NCBI GenBank assembly: GCA_963803705.1
Contig: CAWDNU010000003.1
Coordinates: 327,564-391,563 of the forward strand
Length of the DNA: 64,000 nucleotides
Reading direction: 5' to 3'
DNA from: an uncultured Pseudobdellovibrionaceae bacterium
Lineage (GTDB): Bacteria > Bdellovibrionota > Bdellovibrionia > Bdellovibrionales > UBA1609
In this document: piece by piece, positions 1 through 64,000 of the stretch
Layout: each line of letters opens with the position of its first letter
Numbering within the stretch: the first letter of the stretch is position 1
Notes under the pieces: generated by a model
The model's database searches: none
What the model was told of the DNA's origin: nothing
Seen by the model: the letters and a program-made list of their open reading frames with translations, nothing else
Translations under genes and position numbers: made by a program

Positions 1-2219
1 ACTAAATCTTGAACCCCACCGGTTCGTTGTATGATATTGGCGGGCTGATTCATTCCTAATAATATCGGTCCAATGACCTCGCCTTGAATCAACTGCTGAA
101 TCAGTTTGTACGAGATATTTGCAGCATCTAAATTTGGGAAAACTAAAATGTTAGCACCGTCCTTTAGATCTGAAAATCCGAATAATCGCTTCATAATGTC
201 AGTGTTGATTGCGGCATCAGCCTGCACTTCTCCGTCAACCAAAAGGTCAGGTCTTAAAGACTTTGCTATCAACGCTGCTCGCTGCATTTTTTTTGGACTT
301 TCATGTTCAGCCCTGAAGCTTGTGTAAGAAAGCATGGCAACTCTAGGAGTTACGCCGTGACTTTCGGCAAACTCCGAAACATCTAAGGCAACTTGAGCAA
401 GTTCCTCTGCGGTGGGCTCAATCATCATGGTTGTATCAGCTAAAAAGAGCTTTTGATCACCTTTTAAAACAATGTTTAGCCCAGAAGCAACTTTGTGGTT
501 TGATCGACCTATAATTTCAAGTATGGGTTTTACACTAGACGCGTAATTTTGTGATGCCCCTGACACTAAGCCATCTGCTTCACCAGACCTGACCATCATC
601 GCTGAAAAGTAGTATGGGTCTTCAAGTAAAATTTTTGCCTCTGAATGAAGTAGCCCTCTACGCTTTCTCAATTCAAAAAGATCGTTCACGTATTTTTTGA
701 ATTCTGGATGTTCAGAAGGTTTAAAGATTTGGCACTTTTCAATAAGCGGTAGTTCATCTTCAGTGGCTTTTTCTAAAATTTTCTTTCTGTCTCCTAAAAT
801 AATTATTTCTGCAAAGCCTTCTTCTAATACTTGCTGGACAGATTTTAAAACTTTTCGACTATTACCTTCTGGCATAACAATTTTAGGTGCTGCTGACTTT
901 TTGTTCCATTTCTTTATCCTATTTATTATAGGTCTTATAAAGCCACGAGTCTCGCCAAGTTGTCTTTCGAGCTGTTCACGATAATTTTTTAAACTTGAAA
1001 TTTGTTTTTGAGCAACACCACTATCCATAGCCGCTTTAGCAACAGCAGGAGCTACTTCTAATAAAACACGACTATCAAACGGCTTCGGTATAATGTAATT
1101 AGGTCCAAAATGGAAGTCTTGATCTTTGTAGGCTGAGGATACTTCGTCAGTTACTGTTTGACGAGCCAGTTCAGCCAGAGCGTTAACTGCAGCAATTTTC
1201 ATGGCCTCATTAATTTCGGTCGCTCTAACGTCTAAAGCTCCTCTGAAAATATATGGAAATCCTAGAACATTGTTTACCTGATTAGGAAAATCACTTCGCC
1301 CAGTCGCAATGATTGCATCTGGTCTAACTTTTCTAGCAAAGGCTGGATCGACCTCTGGCGCTGGGTTTGCCATCGCAAAGATGATCGGGGATTTTCTCAT
1401 GGACTTCAGCATATCCTCACTTAAAATGTCAGATACACTTAAGCCAACGAAGGCGTCACTTCCCTCCATGGCTTCAGCTAAAGTCTTTGCACCAGTTTTA
1501 TTAATAAATTCTTTTTTCATTTCATTGAGGTCAGTTCGAGAACTGCTTATAACCCCTTTTGAATCGCACATAATTAAATTCTCACGCTTAACCCCTAGAT
1601 CTAAAAATAAGCGTGCACATGATATCGCAGCAGCACCTGCTCCATTAAATACTACTTTTACTTTGCTCATTTTTTTCTTAGTTAGAAAACAAGCGTTAAT
1701 CATCGCAGCGGCAGTAATGATAGCGGTCCCATGTTGATCATCATGGAAGACGGGTATATTCATCTCTGCTTTCAACCTTTTTTCAATTTCAAAACAGTGT
1801 GGAGCAGAAATATCTTCTAGGTTAATCCCACCAAAAGTTGGCTCTAAACTTTTAACAATATTAATAAATTTTTCTGGATCTTTTTCGTTTATTTCAATAT
1901 CGAATACATTGATGTTAGCAAACTTCTTAAATAGCACACCTTTGCCTTCCATAACCGGTTTCCCAGCCAAAGGACCAATGTCACCCAACCCTAGAACTGC
2001 CGTTCCATTAGTTATCACTGCGACTAAATTGCCTTTTGTGGTGTAGTCGAATGCCTTCAATGGGTCCTTAGCTATTTCTAAACAAGGCGCTGCTACGCCG
2101 GGTGAATAAGCTAAGGACAAGGCGTACTCTGAGCTTACATCCTTCGATGAGCTCACTTCGACTTTTCCTGGGATTTTTTCAGAGTGATATTTCAGTGCTT
2201 CTTGATCAAAATTTTCCAT
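1..2219 (-). CDS. maeB: NADP-dependent malic enzyme (malic enzyme domain plus phosphate-acetyltransferase-like C-terminal domain); the C-terminal ~20 aa run off the window start
   Basis: Absent from the ORF track because there is no stop codon inside the window. Manual reverse translation from the ATG at 2219..2217 gives [81 protein letters not shown].., and later ..[26 protein letters not shown].. (PTA-like half). The frame stays open to position 1. Confidence 0.9.
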
Positions 2220-2451
2220 ATTTTCGAATCCTAATTTTTAATGCAATTTGTTTTAACTTCGCTTGTCTTAAGTTTCTTTATCCACAAATTCTATGAAGGC
2301 TTAAGTTAATATCATTTTTAGTATTTTTAAAATAAATGTTTAAGTTTTTTCATAACATATAAAGTAGTCGGCTGTAGCTTTATATGTAACCTTATACTTT
2401 TAAAGCGAATGTGCAATTTCACCTAATGCTAAACATTATCCGGGTCACAGA

Positions 2452-2480
2452 TTGACAGAAATAGAAATTTTCAACATTAT
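2452..2480 (+). promoter_or_regulatory. sigma-70-like promoter candidate for fadIJ (TTGACA-N17-CATTAT)
   Basis: TTGACA at 2452-2457, a 17-nt spacer, and CATTAT at 2475-2480, about 70 nt upstream of the ATG at 2550. It lies in the divergent maeB/fadI intergenic region. Confidence 0.4.
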
Positions 2481-2549
2481 TTAACCCTCTGTAATCATTT
2501 GTTAATCTTACCTTAGAAATTATAGAAATCACCCTTCCAGGAGTCTTTT

Positions 2550-3893
2550 ATGAACCCCAGAGATGTAGTCATTGTTGCTGGTTTAAGAACACCTTTCGTA
2601 AAAGCCGGAGATGTTTTTGCCAACGTTCACCCAGTCGATTTAGGAGTTACCGCTTTAAAAGAACTTTTACAGAGCACAGGTGTTCCTGTGGATCAAATCG
2701 ACGAAGTAATCATAGGAAATACCGGGTCGCCTTCCGACGCTGTGAATATTTCCAGGGTAGTTGCTATGAATGCTGGCATTCCTCAAAAGGTATCAGCTTA
2801 TACTGTGCACCGAAATTGTGCTTCTGCATTAGAAAGCATAACTTCTGGGTATGAAAAGATTAAATCAGGGACTATGGATATTGTAGTCGCCGGTGGAACT
2901 GAATCTATGTCTCAAATGCCAGTGTTATGGAACAAAGAGCACATGGCCAGATTTAACAAGCTGGCACGTGCAAGATCAACTAGCGCAAAGTTGTCTGCTT
3001 TGGGTTCATTACTTGTCGCCAATTTTAAACAAGTTAAAGAAATTGCAACAACCTCGCCGATGAAATCAACTAAGTTTAAACCACGTTTAGCATTAGTTGA
3101 AGGCTTAACAGATCCTATGTCCAACATTAATATGGGTGACACAGCAGAGATTCTAGCAAAAGAGTTTGGAATTTCTAGAAAAGAGCAAGATGAATTTGCT
3201 CTAAGAAGCCATCAACGTGCATCCGCGTCTCAAGAAAATGGAGTCTTCGATGAAGAAATTACGCCTCACTACCTGGCCCCCAAATTTGATAAAGTAGTAG
3301 AAAAGGATATTGGTCCAAGAAAATCGCAAAGCCTTGAAGCTTTGGCTAAACTCAAACCTATTTTCGATCGTAAATACGGATCTATTACTGCAGGCAATGC
3401 GTGCCCGATCACAGATGGTGCAGCCATGGTATTGTTAATGTCATCTGAAAAAGCGAATGAGCTAGGTTTCAAGCCGATTGCAAAAATAAGAGGTTACGCT
3501 TTTGCTGGATTAGAGCCCGAGCGAATGGGATTAGGACCCGTATATTCAACTCCGATCGCGCTTAAAAGAGCGGGAGTTTCGTTTTCGCAAATAGAGCGTA
3601 TTGAGCTCAACGAAGCTTTCGCTGCGCAGGTTATGGCTTGCCAGAAAGCAGCTGCAAGTAAAGATTTTTGTACAAAGAAGCTTGGATTGAGCGAGGCTTT
3701 AGGGGAAATCAAAGATGATATACTTAATGTAAATGGTGGGGCTATAGCATTAGGCCATCCGGTAGGCGCTACTGGAACACGTTTGGTTCTTACTTTGATG
3801 AATGAACTTAAACGAAGCCAGAAGCAATTTGGTCTCGCCACTTTATGTATAGGCGGGGGACAGGGCGGCGCCATAGTTCTGGAAAATGTTTAA
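2550..3893 (+). CDS. fadI: 3-ketoacyl-CoA thiolase, long FadI-type form
   Basis: Thiolase motifs are present: RNCASALESITSG (active-site Cys), NVNGGAIALGHPVGATGTRLV and LCIGGGQGGAIVLE. At 447 aa it carries an internal insertion and sits directly upstream of a 715-aa FadJ-like gene, as in the fadIJ arrangement. RBS: ccaggag. Confidence 0.85.
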   Translation: MNPRDVVIVAGLRTPFVKAGDVFANVHPVDLGVTALKELLQSTGVPVDQIDEVIIGNTGSPSDAVNISRVVAMNAGIPQKVSAYTVHRNCASALESITSGYEKIKSGTMDIVVAGGTESMSQMPVLWNKEHMARFNKLARARSTSAKLSALGSLLVANFKQVKEIATTSPMKSTKFKPRLALVEGLTDPMSNINMGDTAEILAKEFGISRKEQDEFALRSHQRASASQENGVFDEEITPHYLAPKFDKVVEKDIGPRKSQSLEALAKLKPIFDRKYGSITAGNACPITDGAAMVLLMSSEKANELGFKPIAKIRGYAFAGLEPERMGLGPVYSTPIALKRAGVSFSQIERIELNEAFAAQVMACQKAAASKDFCTKKLGLSEALGEIKDDILNVNGGAIALGHPVGATGTRLVLTLMNELKRSQKQFGLATLCIGGGQGGAIVLENV

Positions 3894-3985
3894 GCTTTCT
3901 TAAACTAATTTGTCGCTATGGCGTAAAATTGTATCAAATATTCAAGGTGTATATAAGTTAACGGATAAAGATAGGAACCAAAATT

Positions 3986-6133
3986 ATGAGTTATAAGCAT
4001 TTTAATATTGTTGATAAAGGCGACTTCGCATTTGTGGAGTTCGATGTTCAAGGTGAAAACGCCAATGTTTTCTCGACTCCGGTAATGACTGAATTTAAAA
4101 AAGTTGTAGATGAACTAGGTGCAAGTAAATACAAAGCTGTAGCCATTATTTCTAAGAAGAAAAACATTTTCATAGCTGGGGCTGACATAAATGAAATTAA
4201 AGATCTTAAGTTAAAAGAAGATATTTTATCGGCGACACTCGCCGGACAAGAGGTCTTTAATTCAATTGAAGATTCAAAAATTCCATTCGTTTCAGCGATC
4301 CACGGAGCTTGTGTTGGTGGTGGATGCGAAATGTCTTTGGCATGTGACTGGAGAATTGCGTCAGATGCAAGGTCTACGAAAATAGGTTTACCTGAAGTCC
4401 AACTGGGAATAATCCCAGGATTTGGTGGTTGCGTTCGGTTACCAAGGGTAGTCGGCCTTATCCAAAGTCTACAGATCATATTACCAGGTGGCTCTGTTCC
4501 TGCTTTAAAAGCTTACAAGATAGGGCTTATAGACGAGCTTATTCCTGAAGCTATTTTTACAAGCCGTGTAGAAGTTTTCATGCAAGATTTGGTTAGAAGA
4601 GGGGCTAAAAAAAGAAAGAAAGTTTTTTCTCCACCTCTGGTAGGAAAACTGATGGAAAGTCCTTTGCTAAAGTGGAAGATTTTCTCTGAATCCTCAAAAA
4701 CTGTTATGAAACAGTCAAAAGGTCATTATCCTGCACCATTAAAAGCCTTAGAAGTGGTCAAAAAAACTTATGGGATGTCTAATCGGAGTAAAGCACTAAA
4801 AATCGAAAGAGAAGGTTTTTGCGAAGCCGCCATGACTGAAGTGAGTAAGAACTTAATTCAGCTTTATTTTTGGATGGAGAATATCAAAAAGCGCACAGGC
4901 GTAAGCAGTTCCTCAAATTCAAAGGCAAAACCTATAAAAACTATGGCTGTGTTAGGCGCTGGAACTATGGGTGGAGGTATCGCTCAACTGGCAGCTGATA
5001 AAGGTGTTCGGGTCCGTATGAAAGACATAAGTAACAATTCACTTATGCGAGGCTTTGAAGCTGCGGCAGAAATATGGAATAAATCCGTTAAAAGAAAAAA
5101 GTTAACCCCACAAGGTTTCCAGCAGAAAATGGGCCTTTTAACTGGAACACTGGATTTCTCCGGTTTTAAAAATATGGACTTGGTCGTAGAAGCTATCGTC
5201 GAAGATATGAGTATAAAAAAGAAAGTGATTGCTGAAACAGTTAGTTTTACAGGTGATAACACGATCATTGCAACTAATACCTCTTCGTTGAGCGTAGCTG
5301 AAATGTCTGCAGCGCACCCGAAACCAGAAAATTTTGTCGGACTTCATTATTTTAATCCTGTGCACAAGATGCCTTTGGTTGAGGTCATCCGCGGACCAAA
5401 AACTAGCGATGACACTACAACAACTGTTTTTGAATTCGCCAAAAAAATGGGTAAAACACCTGTGGTGGTTAAAGATGGTCCCGGATTTTTAGTCAACAGG
5501 TTGCTTTTACCTTTGCTTTCTGAAGCGCTATTTATTTTAGAAGATGGTTTCGATATCGAGACTGTAGATAAAAAATATACACATGTTTTTGGTAACCCAA
5601 TGGGACCCTTTAGGTTAATGGATGAGGTTGGTATAGACGTGTGTATAAAAGTTTTGAAAATTTTTAAATCTTCTTTCGGTGATCGAATGCAGGTGAGTCA
5701 ACTCACGGACAAACTTGAAGGTCAAAAAGATCGCTTAGGTCGAAAAACTAAAAAAGGTTTTTATCTGTACGATGATGAAGGCAGGGCGAAAGGAGTCGAC
5801 CCAGAGGTTTATAAGGTTTTAGGTCTTGGAACACCAAATAAGAGCTTTGACACTAAAGAGGTTATTGACCGTGGGATACTATCTATGGTGAACGAAGCTG
5901 CATTAGCTTTGTATGAGGATAAGATCGTTGAAAGCGCAGAAGAATTAGACTTAGCAATGATCTTTGGAACTGGGTTTCCTCCGTTTCGGGGTGGTCTATT
6001 AAAGTATGCTGATGCCGAGGGCTTAAAAAACGTAGTTGAACGCTTAGAAAGTTTTGAAATCAAATACGGACAACGATTTAAGCCAACCAAGCCACTAGTG
6101 GATTTGGTCAACAACCATAAAACATTTTATTAA
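3986..6133 (+). CDS. fadJ: multifunctional fatty-acid oxidation protein (enoyl-CoA hydratase / 3-hydroxyacyl-CoA dehydrogenase)
   Basis: The N-terminal crotonase motifs are FIAGADINE and GACVGGGCEMSLACDWR. A central Rossmann motif is AVLGAGTMGGGIAQ. HADH C-terminal repeats are present. Length is 715 aa. Confidence 0.88.
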   Translation: MSYKHFNIVDKGDFAFVEFDVQGENANVFSTPVMTEFKKVVDELGASKYKAVAIISKKKNIFIAGADINEIKDLKLKEDILSATLAGQEVFNSIEDSKIPFVSAIHGACVGGGCEMSLACDWRIASDARSTKIGLPEVQLGIIPGFGGCVRLPRVVGLIQSLQIILPGGSVPALKAYKIGLIDELIPEAIFTSRVEVFMQDLVRRGAKKRKKVFSPPLVGKLMESPLLKWKIFSESSKTVMKQSKGHYPAPLKALEVVKKTYGMSNRSKALKIEREGFCEAAMTEVSKNLIQLYFWMENIKKRTGVSSSSNSKAKPIKTMAVLGAGTMGGGIAQLAADKGVRVRMKDISNNSLMRGFEAAAEIWNKSVKRKKLTPQGFQQKMGLLTGTLDFSGFKNMDLVVEAIVEDMSIKKKVIAETVSFTGDNTIIATNTSSLSVAEMSAAHPKPENFVGLHYFNPVHKMPLVEVIRGPKTSDDTTTTVFEFAKKMGKTPVVVKDGPGFLVNRLLLPLLSEALFILEDGFDIETVDKKYTHVFGNPMGPFRLMDEVGIDVCIKVLKIFKSSFGDRMQVSQLTDKLEGQKDRLGRKTKKGFYLYDDEGRAKGVDPEVYKVLGLGTPNKSFDTKEVIDRGILSMVNEAALALYEDKIVESAEELDLAMIFGTGFPPFRGGLLKYADAEGLKNVVERLESFEIKYGQRFKPTKPLVDLVNNHKTFY

Positions 6134-6285
6134 TTAGTGGCCGAAATGGTTTTATATCAAATAGGTTTAACTTAAATAAATAATCTGCACTTAAGCCACT
6201 TGACCGATATTAAATCTTCACTGGTTTTTATTCTTTAGGCGCAAGGTTTTTTACTGCACCAATGTTAGCACCCTTTTTTAGATGC

Positions 6286-7641
6286 TCACGTTCTGTTATA
6301 ATCGTCTTCGATACGAACTATATCGCTCTCATCAAAGGACTCTCCAGTTTGAATTTCAACAATTTCTACAGGGTCAGAAGTTTGGTTAGCCAATCGGTGG
6401 ACCGAACCCTGCGCAATGAAGCAGGTTTCATTGACTTGCAGGTCAAAAACTTTGTTATCAATGGTAACATTGGCTAAGCCTCTCACTACGGTCCAGACTT
6501 CAGATCGAAATTTGTGTTTTTGCAAGGAAAGCCTTTTGCCAGGATTAACCACTATAGATTTCACTTTAAAGTAAGCGTTATCAACCAGTACCGAAAAGCT
6601 ACCCCATGGCCGAACTACAGTTCTATGGCTCTGAGTTAATTCTGGATTAGATAACTTCGGCAGTACAGATTTAATTTTTGAACTTAAACCGCGGGAACTT
6701 ATCAGAAGCGCATCTTCAGTATCAATAACTAAAAGATCTTTTTGCCCAATGAGTACTACCTCTCTTTCCGATCTCACAAAGTTATTTGTACTTTCATAGC
6801 TATGTATATTGCCTTTGTCTTTACCTTTGCTTAGCTTAGCTAATGCTTCGAAACTGCCAAGATCGGACCAATGCCAATCAGACCCATTTAATATAGCCAA
6901 ATTCTTCGACTTCTCGATCACAGCAAAGTCTATACTGATATTTTCAAACTTCTGCATCAAATTCTCTGAAACTGTTAAAACTTCAGAATCATTTACTTCA
7001 AAACCTGAAGCGACTTCAAAAGCATTTGGAAGACTCTGCTGCATCTCTGTTTTCATGTTTTGATTTTTGAAAGCAAAGATACCGCTATTCCATAAATAGT
7101 CACCGCTTTGTAGGTATTTCTCTGCAGTTTCCAAATCTGGTTTTTCTTGAAACGAAACCACATTATGGTTCTTAAATTTGATATAGCCAAAACCTGTTTC
7201 AGGCTCGGTAGGCAATATGCCAAATAGCACAATCTTTTTTTGATCTATGTACTTAGCAGACTCCAGAATTGAAGCTTTATAGTTAATTGGCTCAGCTACA
7301 TAATGGTCAGATGGTACAACTAACATATTGTCTAGATCTTCAAACAGTTGGCAAGCGAGCGCGATGACAGCAGCTGTATTTTTAGCAAAAGGTTCGCACA
7401 AAAACCTTACTTTCTGTTTTAATTTCAAAGCGGCGACCTGATTTTGAGCCAAATGAACTTGATGTTTACTCACTACAATTAAAAATTCATCTGTAAATTC
7501 CACATTCCGAATCAAGGTTTGCTGAAACAAGGTCAGTTCATCCTTATCATCAGACAATTGCACAAATTGTTTAGGCATGTTCAGCCTAGACAAGGGCCAT
7601 AGCCTAGTTCCGGCACCACCACACATAACAACTGTTTTCAT
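6286..7641 (-). CDS. manC: mannose-1-phosphate guanylyltransferase / mannose-6-phosphate isomerase (bifunctional, C-terminal cupin)
   Basis: The N-terminus is MCGGAGTRLWPLSR (nucleotidyltransferase loop). The C-terminal cupin region is GKRLSLQKHKFRSEVWTVVRG..IAQGSVHRLAN. There is a 4-nt overlap with the upstream gene. Confidence 0.85.
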   Translation of the reverse strand: MKTVVMCGGAGTRLWPLSRLNMPKQFVQLSDDKDELTLFQQTLIRNVEFTDEFLIVVSKHQVHLAQNQVAALKLKQKVRFLCEPFAKNTAAVIALACQLFEDLDNMLVVPSDHYVAEPINYKASILESAKYIDQKKIVLFGILPTEPETGFGYIKFKNHNVVSFQEKPDLETAEKYLQSGDYLWNSGIFAFKNQNMKTEMQQSLPNAFEVASGFEVNDSEVLTVSENLMQKFENISIDFAVIEKSKNLAILNGSDWHWSDLGSFEALAKLSKGKDKGNIHSYESTNNFVRSEREVVLIGQKDLLVIDTEDALLISSRGLSSKIKSVLPKLSNPELTQSHRTVVRPWGSFSVLVDNAYFKVKSIVVNPGKRLSLQKHKFRSEVWTVVRGLANVTIDNKVFDLQVNETCFIAQGSVHRLANQTSDPVEIVEIQTGESFDESDIVRIEDDYNRT

Positions 7642-8672
7642 AGATGCTCCTCAAAACCGCTAATAATTTTTTGTAAAACAATTTCTGGCTTAAGATCAAG
7701 CATGCATTTAAAATGCTTTTTTGGACAATTTGGGCGACCAAATACGCTACAAGGTCGACAGGTCAGCTGTTTTCGATCCACTTGAAGAGTCTCTGCCTGC
7801 TTAGATAAGGGATAGAACCCCATGTTAGGGTGAGTGCCACCCCATATAGATAATAAAGGAACACCTGCTAAAGCTGCCATGTGCATATTTGCTGAATCCA
7901 TCACGATCATTTTGTCCATAGCTTGCATCAAGGACATTTCATCATGGAACTTAAATTGGCCAGCCAAATTTGTGACGCTTAAAAACCTTTCATCAAGTTC
8001 GTCAAAATAATTGGCTTCCTCCCCGGGGCCACCGAACAGGTAGATTTGGAAGTATGGACCAGCTTCATTGAGTTCTAAGAATTTTTCTAAATATTGTTTC
8101 GGCCACGTTTTAGTGAAATGTTTGGCGTAAGGGGCAATACCAAGTTTTTTTGCTTCAGGCGAAAGTAATTTTGAAAGCTCTGCTCGAAGAGGTTTAGATT
8201 CAAAGCGGTAACCACTAAGAAGTTTTGTGTCACCAGGAACTTCTAAACCAAGCTCTTTAAAAACCTTTAAGTAGCGCATCGACACGTGAGTCAGAGGCTC
8301 ACTGTCCAAATTCTTTAAAAATTTTCTTTTTGCTTGTCGAGCTTTGTCAACTTTGTAAACATCTTTGCCGATAAATAAATTTAGTAATCGTGTTCGAGTC
8401 ACTTGGTGAAGATCACAAACAGCTTCAAACTGATATTTCTCTTTTAACTGTCTACTCAATTTGTAAATGTTAAATAAGCCAGAGCATTCTTTTTTTACAT
8501 CAACGCCTACACAAGTTAGTCTGGGTATACTTGAAAAAAAAGGTTTAAGAAAGCTTTGTGTTACGAAGGTTATTTCCAAATTAGGATTAAGGTCCAAAAC
8601 ACTTCTTAGCACTGGGTAACATAATAGTACGTCACCTAAAGCTGAAAACCTATAAACCAAAACTGATTTCAT
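7638..8672 (-). CDS. glycosyltransferase family 9 (LPS heptosyltransferase-like)
   Basis: Motifs are VYRFSALGDVLLCYPVLRSV near the N-terminus and MDSANMHMAALAGVP near the C-terminus. The size (344 aa) and the 4-nt overlaps on both sides suggest an operon. Confidence 0.75.
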   Translation of the reverse strand: MKSVLVYRFSALGDVLLCYPVLRSVLDLNPNLEITFVTQSFLKPFFSSIPRLTCVGVDVKKECSGLFNIYKLSRQLKEKYQFEAVCDLHQVTRTRLLNLFIGKDVYKVDKARQAKRKFLKNLDSEPLTHVSMRYLKVFKELGLEVPGDTKLLSGYRFESKPLRAELSKLLSPEAKKLGIAPYAKHFTKTWPKQYLEKFLELNEAGPYFQIYLFGGPGEEANYFDELDERFLSVTNLAGQFKFHDEMSLMQAMDKMIVMDSANMHMAALAGVPLLSIWGGTHPNMGFYPLSKQAETLQVDRKQLTCRPCSVFGRPNCPKKHFKCMLDLKPEIVLQKIISGFEEHL

Positions 8673-9277
8673 TTACTCTTATTATACAATGCAGGATTTA
8701 GCTTTTCATCATTGTACATTTTCATTTGGCGGTAAACTTTAATGCGTTTTTTTCCGCTAGTTATGTCTTCAATCAGTTCATTAAAGCTTTGACTCAAATC
8801 TTTTTTTTGATCTAACAAGGTTTCTAATTTCACCTGGCACTTTTCTTTTTGCTCTTGATCGATATCTGTCCTAAGGACTTGCTCGTTCATGTGGTATATT
8901 TTTAAAGCCAAAATTGACATCCGATCTAAAACCCACGCAACACTTTCAGTATTCAACTTAGCCGACTTTTCAAACTTAGTTTTAGCGAAGTGATCAACGA
9001 CCCAATCATCTAGCAACTCCACTTTATCGGTTCTGTCCTGGTTAGATTTGTCTATTCTTCGTTTGATCTCTGCAATCTGCTTGTCGGTAACTTTTGGATC
9101 TCGAACGATATCTTCTAGATGCCATTGGACAGTGTCGATCCAATTTTTTGAATATAAAATTGCCTCTAAATTATCTTTTCCAAATGGATTTATAAAATCT
9201 TGATCAACATCATCATGTTTATGATAATTTTCAATGGTCTGGTCAAAAATTTTCCAGCACAGTTCTGATTGGATCAT
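8669..9277 (-). CDS. DUF4254-like protein (family commonly linked to GT9 genes)
   Basis: The motifs WHLEDIVRDP and IDKSNQDRTDKVE match my recollection of the DUF4254 signature. This call is from memory only. Confidence 0.5.
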   Translation of the reverse strand: MIQSELCWKIFDQTIENYHKHDDVDQDFINPFGKDNLEAILYSKNWIDTVQWHLEDIVRDPKVTDKQIAEIKRRIDKSNQDRTDKVELLDDWVVDHFAKTKFEKSAKLNTESVAWVLDRMSILALKIYHMNEQVLRTDIDQEQKEKCQVKLETLLDQKKDLSQSFNELIEDITSGKKRIKVYRQMKMYNDEKLNPALYNKSK

Positions 9278-9845
9278 CGGTACTCCTTTATTAAATTTTA
9301 AAGGCTAAACTTTTTTGTGAGTAACCAAGCCTTTCTAAAGAAATTATTACAATAAAATTAAATATGTGGCCACTTATTTAACTGATAATGAAAGAAAATA
9401 AGTTTTAATATTTACAACTATCTCTGAAACTTTTATTAATAAATGGTCTATCTATGAAGCTTCAGATCTGCTGGAAAGCTTAGATTTGTAATACGCCAAT
9501 AAAAATATCAAAAATTTGAAATCAAAGATTCACGACGAACAACTTAATGTATTGCAACCACAGCCTACGAAATTAGCAGATCTGAAAAAATTTTTTTTGA
9601 TCCTATTCTTTATACATTACAGTAATTTTTGTTTGTTTTTAGTTCGTTTTTTGTTCAGATAAATTTTTATTATGGATGCCATATAAAAATATCTTATATG
9701 TTGAAGCTATTCCGTGTTGACACAACACCCCTAACATCAGAAAGTTCAGCAACAATTTAGCTTTATAGTTTAAGATTTTAATGAAAGAAAAACAGGATTT
9801 GAACAATAATTTAACAATAACCTAATTTATTATGAGGGGACAAGA

Positions 9846-10550
9846 ATGGATTTTATAACAGCAATTTCAGATGCGTTTTTAAAAGGTGGGATGTGGATGT
9901 GGGTGATTTTAGGCCTGCAACTAGCAACACTAGCGATCATCATTGAAAGATATGTGTTTTTATTTAGAAAAAACACCATTGGTGAAAGAAAGCATGTAAA
10001 CAAATTTGAAGCTGGTATTCGTTCCGGTAAACTTGATAGCGTTAAAGCTGAAGCATCAAAGCAAGAGCGCCCAGTGGACGCTGTTGTTGTGGCTGGCGTT
10101 GAAGCGGCGGTAAATTGGGGCGGCAAAGACGAAATCCGCGGCAAAATGGACGAGGTTCTTCTTGATACAAACGCAAAATTGGAAGAAAGAACTAGTTTTT
10201 TAGCGATGTTGGGTAACGTAGCTACATTGACAGGTCTACTTGGAACCATCGTTGGTATGATCAAGTCCTTTACAGCAGTATCCACCGCAAGTCCGATGGA
10301 AAAAGCTACACTTTTATCAAGCGGAATTTCTGAAGCCATGAATACAACAGCATATGGCTTAATTGTAGCTATACCCGCATTAGTCATGTACGCAGTTCTC
10401 TTAAATCGATCAAACAAGCTATCAGAAGATCTAAATACAGCATCTTTAAAGGTTTTTAATTGGCTAAGCTTTGCCTATGAACCTGCTGAGCGCGCTATCG
10501 ACATGGCCACTGTAAATACTAAGCCCTCTGCTAAGCCAGTAGAGCTTTAG
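9846..10550 (+). CDS. MotA/TolQ/ExbB-family proton channel (AglR-like)
   Basis: Motifs are LGNVATLTGLLGTIVGMIKSF and ISEAMNTTAYGLIVAIPALV. There are three TM segments. RBS: gagggga. Confidence 0.85.
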   Translation: MDFITAISDAFLKGGMWMWVILGLQLATLAIIIERYVFLFRKNTIGERKHVNKFEAGIRSGKLDSVKAEASKQERPVDAVVVAGVEAAVNWGGKDEIRGKMDEVLLDTNAKLEERTSFLAMLGNVATLTGLLGTIVGMIKSFTAVSTASPMEKATLLSSGISEAMNTTAYGLIVAIPALVMYAVLLNRSNKLSEDLNTASLKVFNWLSFAYEPAERAIDMATVNTKPSAKPVEL

Positions 10551-10617
10551 TCTAAACGAATAGGTTTAGAGACTTACTAAGCTTTGTTAAGAGTACTGCA
10601 ATTTATAGAGGGGACCT

Positions 10618-11082
10618 ATGAAAAAAAGTAAACAAAATCTAGATGTTGAAGTTGATTTAGTGTCGTTCATTTCACTTCTTTCGGTGCTGATCTGCTTTCT
10701 GCTTTTAACAGCGATTTGGATACAAATTGGATCGATCAACGTTAAACAAGCTGTTGGTGGGCAATCAGCCGCCGAGACCAAAAAAATCCCTGCACTTTGG
10801 ACCAAAATGCAATCTGATGGCAAAGTTGTCCTTCAATTTCAGGATTTTCCTAGATCAATAACCAGAAAGTTGGGTAGTTCTTTAACTTTAAGGGGCACTC
10901 AGGAAGGTAAAATTGATTTCGAAGCTTTTGAAAAGAAAATAGGCGAAGTAATCACTTTGGTTCCAGATTTAAAAACTGGCTTGGTTTTGCCGCAAGGTGA
11001 ATCAAGGTACGAGCATGTGATTCAGCTTATGGACGAGATGAAAAAAAGTGGCTTAATTGACCTAGGTGTTTCACCTATTTAG
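10618..11082 (+). CDS. ExbD/TolR-family protein (AglQ/AglS-like)
   Basis: There is a single N-terminal TM with the ExbD-type signature VDLVSFISLLSVLICFLL. Length is 154 aa. RBS: agagggga. Confidence 0.75.
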   Translation: MKKSKQNLDVEVDLVSFISLLSVLICFLLLTAIWIQIGSINVKQAVGGQSAAETKKIPALWTKMQSDGKVVLQFQDFPRSITRKLGSSLTLRGTQEGKIDFEAFEKKIGEVITLVPDLKTGLVLPQGESRYEHVIQLMDEMKKSGLIDLGVSPI

Positions 11083-11115
11083 ATAAATTTTAAATAAATT
11101 CTCGGAGTTTTAAAA

Positions 11116-11613
11116 ATGTCACAAAGTATTTTAGAACAGACAAGTTTTGCTAGTACGTTAGAAAGCACATCCACATTAAGCCCAAAAGCAGGTGGAAAAA
11201 ATAAGAATTTGGTGCAATCAGTTATGCTAACTTCCCTAGTAGATGCTTTTTCTATATTGGTTGTTTACTTGCTAATGAGCTACAGTAGTAGCGGCGAAAT
11301 CATGTATATGTCTAAGGATATGGTGCTACCGGACGCCACTCAGTCAGAAGTTTTAAATCGGCAGATAATTATAAAGTTTGATCAAGGGCAATATTATATT
11401 GAAAATGAAATTGTAGAGAAAAAAGATCTTTTTGCTCGCCTTCTGAAAATGAAAACTGAATTTAAAGAAAAGTACCCAGAGTTAGATTCTGAAAATAAAG
11501 TGATCATCCAGGCAGATAAAGGTGAAAAGTTCTTAGACTTAAATACGATTATTCACGCAAGTGCTCAAGCAGGATTTGAGGAGATTAAGTTTGCCGTTAT
11601 TAAAAATGGTTAA
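11116..11613 (+). CDS. ExbD/TolR-family protein, second copy
   Basis: The N-terminal TM is LTSLVDAFSILVVYLLM, and the C-terminal fold motif is VIIQADKGEKFLDLNTIIHASAQAGF. Confidence 0.7.
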   Translation: MSQSILEQTSFASTLESTSTLSPKAGGKNKNLVQSVMLTSLVDAFSILVVYLLMSYSSSGEIMYMSKDMVLPDATQSEVLNRQIIIKFDQGQYYIENEIVEKKDLFARLLKMKTEFKEKYPELDSENKVIIQADKGEKFLDLNTIIHASAQAGFEEIKFAVIKNG

Positions 11614-11626
11614 TTAGAGGGGAGTT

Positions 11627-14600
11627 TTGAGTATGCGTTTAGTTATTATTCTATTATTTATTTTTTCAAACGTTTCATATGCTGCTAAATTTGATGCGCA
11701 GACACGCACACAGCTGATAAATAAATTTTCAAAAGTGTACGATCAACTTTCTGATGAAGAGCCTGCTAAAGTAAATGTTACACTGCGACTAGCAGACTTA
11801 TTAGCCGAGCAGGGTCGTTACTTAGCAAATGAAGAGTTAGGTCGTGGTTGTGAGGTTTGTGACGCAGGAGTTGATGAAAGGCAACGTGCGCTAAAATTTT
11901 ATGAAGAAGCTGCAGGACAGTTAAAAAGTAACAAAAAAGCTTCTGTTTTGATTCAGATGGGGCATTTAAAAGAAATGCTAGGGCAAGAATCCCAGGCTAC
12001 CTCTAATTACCTTGCTGCGATACAAGTTGCCATCAATCCCGCTTATTTAAACGAAGCACAATTTTCTTTGGCTGAAATTTATTTTAAGAGAAGACAGTTT
12101 CAAGACGCTGCAAAATATTATGAGATGGTTGTCGCTCATCCTGACAAAAAAGGTAAGCGAGGATTTGCCGCCTATAGGAAAGCTTGGAGTCATTTTAATT
12201 TAGGGGATTACGATAAGGCAACTGACCAGTTAGTAACAATGCTAGAAAGTCCCGATCTCTTAAACCGCGGATCCAGTAATGGTCTGATATCTGTAGACAC
12301 AAATTTTCAAGATGAGATTTCCAGGGACTATGTCGTTTTTACCACTAAAAAGGGCTACAGTCTTAAAGATTTTGAGACTCTTTTTAAGCTTTCTAGAAAA
12401 GAGTCTCGCCTAGAGCATATTTTTAATTTAGCAGATGAGCTTGAAAGATTAGGGCAAAATGAATCTGCTATAAATGTCTGGTCCCGACTTATAAAGAAAC
12501 TTAGTGATCCTGTAAAAAAATGGGAAGCTCACGTGAGATATGCTAATCTGTTGCGTGAAAACAAGAACTTTGATGAGTCTTTAAAACTTTATGAAAGATC
12601 GTTAGGCCTATCAGAAAGACAAAAATCTTGTCAAACAGACCAGTGTGAAGAGATTCGATCTCGTGAAAGGAGTTATGTTCTTGACTGGAATAAGGAGCTA
12701 AAATCAACTCCTAGTAAAGATCTTGCCTTAGCCTACGAAATTTACAACAAAGTTAACCAGAGCTTAGACACGCAGTACTGGGGTGCAGAGGCGTGGTTAG
12801 CAGTTGATGATAAAAGTAAAGCCTTCAAAAGTTTTGAAAAAGCCATCGATAAGTATCCTCAATCGTTAGCCAATACAAAGAAGCCAGAGAACATAAAGGC
12901 TTACAATGAGATGTATGAAAACTCTCTATTGAAAAGAATCGAGATAGCTGAGCAGTTAAAGCTTAAGAGTCTGCCAAGTGTTTATAATCAATATGCTAAA
13001 CTTTCCAAAAATAAAGCTCAGCTGAATCAAGTCAATTACCAGCTAGCTAGGTTGAACTACGAAGATAAAAAGTATCTGGAAGCTTACAATGACTTTTTAA
13101 ATTACGCTAAAACGACCAATTCTACAGACAAAGCATCTATAAAACTTAAAGAGCAGGCTGCTGACTTGGCTCTGGACTCATTAGTTCTGGCTAAAAGGGA
13201 TGATCTGCTTATTGAGGCTGCTAACGAGTTATCACGTTTAATACCAAACAAGGCTAAAGAGTATGATCAGATAATTAGAAAAGCTGTGATTAATCAATCT
13301 CTAAAATTAGCTAAAGGCGACGACAATTCCGGTGGAAACAAAAAGGCTTTAAGGCTTTTGAAAGAAGCTGATTTTAGTAATGCCTCTCTGGAAGAGCGAG
13401 AACTCATTGCGAAGAACAAGATGATTTTGGCCGAGCAAGTTGGCCAGATCGCAGAAGCAAATGGATACGTCGACCAGTACCTTTTATTGCCAGATCTTTC
13501 TGAAGAAGATAAGCAGTTTGCCTACAAAAAGAAGGCGTGGTTATCCGAGCTAATGTTTGACTTCAAGGCTGCATTAGCTGCTACGGAAAAAATCAAAGGT
13601 ATTAAAGAGCCTACCAGGACTTTGCAGTTAGCACTCTTAACAGATTTGTCTGGTGGTGATCCAAAAGTGCTGTTCGACCAATATATTATGAAAAATCCTA
13701 AAGAACCGGAGTCTTTGGACATGGCTGTAGAGCTTATGAAATCAAGCAAAAGCCCATGGAGTGCATTTGAGCGGTATCAGAAAACTTTGTCATCTTCAGA
13801 TGATAAGTGGAAAGAAGCCCTTTTGTTATCTTTTGAAAAGACCCCAGATAAAGCTGAGCTTTCAAAATATTTAACTTGGGATACTCTAGATCCAAAAAAG
13901 AGAATTGAAATTTTACAAACTCAGCTTTTCAAGCCCGTTTTAGATAAGGAAAAACTTGTTCTTTCAAGTATGACCGTAGACACATCGACTCAGCAGAAAA
14001 TGACTAAAGCTCTTAAAGATAGGGTAGCCGAAATAAAACGATATGAAGGCTTTGTTACAAAAGTTATTAAGTCTGAACTTTGGTTTGGTCAGATTTATGC
14101 TTTAGATTTTTTATCTAAAGAGTCTAAAAGATTTTATGACGAAGTTATGTCTTTGCCAATTCCTGACGGCCTGAGTGCAGATGAGCAAAACCAGTATATG
14201 AATTTGCTATCACAAAATGCTTCTCCCTTTTTGACAAAACATAACCAGATCAATACAAAATTGGAAGAAATTTGGAACCAGAAGAAATCTGTTAATCAAG
14301 TTTTTGAAACTCTAAGTTCTCAACCGAAGTGGGTTCAAATTTTGTGGACCTCAGAATACAATAAGTTGTCTGACATTGCCCCTGAGGATTTTAAGAAGTA
14401 CGTGCTTGGAAAAATCGACCAGCTGGGTGAAAAGGCAGTAGTTAAAAATGAAAGATCAAAAGATGTGCCTTTAAATAAAGTTATGAAGTTGAAGACTAAA
14501 GTGATGCAATCTCCATTTGACAGAAAACTTCTGACCGAGCTGCTCGACATTGAAAAGCTAAGAAACCAAGATCAAATGGTAATCTACTTAAATCAAAGAC

Positions 14601-14641
14601 TATCTAAATTAAAAAATCTTAAACAGGAGACAGTGAAATGA
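11627..14641 (+). CDS. large secreted TPR-repeat protein (GltD/AgmU- or AgmK-like scaffold candidate)
   Basis: It has a signal peptide (MRLVIILLFIFSNVSYA) and repeated TPR-like helices (AEIYFKRRQFQDAAKYYE, AWSHFNLGDYDKA). The ATG at 11633 has the better RBS spacing (gaggggag-N7). Confidence 0.6.
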   Translation: MSMRLVIILLFIFSNVSYAAKFDAQTRTQLINKFSKVYDQLSDEEPAKVNVTLRLADLLAEQGRYLANEELGRGCEVCDAGVDERQRALKFYEEAAGQLKSNKKASVLIQMGHLKEMLGQESQATSNYLAAIQVAINPAYLNEAQFSLAEIYFKRRQFQDAAKYYEMVVAHPDKKGKRGFAAYRKAWSHFNLGDYDKATDQLVTMLESPDLLNRGSSNGLISVDTNFQDEISRDYVVFTTKKGYSLKDFETLFKLSRKESRLEHIFNLADELERLGQNESAINVWSRLIKKLSDPVKKWEAHVRYANLLRENKNFDESLKLYERSLGLSERQKSCQTDQCEEIRSRERSYVLDWNKELKSTPSKDLALAYEIYNKVNQSLDTQYWGAEAWLAVDDKSKAFKSFEKAIDKYPQSLANTKKPENIKAYNEMYENSLLKRIEIAEQLKLKSLPSVYNQYAKLSKNKAQLNQVNYQLARLNYEDKKYLEAYNDFLNYAKTTNSTDKASIKLKEQAADLALDSLVLAKRDDLLIEAANELSRLIPNKAKEYDQIIRKAVINQSLKLAKGDDNSGGNKKALRLLKEADFSNASLEERELIAKNKMILAEQVGQIAEANGYVDQYLLLPDLSEEDKQFAYKKKAWLSELMFDFKAALAATEKIKGIKEPTRTLQLALLTDLSGGDPKVLFDQYIMKNPKEPESLDMAVELMKSSKSPWSAFERYQKTLSSSDDKWKEALLLSFEKTPDKAELSKYLTWDTLDPKKRIEILQTQLFKPVLDKEKLVLSSMTVDTSTQQKMTKALKDRVAEIKRYEGFVTKVIKSELWFGQIYALDFLSKESKRFYDEVMSLPIPDGLSADEQNQYMNLLSQNASPFLTKHNQINTKLEEIWNQKKSVNQVFETLSSQPKWVQILWTSEYNKLSDIAPEDFKKYVLGKIDQLGEKAVVKNERSKDVPLNKVMKLKTKVMQSPFDRKLLTELLDIEKLRNQDQMVIYLNQRLSKLKNLKQETVK

Positions 14642-14865
14642 GGTTAATTCTAATTTTAACTCTTATTAGTTTACCAGTATTCGCTTTCGCAGCTAAGAAA
14701 CCCAAATCGACCAACTTTAATTTTGATGAGCTGTTGATCCAAGGTGAGTACCATTTCTCCGATGAGATTACGACTACAGTTGAGCAAGACAAGGTCTTAG
14801 ATGCATTGTTAGGTGTTAGAAAAGACTTCAAAGATAGAATGAAACGATCAGCGAGCAGGTACTAA
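14638..14865 (+). CDS. small secreted protein of the motor operon
   Basis: Its signal peptide is MRLILILTLISLPVFAFA. It has an ATGA overlap with the upstream gene. No family was recognised. Confidence 0.4.
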   Translation: MRLILILTLISLPVFAFAAKKPKSTNFNFDELLIQGEYHFSDEITTTVEQDKVLDALLGVRKDFKDRMKRSASRY

Positions 14866-14867
14866 AA

Positions 14868-16004
14868 ATGATAGAAAAAGTCTGTTTAAAGAATATATCA
14901 GGCCAAGTTGTAAGGATCTTACCCTTACCTGATGTTGACAAGATGGTTGTCACAAGAAATCCGAGTGACCAGCGTTTAACTTTTAGACCCGCTTACGAGA
15001 AAGACCTTTTAGTCTCTCAAGGCTGGATTATTCTTCGGGAGATTAGCTGTGATCAAGTGCTAAATGGTGATATTAGATTAACTCCTGAATTATCTTTAAC
15101 CAAATTTTCTGAAGATGTCATAGCAGATCCCCACTTAACTGAAGAAGATAGTTCTTTATTTCGTAAATCGGCTTTGCTTAGCATTTTGTTCGGTCTTTTA
15201 CTTATCTCTATAATGCTTAATATGCCAAAGCCTGACCAAGTTGAAGTCAAAGAAGAGCTTAAGCAGCAGGTGGTCAAAATTATAAAACAGCAAAAGAAAG
15301 AAGTTATTAAGCTAAATAAAATTGCTCGCAGCAGGCCAACACCTACGCCAACCACTAACAAGCCCCAACCTAAAACTCAGAACCAGATTAAAAGAATGGG
15401 AGCCTTGGCGGCATTGGGCAGTTTATCTAATAGTAATCAGAAGGGCGGCCTTGATCTTGGTGCCGTTCAGAAATCTGCAGGCCCTGGCATGGGTGGAACT
15501 CAAGGCAGCGGGGGGGTTCAAACTTCACTGTATGGCAAGGGTATAGTTTCTGCTCCACTAGGAGCAGGCGGAAACTTAAACGGTGCCGGTGGGTACGGAA
15601 CTAAAGGTAAAGGCGGTGGCAAAGCCGGTTTCGGTAAGCTTAGTTTAGTTGGGTCCGCAGGAACGTCTGTGATTCCAGTTGGAACTGAGGTTATATCAGG
15701 TGGCGGTTTATCCAACGAAGATATTTGGGCTGTAATAAGAAGAAATCAGGGTCAAATACGTTTTTGCTATGAGCAGGGTCTTCAATCCGATCCTAAATTA
15801 AAAGGTGTTGTAAGAACGAATTTTACAATCAATTCAAATGGTCAAGTGGCCAAAATATCTATTGCGGGCACCACTCTTAATTCTAAGATCGTTGAGGATT
15901 GCATCTCACTTAGAATTAAGTCTTGGAAATTTCCTCTGCCTCAGGGTGGAAAAAGCATCAGTGTTCAGGTGCCATTTAATTTAACTAAACAAGGACAGGG
16001 ATAA
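14868..16004 (+). CDS. TonB-like protein with AgmX/PglI-type C-terminal domain
   Basis: It has a central TM, a Pro/Thr-rich linker (RSRPTPTPTTNKPQPK) and a Gly-rich stretch. The C-terminus is IRFCYEQGLQSDPKLKGVVRTNFTINSNGQVAKISIAG..VEDCISLRIKSWKFPLPQGG, typical of GltG/GltJ-type domains. Confidence 0.65.
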   Translation: MIEKVCLKNISGQVVRILPLPDVDKMVVTRNPSDQRLTFRPAYEKDLLVSQGWIILREISCDQVLNGDIRLTPELSLTKFSEDVIADPHLTEEDSSLFRKSALLSILFGLLLISIMLNMPKPDQVEVKEELKQQVVKIIKQQKKEVIKLNKIARSRPTPTPTTNKPQPKTQNQIKRMGALAALGSLSNSNQKGGLDLGAVQKSAGPGMGGTQGSGGVQTSLYGKGIVSAPLGAGGNLNGAGGYGTKGKGGGKAGFGKLSLVGSAGTSVIPVGTEVISGGGLSNEDIWAVIRRNQGQIRFCYEQGLQSDPKLKGVVRTNFTINSNGQVAKISIAGTTLNSKIVEDCISLRIKSWKFPLPQGGKSISVQVPFNLTKQGQG

Positions 16005-17425
16005 TGAAACAATTTTTTTTAGTGTTATTTTTTCCAATTATTTTCACTTTAGCCGGTTGCGATGATAAAGCAGACCCATTCAGAAATAAGAGTGATGCGG
16101 TTAGGGACGCTGAAGTTAAACCTACTGCTGATGATCCGATTCCTGGAATCAGCCCAAATGCTATGGATATAACATTAGTTAGAGACCTAGATTCATTATA
16201 TTTCGAAGAGGGCGTTGAGTACGCTTATGAGGTCAACGTCAGATTATATCTACCTAATATCGATTTCGAAGCCGAGCTAGTGGGTGCCCCAGAAGGAATG
16301 ACTTTAGAGCTAAAGAGTGAATTTAACGGCGAAGTCGTAACGTCCCCAGTAGATACTGACGCAGATATCACTGATGCTGCTGATGAGGTCACAGGTGATG
16401 TTGCAAATGAGAACGATGCTGAACCTGCATCTGTCGCGAATCAAAAAATTTACATTATAAGATGGAAGCCTGGATTTGATACCATTCCCGACGTTACTAT
16501 TCCATCCATAACTAGGTTTTTAACTTTTAAAGTTAACGTTGGTGCTGACAAAGTTAGAACTAAGTCATTTAGGTATAACGTTAACCAAGCTACCACAAAG
16601 CTTAAAATCGCAGGGTTTGAAATTGATCCCGATTTGAGAGAGGGCGAGAAGCGAGGATTAGCGAAGATTTATGTAAGTTACCCTGGATTGTTAAGTACAT
16701 CTAAGTTTCCCCAAATTTTTATTGATACCACTAGTAATTCTCCAGTGGCTGCATGCACAAATCTACCGCCTTTGTTTGAACTGAACTCAGCTAAATATAT
16801 TGATGATCCAAAAGATCCAAATTTTGAAAACATAGAATACAATTACACCGTGAACCTGACTAAGTTCGATATCACTACTAATTCAGTATCTTGTAATCTG
16901 AACTTGTTTGTAGTGAATCTAGGTAACGTTTCGGATCCATACCCGGTTAATGTTGTGGTCTTGAACACCATTACTGATCCAGAAACCACTTGGGGTGAAA
17001 ATATCAACCTAACTTTTGAGCAAGAAAAGGAAACAGCATTTTACTTTCAAGTTTATGGTGTTAAAAATGAGGGATCTATTAAAGTTGACTTTCCAACTCC
17101 TTGTTCGCAGATTTTTAAAAGACAGGGTGATTGTAAGTGCAGGACTTTCAAAGGCTATAATTATAGGCACAAAGTTGAATGCTTAGTTGAAGTGAATCAC
17201 AAAAAAACATTTTCAAAGCAATCTTACCCAATTGTCTTCACTGCACAGATGGTCAATGGTCCTTCGGCGTCATCCAAGCGCATTACTTTTAGACGAACGA
17301 TTACGTTTAGCCCTAAAGGAATTGGTTTTTTCGATGTCGACGGCGCTACAGATATCAACGATGCCGAAACCGATGCGAAAGGTAATGAACTAACCCAAGA
17401 CCAAATGAAAAGTAGAGCCCAATAG
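16004..17425 (+). CDS. lipoprotein, unknown function (motor operon)
   Basis: It has a lipobox (FTLAGC) and a TAATG overlap. An acidic insert is DTDADITDAADEVTGDVANENDAE. Confidence 0.5.
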   Translation: MKQFFLVLFFPIIFTLAGCDDKADPFRNKSDAVRDAEVKPTADDPIPGISPNAMDITLVRDLDSLYFEEGVEYAYEVNVRLYLPNIDFEAELVGAPEGMTLELKSEFNGEVVTSPVDTDADITDAADEVTGDVANENDAEPASVANQKIYIIRWKPGFDTIPDVTIPSITRFLTFKVNVGADKVRTKSFRYNVNQATTKLKIAGFEIDPDLREGEKRGLAKIYVSYPGLLSTSKFPQIFIDTTSNSPVAACTNLPPLFELNSAKYIDDPKDPNFENIEYNYTVNLTKFDITTNSVSCNLNLFVVNLGNVSDPYPVNVVVLNTITDPETTWGENINLTFEQEKETAFYFQVYGVKNEGSIKVDFPTPCSQIFKRQGDCKCRTFKGYNYRHKVECLVEVNHKKTFSKQSYPIVFTAQMVNGPSASSKRITFRRTITFSPKGIGFFDVDGATDINDAETDAKGNELTQDQMKSRAQ

Positions 17426-17450
17426 GCGTAGTCTATAATAAGGAGAATTT

Positions 17451-18128
17451 ATGAAATTAATGTCAATATTTACAATGGTTATTCTAGCTTTCGCACAGCC
17501 CTCTTGGAGCTCGGATCTTTTAGAGGACTTTGACTCCTTAGGCGGAAACTCTGACCTATATGAAAAGGCAACTGCGTTAAGCCCTGAGCTGAAAACTCAA
17601 GTGATTCAGAATCGAATTGTAAGCCGCAGACTTAGGTTGGAAGTTTCACCTACTTACTCTACCTACTGGGGTGGAAATCCTTACATATCAAGTCAATCTG
17701 CAGGTATGGAATTTTCATTTCACCTTAATCCAAGATGGTCCTTGGATGCCTCGTATCACTTTGCGTTCACAAATAATACCACTTCTGAGGGCGAGTTTTT
17801 GATCAATAATGATATTGTACCGGACATTGATTTTCCAACTTCATCAATGATGGGATTTGTAACCTACTATCCTCTATACGGAAAACTTAATATGTTCGAA
17901 AATATCGTACACTTCGACATCTACACTTCACTGGGTGTAGGCTCTACTGAACTTAGATTTGGTAACCAAGCAACTTTGGGCGCCAATTTAGGTATGGGCA
18001 TATGGTGGAGTCAACATCTGACCACACGAATTGGTTATCGTTACTTAACTTATGAAGCACAGCTTAAGAACGGTCCACAACAGTTAGATATGTCTTCTGG
18101 ATTCTTATCAGTGGGGTACTTACTATGA
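17451..18128 (+). CDS. outer-membrane beta-barrel protein candidate (GltA/GltB-like)
   Basis: It has a signal peptide and alternating amphipathic beta-strand patterns (WSLDASYHFAF, TRIGYRYLTYEA). Length is 225 aa. Confidence 0.45.
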   Translation: MKLMSIFTMVILAFAQPSWSSDLLEDFDSLGGNSDLYEKATALSPELKTQVIQNRIVSRRLRLEVSPTYSTYWGGNPYISSQSAGMEFSFHLNPRWSLDASYHFAFTNNTTSEGEFLINNDIVPDIDFPTSSMMGFVTYYPLYGKLNMFENIVHFDIYTSLGVGSTELRFGNQATLGANLGMGIWWSQHLTTRIGYRYLTYEAQLKNGPQQLDMSSGFLSVGYLL

Positions 18129-19717
18129 GTTATAATTTACTTTTCGTTGTGGCATTAATTTTTTCTTCCAGTGCTCAAGCAAACGACATTATGGATCTGC
18201 TTGGAGGTAAGGAAGCCAAAGTTGAAGAGATTGGTAAAGATAAAAGTCTAACCAAAGAGTTACGACGACAAATTGGATCAATGAATGCTGAACAGAATAT
18301 CTTATTTAACTTTCTTGATAAGGGCGAATACGAAAAAGCCTTTTATCAGTGGGGCTCAGCATTTGATGGCACTAAATTTGCCTATTCGCCCACAGGACGA
18401 GCTCTTAAAGCATATTTGTTTTATAAAGTAGGTTTAGAGATAAACGCTTTAGAAATGTTAACTAGTATTCAAAACCCAGGTACTATCAAAAAACAGATGC
18501 TAAGTTTTTGGAAAGAAACAGCACCTGCAAACTCACCAACTTGGGCATTATCTGATATAAAATGGGATCCGATTTGGACAGATGTTTTTGGACGACGCGC
18601 TGAGGTTCAAGTCAAAAGCAAAAGGCTAGTGGACGCAAGCGACTACAAGGCTATCGAATCTCTACTTCGTAAATCTAGTGAGGATACAGAAGAAAGAGCC
18701 TGGTTGGAATGGCAATTGGCTTTGCACTTTGCACTCAACGGGGATGCGGCAAAAGGGTCTAAAGTACTAAGCTTATTGATGAAAGAAAAAGAAAATTTCA
18801 TTGACCCAAACCTGATGAATATAACTGCAGCACGAATGCTTTATGAAAATGGATACTTGGACGCGGCAGTGAAATACTATAAAACCGTGCCTAAAAAATC
18901 AGACTACTGGTTTACAGCCCAAGAAGAATTGGCATGGTCATATATTCGTAGAGGTGAGCCCCAAAATACATTAGCCGTAACAAAATCCTTAGTTCAGCCT
19001 GGATTTAAAGCCTTGATCGGCCCTGAGGCAGTCTTTTTAAGGGCTTTGTCGCAGTTGAAAGTTTGTGACTATAAGGGAGCTGCAAAGTCTTTAGTTGATT
19101 TTAAAAAGTATTTTAGGCCTAAGGCCCAAAACCTTGAGTCTTTGATGGCAGATAATCAGAAACCTATTGAATACTTCTTTAATCTTTTAGAAGAGAAAGG
19201 AAGGATGCCTCTTGCGAAGCTTAAGTCCAAAGCTTACGAGCTTCCCAGGTACGTGACCAGAGACGAGGTGCTCTACATCCTATCTCAAAGAGCTTTTGGC
19301 TTGAAGAAAGAAGCAAAAAAAGCTGACGAGCTGTATTCAAGGTCATTAGCCGGAGGAACTGCTAAAGTTGGTTTTCAAGCTGATATTAATGATATTAAGG
19401 TCGGCACACAAAATAAATTTCAGACTGCAAAAAATGCTTTTTACAACCGCGTTAAGTCGCTTGCAACTGAAGAGATAACAGAAATTAACCAGATCTTACA
19501 GAAAATGCACATCGTCGAGGCTGAAATTTTGCAACAGATAACTGTTTCTTCTGACATAGCTTCAACTGACAGAAGTATGTTTGATAAGAAAAAAGGTTCC
19601 ACAGGCTCTGAAGCTAAAGACGTCCTAAGGTTTCCTGCTACAGACGAAATTTGGTTTGATGAAATATCTAATTTTAAAATTGATGTCAAAAAAGGGTGTC
19701 AAATCTCTAAACAGTAG
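18125..19717 (+). CDS. secreted TPR-like/helical repeat protein
   Basis: It has a signal peptide (VALIFSSSAQA), helical repeats (YENGYLDAAVKYYKTVP) and an ATGA overlap. Confidence 0.4.
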   Translation: MSYNLLFVVALIFSSSAQANDIMDLLGGKEAKVEEIGKDKSLTKELRRQIGSMNAEQNILFNFLDKGEYEKAFYQWGSAFDGTKFAYSPTGRALKAYLFYKVGLEINALEMLTSIQNPGTIKKQMLSFWKETAPANSPTWALSDIKWDPIWTDVFGRRAEVQVKSKRLVDASDYKAIESLLRKSSEDTEERAWLEWQLALHFALNGDAAKGSKVLSLLMKEKENFIDPNLMNITAARMLYENGYLDAAVKYYKTVPKKSDYWFTAQEELAWSYIRRGEPQNTLAVTKSLVQPGFKALIGPEAVFLRALSQLKVCDYKGAAKSLVDFKKYFRPKAQNLESLMADNQKPIEYFFNLLEEKGRMPLAKLKSKAYELPRYVTRDEVLYILSQRAFGLKKEAKKADELYSRSLAGGTAKVGFQADINDIKVGTQNKFQTAKNAFYNRVKSLATEEITEINQILQKMHIVEAEILQQITVSSDIASTDRSMFDKKKGSTGSEAKDVLRFPATDEIWFDEISNFKIDVKKGCQISKQ

Positions 19718-19729
19718 GAGTAAATAAAA

Positions 19730-20821
19730 GTGCTGAACAGACTTTCATTTATATTTTTTGGATTGATGATCATTGCAGGTTGCTATGATGGCGACAAAAC
19801 CTTGATTCCAAGGCAGCCTTATGTACCTTTAGAAGTTGAGGAAGGTTACAACCTGGTTTTTGAACCTAAAGTTGATATTTTGTTTCTGATTGATAATTCT
19901 GGAAGTATGTCTCAACATCAGAAGAGAGTCGCCGACAATATTGACCTTTTTGCAACTGCAATGGGTAAAAATAAGTTTTTAGATTATCAGATAGGTGTCA
20001 TCTCAACCGATCACGATCCTTCAAAATCAAATTCTCATTCGGGTAAGCTTCAAGGTCGACCAAACTTTGTAACACGAGATATGGTCACTGGCCTTGATGA
20101 TTTAAAGAGCAACATCACGGGACTGCGAACCTCTGGATCTGCTAGAGAAATGTTTTTTGACCCTTTGATGTATGCTATTTCAACTAGTCAGAACTTAAAT
20201 CCCGATTTCATGCGCCCTGAAGCTTTTTTTGCACTTATCATCGTTTCTGATAGCTATGATCAAAGCCGGGAAACTTCTGGATTTAAGGTTTTAGACACCC
20301 TGGTAAGACAAAAAGCATATGATACCGATCGGGTTCTTGGTTATGCGGTTCTTGCATACCCAGAGTACTTTGGTCAGCCTTGCAACAGAGAGGAAAAGCC
20401 TCCCGAGAACTTATTTGACTTTATGCTGGGATTTTCAAATTCATCAAATACTCAGATCGGAGGAGGAGTGTCCGCTCCGATCTCTAATCCCACTGTGCCT
20501 CAACGCTATCAAACTTTGACAAATGTTTTTAGTTTATGTGACCCCCAGTTTGGTCAGAAGGTAGCTGACATAGGCGAGGACATAAGAATAAGGGTTTCAG
20601 AGAAGATACCTCTCCCAGTGAGACCAGTTGATGGAACGATCAAGTTAAAATACGGGAAACAAGTGGTAGATAAGAAGTGGTGGAAATATGATTTTTCTTC
20701 CAATAGCATCATCTTGAACCCGTTGGTCGAATTAGATGAAACTCAAGTAGATGCGCAGCTGTTTGTAGTTATGGATCAAGCCGACACAGAGTCAGCTATT
20801 GGCGATCCTAACCCAAGGTAG
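19730..20821 (+). CDS. lipoprotein with von Willebrand factor A-like (MIDAS) domain
   Basis: It has a GTG start with RBS aggag, a lipobox (IIAGC) and a DxSxS MIDAS motif in DILFLIDNSGSMS. Confidence 0.5.
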   Translation: MLNRLSFIFFGLMIIAGCYDGDKTLIPRQPYVPLEVEEGYNLVFEPKVDILFLIDNSGSMSQHQKRVADNIDLFATAMGKNKFLDYQIGVISTDHDPSKSNSHSGKLQGRPNFVTRDMVTGLDDLKSNITGLRTSGSAREMFFDPLMYAISTSQNLNPDFMRPEAFFALIIVSDSYDQSRETSGFKVLDTLVRQKAYDTDRVLGYAVLAYPEYFGQPCNREEKPPENLFDFMLGFSNSSNTQIGGGVSAPISNPTVPQRYQTLTNVFSLCDPQFGQKVADIGEDIRIRVSEKIPLPVRPVDGTIKLKYGKQVVDKKWWKYDFSSNSIILNPLVELDETQVDAQLFVVMDQADTESAIGDPNPR

Positions 20822-21007
20822 AGAGCTTGGTGCCTACGACCGAGCTCTATTTGCTGTATTAATTTCTGAAGTAGCTGTTCATCAACTGTTCTACTTTGCC
20901 TCTCGGCCACTCTGAGATTAAGTTAGAGTGGTGTCAAAATGCCTTCAAATTAGATGAGTCTATAAAAAAAATCACATGATCCGCTATACCTTAAGTAAGC
21001 TCGTCAC

Positions 21008-21030
21008 TTCAGTGCCACTTTGGCACTGAA
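21008..21030 (+). terminator. hairpin between convergent genes (weak terminator candidate)
   Basis: The stem is ttcagtgcc / ggcactgaa (9 bp) with a 5-nt loop. The T tract after it is only weak. Confidence 0.3.
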
Positions 21031-21158
21031 AAGTTTGGCCCCTGTATTGCTAATGTAGAGGTAGCTGTTCGGGGGAGCAGAAGATATCAAGGATGATATC
21101 AAAACTAATTGGTAAGTCGGGGAGGGCTTTTTTATAAAATTTTCCAAGGATGGAAAAG

Positions 21159-21887
21159 TTATTTTTTTACGCAGTAAACGATCGATAGATCGTCATCGTT
21201 GTTTTTGTACAGCTTTTCTAACCAGGTTTTTATTTGATCGATCCCATCTTCTTTTTTGCTGTAAATATCCTGACAATGTTCTCTAATTTTTTCGAAGGAG
21301 TCAAAAAACTGTTCCAATCCGTCAGAGTGAAAAAGAATTTGGGAACCTTTATTTAGCTTGATATTTTCTGTAATTTCGAAGCGCGGGTTTTGGATTCCAA
21401 TACAGTTGACTAAAACGTGATCCTCACCGACTTTGGAACCAAAGTGGTCCTCTATTATTTTAGACTGATTATGAATCCAGTTTTGAAATGTCAATTCCCC
21501 GTTAGGCTCAAAAATGTAGAATGACGAATCTCCAAGGCCCAAGTAGTAATTAAACTTTTTAGAAAACACAAAAAGATCAAATGTTGATGCTAAATCCTTT
21601 TTAAGATAGTCCTTGTTTCTTTTGATAAGTAGCTCTGTAATTTTACCCAATCTAGGTTTTTTAGAGCTGATAGAGTCAAAATGTGATTCAAAAGCTTCTA
21701 CTAAAATTTGCGATGATCTCTCTGGAGAAGATGTTGAAGAAACGCCATCACAATTGATTAAGTAGTTAAAATTAAGAGTTTCCCCGGCAGAACTATTGTC
21801 CCCACAAGGTTTGCCTTCTTTAGATTTAAGAAATCTAAATCCAAATACATTTTCAAATTCAAAAAAATCTAAAAATAAGCTACTCAA
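21159..21887 (-). CDS. PP2C-family Ser/Thr protein phosphatase (compact, divergent)
   Basis: It has a TTG start. Ordered PP2C motifs are NCDGVSS, GLGDSSFYIF, LFHSDGLEQFF and DDDLSIVY. Confidence 0.6.
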   Translation of the reverse strand: MSSLFLDFFEFENVFGFRFLKSKEGKPCGDNSSAGETLNFNYLINCDGVSSTSSPERSSQILVEAFESHFDSISSKKPRLGKITELLIKRNKDYLKKDLASTFDLFVFSKKFNYYLGLGDSSFYIFEPNGELTFQNWIHNQSKIIEDHFGSKVGEDHVLVNCIGIQNPRFEITENIKLNKGSQILFHSDGLEQFFDSFEKIREHCQDIYSKKEDGIDQIKTWLEKLYKNNDDDLSIVYCVKK

Positions 21888-22304
21888 GTTTTGTGATATC
21901 CTATGGTTAAGAACTTATCTTATAGTATAGAGTAACCTCTACACTATTTTAAAATTAATAAACTTAAGTGCTTATCGGAATTTACGAATCTTTAGTAAAG
22001 TTACCGTATATGATGATCTGGCCTATAGACTAGCTAAATAAGGCCAAAATAGTTTTTGAATCCCATCTATTTAATTAGTAAGACTCGTCTAGGTTTTGAT
22101 AAATAGAATTTTTAACTAAGTAAATGCTTTGTACTGCTGTTCCGGATTTAGACGTAATCCCCCATAGACCGAGTAGTTCCAGTTCGTCCATTAGAAGCTA
22201 GGCACTTGATAGGTGTTTAAAATTTCCGAATAGCAAAACAATCAAGATAACTCCTTACTTAAGCTTGAAGGAGGACTTATTTTTACCACTTAGGAAATAA
22301 AAAA

Positions 22305-22381
<77 letters not shown>

Positions 22382-22473
22382 CCAGGAAGGTCAAATTTAG
22401 GCTTTTCAAACCTCAAAGTCAATAGTAGTTTAGACCTTTAAAGTCTTGTAATAATTAAGCTCAAAAGTGGTTC

Positions 22474-23202
22474 ATGACAAAAAAATCAATTAAAAATTTC
22501 AATTTTAAAGAAGGTCAGCTCTTAAACAGTAAGTACAGAATACTTTCTAGATTAGGAAAGGGTTGGGAAGGCGAAGTTTACGCCATTGAAGAGATAAATA
22601 CAAAAATAGTAAGAGCCGCCAAATTTTTTTACTCAGCAAGAAACGCTAAAAATAAAACTTTGCTTGGCTATGCAAAAAAATTAAATAATTTAAACGATGT
22701 TACGATTATCATTAAATACATTACCCAAGAGGAAATGGAGTTTAAGAAGCAGTCGATATTATTTCTTGTCTCTGAATATATTGAAGCGACTAGTCTAGAG
22801 GATTATATTAATAGCACTAAGAGAAAAGCTGTGCCTATTTTTGAGGCTTCCCATATCTTTTACCAGCTAGTCAAAGGTGTAGAGCAAATACATCTAAAGG
22901 GCGAATTTCATGGAGATCTTCATACGGGTAATGTTTTACTTAGGCAAAAAGGTCTAGCATTTGAGTTAAAGCTTATAGACCTTTTTTTGTGGAAGGGTAA
23001 CAAGCGCGAGTTTCAAAGAGCAGATATTGTGGAATTGATTCGCATCTTTTACGAGATACTAGGTGGTAAAAAAAATTACAGTAAACTTCCCGGGTCGTTT
23101 AAAAATATAATTTGTGGAAAAAGAAATGATTTAATTTTAAAAAAATTCCCGAAAATTTCAAATTTAAGTGTCACGTTAGAAAATCTAAGTTGGACAGACT
23201 AA
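22474..23202 (+). CDS. atypical small protein kinase-like protein (Kdo/RIO/lipopolysaccharide-kinase-like catalytic loop)
   Basis: The Gly-loop is GKGWEGEVY, the Lys motif is AAKFF, the catalytic loop is HGDLHTGNVLL, and it is followed by LIDLF. Length is only 242 aa. Confidence 0.55.
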   Translation: MTKKSIKNFNFKEGQLLNSKYRILSRLGKGWEGEVYAIEEINTKIVRAAKFFYSARNAKNKTLLGYAKKLNNLNDVTIIIKYITQEEMEFKKQSILFLVSEYIEATSLEDYINSTKRKAVPIFEASHIFYQLVKGVEQIHLKGEFHGDLHTGNVLLRQKGLAFELKLIDLFLWKGNKREFQRADIVELIRIFYEILGGKKNYSKLPGSFKNIICGKRNDLILKKFPKISNLSVTLENLSWTD

Positions 23203-23304
23203 ATTCTAACTCAGCCAGCAGTTTGTAAAACAAAAATAATTCTGACTTTATTTCATATTAATATTTGTTTTTGAAAAAATTTGACTATTTAAATCTAAAA
23301 ATTG

Positions 23305-23766
23305 TTATTGCCAAATTTTAAGCTCCCTTAGAGTAGGGAGCCTTTTCGAAAGTAAAACCTCTGTGCTTTTAGTTATTTTGCCGTTGTTAAAAGATATTAA
23401 GGTCGCTTCTTGATCAAAAATTTTTAATCTATTTATTAGTCTAAATCCTGGGTCCAAATAAAATTCATCTAGAATATTCTTTGGGATCCCATACTTTTCT
23501 AACAAATTTTGGGCTCGGGCTATGGGTTTTTTACCCACTACAATTATAAAGTTTTTTGCAGAATTTTTAACTAATTTAGAGATATTATCAAAACAAGATT
23601 TGCAGGATGCATTGACGTATAAAATATTTGCTTTACTGCTTTCGGTTAACAGCACCACTTTATCGGTGTCTTGAATTGACTGCAGCAGAAATGACACTCG
23701 AGCTACAGCTTGGTGTGACCATAAAAGATAAGAAAATAAGATAACTAGAATGTATTTATTTTTCAT
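23305..23766 (-). CDS. secreted CxxC protein, possibly thioredoxin-fold
   Basis: It has a signal peptide (ILFSYLLWSHQAVA) and a CKSC motif following a beta-strand-like ILYVNAS. The fold assignment is a guess. Confidence 0.3.
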   Translation of the reverse strand: MKNKYILVILFSYLLWSHQAVARVSFLLQSIQDTDKVVLLTESSKANILYVNASCKSCFDNISKLVKNSAKNFIIVVGKKPIARAQNLLEKYGIPKNILDEFYLDPGFRLINRLKIFDQEATLISFNNGKITKSTEVLLSKRLPTLRELKIWQ

Positions 23767-23779
23767 AATTAATGATTAC

Positions 23780-24673
23780 CTAGTTACCGTATGTTGGCCT
23801 AAAAATATAGAGTCCATTCTGGAATTCTCCTATAGACATGGGCGAATTTCTTCTGTTGTTCAAAAATTTCAATGTAAACACCTTGGTAACAGTTTTAAAT
23901 GGAGTTGTTCTGTTGTCATTACAAATCAGGCCAGCAGTGATGTCTGCCCTAGGTCCAAGACAATCATAACCGGCCTTAGCGTTAGAGGTAGGATAAATAC
24001 TAGTGGCTGTGACTCTTATCGAATTTAAAATGTTTCCTCTAGAAAACTGAGGCTGATCCAATGTAAAGTCCGATACTCTCTCTATAACCAGATCACCGTC
24101 ATCGGGTGTTAAGACCCCGGTTGCATCAGAGGCACCTAAATCGATTACAATTCTAGAGCCTCTTCTTGTGTTGTCAAAAACTTCATTCTTTCTAACAAAA
24201 AAAACCCCAGTAGGCCTAAATAAGCTTGTTGTTGTTGTGGCAGCCATATTAGAAAGCCTATTTTCCCGCGCAAAAAACATAAGTGTTGCACTAGGCAAGG
24301 CGCCCATAGACGCATCCGTTAGATAATTAAAAACCCTAACATAGCCGGCACCGCCAGTGCCAGTTTGTCGACCGTTTAAGTCCAGATTCGCGGGTGTTGG
24401 CAGCCTTACGTTGACCGCTAGTGAGGCTACATATTTTAAAGTGTACATTAGACGATCTAAATCTTGTTCTGCCTCTGATATCTTAGATTGCTTTAGACCT
24501 ACGACTGCCATATTTACGCTAATGTAAGCACCAGTAAGAAAAATTAATGAGGCAATCGCGCTAGAGATCATCATTTCAATCAATGTAAAACCAGCCGATT
24601 TATACAAGTTGGGACTTGATAGTTGTTTATTTGAAGATTGCTTCGATTTTGTTACAAACTTCACTGTAAACAT
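23780..24673 (-). CDS. alternative model: stand-alone minor-pilin/pseudopilin from internal ATG (MFTVKFVTKSKQSSNKQLSSPNLYKSAG/FTLIEM)
   Basis: The internal ATG at 24673..24671 would give a 28-aa leader before the G/F cleavage motif. No convincing SD precedes it (ttccaaaatttaaaaATG). Confidence 0.3.
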   Translation of the reverse strand: MFTVKFVTKSKQSSNKQLSSPNLYKSAGFTLIEMMISSAIASLIFLTGAYISVNMAVVGLKQSKISEAEQDLDRLMYTLKYVASLAVNVRLPTPANLDLNGRQTGTGGAGYVRVFNYLTDASMGALPSATLMFFARENRLSNMAATTTTSLFRPTGVFFVRKNEVFDNTRRGSRIVIDLGASDATGVLTPDDGDLVIERVSDFTLDQPQFSRGNILNSIRVTATSIYPTSNAKAGYDCLGPRADITAGLICNDNRTTPFKTVTKVFTLKFLNNRRNSPMSIGEFQNGLYIFRPTYGN

Positions 24674-25687
24674 TTTTAAATTTTGGAAAAAGAATTTGAT
24701 ATCTGCAAATATCTCTTTGAAGGGAACCCATAAATCGTATGTATAGGACTGAACTGCTCGGTTTTGATAGTTTGACAGACCAAATTTAAATCTTTCATTT
24801 CTTTTTGGATTGTAAAAGGTGCCAAATATGACATCCCATACAGAAAGCATTACTCCTAAGTTCACATCCCTGTGAACACGATTTCTGCTGTGGTGAGCTT
24901 GGTGCATGTGAGGACTGATAAATATGTAACTTAAAAATTTGCCGTAGTTTAACCTTATATGAGAGTGACGCAGGTTCGAGACAAAGCTTAAGAATACATA
25001 GTTTAGTAGAGCCATCGTGTACTTATAATCCAAATCTTTACCAATATGGAAAGCTGAAGCAAGAAGAACTATACCAGGTGCAAACAAAACTGGTTTTAAA
25101 ATTATCGTATCAACAAAGTATTCAACAGGATGTATACGGTCTTTTGTTAAAGGATTTAAAACAGTTGCTCTGTGATGGGTTGCATGAAATTTCCATAACC
25201 AAGGGACTTTGTGGTAAAAAAGGTGAACTAAGTAACTTGCAAAATCCATGTACAGAAGATTTAGTAAAGCCAGTACATATATTCCATATACGGGATCTAG
25301 ATAAAACACCGGCTCTATACTTTGCAACTGAGCAAGGTAGGTGTATTCGGTAACCCACTGAATGACCTGACGGTGATTTAATAAAAAATAACCAAATATT
25401 ATTGGTTTATATATAAATCTTAGGCTTAAATAGAAAAAATCTTTTTTTAGTTCGAATTTAAAACGAGATGATTTAAGAAAAGATTGAACTCTGTTTAGCG
25501 AGGTTTTTCTTTTTATCATTGAATACGCAAAATATACCAAGGCAATAATGAAAGCTGATAAAATCCAAAATATGTTGAAGGGCTGACTTAAATCAGTCAT
25601 AAAGTTTGAAGTAAACTCGGAAAAAAAGTTTACAAAACCTTTATACAAAAGACTGAATAAGAGTAACATCTCATTAATCATCTTCAT
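23780..25687 (-). CDS. single ORF joining a fatty-acid hydroxylase/sterol-desaturase-family membrane domain (aa 1-~335) to a prepilin-type (class III signal) pilin-like domain (aa ~339-635)
   Basis: The His boxes are HLFYH, HATHH and HMHQAHH. At residue 366/367 there is KSAG/FTLIEMMISSAIASLIFL (G-1, F+1, E+5). No stop codon separates the two modules. Confidence 0.6.
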   Translation of the reverse strand: MKMINEMLLLFSLLYKGFVNFFSEFTSNFMTDLSQPFNIFWILSAFIIALVYFAYSMIKRKTSLNRVQSFLKSSRFKFELKKDFFYLSLRFIYKPIIFGYFLLNHRQVIQWVTEYTYLAQLQSIEPVFYLDPVYGIYVLALLNLLYMDFASYLVHLFYHKVPWLWKFHATHHRATVLNPLTKDRIHPVEYFVDTIILKPVLFAPGIVLLASAFHIGKDLDYKYTMALLNYVFLSFVSNLRHSHIRLNYGKFLSYIFISPHMHQAHHSRNRVHRDVNLGVMLSVWDVIFGTFYNPKRNERFKFGLSNYQNRAVQSYTYDLWVPFKEIFADIKFFFQNLKMFTVKFVTKSKQSSNKQLSSPNLYKSAGFTLIEMMISSAIASLIFLTGAYISVNMAVVGLKQSKISEAEQDLDRLMYTLKYVASLAVNVRLPTPANLDLNGRQTGTGGAGYVRVFNYLTDASMGALPSATLMFFARENRLSNMAATTTTSLFRPTGVFFVRKNEVFDNTRRGSRIVIDLGASDATGVLTPDDGDLVIERVSDFTLDQPQFSRGNILNSIRVTATSIYPTSNAKAGYDCLGPRADITAGLICNDNRTTPFKTVTKVFTLKFLNNRRNSPMSIGEFQNGLYIFRPTYGN

Positions 25688-25787
25688 TGACTTATCCTTT
25701 GATAGGCACTAGCGATACCCGCCATAATCGTGACCCTCAACACCAACGTCACTTCCGTGCTTAGGGCTGTAATTCAATTTGACTCAT

Positions 25788-27215
25788 TTAGTTGCCCATA
25801 CTGGAGCTACTACTGGGAGTACCACCATCATCACCATCAAAGCCTGAACCCATGCCCTGGTCACCGCCGTCACCGTCACTTCCGTCGCCATCGCTAAATG
25901 TTGGCGGTGGCGGGGGGGAGTATACACAGCCAGCAGCTTGAGTTCCCCCACCATTTGCACAATAACCTGGGCCAGTGTAGCTTGCAGGACAACTTGTACA
26001 GCTAGGAAGAGCTACTGCAGGAAATCCGCCTCCTATGGGCGTTCTTGAAATATTGTGTGCAGCATCTACAGCTACTACCTCTATTCGTGGGCTGCATCCA
26101 AGACTAATACCAGAAAAACTTAGGTTAAATCCATTTGGAAGCTCCACAAAACTGTCAGCTGACCTTCCACATAAGGTGACAGTCTTACAGCTTTTCCAAC
26201 CATCGTTAGGCAGGACCGGAGTTCTAATTGGCCCCCCTGGACACAATGGTTTCGTATTAGAAGCAACAGGTGACCCCGAGCTGTCCCTGCAGACTAATGC
26301 GATAGCTTTTTCGGTTTTAAACTCTGGATTAAAGCGTATCTGAACTTCCGGTTCTAGTGTTTGAGTGCAAGTTCCTAAGGGCCCGGTAGAGATGTTTACA
26401 GTAGGGGATAATAAATCGGTGTCTGAAGGGGGGATTTTTGGATAGTTAAAAACTGAACTGGCATCACAATTTGAGTTATTATCGTCACTATCGGTATACG
26501 AAGTATTAACAGTTACAAGAAAACCTAAATTTGCTACGGAATTAAGTTCAGGTAATATATCACCACCCATAAAGTCCGCAGTCTGTGATGAGCTTATATC
26601 AACACCAGCAGGCCTAATGCTTAAAGGAAGCGTTGGACAACTTAAGTTTCCGTTTACCAAATTGATGGCCTGAATTCTAATTTTTGATTGTATGTTTCGA
26701 AGATGGCCCACATCTAGAGTTTCAACCAATTCGGCAGTTCCTACATTATTATAAACTATGCCATCAGGGTTCGTACAAAAATTAGGATCAGAGTTGTACA
26801 AAGAATTTAGTAAAGACATCGATCCAATTAAAGCCTTATGATTACGTAGATAAAGTGTGGCACCGTCCTGACGAAAAAGTTCGGCATTTCCCACGAGCCA
26901 ATCTTGATCATTGCTAATAAAGTTTAACATATTCATAGAAGTTGGCGCTGAACGACTCATAGATCCTTCAGATCCACCGTAGCTTAAAACGTTTACAGAT
27001 TTAACAGCTCCTGTTGATTTAATTTTGTCGACAATGTCTTGTGACCTTTGTAAGCATGCTGCAAAGTGTGAGTTTTTGATCTGAGACATTCTAGTAGAGC
27101 TAAAAACGGTGAAAGATACAGCTACAATCGATAGCAAAGCAATGGCTATTAAAGATTCAACAAGTGAAAATCCAAATTCCTTTGCTCTTGCCCTTTTTTT
27201 GAATTTTATCATCAC
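25788..27215 (-). CDS. large prepilin-type N-terminal cleavage/methylation domain protein (pilin-like, 475 aa)
   Basis: The leader is MMIKFKKRARAKEFG/FSLVESLIAIALLSIVAV (G-1, F+1, E+5). RBS is aggag. The C-terminal region is Cys-rich, followed by PPPPP and a DG-rich acidic tail. Confidence 0.65.
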   Translation of the reverse strand: MMIKFKKRARAKEFGFSLVESLIAIALLSIVAVSFTVFSSTRMSQIKNSHFAACLQRSQDIVDKIKSTGAVKSVNVLSYGGSEGSMSRSAPTSMNMLNFISNDQDWLVGNAELFRQDGATLYLRNHKALIGSMSLLNSLYNSDPNFCTNPDGIVYNNVGTAELVETLDVGHLRNIQSKIRIQAINLVNGNLSCPTLPLSIRPAGVDISSSQTADFMGGDILPELNSVANLGFLVTVNTSYTDSDDNNSNCDASSVFNYPKIPPSDTDLLSPTVNISTGPLGTCTQTLEPEVQIRFNPEFKTEKAIALVCRDSSGSPVASNTKPLCPGGPIRTPVLPNDGWKSCKTVTLCGRSADSFVELPNGFNLSFSGISLGCSPRIEVVAVDAAHNISRTPIGGGFPAVALPSCTSCPASYTGPGYCANGGGTQAAGCVYSPPPPPTFSDGDGSDGDGGDQGMGSGFDGDDGGTPSSSSSMGN

Positions 27216-27274
27216 AAAGAACTCCTAGCTCTGGTTATATAATTTGTTAAAATAGAGTTAAAATCTCTTTCCCA

Positions 27275-27306
27275 TATCTTACCCTGTATCTTACCCTGTA
27301 TCTTAA
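27275..27306. repeat. 12-nt tandem repeat (atcttaccctgt x2 plus a partial copy) upstream of the pilin-like gene
   Basis: Copies lie at 27275-27286 and 27287-27298, with a partial copy at 27299-27306. Confidence 0.8.
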
Positions 27307-27356
27307 CAATAACTTATCGGTTACAGAAATTATGTCCTGAAGTCCGGGTATCTTTG

Positions 27357-27372
27357 TGCTTCTCTGTTACCA
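27357..27372 (-). promoter_or_regulatory. sigma-54-like -24/-12 element candidate (TGGTAA-N5-AAGCA)
   Basis: The minus-strand sequence is tggtaacagagaagca, with correct GG-N10-GC spacing, about 140 nt upstream of the pilin-like start. The flanking consensus is only weakly matched. Confidence 0.3.
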
Positions 27373-27453
27373 ACTCAGACTGTATTAGAGGGATTTTTTT
27401 TTATAAGATTTACTTTAGTTATCTGACTGAAACATTTAGGCAACACTTAGCAC

Positions 27454-28743
27454 CTATGGTTCTAAAATAAGAAGTGGATTCGAACTATTGGGTGACAGCA
27501 GTAAGAAATTGTTTCCCACGCCAACCTGATTGGAAATAGAGCTTTTGAGATCTACAGATTCAACAAGACTTAGGTTTTCGAACCTTAAAAAGCAGAATTT
27601 ATCTTTTGAACATCCTGCTGCAATAAATTTTTTACCCTTGTATTCTAGAATTACTGGACTAGCTTGCCTAGACTCCCTATTCATCTTTATTTTGAAATAA
27701 GCCAGGCGCTTACCAGTGCTCAAATTAATCTTATGAATCCCGTTAGCGGCGTTTACAAAACCAACACCTAGGTCTGGATCAATTGCAACGCTGCTCTGAT
27801 TAAATTTTGGAACCAAATATGTCCATAAAACCCTGCCATCAAATTTACTTAGGCAATAAATTTTACCATCCCACGAAGAAATATATATTTTATCGTCCCA
27901 TACACTTGGGGTTGATTTGACAGGAGCACCAAAGTCTTGGGTCCAAACAACTCTACCTGTGCTTTTAGAAATAGCTCTAAAGGTGTTGTTATTATCGCCG
28001 ATGAAGATGTTGCTCTTATCAGCTGCCGGCGTAGAGTGGCTTTGGTTTCCCAAGGGCTCGCTAGTCCAGACCACTTCATTTGTTATCAAATTTAGTTTTA
28101 CAACGTAGCCATCTGGCCGAACGGTTTCGAAGTTCAAATAAAGGTGATTTCCTTCTAGAAGAGGGGTAGCCCCAAAAGTATTTCCGAATTGGGCCATCCA
28201 AATAACCTTTTTTGTGCTTAGATCTAAAAAGTAAAACCGCCCTGTGTAGTCACCTATAAAAGCAACGTCTTGGATTATTATTGGCGTGCTGTGAAACCCA
28301 AAGCCCTTGTTGAATAAGCTTAAAGTCCAATATAGAATTTTATTTTTATACACTTCAACAATCCCTTGGTCGCCTGCCACAATGGTATAAGGGTCTAAAT
28401 GCATTGGCGTAGACTTACTAGCGCCATGACCTGAGTAGTTAATATTTGTTTCACCTATTGAATTCAATTTTAGGTCTATTGGATCGAATTTTATTTTAAA
28501 GTATCCTTGCCTAAGGGCTCCCCCGCGGTACTGCGCTATTTTATTTGATTTAAGAATTGCCTTCAGCCTTGATGGTTTAATTTCATTGACATGAAATATA
28601 TTAGGTTTAAAGAACTTATGCCGGTTGTAATAGGTAGACCGAATTTCTAGTTGTGTGGGATTATAGATAAAAACAACTACGAATACTAAAGACAGGGCAA
28701 CCAGCAAATAGAAAAAAAGTAATTTAAATTTGTTTACAAACAT
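27454..28743 (-). CDS. membrane-anchored PQQ-like beta-propeller repeat protein (BamB-family fold)
   Basis: Repeats include GRVVWTQDFGAPVKSTPSVWDDKIYISSWDGKIYCLSKFDGRVLWTY. The start was moved to the ATG at 28743 (MFVNKFKLLFFYLLVALSL TM), giving a 20-nt overlap with the upstream gene instead of 149 nt. Confidence 0.7.
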   Translation of the reverse strand: MFVNKFKLLFFYLLVALSLVFVVVFIYNPTQLEIRSTYYNRHKFFKPNIFHVNEIKPSRLKAILKSNKIAQYRGGALRQGYFKIKFDPIDLKLNSIGETNINYSGHGASKSTPMHLDPYTIVAGDQGIVEVYKNKILYWTLSLFNKGFGFHSTPIIIQDVAFIGDYTGRFYFLDLSTKKVIWMAQFGNTFGATPLLEGNHLYLNFETVRPDGYVVKLNLITNEVVWTSEPLGNQSHSTPAADKSNIFIGDNNNTFRAISKSTGRVVWTQDFGAPVKSTPSVWDDKIYISSWDGKIYCLSKFDGRVLWTYLVPKFNQSSVAIDPDLGVGFVNAANGIHKINLSTGKRLAYFKIKMNRESRQASPVILEYKGKKFIAAGCSKDKFCFLRFENLSLVESVDLKSSISNQVGVGNNFLLLSPNSSNPLLILEP

Positions 28744-29899
28744 CTTTATAATTCCGTATTTCGGTATATTTGGTTTGAGTGGTTCGTTTAGATTCCAGTA
28801 GAAATAAAAACTTTTTTTCAGGGTTTCTTTCACATAACCGACGTAAAAAAGAATCAAAGACAACAGGGTCACATCTAACCCTAAGAGACCTAGCCAACCC
28901 AGGGATATCTACAGAGACTACGTCCGAATTAGATTTTATTTCATATAAAGTGTTTCTACACACTAACCTAGCGTCAAGCATATTCAGTGACAAGTATCTT
29001 ACGTATCCGTCCATGGCTGCATCAAATGGTTGCAATCTGACAGTCAAATTCCAAACAAGCAACAGCACTATGAACAGTGATGAGACTGTCTGTGGTACGT
29101 TCTTAAAATCAAAAAAATTCATAGATGGTTTAAGACTCTCGTTTTTAAGGTAAGAAGCAATTTCAATATAAAAAAGTGGAAATAATAAACCTGTCATTAT
29201 AAGCGGGTAATACATTCCTACCACTAATATTGAGTACAAATGAAAAAGAAAGAGCTGCAGTAAAGTAAGCCTTCTAAGAAAAGCGCTTTTAGCCATCAAG
29301 CCCCAAATTAAGACTAACTCTAATACTGGAACATAAGCTAAGCTTAGGACTTGAAAAGGCCCCTTAAATAAATATTGACTATATGTTGTTAACGAAGCCC
29401 CTGACAGCCATTCAAGATTTAGCTTTAAAAGACCAGCAAAGAAGTACTGCAGGCACAAGACAAACCGGTATTTACCCAAAGAGTATCTGTCTAGTAGGGT
29501 GATTATTATCATTGTTAAATGCATGGTGTGATAATTACCCATCATATTATAACGAGACAGTAAAATGGTGGCTTTTAAAAAGAATAAGAAAACAAATAGT
29601 CTATAAAAAACTTTCTTTTTACCTATCAGAATTAGAAAGATAGTTGCTACACTTATGATTAAATAGCTAAAAAAAATGACTTTTATGTAAAGCAAATCAC
29701 TAAAAACTAGTTTGTAACAATTTTTAAATACTGGATAGCAATAAATTTGATGGTTTTCTAGACTGTAATTTAACCATACTGATCTTAAAATCCAAAAGTA
29801 AGCAGTAACTAAATGTGAAAAAGTTAATCCTAGCAGGATAGAGCTGTAATAGTTGTATTTGATCTTACTTAAAATTCTTTTAGTAATTAGATAAACCAT
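28724..29899 (-). CDS. polytopic membrane protein, HTTM / vitamin-K-dependent-carboxylase-like domain candidate
   Basis: There are about 8 TM segments. The motif QYFFAGLLKLNLEWLSG resembles the HTTM signature (aromatic-x-AG-x-x-K-L-N-x-D/E-W). A soluble C-terminal domain of about 100 aa follows. Not verified by HMM. Confidence 0.45.
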   Translation of the reverse strand: MVYLITKRILSKIKYNYYSSILLGLTFSHLVTAYFWILRSVWLNYSLENHQIYCYPVFKNCYKLVFSDLLYIKVIFFSYLIISVATIFLILIGKKKVFYRLFVFLFFLKATILLSRYNMMGNYHTMHLTMIIITLLDRYSLGKYRFVLCLQYFFAGLLKLNLEWLSGASLTTYSQYLFKGPFQVLSLAYVPVLELVLIWGLMAKSAFLRRLTLLQLFLFHLYSILVVGMYYPLIMTGLLFPLFYIEIASYLKNESLKPSMNFFDFKNVPQTVSSLFIVLLLVWNLTVRLQPFDAAMDGYVRYLSLNMLDARLVCRNTLYEIKSNSDVVSVDIPGLARSLRVRCDPVVFDSFLRRLCERNPEKKFLFLLESKRTTQTKYTEIRNYKDVCKQI

Positions 29900-30353
29900 A
29901 TTTAACCGAATTTTTGAAAGTTGTGTTTTTTATTTTGCATTTGTTTATATTCGAAAAACTTAGATCTGAGTTAATAAACTTTACGTTTGTTAATTCGCAT
30001 TCTTTAAAAACTGTTCCATTTATCCTTGCATTTAAAAAAGTAGTGTCCTTAACTTTAAACGATTCAACATGCATGCCCTGCATATTAAGACCTACTATTG
30101 TGCTGTTCCGTATATCAAGGTTTGACCCACGTTTGTGATTAAAATACAAAATTTTAAGATTCGCATTTTCAAGCTTAGTTTCTCTTTTTAAAACTTTACC
30201 TTTCTCAAACCAAGAGTTTGGAAAAAGTATGACATCCTTAAAATTATTTTCTTCTGTTGCAAAAAGACTTATCGAGCTAAAAAGCATGATAAGAAAAATT
30301 GAGCTAACCCATTTCATACATACAATGCTAAGGGCAGGGTTAATTTGAGGCAA
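29880..30353 (-). CDS. secreted pentapeptide-repeat protein
   Basis: Pentapeptide repeats are NSTIVGLNMQGMHVESFKVKDTTFLNARINGTVFKECELTNVKFINSDLSFSNINKCKIKNTTF. The signal peptide is MKWVSSIFLIMLFSSISLFA, so the start may be the ATG at 30317. Confidence 0.65.
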   Translation of the reverse strand: MPQINPALSIVCMKWVSSIFLIMLFSSISLFATEENNFKDVILFPNSWFEKGKVLKRETKLENANLKILYFNHKRGSNLDIRNSTIVGLNMQGMHVESFKVKDTTFLNARINGTVFKECELTNVKFINSDLSFSNINKCKIKNTTFKNSVKYGLSNY

Positions 30354-30406
30354 CCAGTTTATGGTCTTTTGATTCTCTATAACTTAGATTTAAGGTGCAA
30401 GATATT

Positions 30407-31849
30407 TTACCATCTACAGTCCAGTAGGTTAGTCTGGTCCGGAATGTAACTGTAAGAGTATAACTTATAAAACCACCACGGCTTTCGTGTACCTAGATGG
30501 TTCCTTATATTATTTTGGTCTAGGTGAATTATATGATTATCTTCAACAAATTTAATTTCGAAATTTTCACCGGGGCGATTTTGTTCAAAGCTACGAAGCG
30601 CTACGAAAAGTCCTGACTTGCTCATCCAGTCGTTTTTCTTTCGACCGGCCATTAAAAACGACCTTGGTTTAACTGATTTGATCTGAATAAGCTTTTTATC
30701 ATGATCAAATAAGTTAAATTTTTTCATAAAGAAGTGGTTGTTATAGGGCCCTACAATTTTCAAGTTTGAAAACATGGTAAAGTTTCCAGAGGCTTTAAAT
30801 CCATAGTAAGGCATCATTGCGTAAACGCATAAAAGCAAGATTTGAAATGCTAACATCAGATCTAGTCTAATGAACCTATAACCAATTAAATCACTAACGG
30901 CCGAATCTGTGCCGCTATTGTATAGAAAATATGACAAAGCCAATATCAAAATCAAGCCTTGTAGAGTTTGAAGTTCGGTAGTGACTTCTAAAAATACGAA
31001 TCGACCAATTAAACATAAGGGTATAACGAAAATAGATGCTGAAAAATAAACTACAGAATTTTTGAACCACAACCCTGTGTTTTGCTTAAAGCCAGGCACA
31101 AACAGCAATAGGATTGCAAAAGCTAAAGAAGAGAAATCTGAAAAACCTCCTAGCGCTAGATAAGAATGGAGGAAGAACAAAAAATATAGACCATAAATTC
31201 TAGTTGATTTAAAAATTAGTAGTATTGGGCTTACTACTTCAATAATTCCCACCATATTAGGTGAGGTGTGGCTGATGATCCACGGAAGGTCAGATGTCTG
31301 TATTGATATAAAAAATCTTTTTAGCAATTTAACGTGGTACCAATTTGCGCAAGATTTAATAGGATCGTAGAAATCAAAGTTCAGCTTATGAAGAGCTGCC
31401 ATAATGTATACAGCGATCATGGCGCACAAAAGATAAATCCTGTAATTAATTAGATTGAGTCTAAATTTACCTCTTTTTAAAAAATTTATTATATAAATAC
31501 TAATAAATATAAAAGTTAAAAATGTACTTAGGGTAAAGTGGTTGGCACCTCTTGGCCATTCGTAAATGTAAATAGGTAGCATAGTTATAAGAAATATCGC
31601 AAAGAGCTGATTGATTCTAATAAGCCAATTAGAAAAACCTTTCAGATGGCTTCGACTTAAAGATTTTTTTGCACCTATTAGTAATCCTAAAAAAAAAATT
31701 AAGAATGCAAGCGTTAAGATCGCAGCTTCTGTGTGCGCTAGATACCTAAAGTTATGATAAACTAAAAAAGATAAATATAATAATATAAAACCAACATCAA
31801 AAAGTAAACTTTTAAGACCTTGATAAGAGTGCTTACTTTTTAAATTCAT
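30407..31849 (-). CDS. polytopic membrane protein, second HTTM-like candidate
   Basis: There are more than 10 TM segments. Motifs are AALHKLNFDFYDP and GNFTMFSNLK. Its architecture parallels 28724..29899 (a TM bundle plus a soluble C-terminal tail). Confidence 0.35.
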   Translation of the reverse strand: MNLKSKHSYQGLKSLLFDVGFILLYLSFLVYHNFRYLAHTEAAILTLAFLIFFLGLLIGAKKSLSRSHLKGFSNWLIRINQLFAIFLITMLPIYIYEWPRGANHFTLSTFLTFIFISIYIINFLKRGKFRLNLINYRIYLLCAMIAVYIMAALHKLNFDFYDPIKSCANWYHVKLLKRFFISIQTSDLPWIISHTSPNMVGIIEVVSPILLIFKSTRIYGLYFLFFLHSYLALGGFSDFSSLAFAILLLFVPGFKQNTGLWFKNSVVYFSASIFVIPLCLIGRFVFLEVTTELQTLQGLILILALSYFLYNSGTDSAVSDLIGYRFIRLDLMLAFQILLLCVYAMMPYYGFKASGNFTMFSNLKIVGPYNNHFFMKKFNLFDHDKKLIQIKSVKPRSFLMAGRKKNDWMSKSGLFVALRSFEQNRPGENFEIKFVEDNHIIHLDQNNIRNHLGTRKPWWFYKLYSYSYIPDQTNLLDCRW

Positions 31850-32613
31850 TTAGCTTGATTCAAATTCCAATTATAATTCATGTATCTAATTTTAATTTTT
31901 CTGGCTTCGGAGTTTTTACTTTTGGGCGAAAATTTATTAATCACTTTAAGAACACCATTACCCCATTTTTCGAAATCATCTTTGTACCAGTCGAAAATTT
32001 TTGAAACCGTATAAACGTTGTTTTTTGAATTGACTTGGTTTTTAGTTTTGTCGTTTAGCCACAACTTCATCTGTTGATCAAGCTGATCATCCAGCTTAGA
32101 ACCTAGATAGGGTTCAAATCTTAGGCTGGGGCAAGATATCGATGCACAGTTTACCGCGGCGTGAATTCTGTAGTCTTTGTATTTGGGACGGATCCATTTA
32201 TGTTCGATAGTATCTAAATTTTTTATTTGACCATCTAGCAAACTAAAAAAATTTTGTTTCCATGCGCTTTTAAAAAAAGTGCCTATCTCTTTAATACTTT
32301 TTAAAGGATAGTTATCTAGGATTAATTTTACAGTTAGAGCGTTATAAGCATTAATTAAAAATGCAAGTTGCTGGTTCTTGTTTAATTCACTAAACTCATT
32401 TCCTTTTAACTGCTGAATCGAGCTTATATACTTTACAAATTCGTGGTTCTTGTTCTCATTTACATCTTTTTTAAGGTCTTCGTATTTAAATAAGGCTTCA
32501 TCGGATAAATAATTTGATAGAACTGAGCCCCAAAGCGTGTGCTCGTGATCAAAAGCAACAGCATTCGAGCCTAATAGTAATAGTGCGGTAAAAACCAAAT
32601 GTTTAAATTTCAC
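31846..32613 (-). CDS. secreted DUF547-domain protein
   Basis: It has a signal peptide. The DUF547 signature is AFLINAYNALTVKLIL ... RIHAAVNCASISCPSLR. Confidence 0.7.
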   Translation of the reverse strand: MKFKHLVFTALLLLGSNAVAFDHEHTLWGSVLSNYLSDEALFKYEDLKKDVNENKNHEFVKYISSIQQLKGNEFSELNKNQQLAFLINAYNALTVKLILDNYPLKSIKEIGTFFKSAWKQNFFSLLDGQIKNLDTIEHKWIRPKYKDYRIHAAVNCASISCPSLRFEPYLGSKLDDQLDQQMKLWLNDKTKNQVNSKNNVYTVSKIFDWYKDDFEKWGNGVLKVINKFSPKSKNSEARKIKIRYMNYNWNLNQAK

Positions 32614-32827
32614 TTAAAACTCCTTATAACCAAACATAGCTAAGTATTTATGAAAGAAACTTCTTTTATAAATAATAGGTCAGCTAACAATAAATTTCTA
32701 GTTTTAAGAACACGATTTACTTTTAGTATGTATAGTAGCAAAAGACCAAAACCAAGTCCTTGACTACTTTTCTAAATATCATTGATTTCCTTGCAAATTA
32801 TTTTGTCTGGTACATGGCTGTACTTAT

Positions 32828-33592
32828 TTAGTAGTGTCTTACCGCAAATGTTTGAGTCATTCTGCTGCGACCGGAGCAACCAGTTCCACCATTAAGGCAA
32901 AAAGTGACACTAAAACACTCTGTGTGACTTCGAGTGCAATTTATAAAGTTAGAACCTACCTGTGTCGGAGCAGAATCAGTTGGCAGTTCAATTCTGGCTC
33001 CTGCTTCTGTAGTTGGCATCACAACAGTTCCCATTGCGTCCACCACAGGCGGTATATAAGTGGCAGCCTCTGTGTATTCACGCACAGGCTGCATGGCGCT
33101 GAAGGGGTCGTTAACGTTGCCACTTCCGCCATTATTTCCACCATTGCTTCCACCAATACTTCCACTATTGCTTCCACTACTGCTATAACTGGCATGCGCT
33201 GTTTTAATCATTTGGTTTATAGCGAACCTGTGTATAGATGGAGTGTTAAAGTTTTGAACTATGCTTTGCGAGCTAGAAATACAGATGTCTCTGCCTCGGG
33301 TCTGAGAGGAGTTAAAGCAATTGTCCGCATCTAAATTAACCCAGCATAGTTTTACCGGTGCAACTGCCGCTACATTTTGTAGCTCACGGCTTCCCACCGG
33401 GCAGCCAGAAAGCTGCTGGCCTAAATCGTAAGCAAGCTTCACAGTAGAACTTAAAGATTCTACCATTTCAATTTTTTGATACATCTCTTTGTAAGCTGAA
33501 CTTGTTTGTACCTTCTTCATATGAATATCGTTGATACTACTTATAATAAAACCATTTAAAGCTATTATCATGGCTACGAATGCGATTTGCAT
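32828..33592 (-). CDS. Cys-rich secreted or membrane-anchored protein with a pilin-like N-terminal hydrophobic helix but no G/F cleavage motif
   Basis: RBS is aagggag. The N-terminus is MQIAFVAMIIALNGFIISS. There is a Gly/Ser/Asn linker (SSSGSNSGSIGGSNGGNNGGSGN). The C-terminus is Cys-rich (NCTRSHTECFSVTFCLNGGTGCSG). Confidence 0.4.
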   Translation of the reverse strand: MQIAFVAMIIALNGFIISSINDIHMKKVQTSSAYKEMYQKIEMVESLSSTVKLAYDLGQQLSGCPVGSRELQNVAAVAPVKLCWVNLDADNCFNSSQTRGRDICISSSQSIVQNFNTPSIHRFAINQMIKTAHASYSSSGSNSGSIGGSNGGNNGGSGNVNDPFSAMQPVREYTEAATYIPPVVDAMGTVVMPTTEAGARIELPTDSAPTQVGSNFINCTRSHTECFSVTFCLNGGTGCSGRSRMTQTFAVRHY

Positions 33593-33876
33593 ATAAGCTC
33601 CCTTTAAAATCTTAATCCTACCAAATACTTATCGGCATAGGTCTAGGTTATATAAAAGATTTTTAAGGTCCTGATAGATTGGGTATCAAATTGGTACGAA
33701 CTGTTGCGCTCTTAAGAAGTAAGATCTACTGGCTGATTCATTTTAGAACAGCTGACAATTGAACTTGGAGATGGCGCTATTTTCCATGTGAGGTAATATA
33801 GCAGGCCCTGCAAATGAACTTTTTAGACTCATAGTTAGAACAGCTAAAAGTGTAAAAATAAATAACAAAATTTGTT

Positions 33877-34908
33877 CTATAAAACCCATTTTCTTCTCTT
33901 TTGATTAGTTCGTTGTCTAGTATCACCATTAGATCTTGAAGGTGCAATAGTGTTTTTAAATTTTGACTTCGAATCGACATGAAGTCTGGTAGTTTTATGT
34001 CCCATCTTGTAGTGGTGCCTGCAATTTTTAGAGCAGGTACGTATTGAAAGATCCCGAACATTTTTTTCTAAGCAGGTTTCACAAACCACGGTATCAATAC
34101 CGCATTGTGCGCATTTAAAAAAACTTATTTTCGCTGGCTGCCCACAATGATGGCAGAGCACGAATTTCAATGTTGGTTTTAAACTTTGATCCAGGGCGAC
34201 TCTGTGGTCAAAGACAAAGCACTCTCCCTGAAATTCATCTTCAGGAAACTGTTCAATATAGTTTAAAATTCCACCATCCAACTGGTAAACATTTTCAAAG
34301 CCTTGGTTAAGCATTTCAACTGAAGCTTTTTCGCACCTTATTCCACCCGTACAGTACATTAGAACTGGCTCTTTTTTATCAAGACCCATTTGCCTCACCA
34401 GATCAGGAAATTCTGTAAATTCATTCATGTCGCAATTTAAAGCAGTTTTGAATTTACCGATCTCCATCTCGTAGGTATTTCTAACATCTAAAACAGTTGG
34501 GTTTTTGCTTTTAATAAATAAATTCCACTCTTCAGGGCTTAGGCGGGATTCATTTCGTCCAGACAAGGGTTTCACATCGACTTTACCTAAGGTGACAATT
34601 TCCTTTTTAAATTTAACCTTGGTTCGTCTGAACGGCATGAAGTCAGATGTACTGTCTTTAAATTGTAAATCCATCACAGATCCAACACTACATAAAGATC
34701 TGACGTATTTTTTTAACATATCAAAACTAGAAGGCGAAAATGCAGCCAAAGTACCATTGAACCCTTCGTTTCCTATTAGTAACAAACCGTAAATCTGGTT
34801 GGCCGTGCACCATGACTCTATCTCATCGGATTTTTGTTTAAAATCGATGTCGCTAGGCCAAGTGAAGAAAAGGTAAAAAGAGGTAATATGAATTTTACTA
34901 GCGCTCAT
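33877..34908 (-). CDS. trhO: rhodanese-domain tRNA uridine(34) hydroxylase (UPF0176/YceA family)
   Basis: The rhodanese active-site loop is MYCTGGIRCEKAS. There is a C-terminal Cys cluster (CHHCGQP..CAQCG..CETC). The length is similar to E. coli YceA. Confidence 0.85.
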   Translation of the reverse strand: MSASKIHITSFYLFFTWPSDIDFKQKSDEIESWCTANQIYGLLLIGNEGFNGTLAAFSPSSFDMLKKYVRSLCSVGSVMDLQFKDSTSDFMPFRRTKVKFKKEIVTLGKVDVKPLSGRNESRLSPEEWNLFIKSKNPTVLDVRNTYEMEIGKFKTALNCDMNEFTEFPDLVRQMGLDKKEPVLMYCTGGIRCEKASVEMLNQGFENVYQLDGGILNYIEQFPEDEFQGECFVFDHRVALDQSLKPTLKFVLCHHCGQPAKISFFKCAQCGIDTVVCETCLEKNVRDLSIRTCSKNCRHHYKMGHKTTRLHVDSKSKFKNTIAPSRSNGDTRQRTNQKRRKWVL

Positions 34909-34961
34909 AACTGCGGTATCTTATGCGTAATCCGGGCGGTGTCAAATTAGATTGGACGCGA

Positions 34962-35864
34962 ATGAAACATAATACTTCACCATTAAGTTTAAATAATTTA
35001 ACTGTAAAATACGGTGATTTTGAAGCTGTAAAAAAATTAAATTTGAATCTCAAAAAAAGTGAGATCTTCGGCTTATTGGGGCCCAATGGCGCAGGCAAAA
35101 CATCTGCCATAGCTTGCTTAGTTTCTTTGGAAAAGCCATTTTCTGGTGAAATTGATGTTTTTGGTCATAGCCTGCAAAAAAAACCCTTAATTGTGAAGTC
35201 TTTGATCGGCTACGTTCCCCAAGAAGTGATCAATCATGGGTTTTTTAGTGTAATTGAAATTATGAAGTTTCATTCTGGGTACTACGGATTGGTTAGAAAT
35301 GACGACTATATCTTGTACATTCTAGAGCGTCTAAATCTTTTGGAACACAAACACAAGAAAGTAAAGCAGCTATCGGGTGGAATGAAAAGAAGGTTGATGA
35401 TAGCCAAAGCTTTGGTGCACAAACCGAAACTAGTTTTGTTGGATGAGCCAACCGCCGGCGTAGATATTGAGCTACGCAGTTCACTTTGGACATTTGTTAA
35501 AGAGCTTAAAGAAGAAGGGGTTACCATACTTCTTACTACTCATTATCTAGAGGAAGCCCAAGCTTTGTGCGATCGAATAGGGATAATTAATCACGGTGAA
35601 CTTTTGAAACTAGGCGATACTCAGTCGTTAATCGATGATTTGACACAAAGATTTCTGAAAGTTGAATTTAATAGATCTGTTCAAATAAAGCATAAGTTTT
35701 TACAATCAACAGAAAAAAATTCGGTGATTTTTAAAATGCCCTCGCAAACAAAAGTTGGGGACATCTTAAGGGATTTAGGTCCGCATCTATCAGATATTGA
35801 AGACATTCACCTTATTGAAGGAAGCTTAGAAGATGCTTTCAAAGTTATCCTTAGCTCTAAGTGA
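34962..35864 (+). CDS. ABC transporter ATP-binding protein (ABC-2 type exporter)
   Basis: Walker A is GPNGAGKTS, the signature motif is LSGGMKRR and Walker B is LVLLDEPTAGVD. The ORF-track start at 34923 is only 15 nt from the divergent trhO start, so the ATG at 34962 (MKHNTSPLSLNNLTVKYG) is preferred. Confidence 0.9.
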   Translation: MKHNTSPLSLNNLTVKYGDFEAVKKLNLNLKKSEIFGLLGPNGAGKTSAIACLVSLEKPFSGEIDVFGHSLQKKPLIVKSLIGYVPQEVINHGFFSVIEIMKFHSGYYGLVRNDDYILYILERLNLLEHKHKKVKQLSGGMKRRLMIAKALVHKPKLVLLDEPTAGVDIELRSSLWTFVKELKEEGVTILLTTHYLEEAQALCDRIGIINHGELLKLGDTQSLIDDLTQRFLKVEFNRSVQIKHKFLQSTEKNSVIFKMPSQTKVGDILRDLGPHLSDIEDIHLIEGSLEDAFKVILSSK

Positions 35865-35902
35865 TTTTTAAACAGCGGATTTTTAGATAAAGAAAGGTAA
35901 GT

Positions 35903-36688
35903 ATGGGTTTTTACAGTTTAGCATTTGCAACTCTAGTGCGCAGAGAAATACATAGGTATTTAAAAGTGTTGTTTCAAACAATTTTTACTCCACTTATTAA
36001 TTCGGTATTGTACCTGCTGATTTTTGGGGTGAGCTTAGGTGAAAGCATTAAATTAAAATCTGGGATCTCTTACTTAGCTTTTATTATTCCCGGTTTAGTT
36101 ATGATGTCATGTTTGAACAATGCATTTCAAAATTCATCTAGCTCGATAATTAGCGGAAAATTTAGTGGAGACATCGAGGACTGGAGAGTGGTGCCCCTGA
36201 CTAGCCATGGTATTATTGGTGCGCTTTGTGTCGGTGCTTTAACCCGGGGTCTGTTGGTGGCAAGCCTAACGCTTTTAACTGGCGAGCTCTTTTTCTACTT
36301 CACCTATGAAAAGTATTTACCAATAGCCAATCCTGCTTTATTTTTGTTGTTTTTAATTGTGGGTGGTTTAGTTTTTTCTTTGGTTGGAATTATGGTAGCT
36401 ATCTGGGCAAAGACTTTCGATGAGATGAGTGCAATTGGATCTTTAATTTTGACTCCGTTGATGTTTCTAGGAGGCGTCTTTTTTTCTTTAGAAAACTTAA
36501 GTCCTTTTTGGCAGAATCTATCTTTGTACAATCCGCTTCTTTACTTTATAAACGGGGTCCGCTTTTCTATTTTAGGTTTATCTGACGTATCACTTAGCAA
36601 ATCGCTTATTATTTCATTTATGAGCTTACTTTTTACTTTTCTAATAGCCAATTACGCAGTAACAAAAGGAAGCTTCAAAAGGTGGTAA
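35903..36688 (+). CDS. ABC-2 type transporter permease
   Basis: It has six TM segments and is 261 aa. It sits immediately downstream of the ATPase. Confidence 0.8.
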   Translation: MGFYSLAFATLVRREIHRYLKVLFQTIFTPLINSVLYLLIFGVSLGESIKLKSGISYLAFIIPGLVMMSCLNNAFQNSSSSIISGKFSGDIEDWRVVPLTSHGIIGALCVGALTRGLLVASLTLLTGELFFYFTYEKYLPIANPALFLLFLIVGGLVFSLVGIMVAIWAKTFDEMSAIGSLILTPLMFLGGVFFSLENLSPFWQNLSLYNPLLYFINGVRFSILGLSDVSLSKSLIISFMSLLFTFLIANYAVTKGSFKRW

Positions 36689-36691
36689 ATT

Positions 36692-38020
36692 ATGTTTGAG
36701 CAGCTCTCTGATAAATTGATGAATTCTCTTAAGTCACTTAAGGGGCAGGCCAAGATTACTGATAGTAATATCGAGTCAGCCCTTAAGGATATTAGAATGA
36801 GCTTCTTAGAAGCTGATGTTAATTTTAAAGTGGTAAAAACTTTTATAGATAATGTTAAAGCAAAGGCCATTGGTGAAAATGTTGTTAAAGGCATCAACCC
36901 AGATCAACAGTTTATAAAAATTGTGAACGACGAGTTGACGGACCTATTGGGTGGAGAAGCAGTTTTTATAGATCTTAAAAAAACACCTTCATATATTATG
37001 TTAGTCGGATTGCAAGGGGTCGGCAAAACCACTTCTGCTGCTAAACTTGCACTGCACATTAAGAAGAAATTTGGAAAACGCGTTGGACTAGTGCCACTAG
37101 ATGTTTATAGACCCGCTGCAATCGAACAACTAAAAACTTTAGCCCGCCAGGTAGATGTACCATGCTTTGATTCTGAGGCTTCTTGGAAGCCCAATGAAAT
37201 ATTAAAGAGTGCCCAAAGCTGGCGTCTAAAAGAGCAGCTGGATGTTTTAATTTTGGACACTGCAGGTCGACTGCAAATTGATGATAACCTGATGGCAGAG
37301 TTGACTGGTTTACGAGACGATATTAAGCCCCAAGAGATTCTTCTGGTGGCAGACGCAATGCTTGGTCAGCAGTCAGTAGAAGTAGCTAAAGGTTTTAATG
37401 ACAAACTAGGCTTAACGGGGCTTGTGCTAACAAAAGTTGATGGAGACGCCAGGGGCGGGGCAGCACTAAGTATTAGACATACAGTGGGTATACCCATCAA
37501 ATTTCTGGGGGTCGGCGAAAAGGTCTCGGCTTTGGAGGTTTTTCATCCCGAGCGTTTAGCATCTAGAATCCTGGATAGAGGAGACGTGGTAAGCCTAGTT
37601 GAAAGAGCCCAGGAAGTGGTTGGTGAAAAAGAAGCTAAAGCCACAGCAAGAAAGATGGCTAAAAACCAGTTCACTGTTCAAGACTTTTTAAAACAGATTC
37701 AGATGATGAAAAAAATGGGCGGAATGAGCCAAATCATGGGAATGCTTCCTGGTATGGGACAAATGAAAAAGCAAATGGAGGGCATGGCACCACCTGATAA
37801 AGAGATTAAGAAAATTGAAGCGATAATTCATTCTATGACCTTCAAAGAGCGAGACAATCATAAGATTTTGAATGGCTCTAGACGACTTAGAATAGCGAAT
37901 GGTTCTGGTACACAGGTTAGTGACGTAAACAAATTTATAAAGCAATTTGAGCAGTCGCAGAAAATGATGAGCTCTATGATGAAAATGGGTTTTGGTGGCA
38001 AGGGGAAATTACCGTTTTAA
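36692..38020 (+). CDS. ffh: signal recognition particle protein
   Basis: The NG domain has GLQGVGKTTSAAKLA, DTAGRL and TKVDGDARGG. The M domain is Met-rich (MMKKMGGMSQIMGMLPGMGQMKKQMEGM). Confidence 0.97.
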   Translation: MFEQLSDKLMNSLKSLKGQAKITDSNIESALKDIRMSFLEADVNFKVVKTFIDNVKAKAIGENVVKGINPDQQFIKIVNDELTDLLGGEAVFIDLKKTPSYIMLVGLQGVGKTTSAAKLALHIKKKFGKRVGLVPLDVYRPAAIEQLKTLARQVDVPCFDSEASWKPNEILKSAQSWRLKEQLDVLILDTAGRLQIDDNLMAELTGLRDDIKPQEILLVADAMLGQQSVEVAKGFNDKLGLTGLVLTKVDGDARGGAALSIRHTVGIPIKFLGVGEKVSALEVFHPERLASRILDRGDVVSLVERAQEVVGEKEAKATARKMAKNQFTVQDFLKQIQMMKKMGGMSQIMGMLPGMGQMKKQMEGMAPPDKEIKKIEAIIHSMTFKERDNHKILNGSRRLRIANGSGTQVSDVNKFIKQFEQSQKMMSSMMKMGFGGKGKLPF

Positions 38021-38114
38021 TGTCAATCAAACAATAATAATAGTCTTTTAAGTTGAATTTGGCAAATTTAAGAGTTAGATATCTTAGTTAATTACTTTTT
38101 AGGAGTCATTTTTT

Positions 38115-38366
38115 ATGGTCGTCATACGTTTAGCAAGAGTAGGTTCAAAACATAACCCTTTATATAGAGTCACAGTTGCTGACTCTAGATCCTCGTTGGG
38201 TGGAAAATTTATTGAAATAGTTGGTAATTACAATCCCTCTCCGTCTGGACAAGCAAAAGAGATAGTGTTGGATATGGAAAAAGTAAATTCCTGGATAGCG
38301 AAAGGTGCTCAGCCAACTTCTAGAGTAAAGTCGCTGATGAAAAAAGCGCAAAGCCAAACTGCTTAG
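38115..38366 (+). CDS. rpsP: 30S ribosomal protein S16
   Basis: The N-terminus is MVVIRLARVGSKHNPLYRVTVADSRS. RBS is aggag. Confidence 0.97.
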   Translation: MVVIRLARVGSKHNPLYRVTVADSRSSLGGKFIEIVGNYNPSPSGQAKEIVLDMEKVNSWIAKGAQPTSRVKSLMKKAQSQTA

Positions 38367-38479
38367 TGCAAGTTTTTTAAAACAAAAGATATTTACTTTG
38401 AGTGCCTTGACTTAGTTGGTATGACCCATAGAATCTCTGTTGAGTTATACAAAATTTATTCATATTGTAAGGGGATGTT

Positions 38480-38722
38480 ATGGATTTGAATTTGAAAGAT
38501 CTAGTAGAGTATATGGCAAAATCGTTGGTTGATTATCCGGAACAGGTTGTTGTCAAAGAAACAGTCGGTGAACAGACTACGGTGGTAGAGCTGAATGTAG
38601 CTAAAGAAGATTTAGGTAAAGTTATTGGCAAGCAGGGGCGCACAGCAAGATCCATGAGGACTATTTTAACAGCAGCCAGTACTAAACTACAAAAAAGAAG
38701 TGTATTAGAAATTGTTGAGTAA
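38480..38722 (+). CDS. khpA: KH-domain RNA-binding protein (YlqC/KhpA family)
   Basis: The KH GXXG motif is [16 protein letters not shown]. Length is 80 aa. It occupies the conserved position between rpsP and rimM. Confidence 0.8.
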
Positions 38723-38730
38723 AGAAAATA

Positions 38731-38804
38731 CCGGAAAAGCTCCAGCGAAGCGAGCTAGACAAGCTTGTAAAGGCCAGAAAAGCTCCAGCGAAGCGAGCTA
38801 GACA
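38731..38804. repeat. 31-nt direct repeat x2 (one mismatch, 43-nt period) in the khpA-rimM spacer
   Basis: The two copies are ccggaaaagctccagcgaagcgagctagaca at 38731-38761 and ccagaaaagctccagcgaagcgagctagaca at 38774-38804. Each contains a small hairpin, agctc-N9-gagct. Confidence 0.85.
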
Positions 38805-38834
38805 GCGGACCTCGCCCCATATATAAAAATCGGT

Positions 38835-39350
38835 ATGAAATTAAAATCTATTGGCAAAGTTTTAGATGCTCATGGGATCAAAGGCGAGCTAAAGGTTAAG
38901 CTGTTTAGTCACGAAACCGAGTGGCATTCGTCTTTTTTGGAAGCACATATCGATACTTTCCAATATCAAGTGTTAGCCTTAAGAGCCAATAAAAGCGTTT
39001 GGATTCTTAAATTAAAAGGCTTAGCTGATAGAAGCTCGGCGGAGCTGCTAAAAGGTAAAGAGCTTATGGCTTGCCAAACCCTTTTTCAGACTTCGGACAG
39101 CGAAGAGCCTTTCATGTCCGAGTTATTAGGCTTTAAGATTGATTTAAATGGAGAAAAAGTGGGCGTAGTTTTTTCTTTTAAAGAAACTTTGGCTCACTTT
39201 TCATTGGTGATAAAAAATGAGTCAGGTTTTTTTGAAGTGCCTTATGTAGACGAATTTTTGAAAAGTACAGACAGAAAAGCTAAAGTCCTATTTATGTCTT
39301 TTCCTACTGATTTGCTTTCAGATGACTTTAAGCTTAAAGATTCTAAGTGA
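38835..39350 (+). CDS. rimM: 16S rRNA processing protein RimM
   Basis: The N-terminus is IGKVLDAHGIKGELKVKLFS. A PRC-barrel-like C-terminus is present. It is in the conserved operon context. Confidence 0.9.
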   Translation: MKLKSIGKVLDAHGIKGELKVKLFSHETEWHSSFLEAHIDTFQYQVLALRANKSVWILKLKGLADRSSAELLKGKELMACQTLFQTSDSEEPFMSELLGFKIDLNGEKVGVVFSFKETLAHFSLVIKNESGFFEVPYVDEFLKSTDRKAKVLFMSFPTDLLSDDFKLKDSK

Positions 39351-40144
39351 AGATATCGATTTTAAGTCTATTCCCGCAGTTTTTTGAAAACCTTGTAGGG
39401 CTTACTGGAACTGCCCGCGAATCAGGGATTTTTAACCTTGATCTTATCAATATCAGGGACTTCGGGCATGGTAATCATCACAAAGTGGATGATCAAATCT
39501 TTGGAGGTGGCGACGGAATGTTGTTGGCCCCAGAGGTGATTAAAAACGCGGTTGATTTTGCAAAAGATCAAGACGGTTATAGCAGTTCAAAGGTAGTCGC
39601 CTTGACTCCAAAAGGAAAAGTGTGGACTCAAAAACAAGCCTTAGCTTGGAGTAAGGATTCCACTCCAAAAATTTTGGTCTGTGGACGATATGCTGGTTTT
39701 GATCAACGATTTCTTGAAAGCTGCTGTGACGAAGAGATTTCGGTCGGTGACTTTATTCTTAACGGTGGTGAAGTTGCTGCATTAACTATTTTAGAAAGCG
39801 TTGTCAGGCTTCTGCCAAATGCATTGGGTAACGAATTGAGTCCTATAAAAGATTCGTTTAGTCAAAAAGATCAGATCCTGGAGTGTCCACAGTACACTCG
39901 CCCCAGAGAATGGATGGGCTTAAAGAGCCCTGAAATTTTATTTTCAGGGCATCATAAAAATATCGAGATGTGGACTAAAGCTTCGGCGGTTATAGAAACC
40001 TTGTTAAAGAGACCAGAACTTTTAATAGATGATTTAAAGGGTGAACTGAGCTTTTTTTTAAGCAACACGGAAGTAGAGCAAGGACTAAAGCAAGTATATT
40101 CTGAACAGCAGCTTGATTTGGTTTCAGAGTGGATAAATTCTTAA
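39347..40144 (+). CDS. trmD: tRNA (guanine37-N1)-methyltransferase
   Basis: Motifs are ISILSLFPQFFEN, KVDDQIFGGGDGMLL, CGRYAGFDQR, GDFILNGGE and GHHKNIEMW. Confidence 0.95.
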   Translation: MKISILSLFPQFFENLVGLTGTARESGIFNLDLINIRDFGHGNHHKVDDQIFGGGDGMLLAPEVIKNAVDFAKDQDGYSSSKVVALTPKGKVWTQKQALAWSKDSTPKILVCGRYAGFDQRFLESCCDEEISVGDFILNGGEVAALTILESVVRLLPNALGNELSPIKDSFSQKDQILECPQYTRPREWMGLKSPEILFSGHHKNIEMWTKASAVIETLLKRPELLIDDLKGELSFFLSNTEVEQGLKQVYSEQQLDLVSEWINS

Positions 40145-40695
40145 TGTCAGAATTACATATCGGGCTAGTTCACTACCCAATTTTTAACAAAAATAAAAGC
40201 ATTGTAGCAACGACAATAACTCACTTTGATGTTCACGATATTGCAAGGACGTGTAGAAGCTATGGTGTTACGAAATTTCATTTAATTCATCCCTCGATCG
40301 AACAACTTATGTTTGTTGCTAGACTAAAAGAGCATTGGGCTGTAGGTGCTGGTGGAAAAAAAAACCCATTACGAGCAGAGGCCATGAAAATTGTGGCTAC
40401 TGCTTGCAGCATCGAAGAGATCAAGCAACAAGAACGAATCGATGTCACATACGCCACCAGCGCTAAAGTTCACCCTAGCTTTAAAACTGAGCCTTTTGAG
40501 GTGGTCAGGAAAACGGTCAAATCCTCTAAGAAAACTCTTATCCTGTTTGGAACGGGATCAGGTTTGGTCGATGATGTATTTAAGCAATGTCAGGCTATCG
40601 TTGAACCCATTGTAGGCTTTGAGAGCTCAGACTTTAGACATCTTTCTGTAAGAACGGCGGTCGCAATAGTCCTTGACCGAGTACACCGCTCATAA
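40144..40695 (+). CDS. predicted SAM-dependent RNA methyltransferase (family typically located between trmD and rplS)
   Basis: The N-terminus is MSELHIGLVHYPIFNKNKSIVATTITHFDVHDIART. The position is conserved. TAATG coupling with trmD favours the start at 40144 over 40129. Family assigned from memory only. Confidence 0.5.
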   Translation: MSELHIGLVHYPIFNKNKSIVATTITHFDVHDIARTCRSYGVTKFHLIHPSIEQLMFVARLKEHWAVGAGGKKNPLRAEAMKIVATACSIEEIKQQERIDVTYATSAKVHPSFKTEPFEVVRKTVKSSKKTLILFGTGSGLVDDVFKQCQAIVEPIVGFESSDFRHLSVRTAVAIVLDRVHRS

Positions 40696-40728
40696 TATAA
40701 AAATCACTTTGAATTTGAGGAAAAATCT

Positions 40729-41175
40729 ATGAACCTGATTGATAAAGTAATATCAAAATTGAGCCCAAAACGAAACCACCCCGAATTTTCAACAGGAGAC
40801 ACAATTACCGTTTCTGTAAAAGTTAAAGAGGGCGAAAAAGAAAGAATTCAGCTTTTCAAGGGCACTGTGATTAAAATCCAGGGGTCAGGCGTAGGTCGTG
40901 CTTTTACAGTTCGTAAAGTTTCTGATGGTGTTGGTGTTGAAAGGACTTGGCCATTTGCAAGTCCAGCAGTCGATGGTATTCAGGTAAACCTTCGTGGTAA
41001 AGTTCGTCGCTCGCGAATTTACTATTTGCGAGGTCTAAAAGGACGTGCTGCGCGTTTGACAACAGAAATTGTTCAGCAAGAAAAATCAACTAAAGTGTCT
41101 GCTAAAAAATTGAAAAGACAGGCGAAAAAAGCTGAAGCTGTAGCTGCCGCCAAGTCGGGTAGCACTTCTAATTAA
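40729..41175 (+). CDS. rplS: 50S ribosomal protein L19 (with Lys/Ala-rich C-terminal extension)
   Basis: Motifs are FSTGDTITVSVKVKEGEKERIQLFKGTVI, FTVRKVSDGVGVERTWP and YYLRGLKG. Confidence 0.97.
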   Translation: MNLIDKVISKLSPKRNHPEFSTGDTITVSVKVKEGEKERIQLFKGTVIKIQGSGVGRAFTVRKVSDGVGVERTWPFASPAVDGIQVNLRGKVRRSRIYYLRGLKGRAARLTTEIVQQEKSTKVSAKKLKRQAKKAEAVAAAKSGSTSN

Positions 41176-41179
41176 AAGT

Positions 41180-41872
41180 ATTCCAAACTTAAACCTACTT
41201 CAGTGGTCATCGGTAAACAAAGATGGTCATATAATTGGAGTAGATGAAGCTGGGCGTGGATGTCTGTGTGGACCAGTTTTTGCGGCAGCAGTGTCGTTTA
41301 ATACCGAAAATTTTAATTCTAATCAGCTTTACCGTGATTCAAAATTATTAAATGAGGCTAAAAGGGAAAATTTTTTCCAAGATATTTTAAATAAACACTG
41401 GGTTGGTATTGGATCGGCAACCTCCAAAGAGGTCGATCGGGTTAACATTTTACAAGCTACATTTTTGGCTATGAGCAGAGCTGTAGAAGACCTGGTGAAG
41501 AACTTTGCTGAAGCTCAACCGTGCGAACACCCAAAAATAGCCCCACAGGGACATATAATTGTGGACGGTATATACAAGATACCTCAAGTTTTAGATTTTA
41601 CTCAGTCTACGATGATTAAAGGAGACCAATTGGTGTCCGAAATATCAGCCGCTAGCATAGTAGCTAAAGTCAGCCGGGACCGCTTCGTAAACCAACTTGA
41701 TGTGAAATATCACGAGTATGGATTTCGCAAGCACAAAGGTTATGGCACACTCTTACACAGAAAAAAAATTGCGGAGCTTGGACCTTGTCCAGAGCATAGA
41801 ATTACCTTTAAGGGAGTTCGAGAGTTTCTTCACCTTAAGCAAAAATACCCATATCAAAGGTCTTTGGTGTGA
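41180..41872 (+). CDS. rnhB: ribonuclease HII; start codon unresolved (see finding)
   Basis: The catalytic N-terminal motif GVDEAGRGCLCGPVFAAAV is encoded at 41237-41293, upstream of the first canonical start (GTG 41291). The frame is open from 41144 with no in-frame ATG/GTG/TTG, so ATT at 41180 is used as a placeholder start. Downstream motifs are NILQATFLAM, DSKLL and FRKHKGYGT. Confidence 0.8.
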   Translation: MPNLNLLQWSSVNKDGHIIGVDEAGRGCLCGPVFAAAVSFNTENFNSNQLYRDSKLLNEAKRENFFQDILNKHWVGIGSATSKEVDRVNILQATFLAMSRAVEDLVKNFAEAQPCEHPKIAPQGHIIVDGIYKIPQVLDFTQSTMIKGDQLVSEISAASIVAKVSRDRFVNQLDVKYHEYGFRKHKGYGTLLHRKKIAELGPCPEHRITFKGVREFLHLKQKYPYQRSLV

Positions 41873-42173
41873 GATAATAGTTAGCTTATATTTGAGCTCT
41901 AAAAAGTGGGTTCTTGTCGGACATAGAAAAAAAATAGACTTTGTGGAAATTGACCTTGTTTTTAAGACTCCAAAAAACCAAACAGTATTAATTGAAGTGA
42001 AATCAATCACATCAACCTACAGGTCTAATTTTAGATGGTCATATTTCCAAAAATCAAAGTTCAGTAGACTGGTTGAAAGTCTTTGCGCGAAATACCCAGG
42101 TACTGAAATATATGGCATTTTTGCGTTGGTGGCTTACAATAAAATTAACTTTTACTATTTGGATGAAGTTTAA
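41718..42173 (+). CDS. yraN: YraN-family (UPF0102) endonuclease-like protein; start uncertain
   Basis: Motifs are GLWCEIIVSLYLSSKKWVLVGHRKKIDFVEIDLVF and VLIEVKS. It occupies the conserved position after rnhB. Any canonical start overlaps rnhB by 95-155 nt. Confidence 0.6.
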   Translation: MDFASTKVMAHSYTEKKLRSLDLVQSIELPLREFESFFTLSKNTHIKGLWCEIIVSLYLSSKKWVLVGHRKKIDFVEIDLVFKTPKNQTVLIEVKSITSTYRSNFRWSYFQKSKFSRLVESLCAKYPGTEIYGIFALVAYNKINFYYLDEV

Positions 42174-42937
42174 TGAAACATAATATTTCATTCTTATTTT
42201 TAAGAGGTTTGGGTCGTAACCAATATCATTGGAACAACCGCGAACTTTATGAAGAAATACTATCAAATAAGGTTTTTTTTCTGGATCTACCTGGTTTTGG
42301 ATTAAGTCCGAATAGCAGATCTCCCAGGCAAGTGCGAAACATAACTGGAATTTTAAGACACCAAAGAGACATCTTAGATAACTTCAATTCCAGTTCAAAA
42401 AAAATTATTGTAGGTCTATCACTTGGTGGAATTGTCAGTTTGGATTGGGCCGCTAGGTACCCTAAAGATTGGGATGGTCTTGTAGTTATCAATTCGAGCT
42501 TGTCAAACTTATCGAAGCCTTGGGAAAGATTAAAACCAAAAAATTACAAGTCACTTTTAAAGTACTTACGTTTGAAAAAAGCAAAAGATATTGAGAACCT
42601 GATTTACGAGATGACATGTAATACTGATGACCATAAAGATGAACTTGTAAACTATTGGGCTAAACTAAGAAATAACTATCCAGTTCGGCAATCAAATGTA
42701 GTCAATCAGCTTATCGCTGCGATGACCTTTAATTCTCCCAGCAAAAATAAATTTAGGATGCCGGGCTTAGTTTTAGCAAGTCCTAAGGATAAGTTCGTAT
42801 CTTACAAATGCTCTGAAAAGATTGCGAAAAAATATAATTTTGAAATAAAATACTCTGACAAATCCGGACACGACATGAGTGTAGATGACGGGGATTGGAT
42901 GTTGCAGCAAATCAAATGTTTCTCTGATAAAATTTAG
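42173..42937 (+). CDS. alpha/beta-fold hydrolase
   Basis: The nucleophile elbow is GLSLGG, with LRGLGRN..W upstream and a C-terminal SGHDM (His). Confidence 0.7.
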   Translation: MKHNISFLFLRGLGRNQYHWNNRELYEEILSNKVFFLDLPGFGLSPNSRSPRQVRNITGILRHQRDILDNFNSSSKKIIVGLSLGGIVSLDWAARYPKDWDGLVVINSSLSNLSKPWERLKPKNYKSLLKYLRLKKAKDIENLIYEMTCNTDDHKDELVNYWAKLRNNYPVRQSNVVNQLIAAMTFNSPSKNKFRMPGLVLASPKDKFVSYKCSEKIAKKYNFEIKYSDKSGHDMSVDDGDWMLQQIKCFSDKI

Positions 42938-43126
42938 AACCGCCAAATAAATAATGATTTAGATTTAATTTTTAATTACTTTAGATATTGATCTAGAAAT
43001 TTTCAAGCATACGTTTGATTTGTTTTTGCTCTCGCAAAACATCTCAATCCGACCTCAATTTCTAGATCAATATCTAAAGTAATTAAAAATTAAATCTAAA
43101 TCATTATTTATTTGGCGGTTCTAAAT
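42932..43126. repeat. perfect 70-bp inverted repeat (arms 42932-43001 and 43057-43126) around a 55-nt spacer
   Basis: The arms were compared base by base and have no mismatches. The left arm contains the hydrolase stop codon. The right arm encodes the last ~7 codons and the stop of the convergent pseudouridine synthase. Confidence 0.95.
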
Positions 43127-43850
43127 CGCTTAGAAAAAGCCACTTACCTTCATGTAGATCTTTCGGTAAATGGATCGAGCCAATTCGAACCCGGTGTAGA
43201 TCTGTGACCTGTAAGTTAACGGCACCACACATTCGACGGATCTGTCTGTTTTTACCTTCAACTAAGATAAATTTAAGTTTGTTCGGACCAAGTTGTTTGA
43301 TAGTTGCCCTTTTTAAAGCTTTGCCATCTAAAGACAACCCAAATTCAAGTTTTTTAATTTTTACAGAGTCGATTTGACCCATAATTTTGACTATATATTC
43401 TTTTTCTACGATTGCTTTTTCACCAATAATTGATTTTGCAAATGAGCCATCTTGCGAGTAAATCAGTAACCCTCGGGAGTCAGCATCAAGACGGCCAACA
43501 ACACCGTAAGATTCAGGTTCAATAGATTCAAATTTAAAACCGGTATAATTATTTTCAGTTGCTAAATTTAAAGCAAGTTCATACTTAGGATCATCAAAGC
43601 TGCTTACAAACCCAGGGGGCTTATTTAAAATGATTGTCCTTTGATTTTGAAGTTCTAAAACAGCTTTTTTATGTAAAAGAATAAAGTCAGTCGGACTCAC
43701 TTTGTGCTCGGGTTTTTCAACAAGTTTACCATTAGCTTTTATAAACAGTGAAAATACAAATTCTTCAGCTTTTTTTCTAGAACAGATATTTTGATCTGTT
43801 AGCAATTTTGAAATACGAATTTTATTGTCAGCCAAGTAATATACCCCCAT
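43104..43850 (-). CDS. RsuA/RluB/E/F-family pseudouridine synthase with N-terminal S4 domain
   Basis: The S4 domain is IRISKLLTDQNICSRKKAEEFV and the catalytic motif is VGRLDADSRGLLIYS. The ATG at 43850 (or TTG at 43835) is preferred over the ORF-track start at 43895, which would overlap the SDR gene by 68 nt. Confidence 0.85.
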   Translation of the reverse strand: MGVYYLADNKIRISKLLTDQNICSRKKAEEFVFSLFIKANGKLVEKPEHKVSPTDFILLHKKAVLELQNQRTIILNKPPGFVSSFDDPKYELALNLATENNYTGFKFESIEPESYGVVGRLDADSRGLLIYSQDGSFAKSIIGEKAIVEKEYIVKIMGQIDSVKIKKLEFGLSLDGKALKRATIKQLGPNKLKFILVEGKNRQIRRMCGAVNLQVTDLHRVRIGSIHLPKDLHEGKWLFLSDLEPPNK

Positions 43851-44577
43851 CAACCGGATATAAAGAACCGGTGATCCAGTTGTTCGACGGCTCACTTAAA
43901 AATAATGCTAACCTTGCGACATCATCAGGATTACCTACACGTCCTAATGGTTGCAAACGATCCAAATCTGCTCTTAGTTTAGAATCTTTAGTATTAAAAA
44001 ATGATTGGAGTGGTGTTTCTATAATACCCGGACAAATTGCATTAACTTGTATATGACTAACTGCAAGCTCCAGAGCTAAGCACTGAGTCCAACTGTTTAA
44101 GGCAGCTTTAGTCGCTGAATAGGCAGAGGTTTCTGGTATTGGTTTTATTCCTAATGTTGAAGAGATATTTAAAATTCTAGCAGATTTTTGCTCTTTTAGA
44201 ATCGGCAGTAACAGCTGGGTGAATAATACCGGACCAAATAAATTTGTTTGAAATTGTTCGTGCCAGGATCTCATCGAACTGTTTTCAAACTTACTTCTTT
44301 CAACAATACCAGCGTTATTTATTAATACTACGTGCTTATCGTCTTTTTCCTTTTGGTTGAAACAAGATTTAATTGTTCTCACTGCCGTTTGAATCTTGTC
44401 TTTATCTTGTAAGTCTAAAGTCAGCACTCTTGAGCCTTCACATTCATTTTGAACAGTTTTAAGTTTCTCTAGATCTCTTGCAGCAAGTAGGCACTCAAAT
44501 TTATTACTGGATAATTCAATGGCGATTTGACGACCAATCCCTGAACTTGCACCAGTAATAATTGCTATTTTTTTCAT
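43828..44577 (-). CDS. short-chain dehydrogenase/reductase (SDR) family oxidoreductase
   Basis: Motifs are TGASSGIGRQIA, NNAG and YSATKAA. Confidence 0.9.
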   Translation of the reverse strand: MKKIAIITGASSGIGRQIAIELSSNKFECLLAARDLEKLKTVQNECEGSRVLTLDLQDKDKIQTAVRTIKSCFNQKEKDDKHVVLINNAGIVERSKFENSSMRSWHEQFQTNLFGPVLFTQLLLPILKEQKSARILNISSTLGIKPIPETSAYSATKAALNSWTQCLALELAVSHIQVNAICPGIIETPLQSFFNTKDSKLRADLDRLQPLGRVGNPDDVARLALFLSEPSNNWITGSLYPVDGGILLG

Positions 44578-46058
44578 ATTTTATCGCCTTTTAGATCCAG
44601 ATTGTTTAGATTTAAGATATTAAGTGAATTGATGTACCACCCCTCGAATTTACCATCTTGTAAATACGAAAAATACATAGGTCCTAAGGGAATATAAGTG
44701 TAGTTTTCAAATAAAAGTTTAATGGCTATGTCACAAGTTTTTCTGATGGCTTTTGGATCATCTAGGGACTGCATTTTTTTGTAAAGCTTGTCGAAGTCTT
44801 CGTTATCGAAATCAGAAACATTGTTTGGATCATCAGAGCTAAAATAACTTAACGCTTCTAAGCAAGTAGGTGAATCTAGAGAAATTCCTTTTCTGATAAT
44901 ATCGAATTGTTTAGATCGTATTTTCTCAAAAAAAAGCCCTGTTTCCAAAGGCTCGATTCCAACTATTAAACCCAGGTTTTTCTGCCATTCATTAGCTAAC
45001 CACTCCATACCTCTTTGGATATCGTCTCCACCCATCGAAGAAAAGCTTAGTTTTAGTTGATCATGATTACCCTTTTTGAACTTACTTAGATTCAATTTGG
45101 CTTTTTTTAGATCGTACTTATAACAATATTCGCTGTGGTAAAATCGAGCTGGAATGGAAGGGCATCCTGGCATTCCGATAGATTTATATAAAGCTTTTAG
45201 GTCATTGAATTTAATAGAGTGGAACAAAGATTTTTTTAGATTTCCATCCAACTTTGGGTTAAAAAAAATCCCATCCATTCTAACCATATTTATTTGCATC
45301 AATTCTTTTGATTTTTTATAGTTTTTTAAATCTCGAATAGGTAAAAAAGTAAGCAAGTTGAGACTGTTTGATTTATAAAGCCGAAGTGCTGTTGCCTGAT
45401 CTTCTATAAAGTTTACTTTGACCTTCAAATATTTCTTTTTTTTGTGTTTGAGCAAGATATATTGATTTTTTTTGTAGTTATCCAGAATGTAGTTAGTTGA
45501 AGAAATGACTTCATCTGCATCTTTATAAAATTTCTCTTCTTTTCTTGGTGATATTTCTACAAGAGCAAGTTTATTCGTAAAACTTGCTAGCTTATTTGGA
45601 AATTTAAACTCTAAGTTTAACTTATCGATGGCTCTATATTTTAAATTTTTAAAATTTAAAGTACTTTTTGATTGATTTTTTTTAAGAAGATTCAAACTGT
45701 TTACGTAATGTTTTGCTTGAATCATAGTGCCATCTTGAAAGTAAAGCCGCTTCAGATTGCAAATCAATTTATTTTCAATCCAATCACAAGACTTAGCGCC
45801 GTAAGGTACTAACTGGTTCTTAGAATTCCATACAAAAAGAGTAAGGTAGAGGTGGTTTAACAAATATCTAGAATTTATCCCTTGTTGTAAAAGAGGATCA
45901 AAGGTTTGAGGAACATAGGGGATGTTATAACTAAAAGTTTGTATTTGAAGTCGTATCGGATCATGTGATTGATTGAACTTCTTAAAGCACCCAAAGATAG
46001 ATAGCAAAAATATAAAAGTTAAGATCAGCTTTAAGCAGCAGTTTAAAAAATAAGACAT
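44574..46058 (-). CDS. ABC transporter substrate-binding lipoprotein, family 5 (peptide/nickel type)
   Basis: The lipobox is LSIFGC. The SBP_bac_5-like N-terminal pattern is FDPLL...LYLTLFVWNSKNQLVPYGAKSCDW...YFQDGTMIQAKHYVNSL. Confidence 0.65.
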   Translation of the reverse strand: MSYFLNCCLKLILTFIFLLSIFGCFKKFNQSHDPIRLQIQTFSYNIPYVPQTFDPLLQQGINSRYLLNHLYLTLFVWNSKNQLVPYGAKSCDWIENKLICNLKRLYFQDGTMIQAKHYVNSLNLLKKNQSKSTLNFKNLKYRAIDKLNLEFKFPNKLASFTNKLALVEISPRKEEKFYKDADEVISSTNYILDNYKKNQYILLKHKKKKYLKVKVNFIEDQATALRLYKSNSLNLLTFLPIRDLKNYKKSKELMQINMVRMDGIFFNPKLDGNLKKSLFHSIKFNDLKALYKSIGMPGCPSIPARFYHSEYCYKYDLKKAKLNLSKFKKGNHDQLKLSFSSMGGDDIQRGMEWLANEWQKNLGLIVGIEPLETGLFFEKIRSKQFDIIRKGISLDSPTCLEALSYFSSDDPNNVSDFDNEDFDKLYKKMQSLDDPKAIRKTCDIAIKLLFENYTYIPLGPMYFSYLQDGKFEGWYINSLNILNLNNLDLKGDKI

Positions 46059-46108
46059 CTAACCTTTCTCATTCAGATTTCTAGCAGGATCAAATACATT
46101 AGAATTTA

Positions 46109-46130
46109 ATGTTTATGTTTATGTTTATGT
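46109..46130. repeat. hexanucleotide microsatellite (ATGTTT)x3.7
   Basis: The sequence is atgtttatgtttatgtttatgt. It lies in the 126-nt spacer upstream of the substrate-binding-protein gene. Confidence 0.8.
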
Positions 46131-46184
46131 TAGATGTTTAAGATAGTTTAAAGCTATTTAACAGTAAAAATTTTAGATTTTAAT

Positions 46185-46706
46185 TTAAAAAACTGTCAAT
46201 AAAAGCAGATCTACTTCTTTTCTTGCAGCAAGGGTATTTCGATCTTCGGTGCCAGTAAGGTTTCTGCCGATGATTTCCACGCTTAAGCGTTTTGCAGTGC
46301 TAACGTCGCCAGCGGCCAAGCCGACTTGGAACTTGAACCTTCCTCGTTTACATATGTTCACAATACGAGTGACAGGAATTAGATCAACAAGTGAGTTAAC
46401 ATCATAAACTCTGTATTCTATAATATTTTCGGGATAGTCAGCTTCGTTGCATAAACCAGATATATCAAAAATACATATGGAACCGGTTCCGGCGCAGTTA
46501 TCTGAAGACTTCACTAGAGCAGGGTTGGAGTTAGAGATACTTAAAGCTAACAGATTCGCACCAGTTGGTTCTACACAGTTCGCTCTTGCATCGATACAAG
46601 GGTCAATATCGGTGGATAGATCAAAGCCTTGATCCAATACCTCGCATCCAGCAACTAGTATTGGTAAAGCCAAGCCGACAAGAAATTTCCGCAATATTCT
46701 ATTCAC
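46185..46706 (-). CDS. lipoprotein, unknown function
   Basis: It has a GTG start and a lipobox (ILVAGC). The mature part is Cys-rich. No family was recognised. Confidence 0.45.
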   Translation of the reverse strand: MNRILRKFLVGLALPILVAGCEVLDQGFDLSTDIDPCIDARANCVEPTGANLLALSISNSNPALVKSSDNCAGTGSICIFDISGLCNEADYPENIIEYRVYDVNSLVDLIPVTRIVNICKRGRFKFQVGLAAGDVSTAKRLSVEIIGRNLTGTEDRNTLAARKEVDLLLLTVF

Positions 46707-46943
46707 TTGTTAGTATCGGCATTTCGGATTGAAAAGATCAATTTTCATGAAACATAATATAAAAATCCTTCGCTTTAAAATAAATAGCAATTTTCTTAAA
46801 TCAGCTAAATCAATTTAAATACAATTACACAGTTTTTTCATTTCTAAACTAGATGAAAGAAAGTTTTACGTAAAATCAAAATTAGGTGATTTTAAAAAAA
46901 CGAAGTATCCTGAAGGTGACTTTCTTAAGTCAGAAAGGAGGTG

Positions 46944-47003
46944 ATGCCAATGAACAATGATATATGTGACAAGACATTGGCTAGCGGAGGTTCAAACCTG
47001 TAA
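46944..47003 (+). CDS. candidate small ORF (19 aa, MPMNNDICDKTLASGGSNL; or 17 aa from the second ATG)
   Basis: A strong SD (aaggaggtg) lies at 46935-46943. The ATG at 46950 has 6-8 nt spacing from it. The stop codon sits in the loop of a nested hairpin. Coding status is unproven. Confidence 0.25.
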   Translation: MPMNNDICDKTLASGGSNL

Positions 47004-47041
47004 TTTAGGTTTGTAAACGCTAGCCATAGAAAAAGTCTTTG

Positions 47042-47075
47042 GGCCCTACGTCAAGAGCGTAGGGCCTATTATTTT
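47042..47075 (+). terminator. rho-independent terminator candidate
   Basis: The stem is ggccctacg / cgtagggcc (9 bp, GC-rich) with a 7-nt loop, followed by tattatttta. Confidence 0.6.
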
Positions 47076-47253
47076 AATGGTCGCAAATCTGCTCAAGAAT
47101 AAATGTTAAATTTATGCATGCTGCATTATGTCGGCAGATTGCCAACTATATTGGCTTTCAAGATGACCTAAGGTCTAGTTATTTAATAATATGCCTATTT
47201 TTAAAGAAGGCCTTGCAATTATTACATGCTCACCATTAAATAATAAGTGGGGG

Positions 47254-47310
47254 GGCGATGTTTGACCAGTAGGACGTTTGAAGCATGGATGCTTCACATC
47301 GCCTTTTTCT
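47254..47310 (+). terminator. structured element ending in a T-run (terminator candidate)
   Basis: The outer stem is ggcgatg / catcgcc and the inner stem is tgaagc / gcttca, followed by tttttct. No annotated ORF lies upstream. Confidence 0.45.
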
Positions 47311-47629
47311 CTACTAAAGTTACGGTTTGATCAAATCCCATGTGATCACCACTTTTAAATGTCTTTCCCAGGGTAAATTGACCTAATTAGTATCAGACGA
47401 TTCTGCTAGCCTATCGGCGTCATAGTCTAATTTTTTTAGGTCAGAACAAGAAAATCATGAGCTCTGCTTAAAATGCTTTTACCCGCTTGGTAAGTACATC
47501 CAGCACTAGAATGTCATAACTGAAAAATCTTTAAACAGTTAAGAAGTTATATTTACAGCCTTAGGTCGATGTTTGGCCTTGTAATCGATTTAAATACGAT
47601 CTCAGTGAAAACTCACACTATTTAATTTA

Positions 47630-47645
47630 TGGCACAACTTATGCT
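47630..47645 (+). promoter_or_regulatory. sigma-54 (RpoN) promoter candidate TGGCAC-N5-ATGCT
   Basis: The sequence tggcacaacttatgct has a perfect -24 TGGCAC and correct GG-N10-GC spacing. It lies about 140 nt upstream of the ATG at 47783. Confidence 0.5.
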
Positions 47646-47782
47646 TTTAATTCTCTGAACTGATCTATTAAACTGCAGGTTAGGTAGTGAATTTTTGAAT
47701 AATATTCACAGTGCCAACATTCAGGTTTGAAAATCAAGATTTAAAAACTATAAATTAAAATAAATAAACAGGAGAATATATT

Positions 47783-48337
47783 ATGAAATTATCGTTAACG
47801 GTTTTGGCTTTTATGTTTGCAGCTTCAAATGCCTTTGCCAATGGTGCAGTGACTTCATTAAGTGCTCGAGTAGCAACAGCTGCAAAGACTGCAAAAATTG
47901 GTAAAGTTTCTAAAGGCACTACGACTATAACAAAAAATATAAATTCCGCTGCTGCACTAGCTGCTAAACCTGAAGTGATTCGTCAAGCAGAAGAAGTGGT
48001 TGAGCAAATTGAACAAGCTGCCAAGGACAACGATGGTATTAATGGAATTTCAAAATCCGACAGATTCGAAGCACTTCAAATGGTGTATGTTATTCTAATC
48101 AATAATAATGGTCGAAATAAGGACCTTGAAAAAATTTCTACAGGTCAACTTTATTCGCGATTGGTTGCGCCTTCTTCTGAAGAGTTAGGGGCACAACAGT
48201 TTGCTAAATTTATCAATTTTTCTAAGCTTGTGTCTAATGGAACAGATCCTGAAGCTGCTTCTAGACAAGCTACAGGCGGCAGTCTAGCAGAGTTTGCAAA
48301 TAATTGTGGAGCCGTTGCTGCTTCATCTAGAAGATAG
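47783..48337 (+). CDS. secreted Ala-rich protein, unknown function
   Basis: RBS is caggag. The signal peptide is MKLSLTVLAFMFAASNAFA. No family was recognised. Confidence 0.5.
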   Translation: MKLSLTVLAFMFAASNAFANGAVTSLSARVATAAKTAKIGKVSKGTTTITKNINSAAALAAKPEVIRQAEEVVEQIEQAAKDNDGINGISKSDRFEALQMVYVILINNNGRNKDLEKISTGQLYSRLVAPSSEELGAQQFAKFINFSKLVSNGTDPEAASRQATGGSLAEFANNCGAVAASSRR

Positions 48338-48376
48338 AATAAGATTAAGTTTAGTTTATTACTGAAACAAAAAAAA

Positions 48377-48407
48377 ACCTAAGACTTTTTGATCTTAGGT
48401 TTTTTTT
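48377..48407 (+). terminator. rho-independent terminator (A-run / hairpin / T-run, potentially bidirectional)
   Basis: The stem is acctaaga / tcttaggt with an 8-nt loop, preceded by 7 A and followed by 7 T. Confidence 0.75.
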
Positions 48408-48657
48408 ATTTGGATGTTCTCTTGGCGGGAAGCCTTGAAGGCTTGTCTGAAAAAAAATCTAGAACAATTAACCAGCTGTAAAAAGTTTGGACAATCTATT
48501 AGAGTGCAAAAATGTTTTAAGGCACAGAATGCAGCTTTAACCCCTTGTAATGATTTAGCTTTTTACAGGAGACCAATTTAGATATTTGGTGTGTATATTG
48601 CATTTACACTTCTGAAGCGACTTTTATAAATGCTTTGCTTATTGGAGGGTTCAAGCG

Positions 48658-51600
48658 GTGAAATTTATCATTAAAATATTGCTTTCTTACTCTTTGATAT
48701 TAAGCCCAATGATACCACACTTTAGCTTTGCTGATGATGGTTTTAGCCGTCAAGATATGGCAAAAATGTTGATGTCACCAGTAGATATCTTTAATGAAAG
48801 TTATAAAAAGAATACTTTGTATATCAACGGTGAAGCTACAACCGGGCCAAGAGTTGTAAATGAGTATCGTCTTTTAGGCGAACCCACCAATGCAAAAGAT
48901 TTGAGCAAAGCATTAAGAGCCACCAATTTTTTATTTGAATTTTCTGGTGAACAGTTAAAATCTCATCCAGAGTTTCAAAAGTTGATTGAGACTTCTGACG
49001 GTCAAAAGAAATTAGAAAGATTGTTCAGGATGGCCCAAGATAGTCTAAAGGTTGTAACCGGTAACCCAGCAGTCACTTATCAAGATGTTTACACCGAAAC
49101 TTTAAAGCAAGTTAATCAAGATCGAAATTTTAGGATTGACGAAAATAATTCAGTAACTCGCAAACAACAGACTGAAAAAAGAGACGCGGAAGTCATAAGA
49201 CGAATGCAAAGCCTTGACAGCTTTGCTAATCGATACATGGAAGTGGTGGGTAGGGTCTCGCAACTTTCACAATTTAGTTACGACAACAGCACACCTGACA
49301 AAGATATCAGACGAAATCTTGAGGTCTTAAGGCGAATGCATGATGATTTCACACCTGATGAAAGAAAAAGGGCTCAGGAGCGCTTTAAAGAAGCGCAAAG
49401 AAAAATGTCAGATCATGACTTCAGAAAAAATTATGACCTTCGAAACGGATTGTCCACCGTCAGAGTTCCAACCTGGAAGGCAAATTTTAGTCTAAAAAAT
49501 CTTTATCAGAATTTGAAAGGAAGGATAGTATTACCAGTCGAAAGCCCGTTTGGAACTAAAGAGTATTCTCACTGGCCGGCTTCAGCTGCAGGCTTAGAGC
49601 CTGTTAAAGGTAGTAACTTCATGGACAAGTTAAAGTCCGGGACAATTCAGACCTCTCACATCGGCTTAGCATTGATGGTTGTTATCTTTGCTTCATCCGA
49701 GATCGCCATGATTAATAGTTATGAAAGTAATCCTAGACATTTTGAAGAGACACTAGAACAAACAATGTCTTGGGCTATGCCAGCTTCCATTGGTTCGTTT
49801 TTCGTTGGTGGTTGGGCTACAGATAAGAGTGCATCATTAGCAGCAGATGGTTTAAGAAGATTAAATGTAGCCAAACGTGCAAAGGCAAATTTAGTATCTT
49901 ATGTAGAAAATAAAAAGATGTTCGTTAACGACCCCGAGTTAGGCTCAAAGTTTGTTAAAGGAAATATGCAGACCATTAAAGCTTCAAGCTTTTTGGAGCG
50001 GGCAACAACATATAAGGGCTTAACTGGTGGTTTTCTAATCTCTCAATTTGTATATCGATACGTGAATCGGTTAGAGAGCTGTAGAAAAGTTCTAGGAGGT
50101 TTGGAAAGCGGCGAATACACAGCCTTTGAAAGAAATCGGCTTAGACAGGCTTGTGACCAAACTGTTGGTCAAATGATAAAAGAAATAGCTGAAAGCCCAG
50201 ACACCTGGATGCAGCTAACAGCACTTCTGTCCACCAAAGCCCTTCTGACTTTCGGAATGAATACTGCACAGATTTTAAAGTATGGCGTGGCCTCTAGCCC
50301 AACTTCTGCAAGAGCGCTGCAAGGAGCTTCGAAGTTTGTACCTTACCAGGTAAAGATTGTATCCAGAGGATTTTTTGCAAATCCCTGGGTTTCAACCATA
50401 GTTGGATTTGCCATATTTAGTGTGGTCTTTTGGGCGGCACTAGAAGCCATCGAGTGGGGCGCAGGGCGGATGACTTTACAAATGCCAGCGACCCAAGCGT
50501 CTAAGAATATAAGAGAACTTTTTAGGCTTTACGAATCTAGAGGCTGGGATATGCAAAAGCTTTGTGATGATCGAAATCTACTTCAAGGCGGTTTGTTAGA
50601 TCACTTAAAGCCTTTAATGTTCTGGAAAGACACAATAAAGTGTGGGGATGAATTAGTGCTAGCCTTTTTAAAACAGCATCAAGATGCTAATAAGGCTTGG
50701 AGAAGTAGTATTTCTGACCCTTTTTATGAATCAATCACCAGCTGGTTAGAATTTACATTTAGAGCTACCAACATGCATAAATCAGCTTACATGTTTTACA
50801 AGGACATTGCTGAACAGATAAAAGTTCAAAGAAACAGTGGACAGAAAATAGCTTTTATAAAAACAAAAAACAATAGGACCCACGCCTACGAATCTTTGGG
50901 ATACAGAAACACAAATTTATACAATCACCCTTTACCATTATTTAGATCCGAGCCCTATTTTGGCTGGGATTATAAGTTACGAAATGACGAAACCACACAG
51001 ATTGACTATCCAACCTACGATGGACAGACGGTAACGTGGTCAGAGCGGTACGCTAATCGCACCGGAGTTGATGATTTAACCCGAAGAAAAAATCATTTTA
51101 AAAACGAAGTTTTACCTGTGGCTGTTCGAAGGCTCGAATCTAGATTGAGAACTTTAGATACCTCAACTGAATACGGCCAAAACCAGAAAAAAGAAACAGA
51201 AAGTATTCTGAAATATCTTACTTTTGAAACAGACAATGGACGAGGAAACTTGGCTTTTATCGCTAAAGGACTCTACCGAATTGCAATGCAAGTAGAAAGT
51301 CAGAGTAATTTTTTTAGATGCGAAAAAGATGGGGACTGTTTCTGGACTGAATTTCAAAAAAACTTTTTAGATCAAAGCTTGTGGAAAACCAATGATACAT
51401 TTACCGCTTTGATATTACCTTCACTTATTGAAGTGTTGCAAAATTATAAGATTGGATTAGAGGCTACGCAAATTGGAATTAGCGGGGGTTTAAACGTTTC
51501 GAACCAACTTATTTCGAACATTGCTCGTAAAGAAATTGCTGACGTCGAAGAGATTATAGGATTATTGAATAGTAAAAATAGAAGACAAGATATTGACCCT

Positions 51601-53292
51601 CAAAGCGTTAATTTAGGAATCGAGTTTATTCATAAAAAAATAAAAGAGGTGCCAAGAAATTATAACTGTGACCCTAATGCAGTGGCTAAAACAGTAGTGA
51701 TTGAACCTGCTGATAAAATATGTCCAGAAGACGATCAAAAGACCTTTCCTGAAAGTCTTTTTACAAATGCTGGATACTCAGTTAGCAAAAACTTGTGTTT
51801 TTGGAAAGCCATAAAAAATAATTTGGTGGATCAAGGCCACTTAAATATGAAAGATCTGGGTCATACCCAATTTTTAAACAATCAAGAGTACTGGGCCGGT
51901 TACAAAACCACCGAGAACAAACCCTTCGGTGTAAAACCAATTGGTCCTGGCCAAGGTTACTTTTTAAGATATTTTGATAAATTTAAAAACAACGGAGTCG
52001 ACCCTTATTACTACGATCCAGCTTATGCCAGCATGACAGATTATTTACTTAAAGAAATGATATGTGGAGTTGATGTGGTAAGAGGCGAGCAGATGCTTCA
52101 AAAAACCTGGGCCGACAAACTAGTTTCTTGGATTCCGGGGGGATTCTTTGAATCGGCGCCAGACTTTATTAACAAACAAGTGTCTGCCGAGTTCAAAGCG
52201 CCACGTATTGCTTTAAATGAAAATAGTATGAATCCCTGCTTTGGAGACGAAACACACAATAGATGGCGTGCAATGGGGCCATCGGGAACATCTGCTTTTT
52301 ATAACTATATTGAAGACGTCAGTGATCCTAAGTTTAGTTACGGAGGAATCGTAGAATTTTTATATAAAGAAGCAGACGATTCCTTTGTTCAAGACTTTGA
52401 CGGGTGGTGGAATAAATACGTCGCCCCCCAATTTTCAATAGTGATAGATAAGCTTTACCACGATAGTTTCAATAACGACCTACTGGTGAAAAAACTTACT
52501 GAAATAGTTTCAACAGACAATACAAATTCAAACTGTGAAGAATTTTGTTTAGATTTTTCGTTTGAGCATAAAAATGGGGTTGCAGCTGCTGTAAAGCAAG
52601 AAATGGACACGTATTTTACGTATTTTTTTACTCCATTGTTAAAAGGTATACCCGTAGATCTAGAAAATTCTGAGCTAACTGATCCCAAAGAAGCCAGGTA
52701 TAAACTACAAACAGATTTTGCAAATATAAGATCAGAAATTTATGATATTTTTTATTACACATCTGGCCGGCAGTCTAAATTAAAATCTCCTGAGCTAGCA
52801 GCCCAGTACGCCGACACCTTTAAAGATATTCAAGCCGAGCTGACAGTTCAGAACCCTGAACTTGATCCAAACTATGACCTTATTAAGGTGAAAGCTTTAA
52901 GGGCACTGCTTGCGCAAAAGGATTATGAGCTTCGAATTCTTACTCGCACCGATGATATGCCGTACTTAAATAGAATTTATGGCACATCGATCGCCTTGCT
53001 AAATGAAATGTTGCATTTAACTGAATCAGAAAAAGCAGCGGTCAAATTTAATATAGACGAAAACTTTAAAACACTAACGGCTGAATTCGACAGCCGTGAA
53101 AATAGGGAAGGCAAAGTGATTTTAAAATATCAAGACTGGCCAGCAGATCAACCTGGCTCTTGCGAAGCTGACCAAGATAAACCAAGCCCAACCTTTGCAA
53201 TGGCATCATCACTTCAGCAACTAATGTTTGAAAGCATGGATGAGCTGTTAGAACTGCAAGCCCAAAAAGGTCTGGCTAAGATAACGCCTTAA
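48658..53292 (+). CDS. giant (1544 aa) secreted/membrane protein, unknown function
   Basis: It has a GTG start with RBS ggaggg (8-nt spacing) and an N-terminal signal-like segment. At least 5 hydrophobic helices lie between about aa 330 and 600. A long soluble C-terminal region follows. I saw no catalytic motif (no HExxH, no Walker A). Confidence 0.6.
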   Translation: MKFIIKILLSYSLILSPMIPHFSFADDGFSRQDMAKMLMSPVDIFNESYKKNTLYINGEATTGPRVVNEYRLLGEPTNAKDLSKALRATNFLFEFSGEQLKSHPEFQKLIETSDGQKKLERLFRMAQDSLKVVTGNPAVTYQDVYTETLKQVNQDRNFRIDENNSVTRKQQTEKRDAEVIRRMQSLDSFANRYMEVVGRVSQLSQFSYDNSTPDKDIRRNLEVLRRMHDDFTPDERKRAQERFKEAQRKMSDHDFRKNYDLRNGLSTVRVPTWKANFSLKNLYQNLKGRIVLPVESPFGTKEYSHWPASAAGLEPVKGSNFMDKLKSGTIQTSHIGLALMVVIFASSEIAMINSYESNPRHFEETLEQTMSWAMPASIGSFFVGGWATDKSASLAADGLRRLNVAKRAKANLVSYVENKKMFVNDPELGSKFVKGNMQTIKASSFLERATTYKGLTGGFLISQFVYRYVNRLESCRKVLGGLESGEYTAFERNRLRQACDQTVGQMIKEIAESPDTWMQLTALLSTKALLTFGMNTAQILKYGVASSPTSARALQGASKFVPYQVKIVSRGFFANPWVSTIVGFAIFSVVFWAALEAIEWGAGRMTLQMPATQASKNIRELFRLYESRGWDMQKLCDDRNLLQGGLLDHLKPLMFWKDTIKCGDELVLAFLKQHQDANKAWRSSISDPFYESITSWLEFTFRATNMHKSAYMFYKDIAEQIKVQRNSGQKIAFIKTKNNRTHAYESLGYRNTNLYNHPLPLFRSEPYFGWDYKLRNDETTQIDYPTYDGQTVTWSERYANRTGVDDLTRRKNHFKNEVLPVAVRRLESRLRTLDTSTEYGQNQKKETESILKYLTFETDNGRGNLAFIAKGLYRIAMQVESQSNFFRCEKDGDCFWTEFQKNFLDQSLWKTNDTFTALILPSLIEVLQNYKIGLEATQIGISGGLNVSNQLISNIARKEIADVEEIIGLLNSKNRRQDIDPQSVNLGIEFIHKKIKEVPRNYNCDPNAVAKTVVIEPADKICPEDDQKTFPESLFTNAGYSVSKNLCFWKAIKNNLVDQGHLNMKDLGHTQFLNNQEYWAGYKTTENKPFGVKPIGPGQGYFLRYFDKFKNNGVDPYYYDPAYASMTDYLLKEMICGVDVVRGEQMLQKTWADKLVSWIPGGFFESAPDFINKQVSAEFKAPRIALNENSMNPCFGDETHNRWRAMGPSGTSAFYNYIEDVSDPKFSYGGIVEFLYKEADDSFVQDFDGWWNKYVAPQFSIVIDKLYHDSFNNDLLVKKLTEIVSTDNTNSNCEEFCLDFSFEHKNGVAAAVKQEMDTYFTYFFTPLLKGIPVDLENSELTDPKEARYKLQTDFANIRSEIYDIFYYTSGRQSKLKSPELAAQYADTFKDIQAELTVQNPELDPNYDLIKVKALRALLAQKDYELRILTRTDDMPYLNRIYGTSIALLNEMLHLTESEKAAVKFNIDENFKTLTAEFDSRENREGKVILKYQDWPADQPGSCEADQDKPSPTFAMASSLQQLMFESMDELLELQAQKGLAKITP

Positions 53293-53383
53293 TTTCTACA
53301 AGTGACAATTTTCGCCTGTGTCATTGAAAATATGACAGGCTGAGATGGCACAATACTTGATACATAGTCCTTGGAGGGTTTGT

Positions 53384-54301
53384 ATGAAAACTTCACAAAT
53401 TTTAATTTTTGTAATTGGAGTCACGATGCTTTCAGCATGTGGTAACGACAGCTCGGGATCGGGTGGACAAAATTACACCGGAAGTAAGGCCGATATCAAT
53501 TTGGCAAAGAACTTGGTTAGAGATTATTCAGACAGTGGTATTTTCTTTGAAAAAGGCTGGGTTTCTGATGATAAAGTCTTAGATAACATTATCGAGGCAG
53601 AAACTTTTGCAGGTTATGCTCAAGGATACCAGGACGTACCAGATTCTTTTTATGCGATGAGACACGTGGGCTGTATAACAGCTGATGGTAAAGAGCTACT
53701 TACTGAGCAAGATAAACATACCCAGATGGACGTTGTGATCGGCGAGAGTTCAACAAGAGCCACATACATTCAACAAAACAGGCAAAGTAGATGCTACTTG
53801 GGTCAGGCAAATTGGGGTCATAACATCAGTATATTCGGGATTCCTATAGACTCAAATCAAAGAAAGAAAGGCATTTTTGGCCTTCCTTCAGATATTTGCC
53901 AGGGTTATGAAGTTAGTAAAGCCTTCATTCGGATTGATAAAAATAGGTACAAAAAAAATAATAATAAAAGACGCGACAATCGAACTAAAAATGATCCTTA
54001 CTACTACAATGCAAGCTATAGGGGTGACTCGAACAGATGGCATCCAGACAGGGATCTGTATTATGATGTTCGAAACAATAGGCACTCCACCTACGGAAGC
54101 TTCAACACCTCTGGTGAAGCCGAAGCCGATTCATTTGGTAAAATAGCCTCTGGAGAAGCGGTGTTTGTTTCTAGAACACTTAGATCTTCATCGACTAATC
54201 CAAGCTGTGATAAGGATGTATACTGGGGGTTTAAAATTAATCCTCAAAATCCCCCACGGATTCAAATTCTAGGACGTAATCGCAGCTACTCTGACATCTA
54301 G
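53384..54301 (+). CDS. lipoprotein with Asn/Arg/Tyr/Asp-rich low-complexity segment
   Basis: RBS ggaggg lies 5 nt upstream of the ATG at 53384. The lipobox is MLSACG. The low-complexity segment is KNNNKRRDNRTKNDPYYYNASYRGDSNRWHPDRDLYYDVRNNRH. Confidence 0.5.
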   Translation: MKTSQILIFVIGVTMLSACGNDSSGSGGQNYTGSKADINLAKNLVRDYSDSGIFFEKGWVSDDKVLDNIIEAETFAGYAQGYQDVPDSFYAMRHVGCITADGKELLTEQDKHTQMDVVIGESSTRATYIQQNRQSRCYLGQANWGHNISIFGIPIDSNQRKKGIFGLPSDICQGYEVSKAFIRIDKNRYKKNNNKRRDNRTKNDPYYYNASYRGDSNRWHPDRDLYYDVRNNRHSTYGSFNTSGEAEADSFGKIASGEAVFVSRTLRSSSTNPSCDKDVYWGFKINPQNPPRIQILGRNRSYSDI

Positions 54302-54535
54302 CCCAGCTTATAACTAAATTAAAAATTTGGTTCTAAGCTTGATTGCTGCTCCTATTAACAATTTCAGATATTAACCGAATTGAAACCACTTAGCCCTTTT
54401 AGGGCTACAATTTAGTCTAAGAGTTTAGGCTAAGAATCTAGCCTAAGAATTTTCAAAATGCTTGAAATTATGGTTAAAAATACTATTTAATCTTATCAGC
54501 GGCCCGTGATATAAGTTTTAAAGAGGAATTAATTT

Positions 54536-55504
54536 ATGGTTTTATACTTTGGACTTGGCTTGTTCTTTGTCTTCGTAGCCACTTCGATTAGCTACGTTTA
54601 CGCCTATAGAGGTCATGAAAGGTTTGCTAGTTTTGACGAGTATGTGCGAAAAGGCTGGCCAATTTTTACCCCTCTGAATTGCATTCTATATATTTTTACT
54701 CAAAGTCGGGCTAAAAAAGCCATTATTTCTGTTGAAGATTTCCCCGAACTTAAAGTGATCCAAGACCAGTGGAAGCTTATTTCCGAAGAGGCTCAAGGTT
54801 TACTTGAAAAAGGATATTTTGATCACACAAAAAACCCGGAAAACAATGCTTATTATGATATTGGCTTCAGAACTTTCTATAAATACGGTTGGAGCAAGTT
54901 TTATTTAAAGTGGTACGGGTACACACATAATTCTGCACTTGAACATTGCCCTAAAACCGTCGAAGTTTTAAAATCAGTTAAAAGTGTAAATGGTGCAATG
55001 TTTTCTTATTTGCCAGTGGGCTCACAGCTAACAAGGCATTTAGACCCAGTTGCATGCTCGCTTAGATACCATTTAGGTTTAAAAACTCCAGAATCGGATA
55101 GCTGTTTTATAAACGTGGATGGGCAAAATTATTCTTGGCGAGACGGTGAAGGCTTTATTTTTGACGAAACCTATCTACATTTTGCAAAGAACAACTCTGA
55201 AAAGCCAAGGCTTATACTTATGTGCGACGTCGAGCGACCAATGTTTCTAATTGGACCGCTGATAAATTTGATCTATAAGGTCGCCATGAGAATGTCGATT
55301 GTTCCTAATACAGCTGAAGACAAACGGGGCATCGCAAATAAAGTTTTTTCAAATTTGGCGCCATTTCTTAAATATACAAAAAGTTTAAAGCAAACTAGTC
55401 CAAGGTCTTATAAGCTAATTAAACACTCAGTAAATTTTATATTACTTTTAGTCCTAGTTGGTTTGATCTCGTTAATCTTATACGGTTTGAGCCACTTAAT
55501 ATAG
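54536..55504 (+). CDS. aspartyl/asparaginyl beta-hydroxylase family protein (LpxO-like lipid A hydroxylase candidate)
   Basis: It has N- and C-terminal TM segments. Motifs are FYLKWYGYTHNSALEHCPKT, AMFSYLPVGSQLTRHLDP, LRYHLGL and FIFDETYLHFAKN. Confidence 0.7.
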   Translation: MVLYFGLGLFFVFVATSISYVYAYRGHERFASFDEYVRKGWPIFTPLNCILYIFTQSRAKKAIISVEDFPELKVIQDQWKLISEEAQGLLEKGYFDHTKNPENNAYYDIGFRTFYKYGWSKFYLKWYGYTHNSALEHCPKTVEVLKSVKSVNGAMFSYLPVGSQLTRHLDPVACSLRYHLGLKTPESDSCFINVDGQNYSWRDGEGFIFDETYLHFAKNNSEKPRLILMCDVERPMFLIGPLINLIYKVAMRMSIVPNTAEDKRGIANKVFSNLAPFLKYTKSLKQTSPRSYKLIKHSVNFILLLVLVGLISLILYGLSHLI

Positions 55505-55720
55505 ATTCACTTAGATATAGTGTCAGACTGAATATAAGCCGTTACAAATTAAAATTCTTAGCTTTGTGTAACATAAGAAAAATTATAAGAAACTATTGAT
55601 TATTCTCCTCCTGGGCTGACTTCATTCAGTTAGAATCTCTCCTAACGGCTAAATCTCTGTCCAAAGATAGTAAATGCATGGCGATATGTGTAAAATTATA
55701 GTCAGTAGAATTCGATATGG

Positions 55721-57052
55721 GTGGCTATGCATTTAAAATCATGTATGCGCTTAGTGGCGCTATGCTTTTTGTACTTAATTGCTTCTGGAGCTAATGCCCA
55801 AGGCTGCAAAAATGTTTCGGAAATAATATGGTCAGACGAGCTGTTATATTACTATTTTAAAACACCGGGCATAAAAGTTATCCCATTTCCAAGCAGCCTT
55901 TGTGACTTTAAAAGCCAAATTATTTTCAAAAACATCAAAGGCAAAACTGTCGGAAAGTTTGAAATCAACACTAGGGAAAGACATCGGTACGATGATCTAA
56001 GAGCAAACTCAAAAAGAACTCCTGAGATTGTTAAGCGTTACCACAATTCATTAATTAAAGAGATCAAACCCACTGTCCTTGCCGATATAATATTTAAAGC
56101 ATTAGGTTTTAATTTTTTGGATGACTTCAATAATAAAATCCAATTTGTCAGTGGGCGGTTTACCGGTAATCGTAGAAAATTAACTTGGAACCCCTACTCT
56201 ATGCCTAAAAAACACTGGAACGCAGTAAATATTACTTATAAACAGCTAATACAGTTCTACGCTAAACCTAACGTGAAATTTATGTATCTGGAAGATGATG
56301 AGTCCTACTTGTTTCCTAAGGTACAAAAAGTGGATCATAACCTTTCAAATATTCTGAAATTTGAAATTCCTGACTATATGTTTCTTAATTTTATGACTAA
56401 ATCAAGATCAGATGAGGAAGTCGTTTTGTTTTCTAGCCATAAGAATGCTATTCGAGCTTATAATTACTTGACCCTTTTGTCTTTTAAAAACAAAAGAAAA
56501 GTCTTTTGGTTCTCTGATGCGGATTCAAAGTGGATAAAGTTTAAATTCAAAAACCAAGCTGATCGATTTAAAGACATAGAAATAATTTCTGGTAAAGCAG
56601 TCATTGACCTTATAAATTCTGAAAAGAAATTTGAAATTGTGGATATAGGTCGTAAGGACTACTTCAAACAGTTAAACTTCAAAAAGACAAGACCAACATC
56701 TATTTTAGACCCAGAACCGGCTAGTTACAAAAGGTATATTATAGAAACTAGAGGTAAAAAGAGTTTCTACAGTTTACCGCTTAGGCGGCAGCAATTTGGC
56801 GATTATATTCTTGTAGATCTTTATAAAATTGAAAAGTCCGTTCCTATTATCCTTGTGGGCAATCACATGTTGGACGCTGACAAAACACTACGTATTCACA
56901 AGCTAATTCGCCGTGAAGGTCACACTAAAATTTACATCTTAATGGAGCGGGTTGATCAAGTAAAACAACAATTGATCGATAACGATATGGATCCAACCAA
57001 ATACTTTAATGAAAGTAAGCCTACGCATTTAACCGTTCCAAACTTCAGGTAA
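55721..57052 (+). CDS. secreted protein, unknown function
   Basis: The signal peptide is LVALCFLYLIASGANAQG. The protein is Lys-rich and 443 aa long. No family was recognised. Confidence 0.45.
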   Translation: MAMHLKSCMRLVALCFLYLIASGANAQGCKNVSEIIWSDELLYYYFKTPGIKVIPFPSSLCDFKSQIIFKNIKGKTVGKFEINTRERHRYDDLRANSKRTPEIVKRYHNSLIKEIKPTVLADIIFKALGFNFLDDFNNKIQFVSGRFTGNRRKLTWNPYSMPKKHWNAVNITYKQLIQFYAKPNVKFMYLEDDESYLFPKVQKVDHNLSNILKFEIPDYMFLNFMTKSRSDEEVVLFSSHKNAIRAYNYLTLLSFKNKRKVFWFSDADSKWIKFKFKNQADRFKDIEIISGKAVIDLINSEKKFEIVDIGRKDYFKQLNFKKTRPTSILDPEPASYKRYIIETRGKKSFYSLPLRRQQFGDYILVDLYKIEKSVPIILVGNHMLDADKTLRIHKLIRREGHTKIYILMERVDQVKQQLIDNDMDPTKYFNESKPTHLTVPNFR

Positions 57053-57135
57053 ATAATTACGGACACCAGAGACTATTTTCTGAAGCCTGGGTCATATTGG
57101 AGGTTTTACGTTGAACTAGTAGCTACAACGCAATA

Positions 57136-57660
57136 CTAATATATTAATAATGATTCTGATTTAAACTGTAGTTTAGAGCTTCCTTTCAAAAAACCAAGTT
57201 CAATGAAAAACAAGCTAGTGATATTTTCAAGTTTAAATTTAAGGCATAATGACTCTACAGCTGAAGCTGTGCCGCCAGTTGCAAGAACATCATCAATGAT
57301 AACAACACGATCACTGGCCTCTAAACTTGATTGATGGATAAAAAGTTCGTCTTCACCATACTCCAGGGAATATTTCTGAGAAAAAGTTTGTCTAGGTAAT
57401 TTGCCCTTCTTTCTAACCAGACAGAACGGAATTTTTGTTTGAACGGATATAGCTGCCGCCAAAACAAATCCCCTAGACTCGACAGCTACCAGTTTTGTTG
57501 TGTTACCGGGAATTCTTGCGGACATTAAATCTATTAATTTCTTAAATGCTCTACCATCTTCAAACACCGGAGTAATGTCCTTAAAACTGACACCTGCCTT
57601 TGGAAAATCTTCTACGTTCAAGACTAATGTTTTAATATCTTCAATGTTTAAAAGTCCCAC
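57136..57660 (-). CDS. apt: adenine phosphoribosyltransferase
   Basis: Motifs are FPKAGVSFKDITP and the PRPP-binding loop VVIIDDVLATGGTA. It has a GTG start. Confidence 0.95.
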   Translation of the reverse strand: MGLLNIEDIKTLVLNVEDFPKAGVSFKDITPVFEDGRAFKKLIDLMSARIPGNTTKLVAVESRGFVLAAAISVQTKIPFCLVRKKGKLPRQTFSQKYSLEYGEDELFIHQSSLEASDRVVIIDDVLATGGTASAVESLCLKFKLENITSLFFIELGFLKGSSKLQFKSESLLIY

Positions 57661-58031
57661 TGTTGATATCCCCTACTGGTAACTTTATTCAGATCAGTTT
57701 TTTTTATTAAAAACATATTCGCCAGACCAGTGAATGCTCCACAAGCTTGAATTCTCATTAGACCATCATACTGTTTTTTACTTTCAAAAACATCTACGCC
57801 CATTTTATCAAAATCCTTTTGCATTTTTGTAAGCTCCACACCCTTATTTACACCGCACTGTTTGGATTGATCATACTTATAAACCCATACTCTATCAGTG
57901 ATCTTTTTGTTTTTATCTAATGGGTCTGGACAGTGCCCATGTGTACAAGCATTAAGAGAAAGCAAAGATAAGAGGATAATAATTACTTTGGATCTAAGAT
58001 TACAAAAAAAATTAAAACCAGTCACACTCAC
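57648..58031 (-). CDS. small lipoprotein, unknown function
   Basis: The lipobox is LSLNAC. Length is 127 aa. It is translationally coupled to its neighbours by 4-nt and 13-nt overlaps. Confidence 0.4.
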   Translation of the reverse strand: MSVTGFNFFCNLRSKVIIILLSLLSLNACTHGHCPDPLDKNKKITDRVWVYKYDQSKQCGVNKGVELTKMQKDFDKMGVDVFESKKQYDGLMRIQACGAFTGLANMFLIKKTDLNKVTSRGYQQWDF

Positions 58032-59143
58032 GGAGTTTCCAGATCAGCATTTCTCAATTTAAGAACATATACATTGCCATAATTTGAATTGAAATAAACC
58101 TCGGCCTTCTTAGGATTCCACACAGGTGAGTCAGAGACGCCGGCTGAAGTCACATATTTTATTTTTTTTGAAGTTTTTAAGTTTAGAATTTCAATCCCAC
58201 CATTAGATAGGCCATAAAGCAGATTGTTTTCGTTGATCTTTTCGATTTGTCCAGCAGTTCCCTTTATTTTGAAAGACTCAGTTTGGGCGCCGGTAGATGG
58301 CAAAATGCATTTAATAAAATTGCCGGAAGTACCAAAACATATATTCTTATCTTTCGAGTGCACGAAATTGGTGACAACAGAAAACTTTCTTTTCCATTTA
58401 AGAGCCCCACTCATAGCTTCTAAGCTATAGATATTGTCGTCGTATCCCGCTACAAGTAACTTATCTGTATCGTACAATGTCACGGCTTCAATATCCCTAA
58501 ACCTTGTATTGAAGTTTACGCGACGAATCCATCTGACCTTGCCATTGGATTTTTCAAGAGCCACGACTTCGCCGGTTGAAAGACCAGATATAATTAGCTT
58601 GCCTAAAGACACAAAGTTTCCAACCGAGCCCACAGAAATTTTTCTTTGGTTTTTCCTGATATAATTCCAGACCATGTCCCCAGATGAAGCCTCTAGTGAG
58701 ATAATTTCAGAATTCTTAGTATAAAGATAAATTCGTCCGTTTTCATAAAATAGACTTTGCGTCGATGGATAAGTTACTGATTTCTTCCATAAGACTTGGC
58801 CTGTATCTGCAGTTACAGAATAAGCATAGCCATCGTAGCCAGTAAAAAACAAATAATTCGAAACGATAAGTAGAGGGCTTGAGACCCCGCCATCAATCTT
58901 AAGGCTCCAATTTTTTGTTCCCCACCTTTTGTTAAAGGTGCGAACTCCGTCTATCCCATTTGCAGTGATAATCAACGAGCGATGGTAAATCGGCGAAATG
59001 GGTAAGCTTAAATGTTCGCCGCTGTAGCTTTCAGGCTCGGCGCTTCTTACCCAAATTCTGTTTAATTCTGGATCTTTCGGGGCGTGCCCACAAGAAGAAA
59101 GAATTATATTAATAGATAAATAAAGGATAAGCTTTTTGATAAT
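58028..59143 (-). CDS. bamB: outer membrane protein assembly factor BamB (PQQ-like beta-propeller lipoprotein); start extended upstream to a non-canonical codon
   Basis: Propeller repeats include GQVLWKKSV, GDMVWNY, GKVRWIRRV and GALKWKRKF. An in-frame upstream extension encodes IIKKLILYLSINIILSSCGH (signal peptide plus lipobox LSSC). The only start options are ATT 59143, ATC 59140 or ATA 59146. It follows the yfgM-like gene, as in E. coli. Confidence 0.7.
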   Translation of the reverse strand: MIKKLILYLSINIILSSCGHAPKDPELNRIWVRSAEPESYSGEHLSLPISPIYHRSLIITANGIDGVRTFNKRWGTKNWSLKIDGGVSSPLLIVSNYLFFTGYDGYAYSVTADTGQVLWKKSVTYPSTQSLFYENGRIYLYTKNSEIISLEASSGDMVWNYIRKNQRKISVGSVGNFVSLGKLIISGLSTGEVVALEKSNGKVRWIRRVNFNTRFRDIEAVTLYDTDKLLVAGYDDNIYSLEAMSGALKWKRKFSVVTNFVHSKDKNICFGTSGNFIKCILPSTGAQTESFKIKGTAGQIEKINENNLLYGLSNGGIEILNLKTSKKIKYVTSAGVSDSPVWNPKKAEVYFNSNYGNVYVLKLRNADLETP

Positions 59144-59916
59144 TATTGATCCCTATTCTTTTTAAAAGTTAACCATCTTATGATTTTTTTGGATTCTTCT
59201 ACAGTTTTACGTTCGTCGGGATGCTCTCGTTGGATTGTTTTTAGGTTTTCAATGGCCTCTTGAACTTTATCTGTTTCGATCAATGCTAAACTCATTTGAA
59301 ACCTGGCTTCAGGATGAAGGAATTTCCAATTCGAAGTTGCTAAAATAGATTTGTACAATGTGATGGCCTTTTCCATATCCCCTGTCTGAACGCTTGAAGA
59401 TGCTTTAGATAAAGACGCTAAACCATCTAAGCTATTAGACTTTTTTAAATTTAATGAAAGCAAAGTTTCATTGGCTTCCTTAAACTTGTCTACAGAGAAT
59501 AAATAACTTGCCCACTTTAAAGCCAGATTTCTTGAGGCGCCGTGACTGGGATTAGCATTAAGAAAAGCCTTCACTTCACTGTCTACGTCGTTGAAAGCTA
59601 TAGAGTCAGTCTCTGGTGTCTTTTTAGTTTGAACGTCATTGCTTGTGTCGGTTTCAGCTATGGTAAATTTATCAATTTTTTGCTCGATTTTGTAGGCTGA
59701 GTCAAATTTTTTGAAAGCCATTTTCTTAGAATAAAGACTGAAGCTAAAATATGCGGCACACCCAATTAGTAATCCAACAAAACCAAAAATAAACATCATG
59801 GAGTTTTTCTCAATAAATTCTGAAATTTTATCGATCTTTTGGTCTAGGGTTTCGTCCGGGATATTAGGCGTAGATGAATCTGAGTTTTTTATTTTGGTGG
59901 TCGTCATTTTAGACAT
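59143..59916 (-). CDS. YfgM-like membrane-anchored TPR protein
   Basis: It has an N-terminal TM (FIFGFVGLLIGCAAYFSFSL), a TPR-like C-terminus, and the conserved position upstream of bamB. Confidence 0.5.
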   Translation of the reverse strand: MSKMTTTKIKNSDSSTPNIPDETLDQKIDKISEFIEKNSMMFIFGFVGLLIGCAAYFSFSLYSKKMAFKKFDSAYKIEQKIDKFTIAETDTSNDVQTKKTPETDSIAFNDVDSEVKAFLNANPSHGASRNLALKWASYLFSVDKFKEANETLLSLNLKKSNSLDGLASLSKASSSVQTGDMEKAITLYKSILATSNWKFLHPEARFQMSLALIETDKVQEAIENLKTIQREHPDERKTVEESKKIIRWLTFKKNRDQ

Positions 59917-59999
59917 ACTTATCCTTTAATATAAAAATGTAATTCAAGTTCTAGAATTTTAACAAACAATAAGCTTAGCTAAGTTCGCGTGCATTAAAA

Positions 60000-61118
60000 T
60001 TAACCTTTACGAGCCATCATTTCTTTTAGTGTAGAAAAATGTCTATTGTTGGGTCCTTGAAACCTATGTTTGAGGGCTCCGATAGTTTGAATTCTATCTA
60101 CTGCAAGCTTTGTAGCGGCAGCTGTAGTAGAAATTTGTTCTTTTTTAGCAATAGCAAATACATTCATCATATTATCATAAACCGCCTCGACTTTTTCAAA
60201 AGCCCTGTCCTTAGAATAGCCTTCCAATTCCACATAGACATTCATAAGTCCACCAGCATTGGCTACAAAGTCAGGCGCATACAAAATATCTTTCTGGGTG
60301 AGTTGCTCGCCGTGATTCGAATTTGCTAAAATGTTATTGGCACCACCGGAGACTATATCGCACTTTAAATTGTTAATTGTACTATCATTTATCACGGCTC
60401 CTAAAGCACAAGGTGCGAAAACGTCACACTTAGTGGTTACTATAGCCTGTGGATCCATATTTTCAACTTTGTAGGTTTCACAGATTGATTTTACCTTAGC
60501 TTGATCGATATCAGCTACGGTAACTTGGGCCTTTGCTTCTACTAAATATTTTACTAGGTTTCTACCGACATTACCTAGGCCTTGAACAGCTACGTGAACG
60601 CCTTCTAAAGAGTCTTTATTCATCTTATGTTTTACTGAAGCTTTAATAGACATTAAAACCCCGTAAGCTGTATAGGGGCTGGGATCACCGGATCCACCTA
60701 ATGCTTCTGGAATACCAGTAACATATGGAGTTTCAGAAAAAACATACTCCATGTCTTTGACCGTGGTTCCAACGTCTTCTGCTGTGATATAGGATCCTCC
60801 GAGAGAATTAACAAAGGCACCAAAAGCCCTAAACAAACCCTCGCTCTTATCTTTTTTAGGATCACCGATTATTACAGCCTTACCACCACCAAGGTTTAAG
60901 CCTGCTGCAGAGGCCTTATAAGTCATACCAGCAGAAAGTCTAAGAACATCAACTAACGCATCTTGATCGCTTTCGTAGGGCCACATGCGAGTTCCGCCCA
61001 AGGCTGGACCTAAGGTTGTATTATGAATAGCGATAATAGCTTTTAAACCAACATCTTTATTTGTACAAAAAACGACTTTTTCATGGTTACCGTTAGCTTC
61101 AATCAATTCAAATGACAT
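60000..61118 (-). CDS. Leu/Val/Phe dehydrogenase (Glu/Leu/Phe/Val dehydrogenase family)
   Basis: Motifs are IAIHNTTLGPALGGTRMWPY, GLNLGGGKAVI and the Rossmann motif AVQGLGNVGRNL. The start was moved to the ATG at 61118 (RBS ggggga), because the 38 aa upstream in the ORF track look non-coding. Confidence 0.9.
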   Translation of the reverse strand: MSFELIEANGNHEKVVFCTNKDVGLKAIIAIHNTTLGPALGGTRMWPYESDQDALVDVLRLSAGMTYKASAAGLNLGGGKAVIIGDPKKDKSEGLFRAFGAFVNSLGGSYITAEDVGTTVKDMEYVFSETPYVTGIPEALGGSGDPSPYTAYGVLMSIKASVKHKMNKDSLEGVHVAVQGLGNVGRNLVKYLVEAKAQVTVADIDQAKVKSICETYKVENMDPQAIVTTKCDVFAPCALGAVINDSTINNLKCDIVSGGANNILANSNHGEQLTQKDILYAPDFVANAGGLMNVYVELEGYSKDRAFEKVEAVYDNMMNVFAIAKKEQISTTAAATKLAVDRIQTIGALKHRFQGPNNRHFSTLKEMMARKG

Positions 61119-61311
61119 ATTTATATCCCCCACATTCAAAACAATAATTTGTACGTAAACTCCAAAAGATGCAAGAAGCGACCTCTCTGTAGGTCTAAAA
61201 TTTATCTGATAAGTAATTAATTTGACATACAAATGTCGTTTAAGCTCAAAAATAAAACAATATAGGCTTATAATTTAAAGATTAGCTAAAAGTGTACCGA
61301 AAAGATACTAA

Positions 61312-62985
61312 ATGAGAGCAGCAAAATATCTAAATTTACTTTTTTTTTGTTTGGCAGCTTGTCTCATAACGGGACAAAAGGTTCAAGCTCTTAACAGCTG
61401 GCCCGTTGAAAGCTTATCTCTTATTAGAAATTCAAATTATGGGGTTGGCTGTACCCAGTGCACTCAGGGATTTAGTAAAGCTTATTGCTCTCAAGCGTGC
61501 TGTTATTCATGCCGAAGCGAGGCTGAAGATCAGGATTTGGACATTGCTGCCTCTTGTAATGCGGTTTGCAATTTGGATGAGCCCTCAAATGCCAGTGATT
61601 TAGATATGGTGGAAACCTGCAGAAACTCTAATTTTTCGGCGTCAGGTTGTGAAGGTCTGATGCCTTTTGTTGACGGTGGGAACCAAGAGCAAATCAATCG
61701 AGATTTTGAGCGCAGAGTACAATCTTGCAATGAGGCTGTGGCCTACGTGAAAAGTTATTGTTCTCGGAACCACTTAAATTCAATTTATCCCGTAGGTTTA
61801 TTTGAATTGGCGAAAGACATTACAGAAAGTGAAACCTCTTGTGATTTACAAAGTGTGGATAAGTATAATTTGCGAGATCAAATATCTGATCCCAAAAAAA
61901 AAATTGCTTTATGTGAATCAAATTATAATGATTGCAAAACATTTTGCTACGAACAAAACGCAGTTTTTAACTTAGATCCAAAATATAAACGAGGTGGTGT
62001 TAGTCGAGGAGCTCAAACAAATATCGACGGTCACAAGAGCTATGAAAGCACTTGTAAGCCATCCTACGCTTCATTCCTAGAGCAAGTTAAAATTAGGCAA
62101 GAAGTAATTGGTGATGCTAATTCCACAGTTCAACACTGTCAGTCTGAAGCCGAATTTGAAGACATGGCTTCAGACGAAGACCTTTTAAATGAAGAAGCTG
62201 CACCTAAAACAAAAGTGGATAATACAAGAGCTGTAAATAATCCTGAAGTAGCTTTGAACAATGCCAATCAACTACTTTCTGCTATTCAACCTTTTCTTCC
62301 ATCATCAAGTAATAGCGCTAGCACAAGATCTGAGGTCGCAAGAAATATCAGTCCGGCGGTTAGAGCATCTAGTTTATCTGATGAAGAAAAGTACGGACCT
62401 ATTTACGAGGGCGGTAATACCGGAGATGCTGACGACTCAGACTTTATTTTAAGTGACAATCAGTTTGACCAACCAAGAAGCTTGCAGCAACCGGGTCCAC
62501 AGCAAACAGGTAGAGCAAACGGAGGTCCCCAAGCCTTAGGTGGTGGTAATTTAGCTGGTGGAGGTCAAAGAGGAAGGGGCGCCTCAGCAGGAGGTCGCAG
62601 AGGACGAAAGTTGCAAAAAGATAAGTCGCTTTTCGGTAAAAAAGCTGATTCCACTGCGAATAACTATGACCAATGGCAACAGCAAGCAACAGGGTCTTCT
62701 AAAGGCTTAAGTAAAAATGAAAAAAAAGCACAGAAGCCAATATTCAATGCTTCTAAATACCACAATCAAATTTTAGCATCTTACAAAAAAGGTATGAGCT
62801 CTCAACGTCAGAAAAGAGCCGAAAGGTTAGCTGCAGGTAGCGTTTCACCTAAGCCAGATCGAGAGTACACATCTTGGCATAACGAGCACCATATTCACCC
62901 TGACTTTATTTCCTTGTTCATCCAGGCAAGAATTTGTCATTACACATTGTACTCGACTAATTTTTCAAGCAAGTGCGGCAAGTAA
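61312..62985 (+). CDS. secreted protein with Cys-rich N-terminal half and Gly/Arg/Gln-rich low-complexity C-terminal half
   Basis: The signal peptide is LLFFCLAACLITGQKVQA. Many Cys residues sit in CxxC-like spacing (CTQCTQGFSKAYCSQACCYSC). An RGG-like stretch is GGGQRGRGASAGGRRGRK. Confidence 0.45.
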   Translation: MRAAKYLNLLFFCLAACLITGQKVQALNSWPVESLSLIRNSNYGVGCTQCTQGFSKAYCSQACCYSCRSEAEDQDLDIAASCNAVCNLDEPSNASDLDMVETCRNSNFSASGCEGLMPFVDGGNQEQINRDFERRVQSCNEAVAYVKSYCSRNHLNSIYPVGLFELAKDITESETSCDLQSVDKYNLRDQISDPKKKIALCESNYNDCKTFCYEQNAVFNLDPKYKRGGVSRGAQTNIDGHKSYESTCKPSYASFLEQVKIRQEVIGDANSTVQHCQSEAEFEDMASDEDLLNEEAAPKTKVDNTRAVNNPEVALNNANQLLSAIQPFLPSSSNSASTRSEVARNISPAVRASSLSDEEKYGPIYEGGNTGDADDSDFILSDNQFDQPRSLQQPGPQQTGRANGGPQALGGGNLAGGGQRGRGASAGGRRGRKLQKDKSLFGKKADSTANNYDQWQQQATGSSKGLSKNEKKAQKPIFNASKYHNQILASYKKGMSSQRQKRAERLAAGSVSPKPDREYTSWHNEHHIHPDFISLFIQARICHYTLYSTNFSSKCGK

Positions 62986-63651
62986 GGCATCATAAATATT
63001 GGCCATCGCAGCATCCACATTCTGCTTGAAGCTGTGTGGCGTTTGCTGATTGGCAAGATCAGTGACTGCTCTTAATTCTACAAATGGAATCTTGTTGAAC
63101 TTGCAGGCTCGCGCTCCACCGGCACCTTCCCAAGCCACAACCAAAGCTTTAGTAGCTTTTCTAATCTCTTCAGCGCGAGTAAAATGGGTAATGTCCTCGT
63201 CGCCGCTAGCGATAATTCCGAGGTGTATATTGAAGTTTAAAAAATCATTGTGACTAATTTTTTTTATTAGTGTCTCGTCGCCAAAAAATTCTGGTGGTCT
63301 TCGCCTTAAAAACAAACTTTTATAGTCATGTTCTACGGTCTTGGAACCGATTACTACATCGAACATGGAAACTTTAGATGTTAGCGCGCCTGACGAACCT
63401 ACACAAAAAACACTACATAGGTCTGGCAAATAACTAATAAGATGCTGTGTCTGGACAGCAAACTGAGCCTTACCCTGCCCTCCAACTGCAAACACTATGC
63501 TTAGCTCTCTTATCAGCCAGGCATCTAACGCCCCCACCTGACACTTTGTAATCACATAGCCAAGCTGTTTAGCTTTTTGAATAAGCGCTTTTAGCTCGAT
63601 TTTTAAAGGGCAAATGGCTAAGTGTTTCATAGGCTTATGACCAAACCACAT
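62965..63651 (-). CDS. nucleoside phosphorylase-family protein (MTA/SAH nucleosidase or futalosine hydrolase-like)
   Basis: Motifs are VGGQGKAQFA, VGSSGAL, GIIASGDEDI and VVAWEGAGGARAC...RAVTD. The start may be the ATG at 63630. Confidence 0.65.
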   Translation of the reverse strand: MWFGHKPMKHLAICPLKIELKALIQKAKQLGYVITKCQVGALDAWLIRELSIVFAVGGQGKAQFAVQTQHLISYLPDLCSVFCVGSSGALTSKVSMFDVVIGSKTVEHDYKSLFLRRRPPEFFGDETLIKKISHNDFLNFNIHLGIIASGDEDITHFTRAEEIRKATKALVVAWEGAGGARACKFNKIPFVELRAVTDLANQQTPHSFKQNVDAAMANIYDALLAALA

Positions 63652-64000
63652 AAACTAATATAAAAATAAAGAATAAGAGGTTTAGACTTAAAGCAGTTTT
63701 AAGCAAGGTATTGGTCCGGTTTATTCTGCAATTAGATAATTTGATTTGGTCCAGCTCTGTCCTCATTTCGAAAGATGCAGATCTTTGAAAACTAAGCCGA
63801 TCTTCAATTTTTTTGTAAACTTGGTCCACTTTATTCTCTTTTTCGTAGGACAAAGATCGAACTAGGGGGTGAGCTTCGGGGTACTTTTCCATTATAGCTA
63901 AGCACCATTGCAAGGACCTATAGATATAAGCTGGCGCCCTACCCGACTTGGACTTAGTCCATCTTGTCCAGGAGGATGGATCAACTAAAAGCAATTTACA
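63635..64000 (-). CDS. HTH (XRE-like) domain protein with C-terminal TM anchor; 5' end runs off the window
   Basis: The frame stays open to the window edge (..CKLLLVDPSSWTRWTKSKSGRAPAYIYRSLQWCLAIMEKYPE resembles the C-terminal part of an XRE HTH). The C-terminal TM is LNLLFFIFILVYVVW. Confidence 0.35.
   Translation of the reverse strand, partial: CKLLLVDPSSWTRWTKSKSGRAPAYIYRSLQWCLAIMEKYPEAHPLVRSLSYEKENKVDQVYKKIEDRLSFQRSASFEMRTELDQIKLSNCRINRTNTLLKTALSLNLLFFIFILVYVVWS

What the first reader, a model, noticed from the sequence alone, without database searches (positions are those of the whole stretch)
23305..33592. Same-strand gene train linking HTTM-like membrane proteins, redox-type accessory proteins and pilin-like or Cys-rich secreted proteins, with no pilus machinery
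Seen in sequence:
- Ten consecutive minus-strand ORFs are tightly coupled. There is a 4-nt overlap at 31846-31849, 20-nt overlaps at 29880-29899 and 28724-28743, and a 13-nt gap at 23767-23779.
- In transcription order they encode: a Cys-rich protein with a pilin-like N-terminal helix; DUF547 (AFLINAYNAL...RIHAAVNCASISCPSLR); a polytopic membrane protein with AALHKLNFDF; a periplasmic pentapeptide-repeat protein; a second polytopic protein with QYFFAGLLKLNLEWLSG; a TM-anchored PQQ propeller; a 475-aa class-III-signal protein; a di-iron hydroxylase fused to another class-III-signal domain; and a secreted CxxC protein.
- The window contains no PilB/PilT ATPase, PilC platform, secretin or prepilin peptidase.

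Established knowledge: the HTTM family includes the vertebrate vitamin-K-dependent gamma-carboxylase and B. subtilis SdpB, both of which act on exported proteins. DUF547 occurs fused to glutaredoxin-like domains.

Inference: this may be an undescribed envelope system that oxidatively or otherwise modifies pilin-like or Cys-rich substrates, with DUF547 and the CxxC protein as redox partners.
Basis: partly seen in the sequence, partly recalled or inferred. Interest (0 to 1): 0.72.

Follow-up and report, generated by a model that had tools for sequence, protein, structure and literature searches.

The report
GGCX-like membrane enzymes with pilin-like partners
A predatory-bacterium (Bdellovibrionota) gene cluster pairs two membrane proteins with the fold and catalytic motif of the human vitamin-K carboxylase with cysteine-rich, pilin-like secreted proteins that end in Asp-Gly repeat tails, which points to an undescribed protein-maturation system.

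Summary
The train is real, with nine (not ten) minus-strand ORFs; the stated overlaps and motifs are all present. DUF547, pentapeptide, BamB-type propeller, two prepilin (N_methyl) signals and FA_hydroxylase are confirmed by Pfam.

Neither polytopic protein hits Pfam HTTM directly. Both are nevertheless HTTM/GGCX-superfamily:
- AlphaFold models match only human GGCX (E 1e-6 and 3e-4).
- A family profile hits GGCX by sequence (8e-6), aligning the catalytic Lys218 and Asn159/His160.
- The two families are homologous to each other (hhalign 94%).

Comparative genomics redraws the system. The conserved core is pentapeptide + HTTM-B + propeller, and B is fused to the propeller in at least seven genomes. 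In about half of long loci this core sits next to non-homologous sets of Cys-rich pilin-like proteins. One protein of each set typically ends in a Pro-rich/(Asp-Gly)n tail. Thioredoxin-like proteins and a di-iron hydroxylase (fused to a pilin here) recur beside them.

DUF547 is a local passenger. The absence of pilus machinery is true but uninformative.

Best reading: a quinol-dependent, GGCX-like maturation system for exported pilin-like proteins. The chemistry is unproven; Asp-tail modification and thiol redox are the two candidates. I found no description in the searchable literature.

The parts
32828..33592 (-). g1: 254-aa exported protein with 8 Cys. It has an N-terminal hydrophobic, pilin-alpha1-like anchor but no G|FxxxE motif.
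   Evidence: sequence; 8 Cys. No Pfam hit. Five homologues were found; in three they lie directly before the 475-aa-type pilin gene, and a fourth is cut by the contig end (L001/L008/L009, L002). In this window the gene has moved to the head of the train.
31846..32613 (-). g2: secreted DUF547 protein (255 aa, CX4C at C156/C161). Probably a local passenger, although it overlaps polytopic A by 4 nt.
   Evidence: Pfam PF04784, E 8.6e-23. More than 1676 homologues. No HTTM neighbour in three other genomes. In a different operon in L001.
30407..31849 (-). g3: polytopic A (480 aa), a divergent HTTM/GGCX-superfamily membrane protein. Invariant N103-H104 and K155 align to GGCX N159-H160 and K218.
   Evidence: top 13 fold hits are all GGCX, E 2.6e-4; 1902 representatives; 14 of 46 relatives hit Pfam HTTM and 6 hit MauE; family profile versus GGCX chains, E 8e-6.
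29880..30353 (-). g4: periplasmic pentapeptide-repeat protein. The likely start is M13 at 30317, followed by a signal peptide.
   Evidence: Pfam Pentapeptide_4 1.5e-9. A homologue lies immediately upstream of polytopic B in 48 of 78 loci that have enough upstream flank.
28724..29899 (-). g5: polytopic B (391 aa), a GGCX-fold membrane protein with the motif YFFAGLLKLNLEW (GGCX: YFIAGVKKLDADW) and a Cys-containing C-terminal periplasmic domain.
   Evidence: AF2 pLDDT 88. Foldseek top 12 hits are all GGCX, E 1e-6, TM 0.63. Two relatives hit Pfam HTTM. hhalign versus the A family: 94%. Invariant K159, W164, H220.
27454..28743 (-). g6: membrane-anchored BamB/PQQ_2-type beta-propeller (429 aa from the ATG at 28743).
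   Evidence: Pfam PQQ_2 9.6e-25. Immediately downstream of B in 43 of 68 loci. Fused to B in L022, L023, L032, L035, L050, L076 and P0033; the one fusion examined (L035) has no TM helix in the linker.
27266..27305 (.). Three tandem 12-nt units in the 238-nt gap before g7. This may be a regulator site or internal promoter region.
   Evidence: Function not tested.
25788..27215 (-). g7: 475-aa prepilin-type protein (EFG|FSLVE) with 14 Cys and a C-terminal PPPPP...SDGDGSDGDGGD...FDGDDGG tail (DNA about 25821-25895).
   Evidence: N_methyl 2.9e-5. Cys count. It is the only ORF of 80 aa or more in the window with a DG tail. Orthologues carry the same kind of tail.
23780..25687 (-). g8: di-iron FA_hydroxylase domain (His boxes HLFYH, HATHH, HQAHH) fused in frame to a prepilin-type protein (KSAG|FTLIE, residues 363-384; DNA 24536-24601).
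   Evidence: The fusion is conserved in L001/L008/L009 (647-649 aa), and L001 has no Met in the linker. The two parts are separate genes in B. bacteriovorus. No Shine-Dalgarno sequence precedes the internal ATG at 24673.
23305..23766 (-). g9: secreted 153-aa CxxC protein (C55, C58), weakly thioredoxin/TlpA-like.
   Evidence: No Pfam hit. hhalign versus the Redoxin-type family c30: 63%, E 7e-5, with CxxC aligned. Orthologues follow the hydroxylase gene in L001/L008/L009 and L002.
55721..57052 (+). Displaced cluster member c13 (443 aa). In relatives it sits between polytopic A and the pentapeptide gene. The B. bacteriovorus orthologue has a rhodanese domain.
   Evidence: tblastn E 1.5e-78. No Pfam or NCBIfam hit for the window copy.

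Best explanation
The region joins two units that are linked repeatedly in Bdellovibrionota.

Unit 1 is an envelope enzyme module. It comprises a periplasmic pentapeptide-repeat protein, an HTTM/GGCX-fold membrane protein (B) and a membrane-anchored beta-propeller that works as B's periplasmic partner; the two are one polypeptide in several genomes. A second HTTM-superfamily paralogue (A) is also present.

Unit 2 is a client set. It comprises three Cys-rich type-IV-pilin-like exported proteins, one of which ends in a Pro-rich/(Asp-Gly)n tail. With them are a membrane di-iron hydroxylase, translationally fused to one pilin here, and a thioredoxin-like CxxC protein.

Proposed mechanism (inferred, not shown):
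- B, and perhaps A, uses a membrane quinol and O2 as GGCX does. It retains the equivalents of the Lys218 base, Trp223 and the Asn159/His160 pair. It modifies the exported clients on the periplasmic face.
- The most likely target is the Asp residues of the (DG)n tail, by carboxylation or a related oxidation. This would resemble GGCX on Glu clusters and MloH on Asp.
- The propeller and pentapeptide proteins hold the client.
- The thioredoxin-like protein handles the clients' many disulfides.
- The pilin-like proteins are cleaved by a prepilin peptidase and assembled by machinery encoded elsewhere.
- DUF547 is not part of the system.
For: Fold and active site:
- B, pLDDT 88; its top 12 PDB fold hits are all GGCX, E 1e-6, TM 0.63.
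- A; its top 13 hits are all GGCX.
- the A-family profile hits GGCX at E 8e-6. It aligns NH with N159/H160 and HK with K217/K218, and the K217A/K218A chain scores worse.
- the A and B families are homologous (94%).
- K159, W164 and H220 are invariant in B.
- Roles of N159, H160 and W223: PMC12647623.

Module conservation:
- 80 loci.
- pentapeptide upstream in 48/78, propeller downstream in 43/68.
- at least seven B-propeller fusions; no TM helix in the linker of the one checked (L035).

Link to clients:
- pilin-like sets lie next to the trio in B. bacteriovorus, L006, L003 and others, with different flanks and orders.
- pilin-like genes lie within 8 kb in 22 of 44 long loci.
- hydroxylase-pilin fusion versus split genes.

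DG tails:
- 24 of 70 pilin-like versus 9 of 1200 other ORFs.
- 23 of 47 long loci have one within about 6 kb of B, in non-homologous families.
- this includes a disintegrin-repeat protein directly upstream of B in a Myxococcota MAG.

Thioredoxin-like neighbours.

Precedent for Asp chemistry: MloH, and the DGDG-directed SmaO.
Against: - No experiment bears on this.
- The window proteins themselves do not reach any Pfam/NCBIfam HTTM threshold.
- The model of A is only moderate (pLDDT 76, TM 0.37).
- Pilin-like or DG-tailed neighbours are found in only about half of the long loci. A large Pseudobdellovibrionaceae group has the trio without them within 10 kb.
- Outside Bdellovibrionota the trio dissolves and B's neighbours are heterogeneous.
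- The counts are not corrected for shared ancestry.
- In this window a 238-nt gap with a tandem repeat separates the propeller from the pilin genes, so they may be separate transcripts.
- DG tails could simply be Ca-binding or linker segments that are never modified.
- Quinone type and availability were not examined.
Confidence: 0.45

Rival explanations
1. Thiol-redox version. The HTTM/DoxX-like membrane proteins act as quinone-linked oxidoreductases. They work with the periplasmic thioredoxin-like protein (as MauE works with MauD, or M. tuberculosis DoxX with the rhodanese SseA). Their job is to form or isomerise the many disulfides of the Cys-rich pilin-like proteins. No residue other than Cys is modified.
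For: - 6 of 46 relatives of A hit Pfam MauE and 1 hits DoxX.
- Redoxin/TlpA-type genes recur in the clusters.
- g9 aligns its CxxC with theirs.
- The clients carry 8 and 14 Cys, and 12-18 in other loci.
- The c13 orthologue in B. bacteriovorus has a rhodanese domain.
Against: - B keeps the GGCX-type K/W/N-H constellation and a GGCX-like periplasmic domain, not a minimal DoxX fold.
- This reading does not explain the DG tails.
- The general Dsb system would normally suffice for disulfides.
- g9's thioredoxin assignment is weak (63%).
- The window's c13 copy shows no rhodanese signal.
Confidence: 0.22
2. Structural version. The three pilin-like proteins are a minor-pilin/tip (priming) complex of a type IV filament. 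The polytopic proteins, propeller and pentapeptide protein are a non-enzymatic membrane platform or chaperone that holds them before assembly. The propeller would play a PilY1-like role.
For: - Sets of three to four pilin-like genes, one canonical and others lacking Glu5, resemble minor-pilin sets.
- PilY1 has a beta-propeller (my own knowledge; PMC8833165 is listed).
- LMF1, an HTTM-clan relative, is a chaperone rather than a proven enzyme (my own knowledge).
Against: - The propeller is membrane-anchored or fused to B, lacks a PilY1-like N-terminal domain and hits BamB-type PQQ_2, with no PilY1/PilC family among its Pfam hits.
- The catalytic-type residues of B are invariant across 28 sequences down to 28% identity.
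- A di-iron hydroxylase with intact His boxes and thioredoxin-like proteins point to chemistry.
Confidence: 0.15
3. No system. The genes are neighbours by descent and compaction only, and belong to several unrelated functions.
For: - The closest relative also shares the flanking genes (SRP54, ABC transporter, rhodanese, kinase), so part of the synteny is plain ancestry.
- DUF547 proved to be a passenger.
- The promoter/terminator scan is uninformative.
Against: - Adjacency survives deep divergence (30-38% identity) with entirely different flanks and gene orders.
- There are two independent kinds of gene fusion: B-propeller and hydroxylase-pilin.
- Non-homologous DG-tailed proteins recur next to B.
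Confidence: 0.1

Closest known systems
[quoted passage not shown]
   Same: - Same overall fold for both polytopic proteins.
- The motif around the catalytic Lys is shared: GGCX AGVKKLDADW, B AGLLKLNLEW, A AALHKLNFDF.
- The Asn-His pair that binds the substrate carboxylate is shared.
- The extra-cytoplasmic C-terminal domain is shared.
- Clients are exported proteins with clustered acidic residues.
   Different: - Sequence identity is 12-15%, and there is no direct Pfam hit.
- B is half the size of GGCX.
- Its partners (propeller, pentapeptide protein) have no GGCX counterpart.
- The candidate target is an Asp-Gly tail at the C-terminus, not an N-terminal Glu-rich domain guided by a propeptide.
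- Activity and cofactor are untested.
MloH, the Streptomyces VKDC-like carboxylase of malonomycin biosynthesis (Law et al. 2018, as cited in PMC12186529, PMC12647623 and bioRxiv 10.64898/2026.08.19.745780)
   Same: It is a bacterial HTTM-type enzyme that carboxylates an Asp residue. It is the only bacterial member with a demonstrated reaction that turned up in the searches.
   Different: MloH acts on a small PKS-NRPS intermediate in a cytoplasmic or membrane secondary-metabolite pathway. It has a fused DUF5819-like region. No pilin-like clients, propeller or pentapeptide protein are involved. It was not compared by sequence here.
B. subtilis SdpB (with SdpA), needed to mature the exported toxin SdpC
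   Same: It is an HTTM-family membrane protein encoded next to the exported protein it matures. The 302-aa HTTM protein in the B. bacteriovorus version of this cluster hits the SdpB family model at E 1.6e-10, below its cutoff.
   Different: The window proteins do not hit the SdpB model. There is no SdpA homologue. The clients are large pilin-like proteins, not a small toxin.
MauE/MauD and DoxX-type membrane oxidoreductase pairs
   Same: A small polytopic protein of the same clan is paired with a periplasmic thioredoxin-like protein and serves a Cys-rich exported client. Relatives of A hit MauE and DoxX.
   Different: A and B are much larger, carry GGCX-like C-terminal domains and retain the GGCX Lys motif.
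Type IVa minor-pilin + PilY1 priming sets (Pseudomonas, Myxococcus)
   Same: They are clusters of three to four pilin-like genes with a beta-propeller protein, encoded away from the assembly ATPases.
   Different: No PilY1/PilC, PilV/W/X or FimU family match reaches its cutoff. The propeller is anchored to, or fused with, an HTTM enzyme. Hydroxylase and thioredoxin genes are present.
SmaO/SmaX Asp-to-aminomalonate cascade on DGDG motifs in RiPPs (PMC12186529)
   Same: Asp residues in Gly-rich 'DG' repeats are the enzymatic targets there, and the same sequence feature marks the clients here.
   Different: The enzymes are different: a soluble Fe/2OG hydroxylase plus SmaX, against membrane HTTM and di-iron enzymes here. 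The substrates there are small peptides.

Membership tests
HTTM / GGCX superfamily (Pfam PF05090) | Significant match of the protein itself to the family HMM | tested here: not met
   There was no Pfam or NCBIfam hit at E<=0.1 for either polytopic protein. Only relatives hit: 2 of 28 for B (best 9e-4) and 14 of 46 for A (best 2.6e-8).
HTTM / GGCX superfamily (Pfam PF05090) | Profile-level sequence homology to GGCX | tested here: met
   The A-family profile matches GGCX chains at E 8e-6 over about 190 residues. The B family links to the A family by hhalign at 94%, E 1.4e-7. The B profile alone found no GGCX chain.
HTTM / GGCX superfamily (Pfam PF05090) | GGCX-type fold | tested here: met
   For B, the top 12 PDB hits are all GGCX (E 1e-6, TM 0.58-0.63). 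For A, the top 13 are all GGCX (E 2.6e-4, TM 0.37, moderate model).
HTTM / GGCX superfamily (Pfam PF05090) | Catalytic Lys (GGCX K218) with the neighbouring Trp223 and the Asn159/His160 pair | tested here: met
   In A, N103-H104 and K155 are invariant and aligned to N159-H160 and K218, with F160 in place of W223. In B, K159 and W164 are invariant, and N122/H124 are nearly invariant with register uncertain by 1-2 residues.
HTTM / GGCX superfamily (Pfam PF05090) | Quinol/O2-dependent epoxidase or carboxylase activity | not testable with these tools
   This needs biochemistry.
DUF547 (PF04784) | HMM match above the gathering score | tested here: met
   81.1 bits against a cutoff of 27, E 8.6e-23.
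Type IV pilin-like (class III signal) proteins | G|F-x-x-x-E cleavage/methylation motif followed by a hydrophobic helix | tested here: met
   g7 and the C-terminal half of g8 match N_methyl / TIGR02532 above cutoff. g1 has only the hydrophobic helix and lacks the motif.
Type IV pilin-like (class III signal) proteins | Assembly machinery (ATPase, platform, secretin, prepilin peptidase) in the neighbourhood | tested here: not met
   None was found among the window ORFs scanned against Pfam. The rest of the genome was not available.
FA_hydroxylase (membrane di-iron oxygenases, PF04116) | HMM match plus the His-box motifs | tested here: met
   E 1.8e-22. HLFYH, HATHH and HQAHH are read from the translation. 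The substrate is unknown, and the OlsE model hits only far below its cutoff.
Thioredoxin-fold (TlpA/Redoxin) | HMM match with CxxC at the active-site position | tested here: inconclusive
   g9 has no Pfam hit. hhalign to the Redoxin-type c30 family gives 63%, E 7e-5, with CxxC aligned to WCxxC.
PQQ-dependent dehydrogenases | Match to PF01011 / TIGR PQQ-enzyme models above cutoff | tested here: not met
   PF01011 scores 23.9 bits against a cutoff of 26.7, and the TIGR models fall far below cutoff. Only the BamB-type PQQ_2 propeller passes. It is a propeller, not a demonstrated quinoprotein.
Minor pilin + PilY1 sets | PilY1/PilC-type propeller protein and FimU/PilV/W/X family matches | tested here: not met
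   No such family reaches its cutoff. GspH and PilV models hit only the N-terminal helix.

The most novel reading that the evidence does not exclude
B (with its propeller and pentapeptide partners) is a bacterial protein carboxylase or oxidase. It would processively modify the Asp residues of Pro-rich/(Asp-Gly)n C-terminal tails on exported pilin-like and other Cys-rich proteins. That would create a Gla-like, Ca2+-binding tag on filament-tip or surface proteins of predatory bacteria. If so, it is a prokaryotic counterpart of vitamin-K-dependent Gla-domain formation, with the DG tail serving as both recognition signal and substrate.
Probability: 0.17. Interest if true: 0.9.

Novelty: new variant of a known kind. 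Interest (0 to 1): 0.64.

Why it matters
Bacterial HTTM/GGCX homologues are numerous; the profile of A alone reaches 1902 cluster representatives. Yet, as far as the searches showed, only MloH has a demonstrated reaction.

This work gives a defined, conserved module: HTTM-B, a propeller and a pentapeptide protein. It also gives candidate protein clients that carry a simple recognisable tag, the (DG)n tail.

That turns the question 'what do bacterial GGCX-like proteins do?' into a mass-spectrometry and knockout experiment in a cultivable organism, B. bacteriovorus, which has the same cluster.

If the clients are pilus-tip proteins, the system may bear on prey attachment or invasion. The enzyme-pilin fusion, in which a roughly 360-residue hydroxylase takes the place of a prepilin leader, is also unusual for type IV pilin biology.

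Tried and rejected
- Direct Pfam/NCBIfam scans of the two polytopic proteins, g1 and g9 gave nothing.
- BLASTP of A against B gave nothing; only profiles link them.
- PDB sequence searches with the small A profile (8 sequences) and the B profile found no GGCX chain. The deeper A profile did.
- DUF547 as a conserved partner was rejected. It has other neighbours in three other genomes (Fe-S/FAD reductases, VTT + Pyr_redox_2), no fused architectures among the 120 best hits, and sits in a different operon in L001.
- Contexts of distant A-family members (L004, L090, L091) show no shared neighbours.
- Neighbours of B outside Bdellovibrionota are heterogeneous: MetH-like, dienelactone hydrolase and unknowns. 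The exception is a disintegrin-repeat, DG-tailed protein in one Myxococcota MAG.
- The promoter/terminator scan was at or below shuffled expectation and says nothing about operon structure.
- Rfam found only a tRNA at 22308-22381.
- c13 as a rhodanese holds for the B. bacteriovorus orthologue by Pfam, but only weakly by NCBIfam and not at all for the window copy. The DoxX-SseA analogy is therefore weak.
- No small ORF or precursor-like peptide of note lies in the intergenic gaps.
- Literature searches for HTTM+DUF547, HTTM domain, Bdellovibrio + vitamin K-dependent, Bdellovibrio + minor pilin and Bdellovibrio + pentapeptide found no description of this cluster.

Full report
**1. The observation**

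Between 33592 and 23305 there are nine consecutive minus-strand ORFs. The finding says ten but lists nine, and no credible extra ORF lies in the gaps.

The stated junctions are correct:
- 4-nt overlap at 31846-31849.
- 20-nt overlap at 29880-29899.
- 20-nt overlap at 28724-28743, if the propeller starts at the ATG at 28743. That start gives the 429 aa seen in orthologues.
- 13-nt gap at 23767-23779.

Three larger gaps remain, of 214, 238 and 100 nt. The 238-nt gap before the 475-aa gene holds three tandem 12-nt units. One continuous operon is therefore not established. The promoter/terminator scan was at chance level.

**2. Domain content**

Pfam and NCBIfam confirm:
- DUF547 (E 8.6e-23).
- Pentapeptide repeats (1.5e-9).
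- A BamB-type PQQ_2 propeller (9.6e-25). True PQQ-enzyme models fall below their cutoffs.
- Prepilin N_methyl motifs in the 475-aa protein and at residues 363-384 of the 635-aa protein.
- FA_hydroxylase (1.8e-22) with intact His boxes.

The two polytopic proteins, the 254-aa protein and the CxxC protein have no direct hit at E<=0.1. None of the window ORFs scanned (those of 120 aa or more outside the train, bar four flanking ORFs) matches a pilus ATPase, platform, secretin or prepilin peptidase family.

**3. The polytopic proteins are HTTM/GGCX-superfamily**

*B (391 aa)*
- It has 28 homologues, and two of them hit Pfam HTTM weakly.
- Its AlphaFold model is confident (pLDDT 88).
- Its 12 best PDB matches are all human GGCX (E 1e-6, TM 0.58-0.63); the next hit is at E 0.66.

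*A (480 aa)*
- It has only seven close homologues, but their profile reaches 1902 cluster representatives.
- Of 46 sampled relatives, 14 hit Pfam HTTM, 6 hit MauE and 1 hits DoxX.
- Its model (pLDDT 76) again matches only GGCX (13 top hits, E 2.6e-4, TM 0.37).

*Residue-level correspondence*
- The deeper A profile hits GGCX chains by sequence (E 8e-6). A's invariant N103-H104 aligns to GGCX N159-H160, and H154-K155 to K217-K218. The K217A/K218A mutant chain scores worse.
- The A and B families are homologous over this core (hhalign 94%, E 1.4e-7).
- B's invariant K159 and W164 lie in AGLLKLNLEW, against GGCX AGVKKLDADW.
- In the GGCX structures, N159 and H160 bind the substrate Glu carboxylate. 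N159A, H160A and W223A impair carboxylation (PMC12647623).

**4. Comparative genomics**

A pattern scan of one genome per species with the B family returned 80 loci. Most are Bdellovibrionota. A few are Myxococcota, Rokubacteria/Methylomirabilota, Gemmatimonadota, Planctomycetales, Binatia and Acidobacteriota.

*The core trio*
- A pentapeptide gene lies immediately upstream of B in 48 of 78 loci with enough flank.
- A PQQ_2 propeller gene lies immediately downstream in 43 of 68.
- In at least seven cases B and the propeller are one protein (P0033, L022, L023, L032, L035, L050, L076). In L035, the fusion examined, the linker has no TM helix, so the propeller joins B's periplasmic C-terminal domain.
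- Outside Bdellovibrionota the trio is not seen and the neighbours are heterogeneous.

*The client genes*
- Pilin-like genes lie within 8 kb of B in 22 of 44 long loci.
- They belong to several unrelated families and occur in several gene orders.
- In B. bacteriovorus (L002) an HTTM (SdpB-like)-hydroxylase-DUF1513-pentapeptide-B-propeller operon converges on a second operon. That operon runs pilin-g1-like-g7-like-hydroxylase-CxxC-rhodanese-domain protein, and the flanks are quite different from the window's.
- In L006 a DUF1513-Redoxin-pilin-like set-pentapeptide-B-propeller train is co-directional.
- The hydroxylase-pilin fusion of the window recurs in L001/L008/L009 with a variable linker that lacks a Met in L001. 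In B. bacteriovorus the two parts are separate genes. No Shine-Dalgarno sequence precedes the internal ATG here.

*Differences from the closest relatives (L001/L007-L009)*
- g1 sits between the propeller and g7 there.
- A 443-aa gene (c13) sits between A and the pentapeptide gene.
- A third HTTM-like gene (c20; hhalign 92% versus the A family) plus a small gene lie on the opposite strand between DUF547 and A.
- In the window g1 has moved to the head of the train and c20 is absent. c13 is 22 kb away, at 55721-57052.

**5. DUF547**

DUF547 is widespread and well conserved (more than 1676 hits at about 50% identity). In three other genomes its neighbours are Fe-S/FAD reductases or a VTT + pyridine-nucleotide-disulfide oxidoreductase protein, never an HTTM protein. 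In L001 it closes a different operon. I treat it as a passenger that came to abut A after a local rearrangement, despite the 4-nt overlap.

**6.

In most client sets one protein ends in a Pro-rich stretch followed by an (Asp-Gly)n tail. In the window this is g7: PPPPPTFSDGDGSDGDGGDQGMGSGFDGDDGG.
- Such tails occur in 24 of 70 pilin-like ORFs and 9 of 1200 other ORFs in the fetched loci (Fisher p 2e-25, not corrected for relatedness).
- Most of the nine 'others' also lie beside B.
- 23 of 47 long loci have a DG-tailed protein within about 6 kb of B.
- The tails sit on non-homologous proteins: the pil475, c2 and c14 families, a 650-aa pentapeptide-containing protein in B. bacteriovorus, and a 768-aa protein with seven disintegrin repeats directly upstream of B in a Myxococcota MAG.
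- In the 64-kb window g7 is the only ORF with such a tail.
- The clients are Cys-rich, with even counts here (8, 14 and 2).
- Thioredoxin-type genes recur beside them (Redoxin in L006, the c30 family). g9 aligns weakly to that family with its CxxC in register (63%).

**7. Interpretation**

*Shown*
- Two GGCX-fold proteins retain the GGCX catalytic motif.
- B is physically coupled to a periplasmic propeller, as the gene fusions show.
- This module is linked recurrently, across rearrangements, to Cys-rich pilin-like proteins, to DG-tailed proteins, to a di-iron hydroxylase and to thioredoxin-like proteins.

*Inferred*
- B (and perhaps A) is a quinol/O2-dependent enzyme acting on the periplasmic face.
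- The pilin-like proteins are its clients.
- The DG tail is the recognition element and the substrate.

*Precedents*
- GGCX acts processively on clustered Glu.
- MloH, a bacterial HTTM enzyme, carboxylates Asp.
- DGDG Asp residues are enzymatic targets in RiPPs (PMC12186529).

*Rivals*
- The main rival is a thiol-redox role of MauE/DoxX type. That fits the thioredoxin-like genes and the Cys-rich clients but not the DG tails.
- A purely structural minor-pilin platform is less likely, given the fusions, the invariant catalytic-type residues and the deep conservation with changed flanks.
- Mere neighbourhood by descent is less likely for the same reasons.

**8. Novelty**

Searches of the held literature found no description of this cluster, nor of HTTM proteins in Bdellovibrio. 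I rate it a new variant of a known kind. The superfamily (HTTM/GGCX) is known, but the partner set, the probable client class and the candidate substrate tag are undescribed. The main weaknesses are these:
- There are no experimental data.
- Client association is seen in only about half of the loci.
- The statistics are not phylogenetically independent.
- Operon structure in the window is uncertain.

Noticed in passing
window 54536-57052 (+): The displaced cluster gene c13 (55721-57052) lies just after an aspartyl/asparaginyl beta-hydroxylase (LpxO-like) gene at 54536-55504 (Pfam E 1.5e-45). An Asp hydroxylase beside a member of a cluster whose clients have Asp-Gly tails may be a coincidence, or it may be part of the same chemistry.
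   Followed up: partly
window 27266-27305: Three tandem 12-nt units (TAAGATACAGGG on the minus strand) lie about 55-90 nt upstream of the g7 start. They sit in the 238-nt gap where relatives carry the g1 gene. This may be a regulator binding site.
   Followed up: partly
window 48658-54301 (+): A 1544-aa ORF and a 318-aa ORF have no Pfam match. They lie directly upstream of the Asp hydroxylase and c13 genes.
   Followed up: no
window 9846-20821 (+): A co-directional run of ExbB, two ExbD genes, a 1004-aa TPR protein and a TonB_C-like protein. Three unknown ORFs (473, 225 and 530 aa) and a VWA-like lipoprotein follow. It resembles a motor-driven envelope complex (gliding or Bat/aerotolerance-like).
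   Followed up: no
window 21159-23202: A PP2C-type phosphatase gene (minus strand) and a short Ser/Thr kinase-like gene (plus strand) flank a tRNA at 22308-22381, next to the cluster. A kinase gene also flanks the cluster in relative L001.
   Followed up: no
L001 8701-9916; L007-L009 equivalents: Relatives carry a third HTTM-like gene (c20, 272 aa; hhalign 92% versus the A family) and a 134-138-aa partner on the opposite strand, between DUF547 and polytopic A. Both are missing from the window.
   Followed up: partly
L020, L027, L039, L043, L044 (Bdellovibrio genomes): Bdellovibrio genomes carry several copies of the pentapeptide-B module. At one locus a trio is followed by a 605-655-aa protein combining a prepilin-like motif, pentapeptide repeats and a C-terminal CDGDGDGF tail. 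A second pentapeptide-B pair comes after that.
   Followed up: partly
window 58028-58975 (-): A second PQQ_2 propeller (315 aa), probably the housekeeping BamB, lies in the same window. It should not be confused with the cluster's propeller.
   Followed up: no
L088 9013-11065: Near a DUF547 gene in another Bdellovibrionota MAG lies an MbnB/HvfC-type (DUF692-DUF2063) RiPP maturase with an 88-aa ORF. Two relatives of polytopic A hit the HvfX Cu-binding-RiPP maturation model. This hints that DoxX/HTTM-clan proteins serve several peptide-maturation systems.
   Followed up: no
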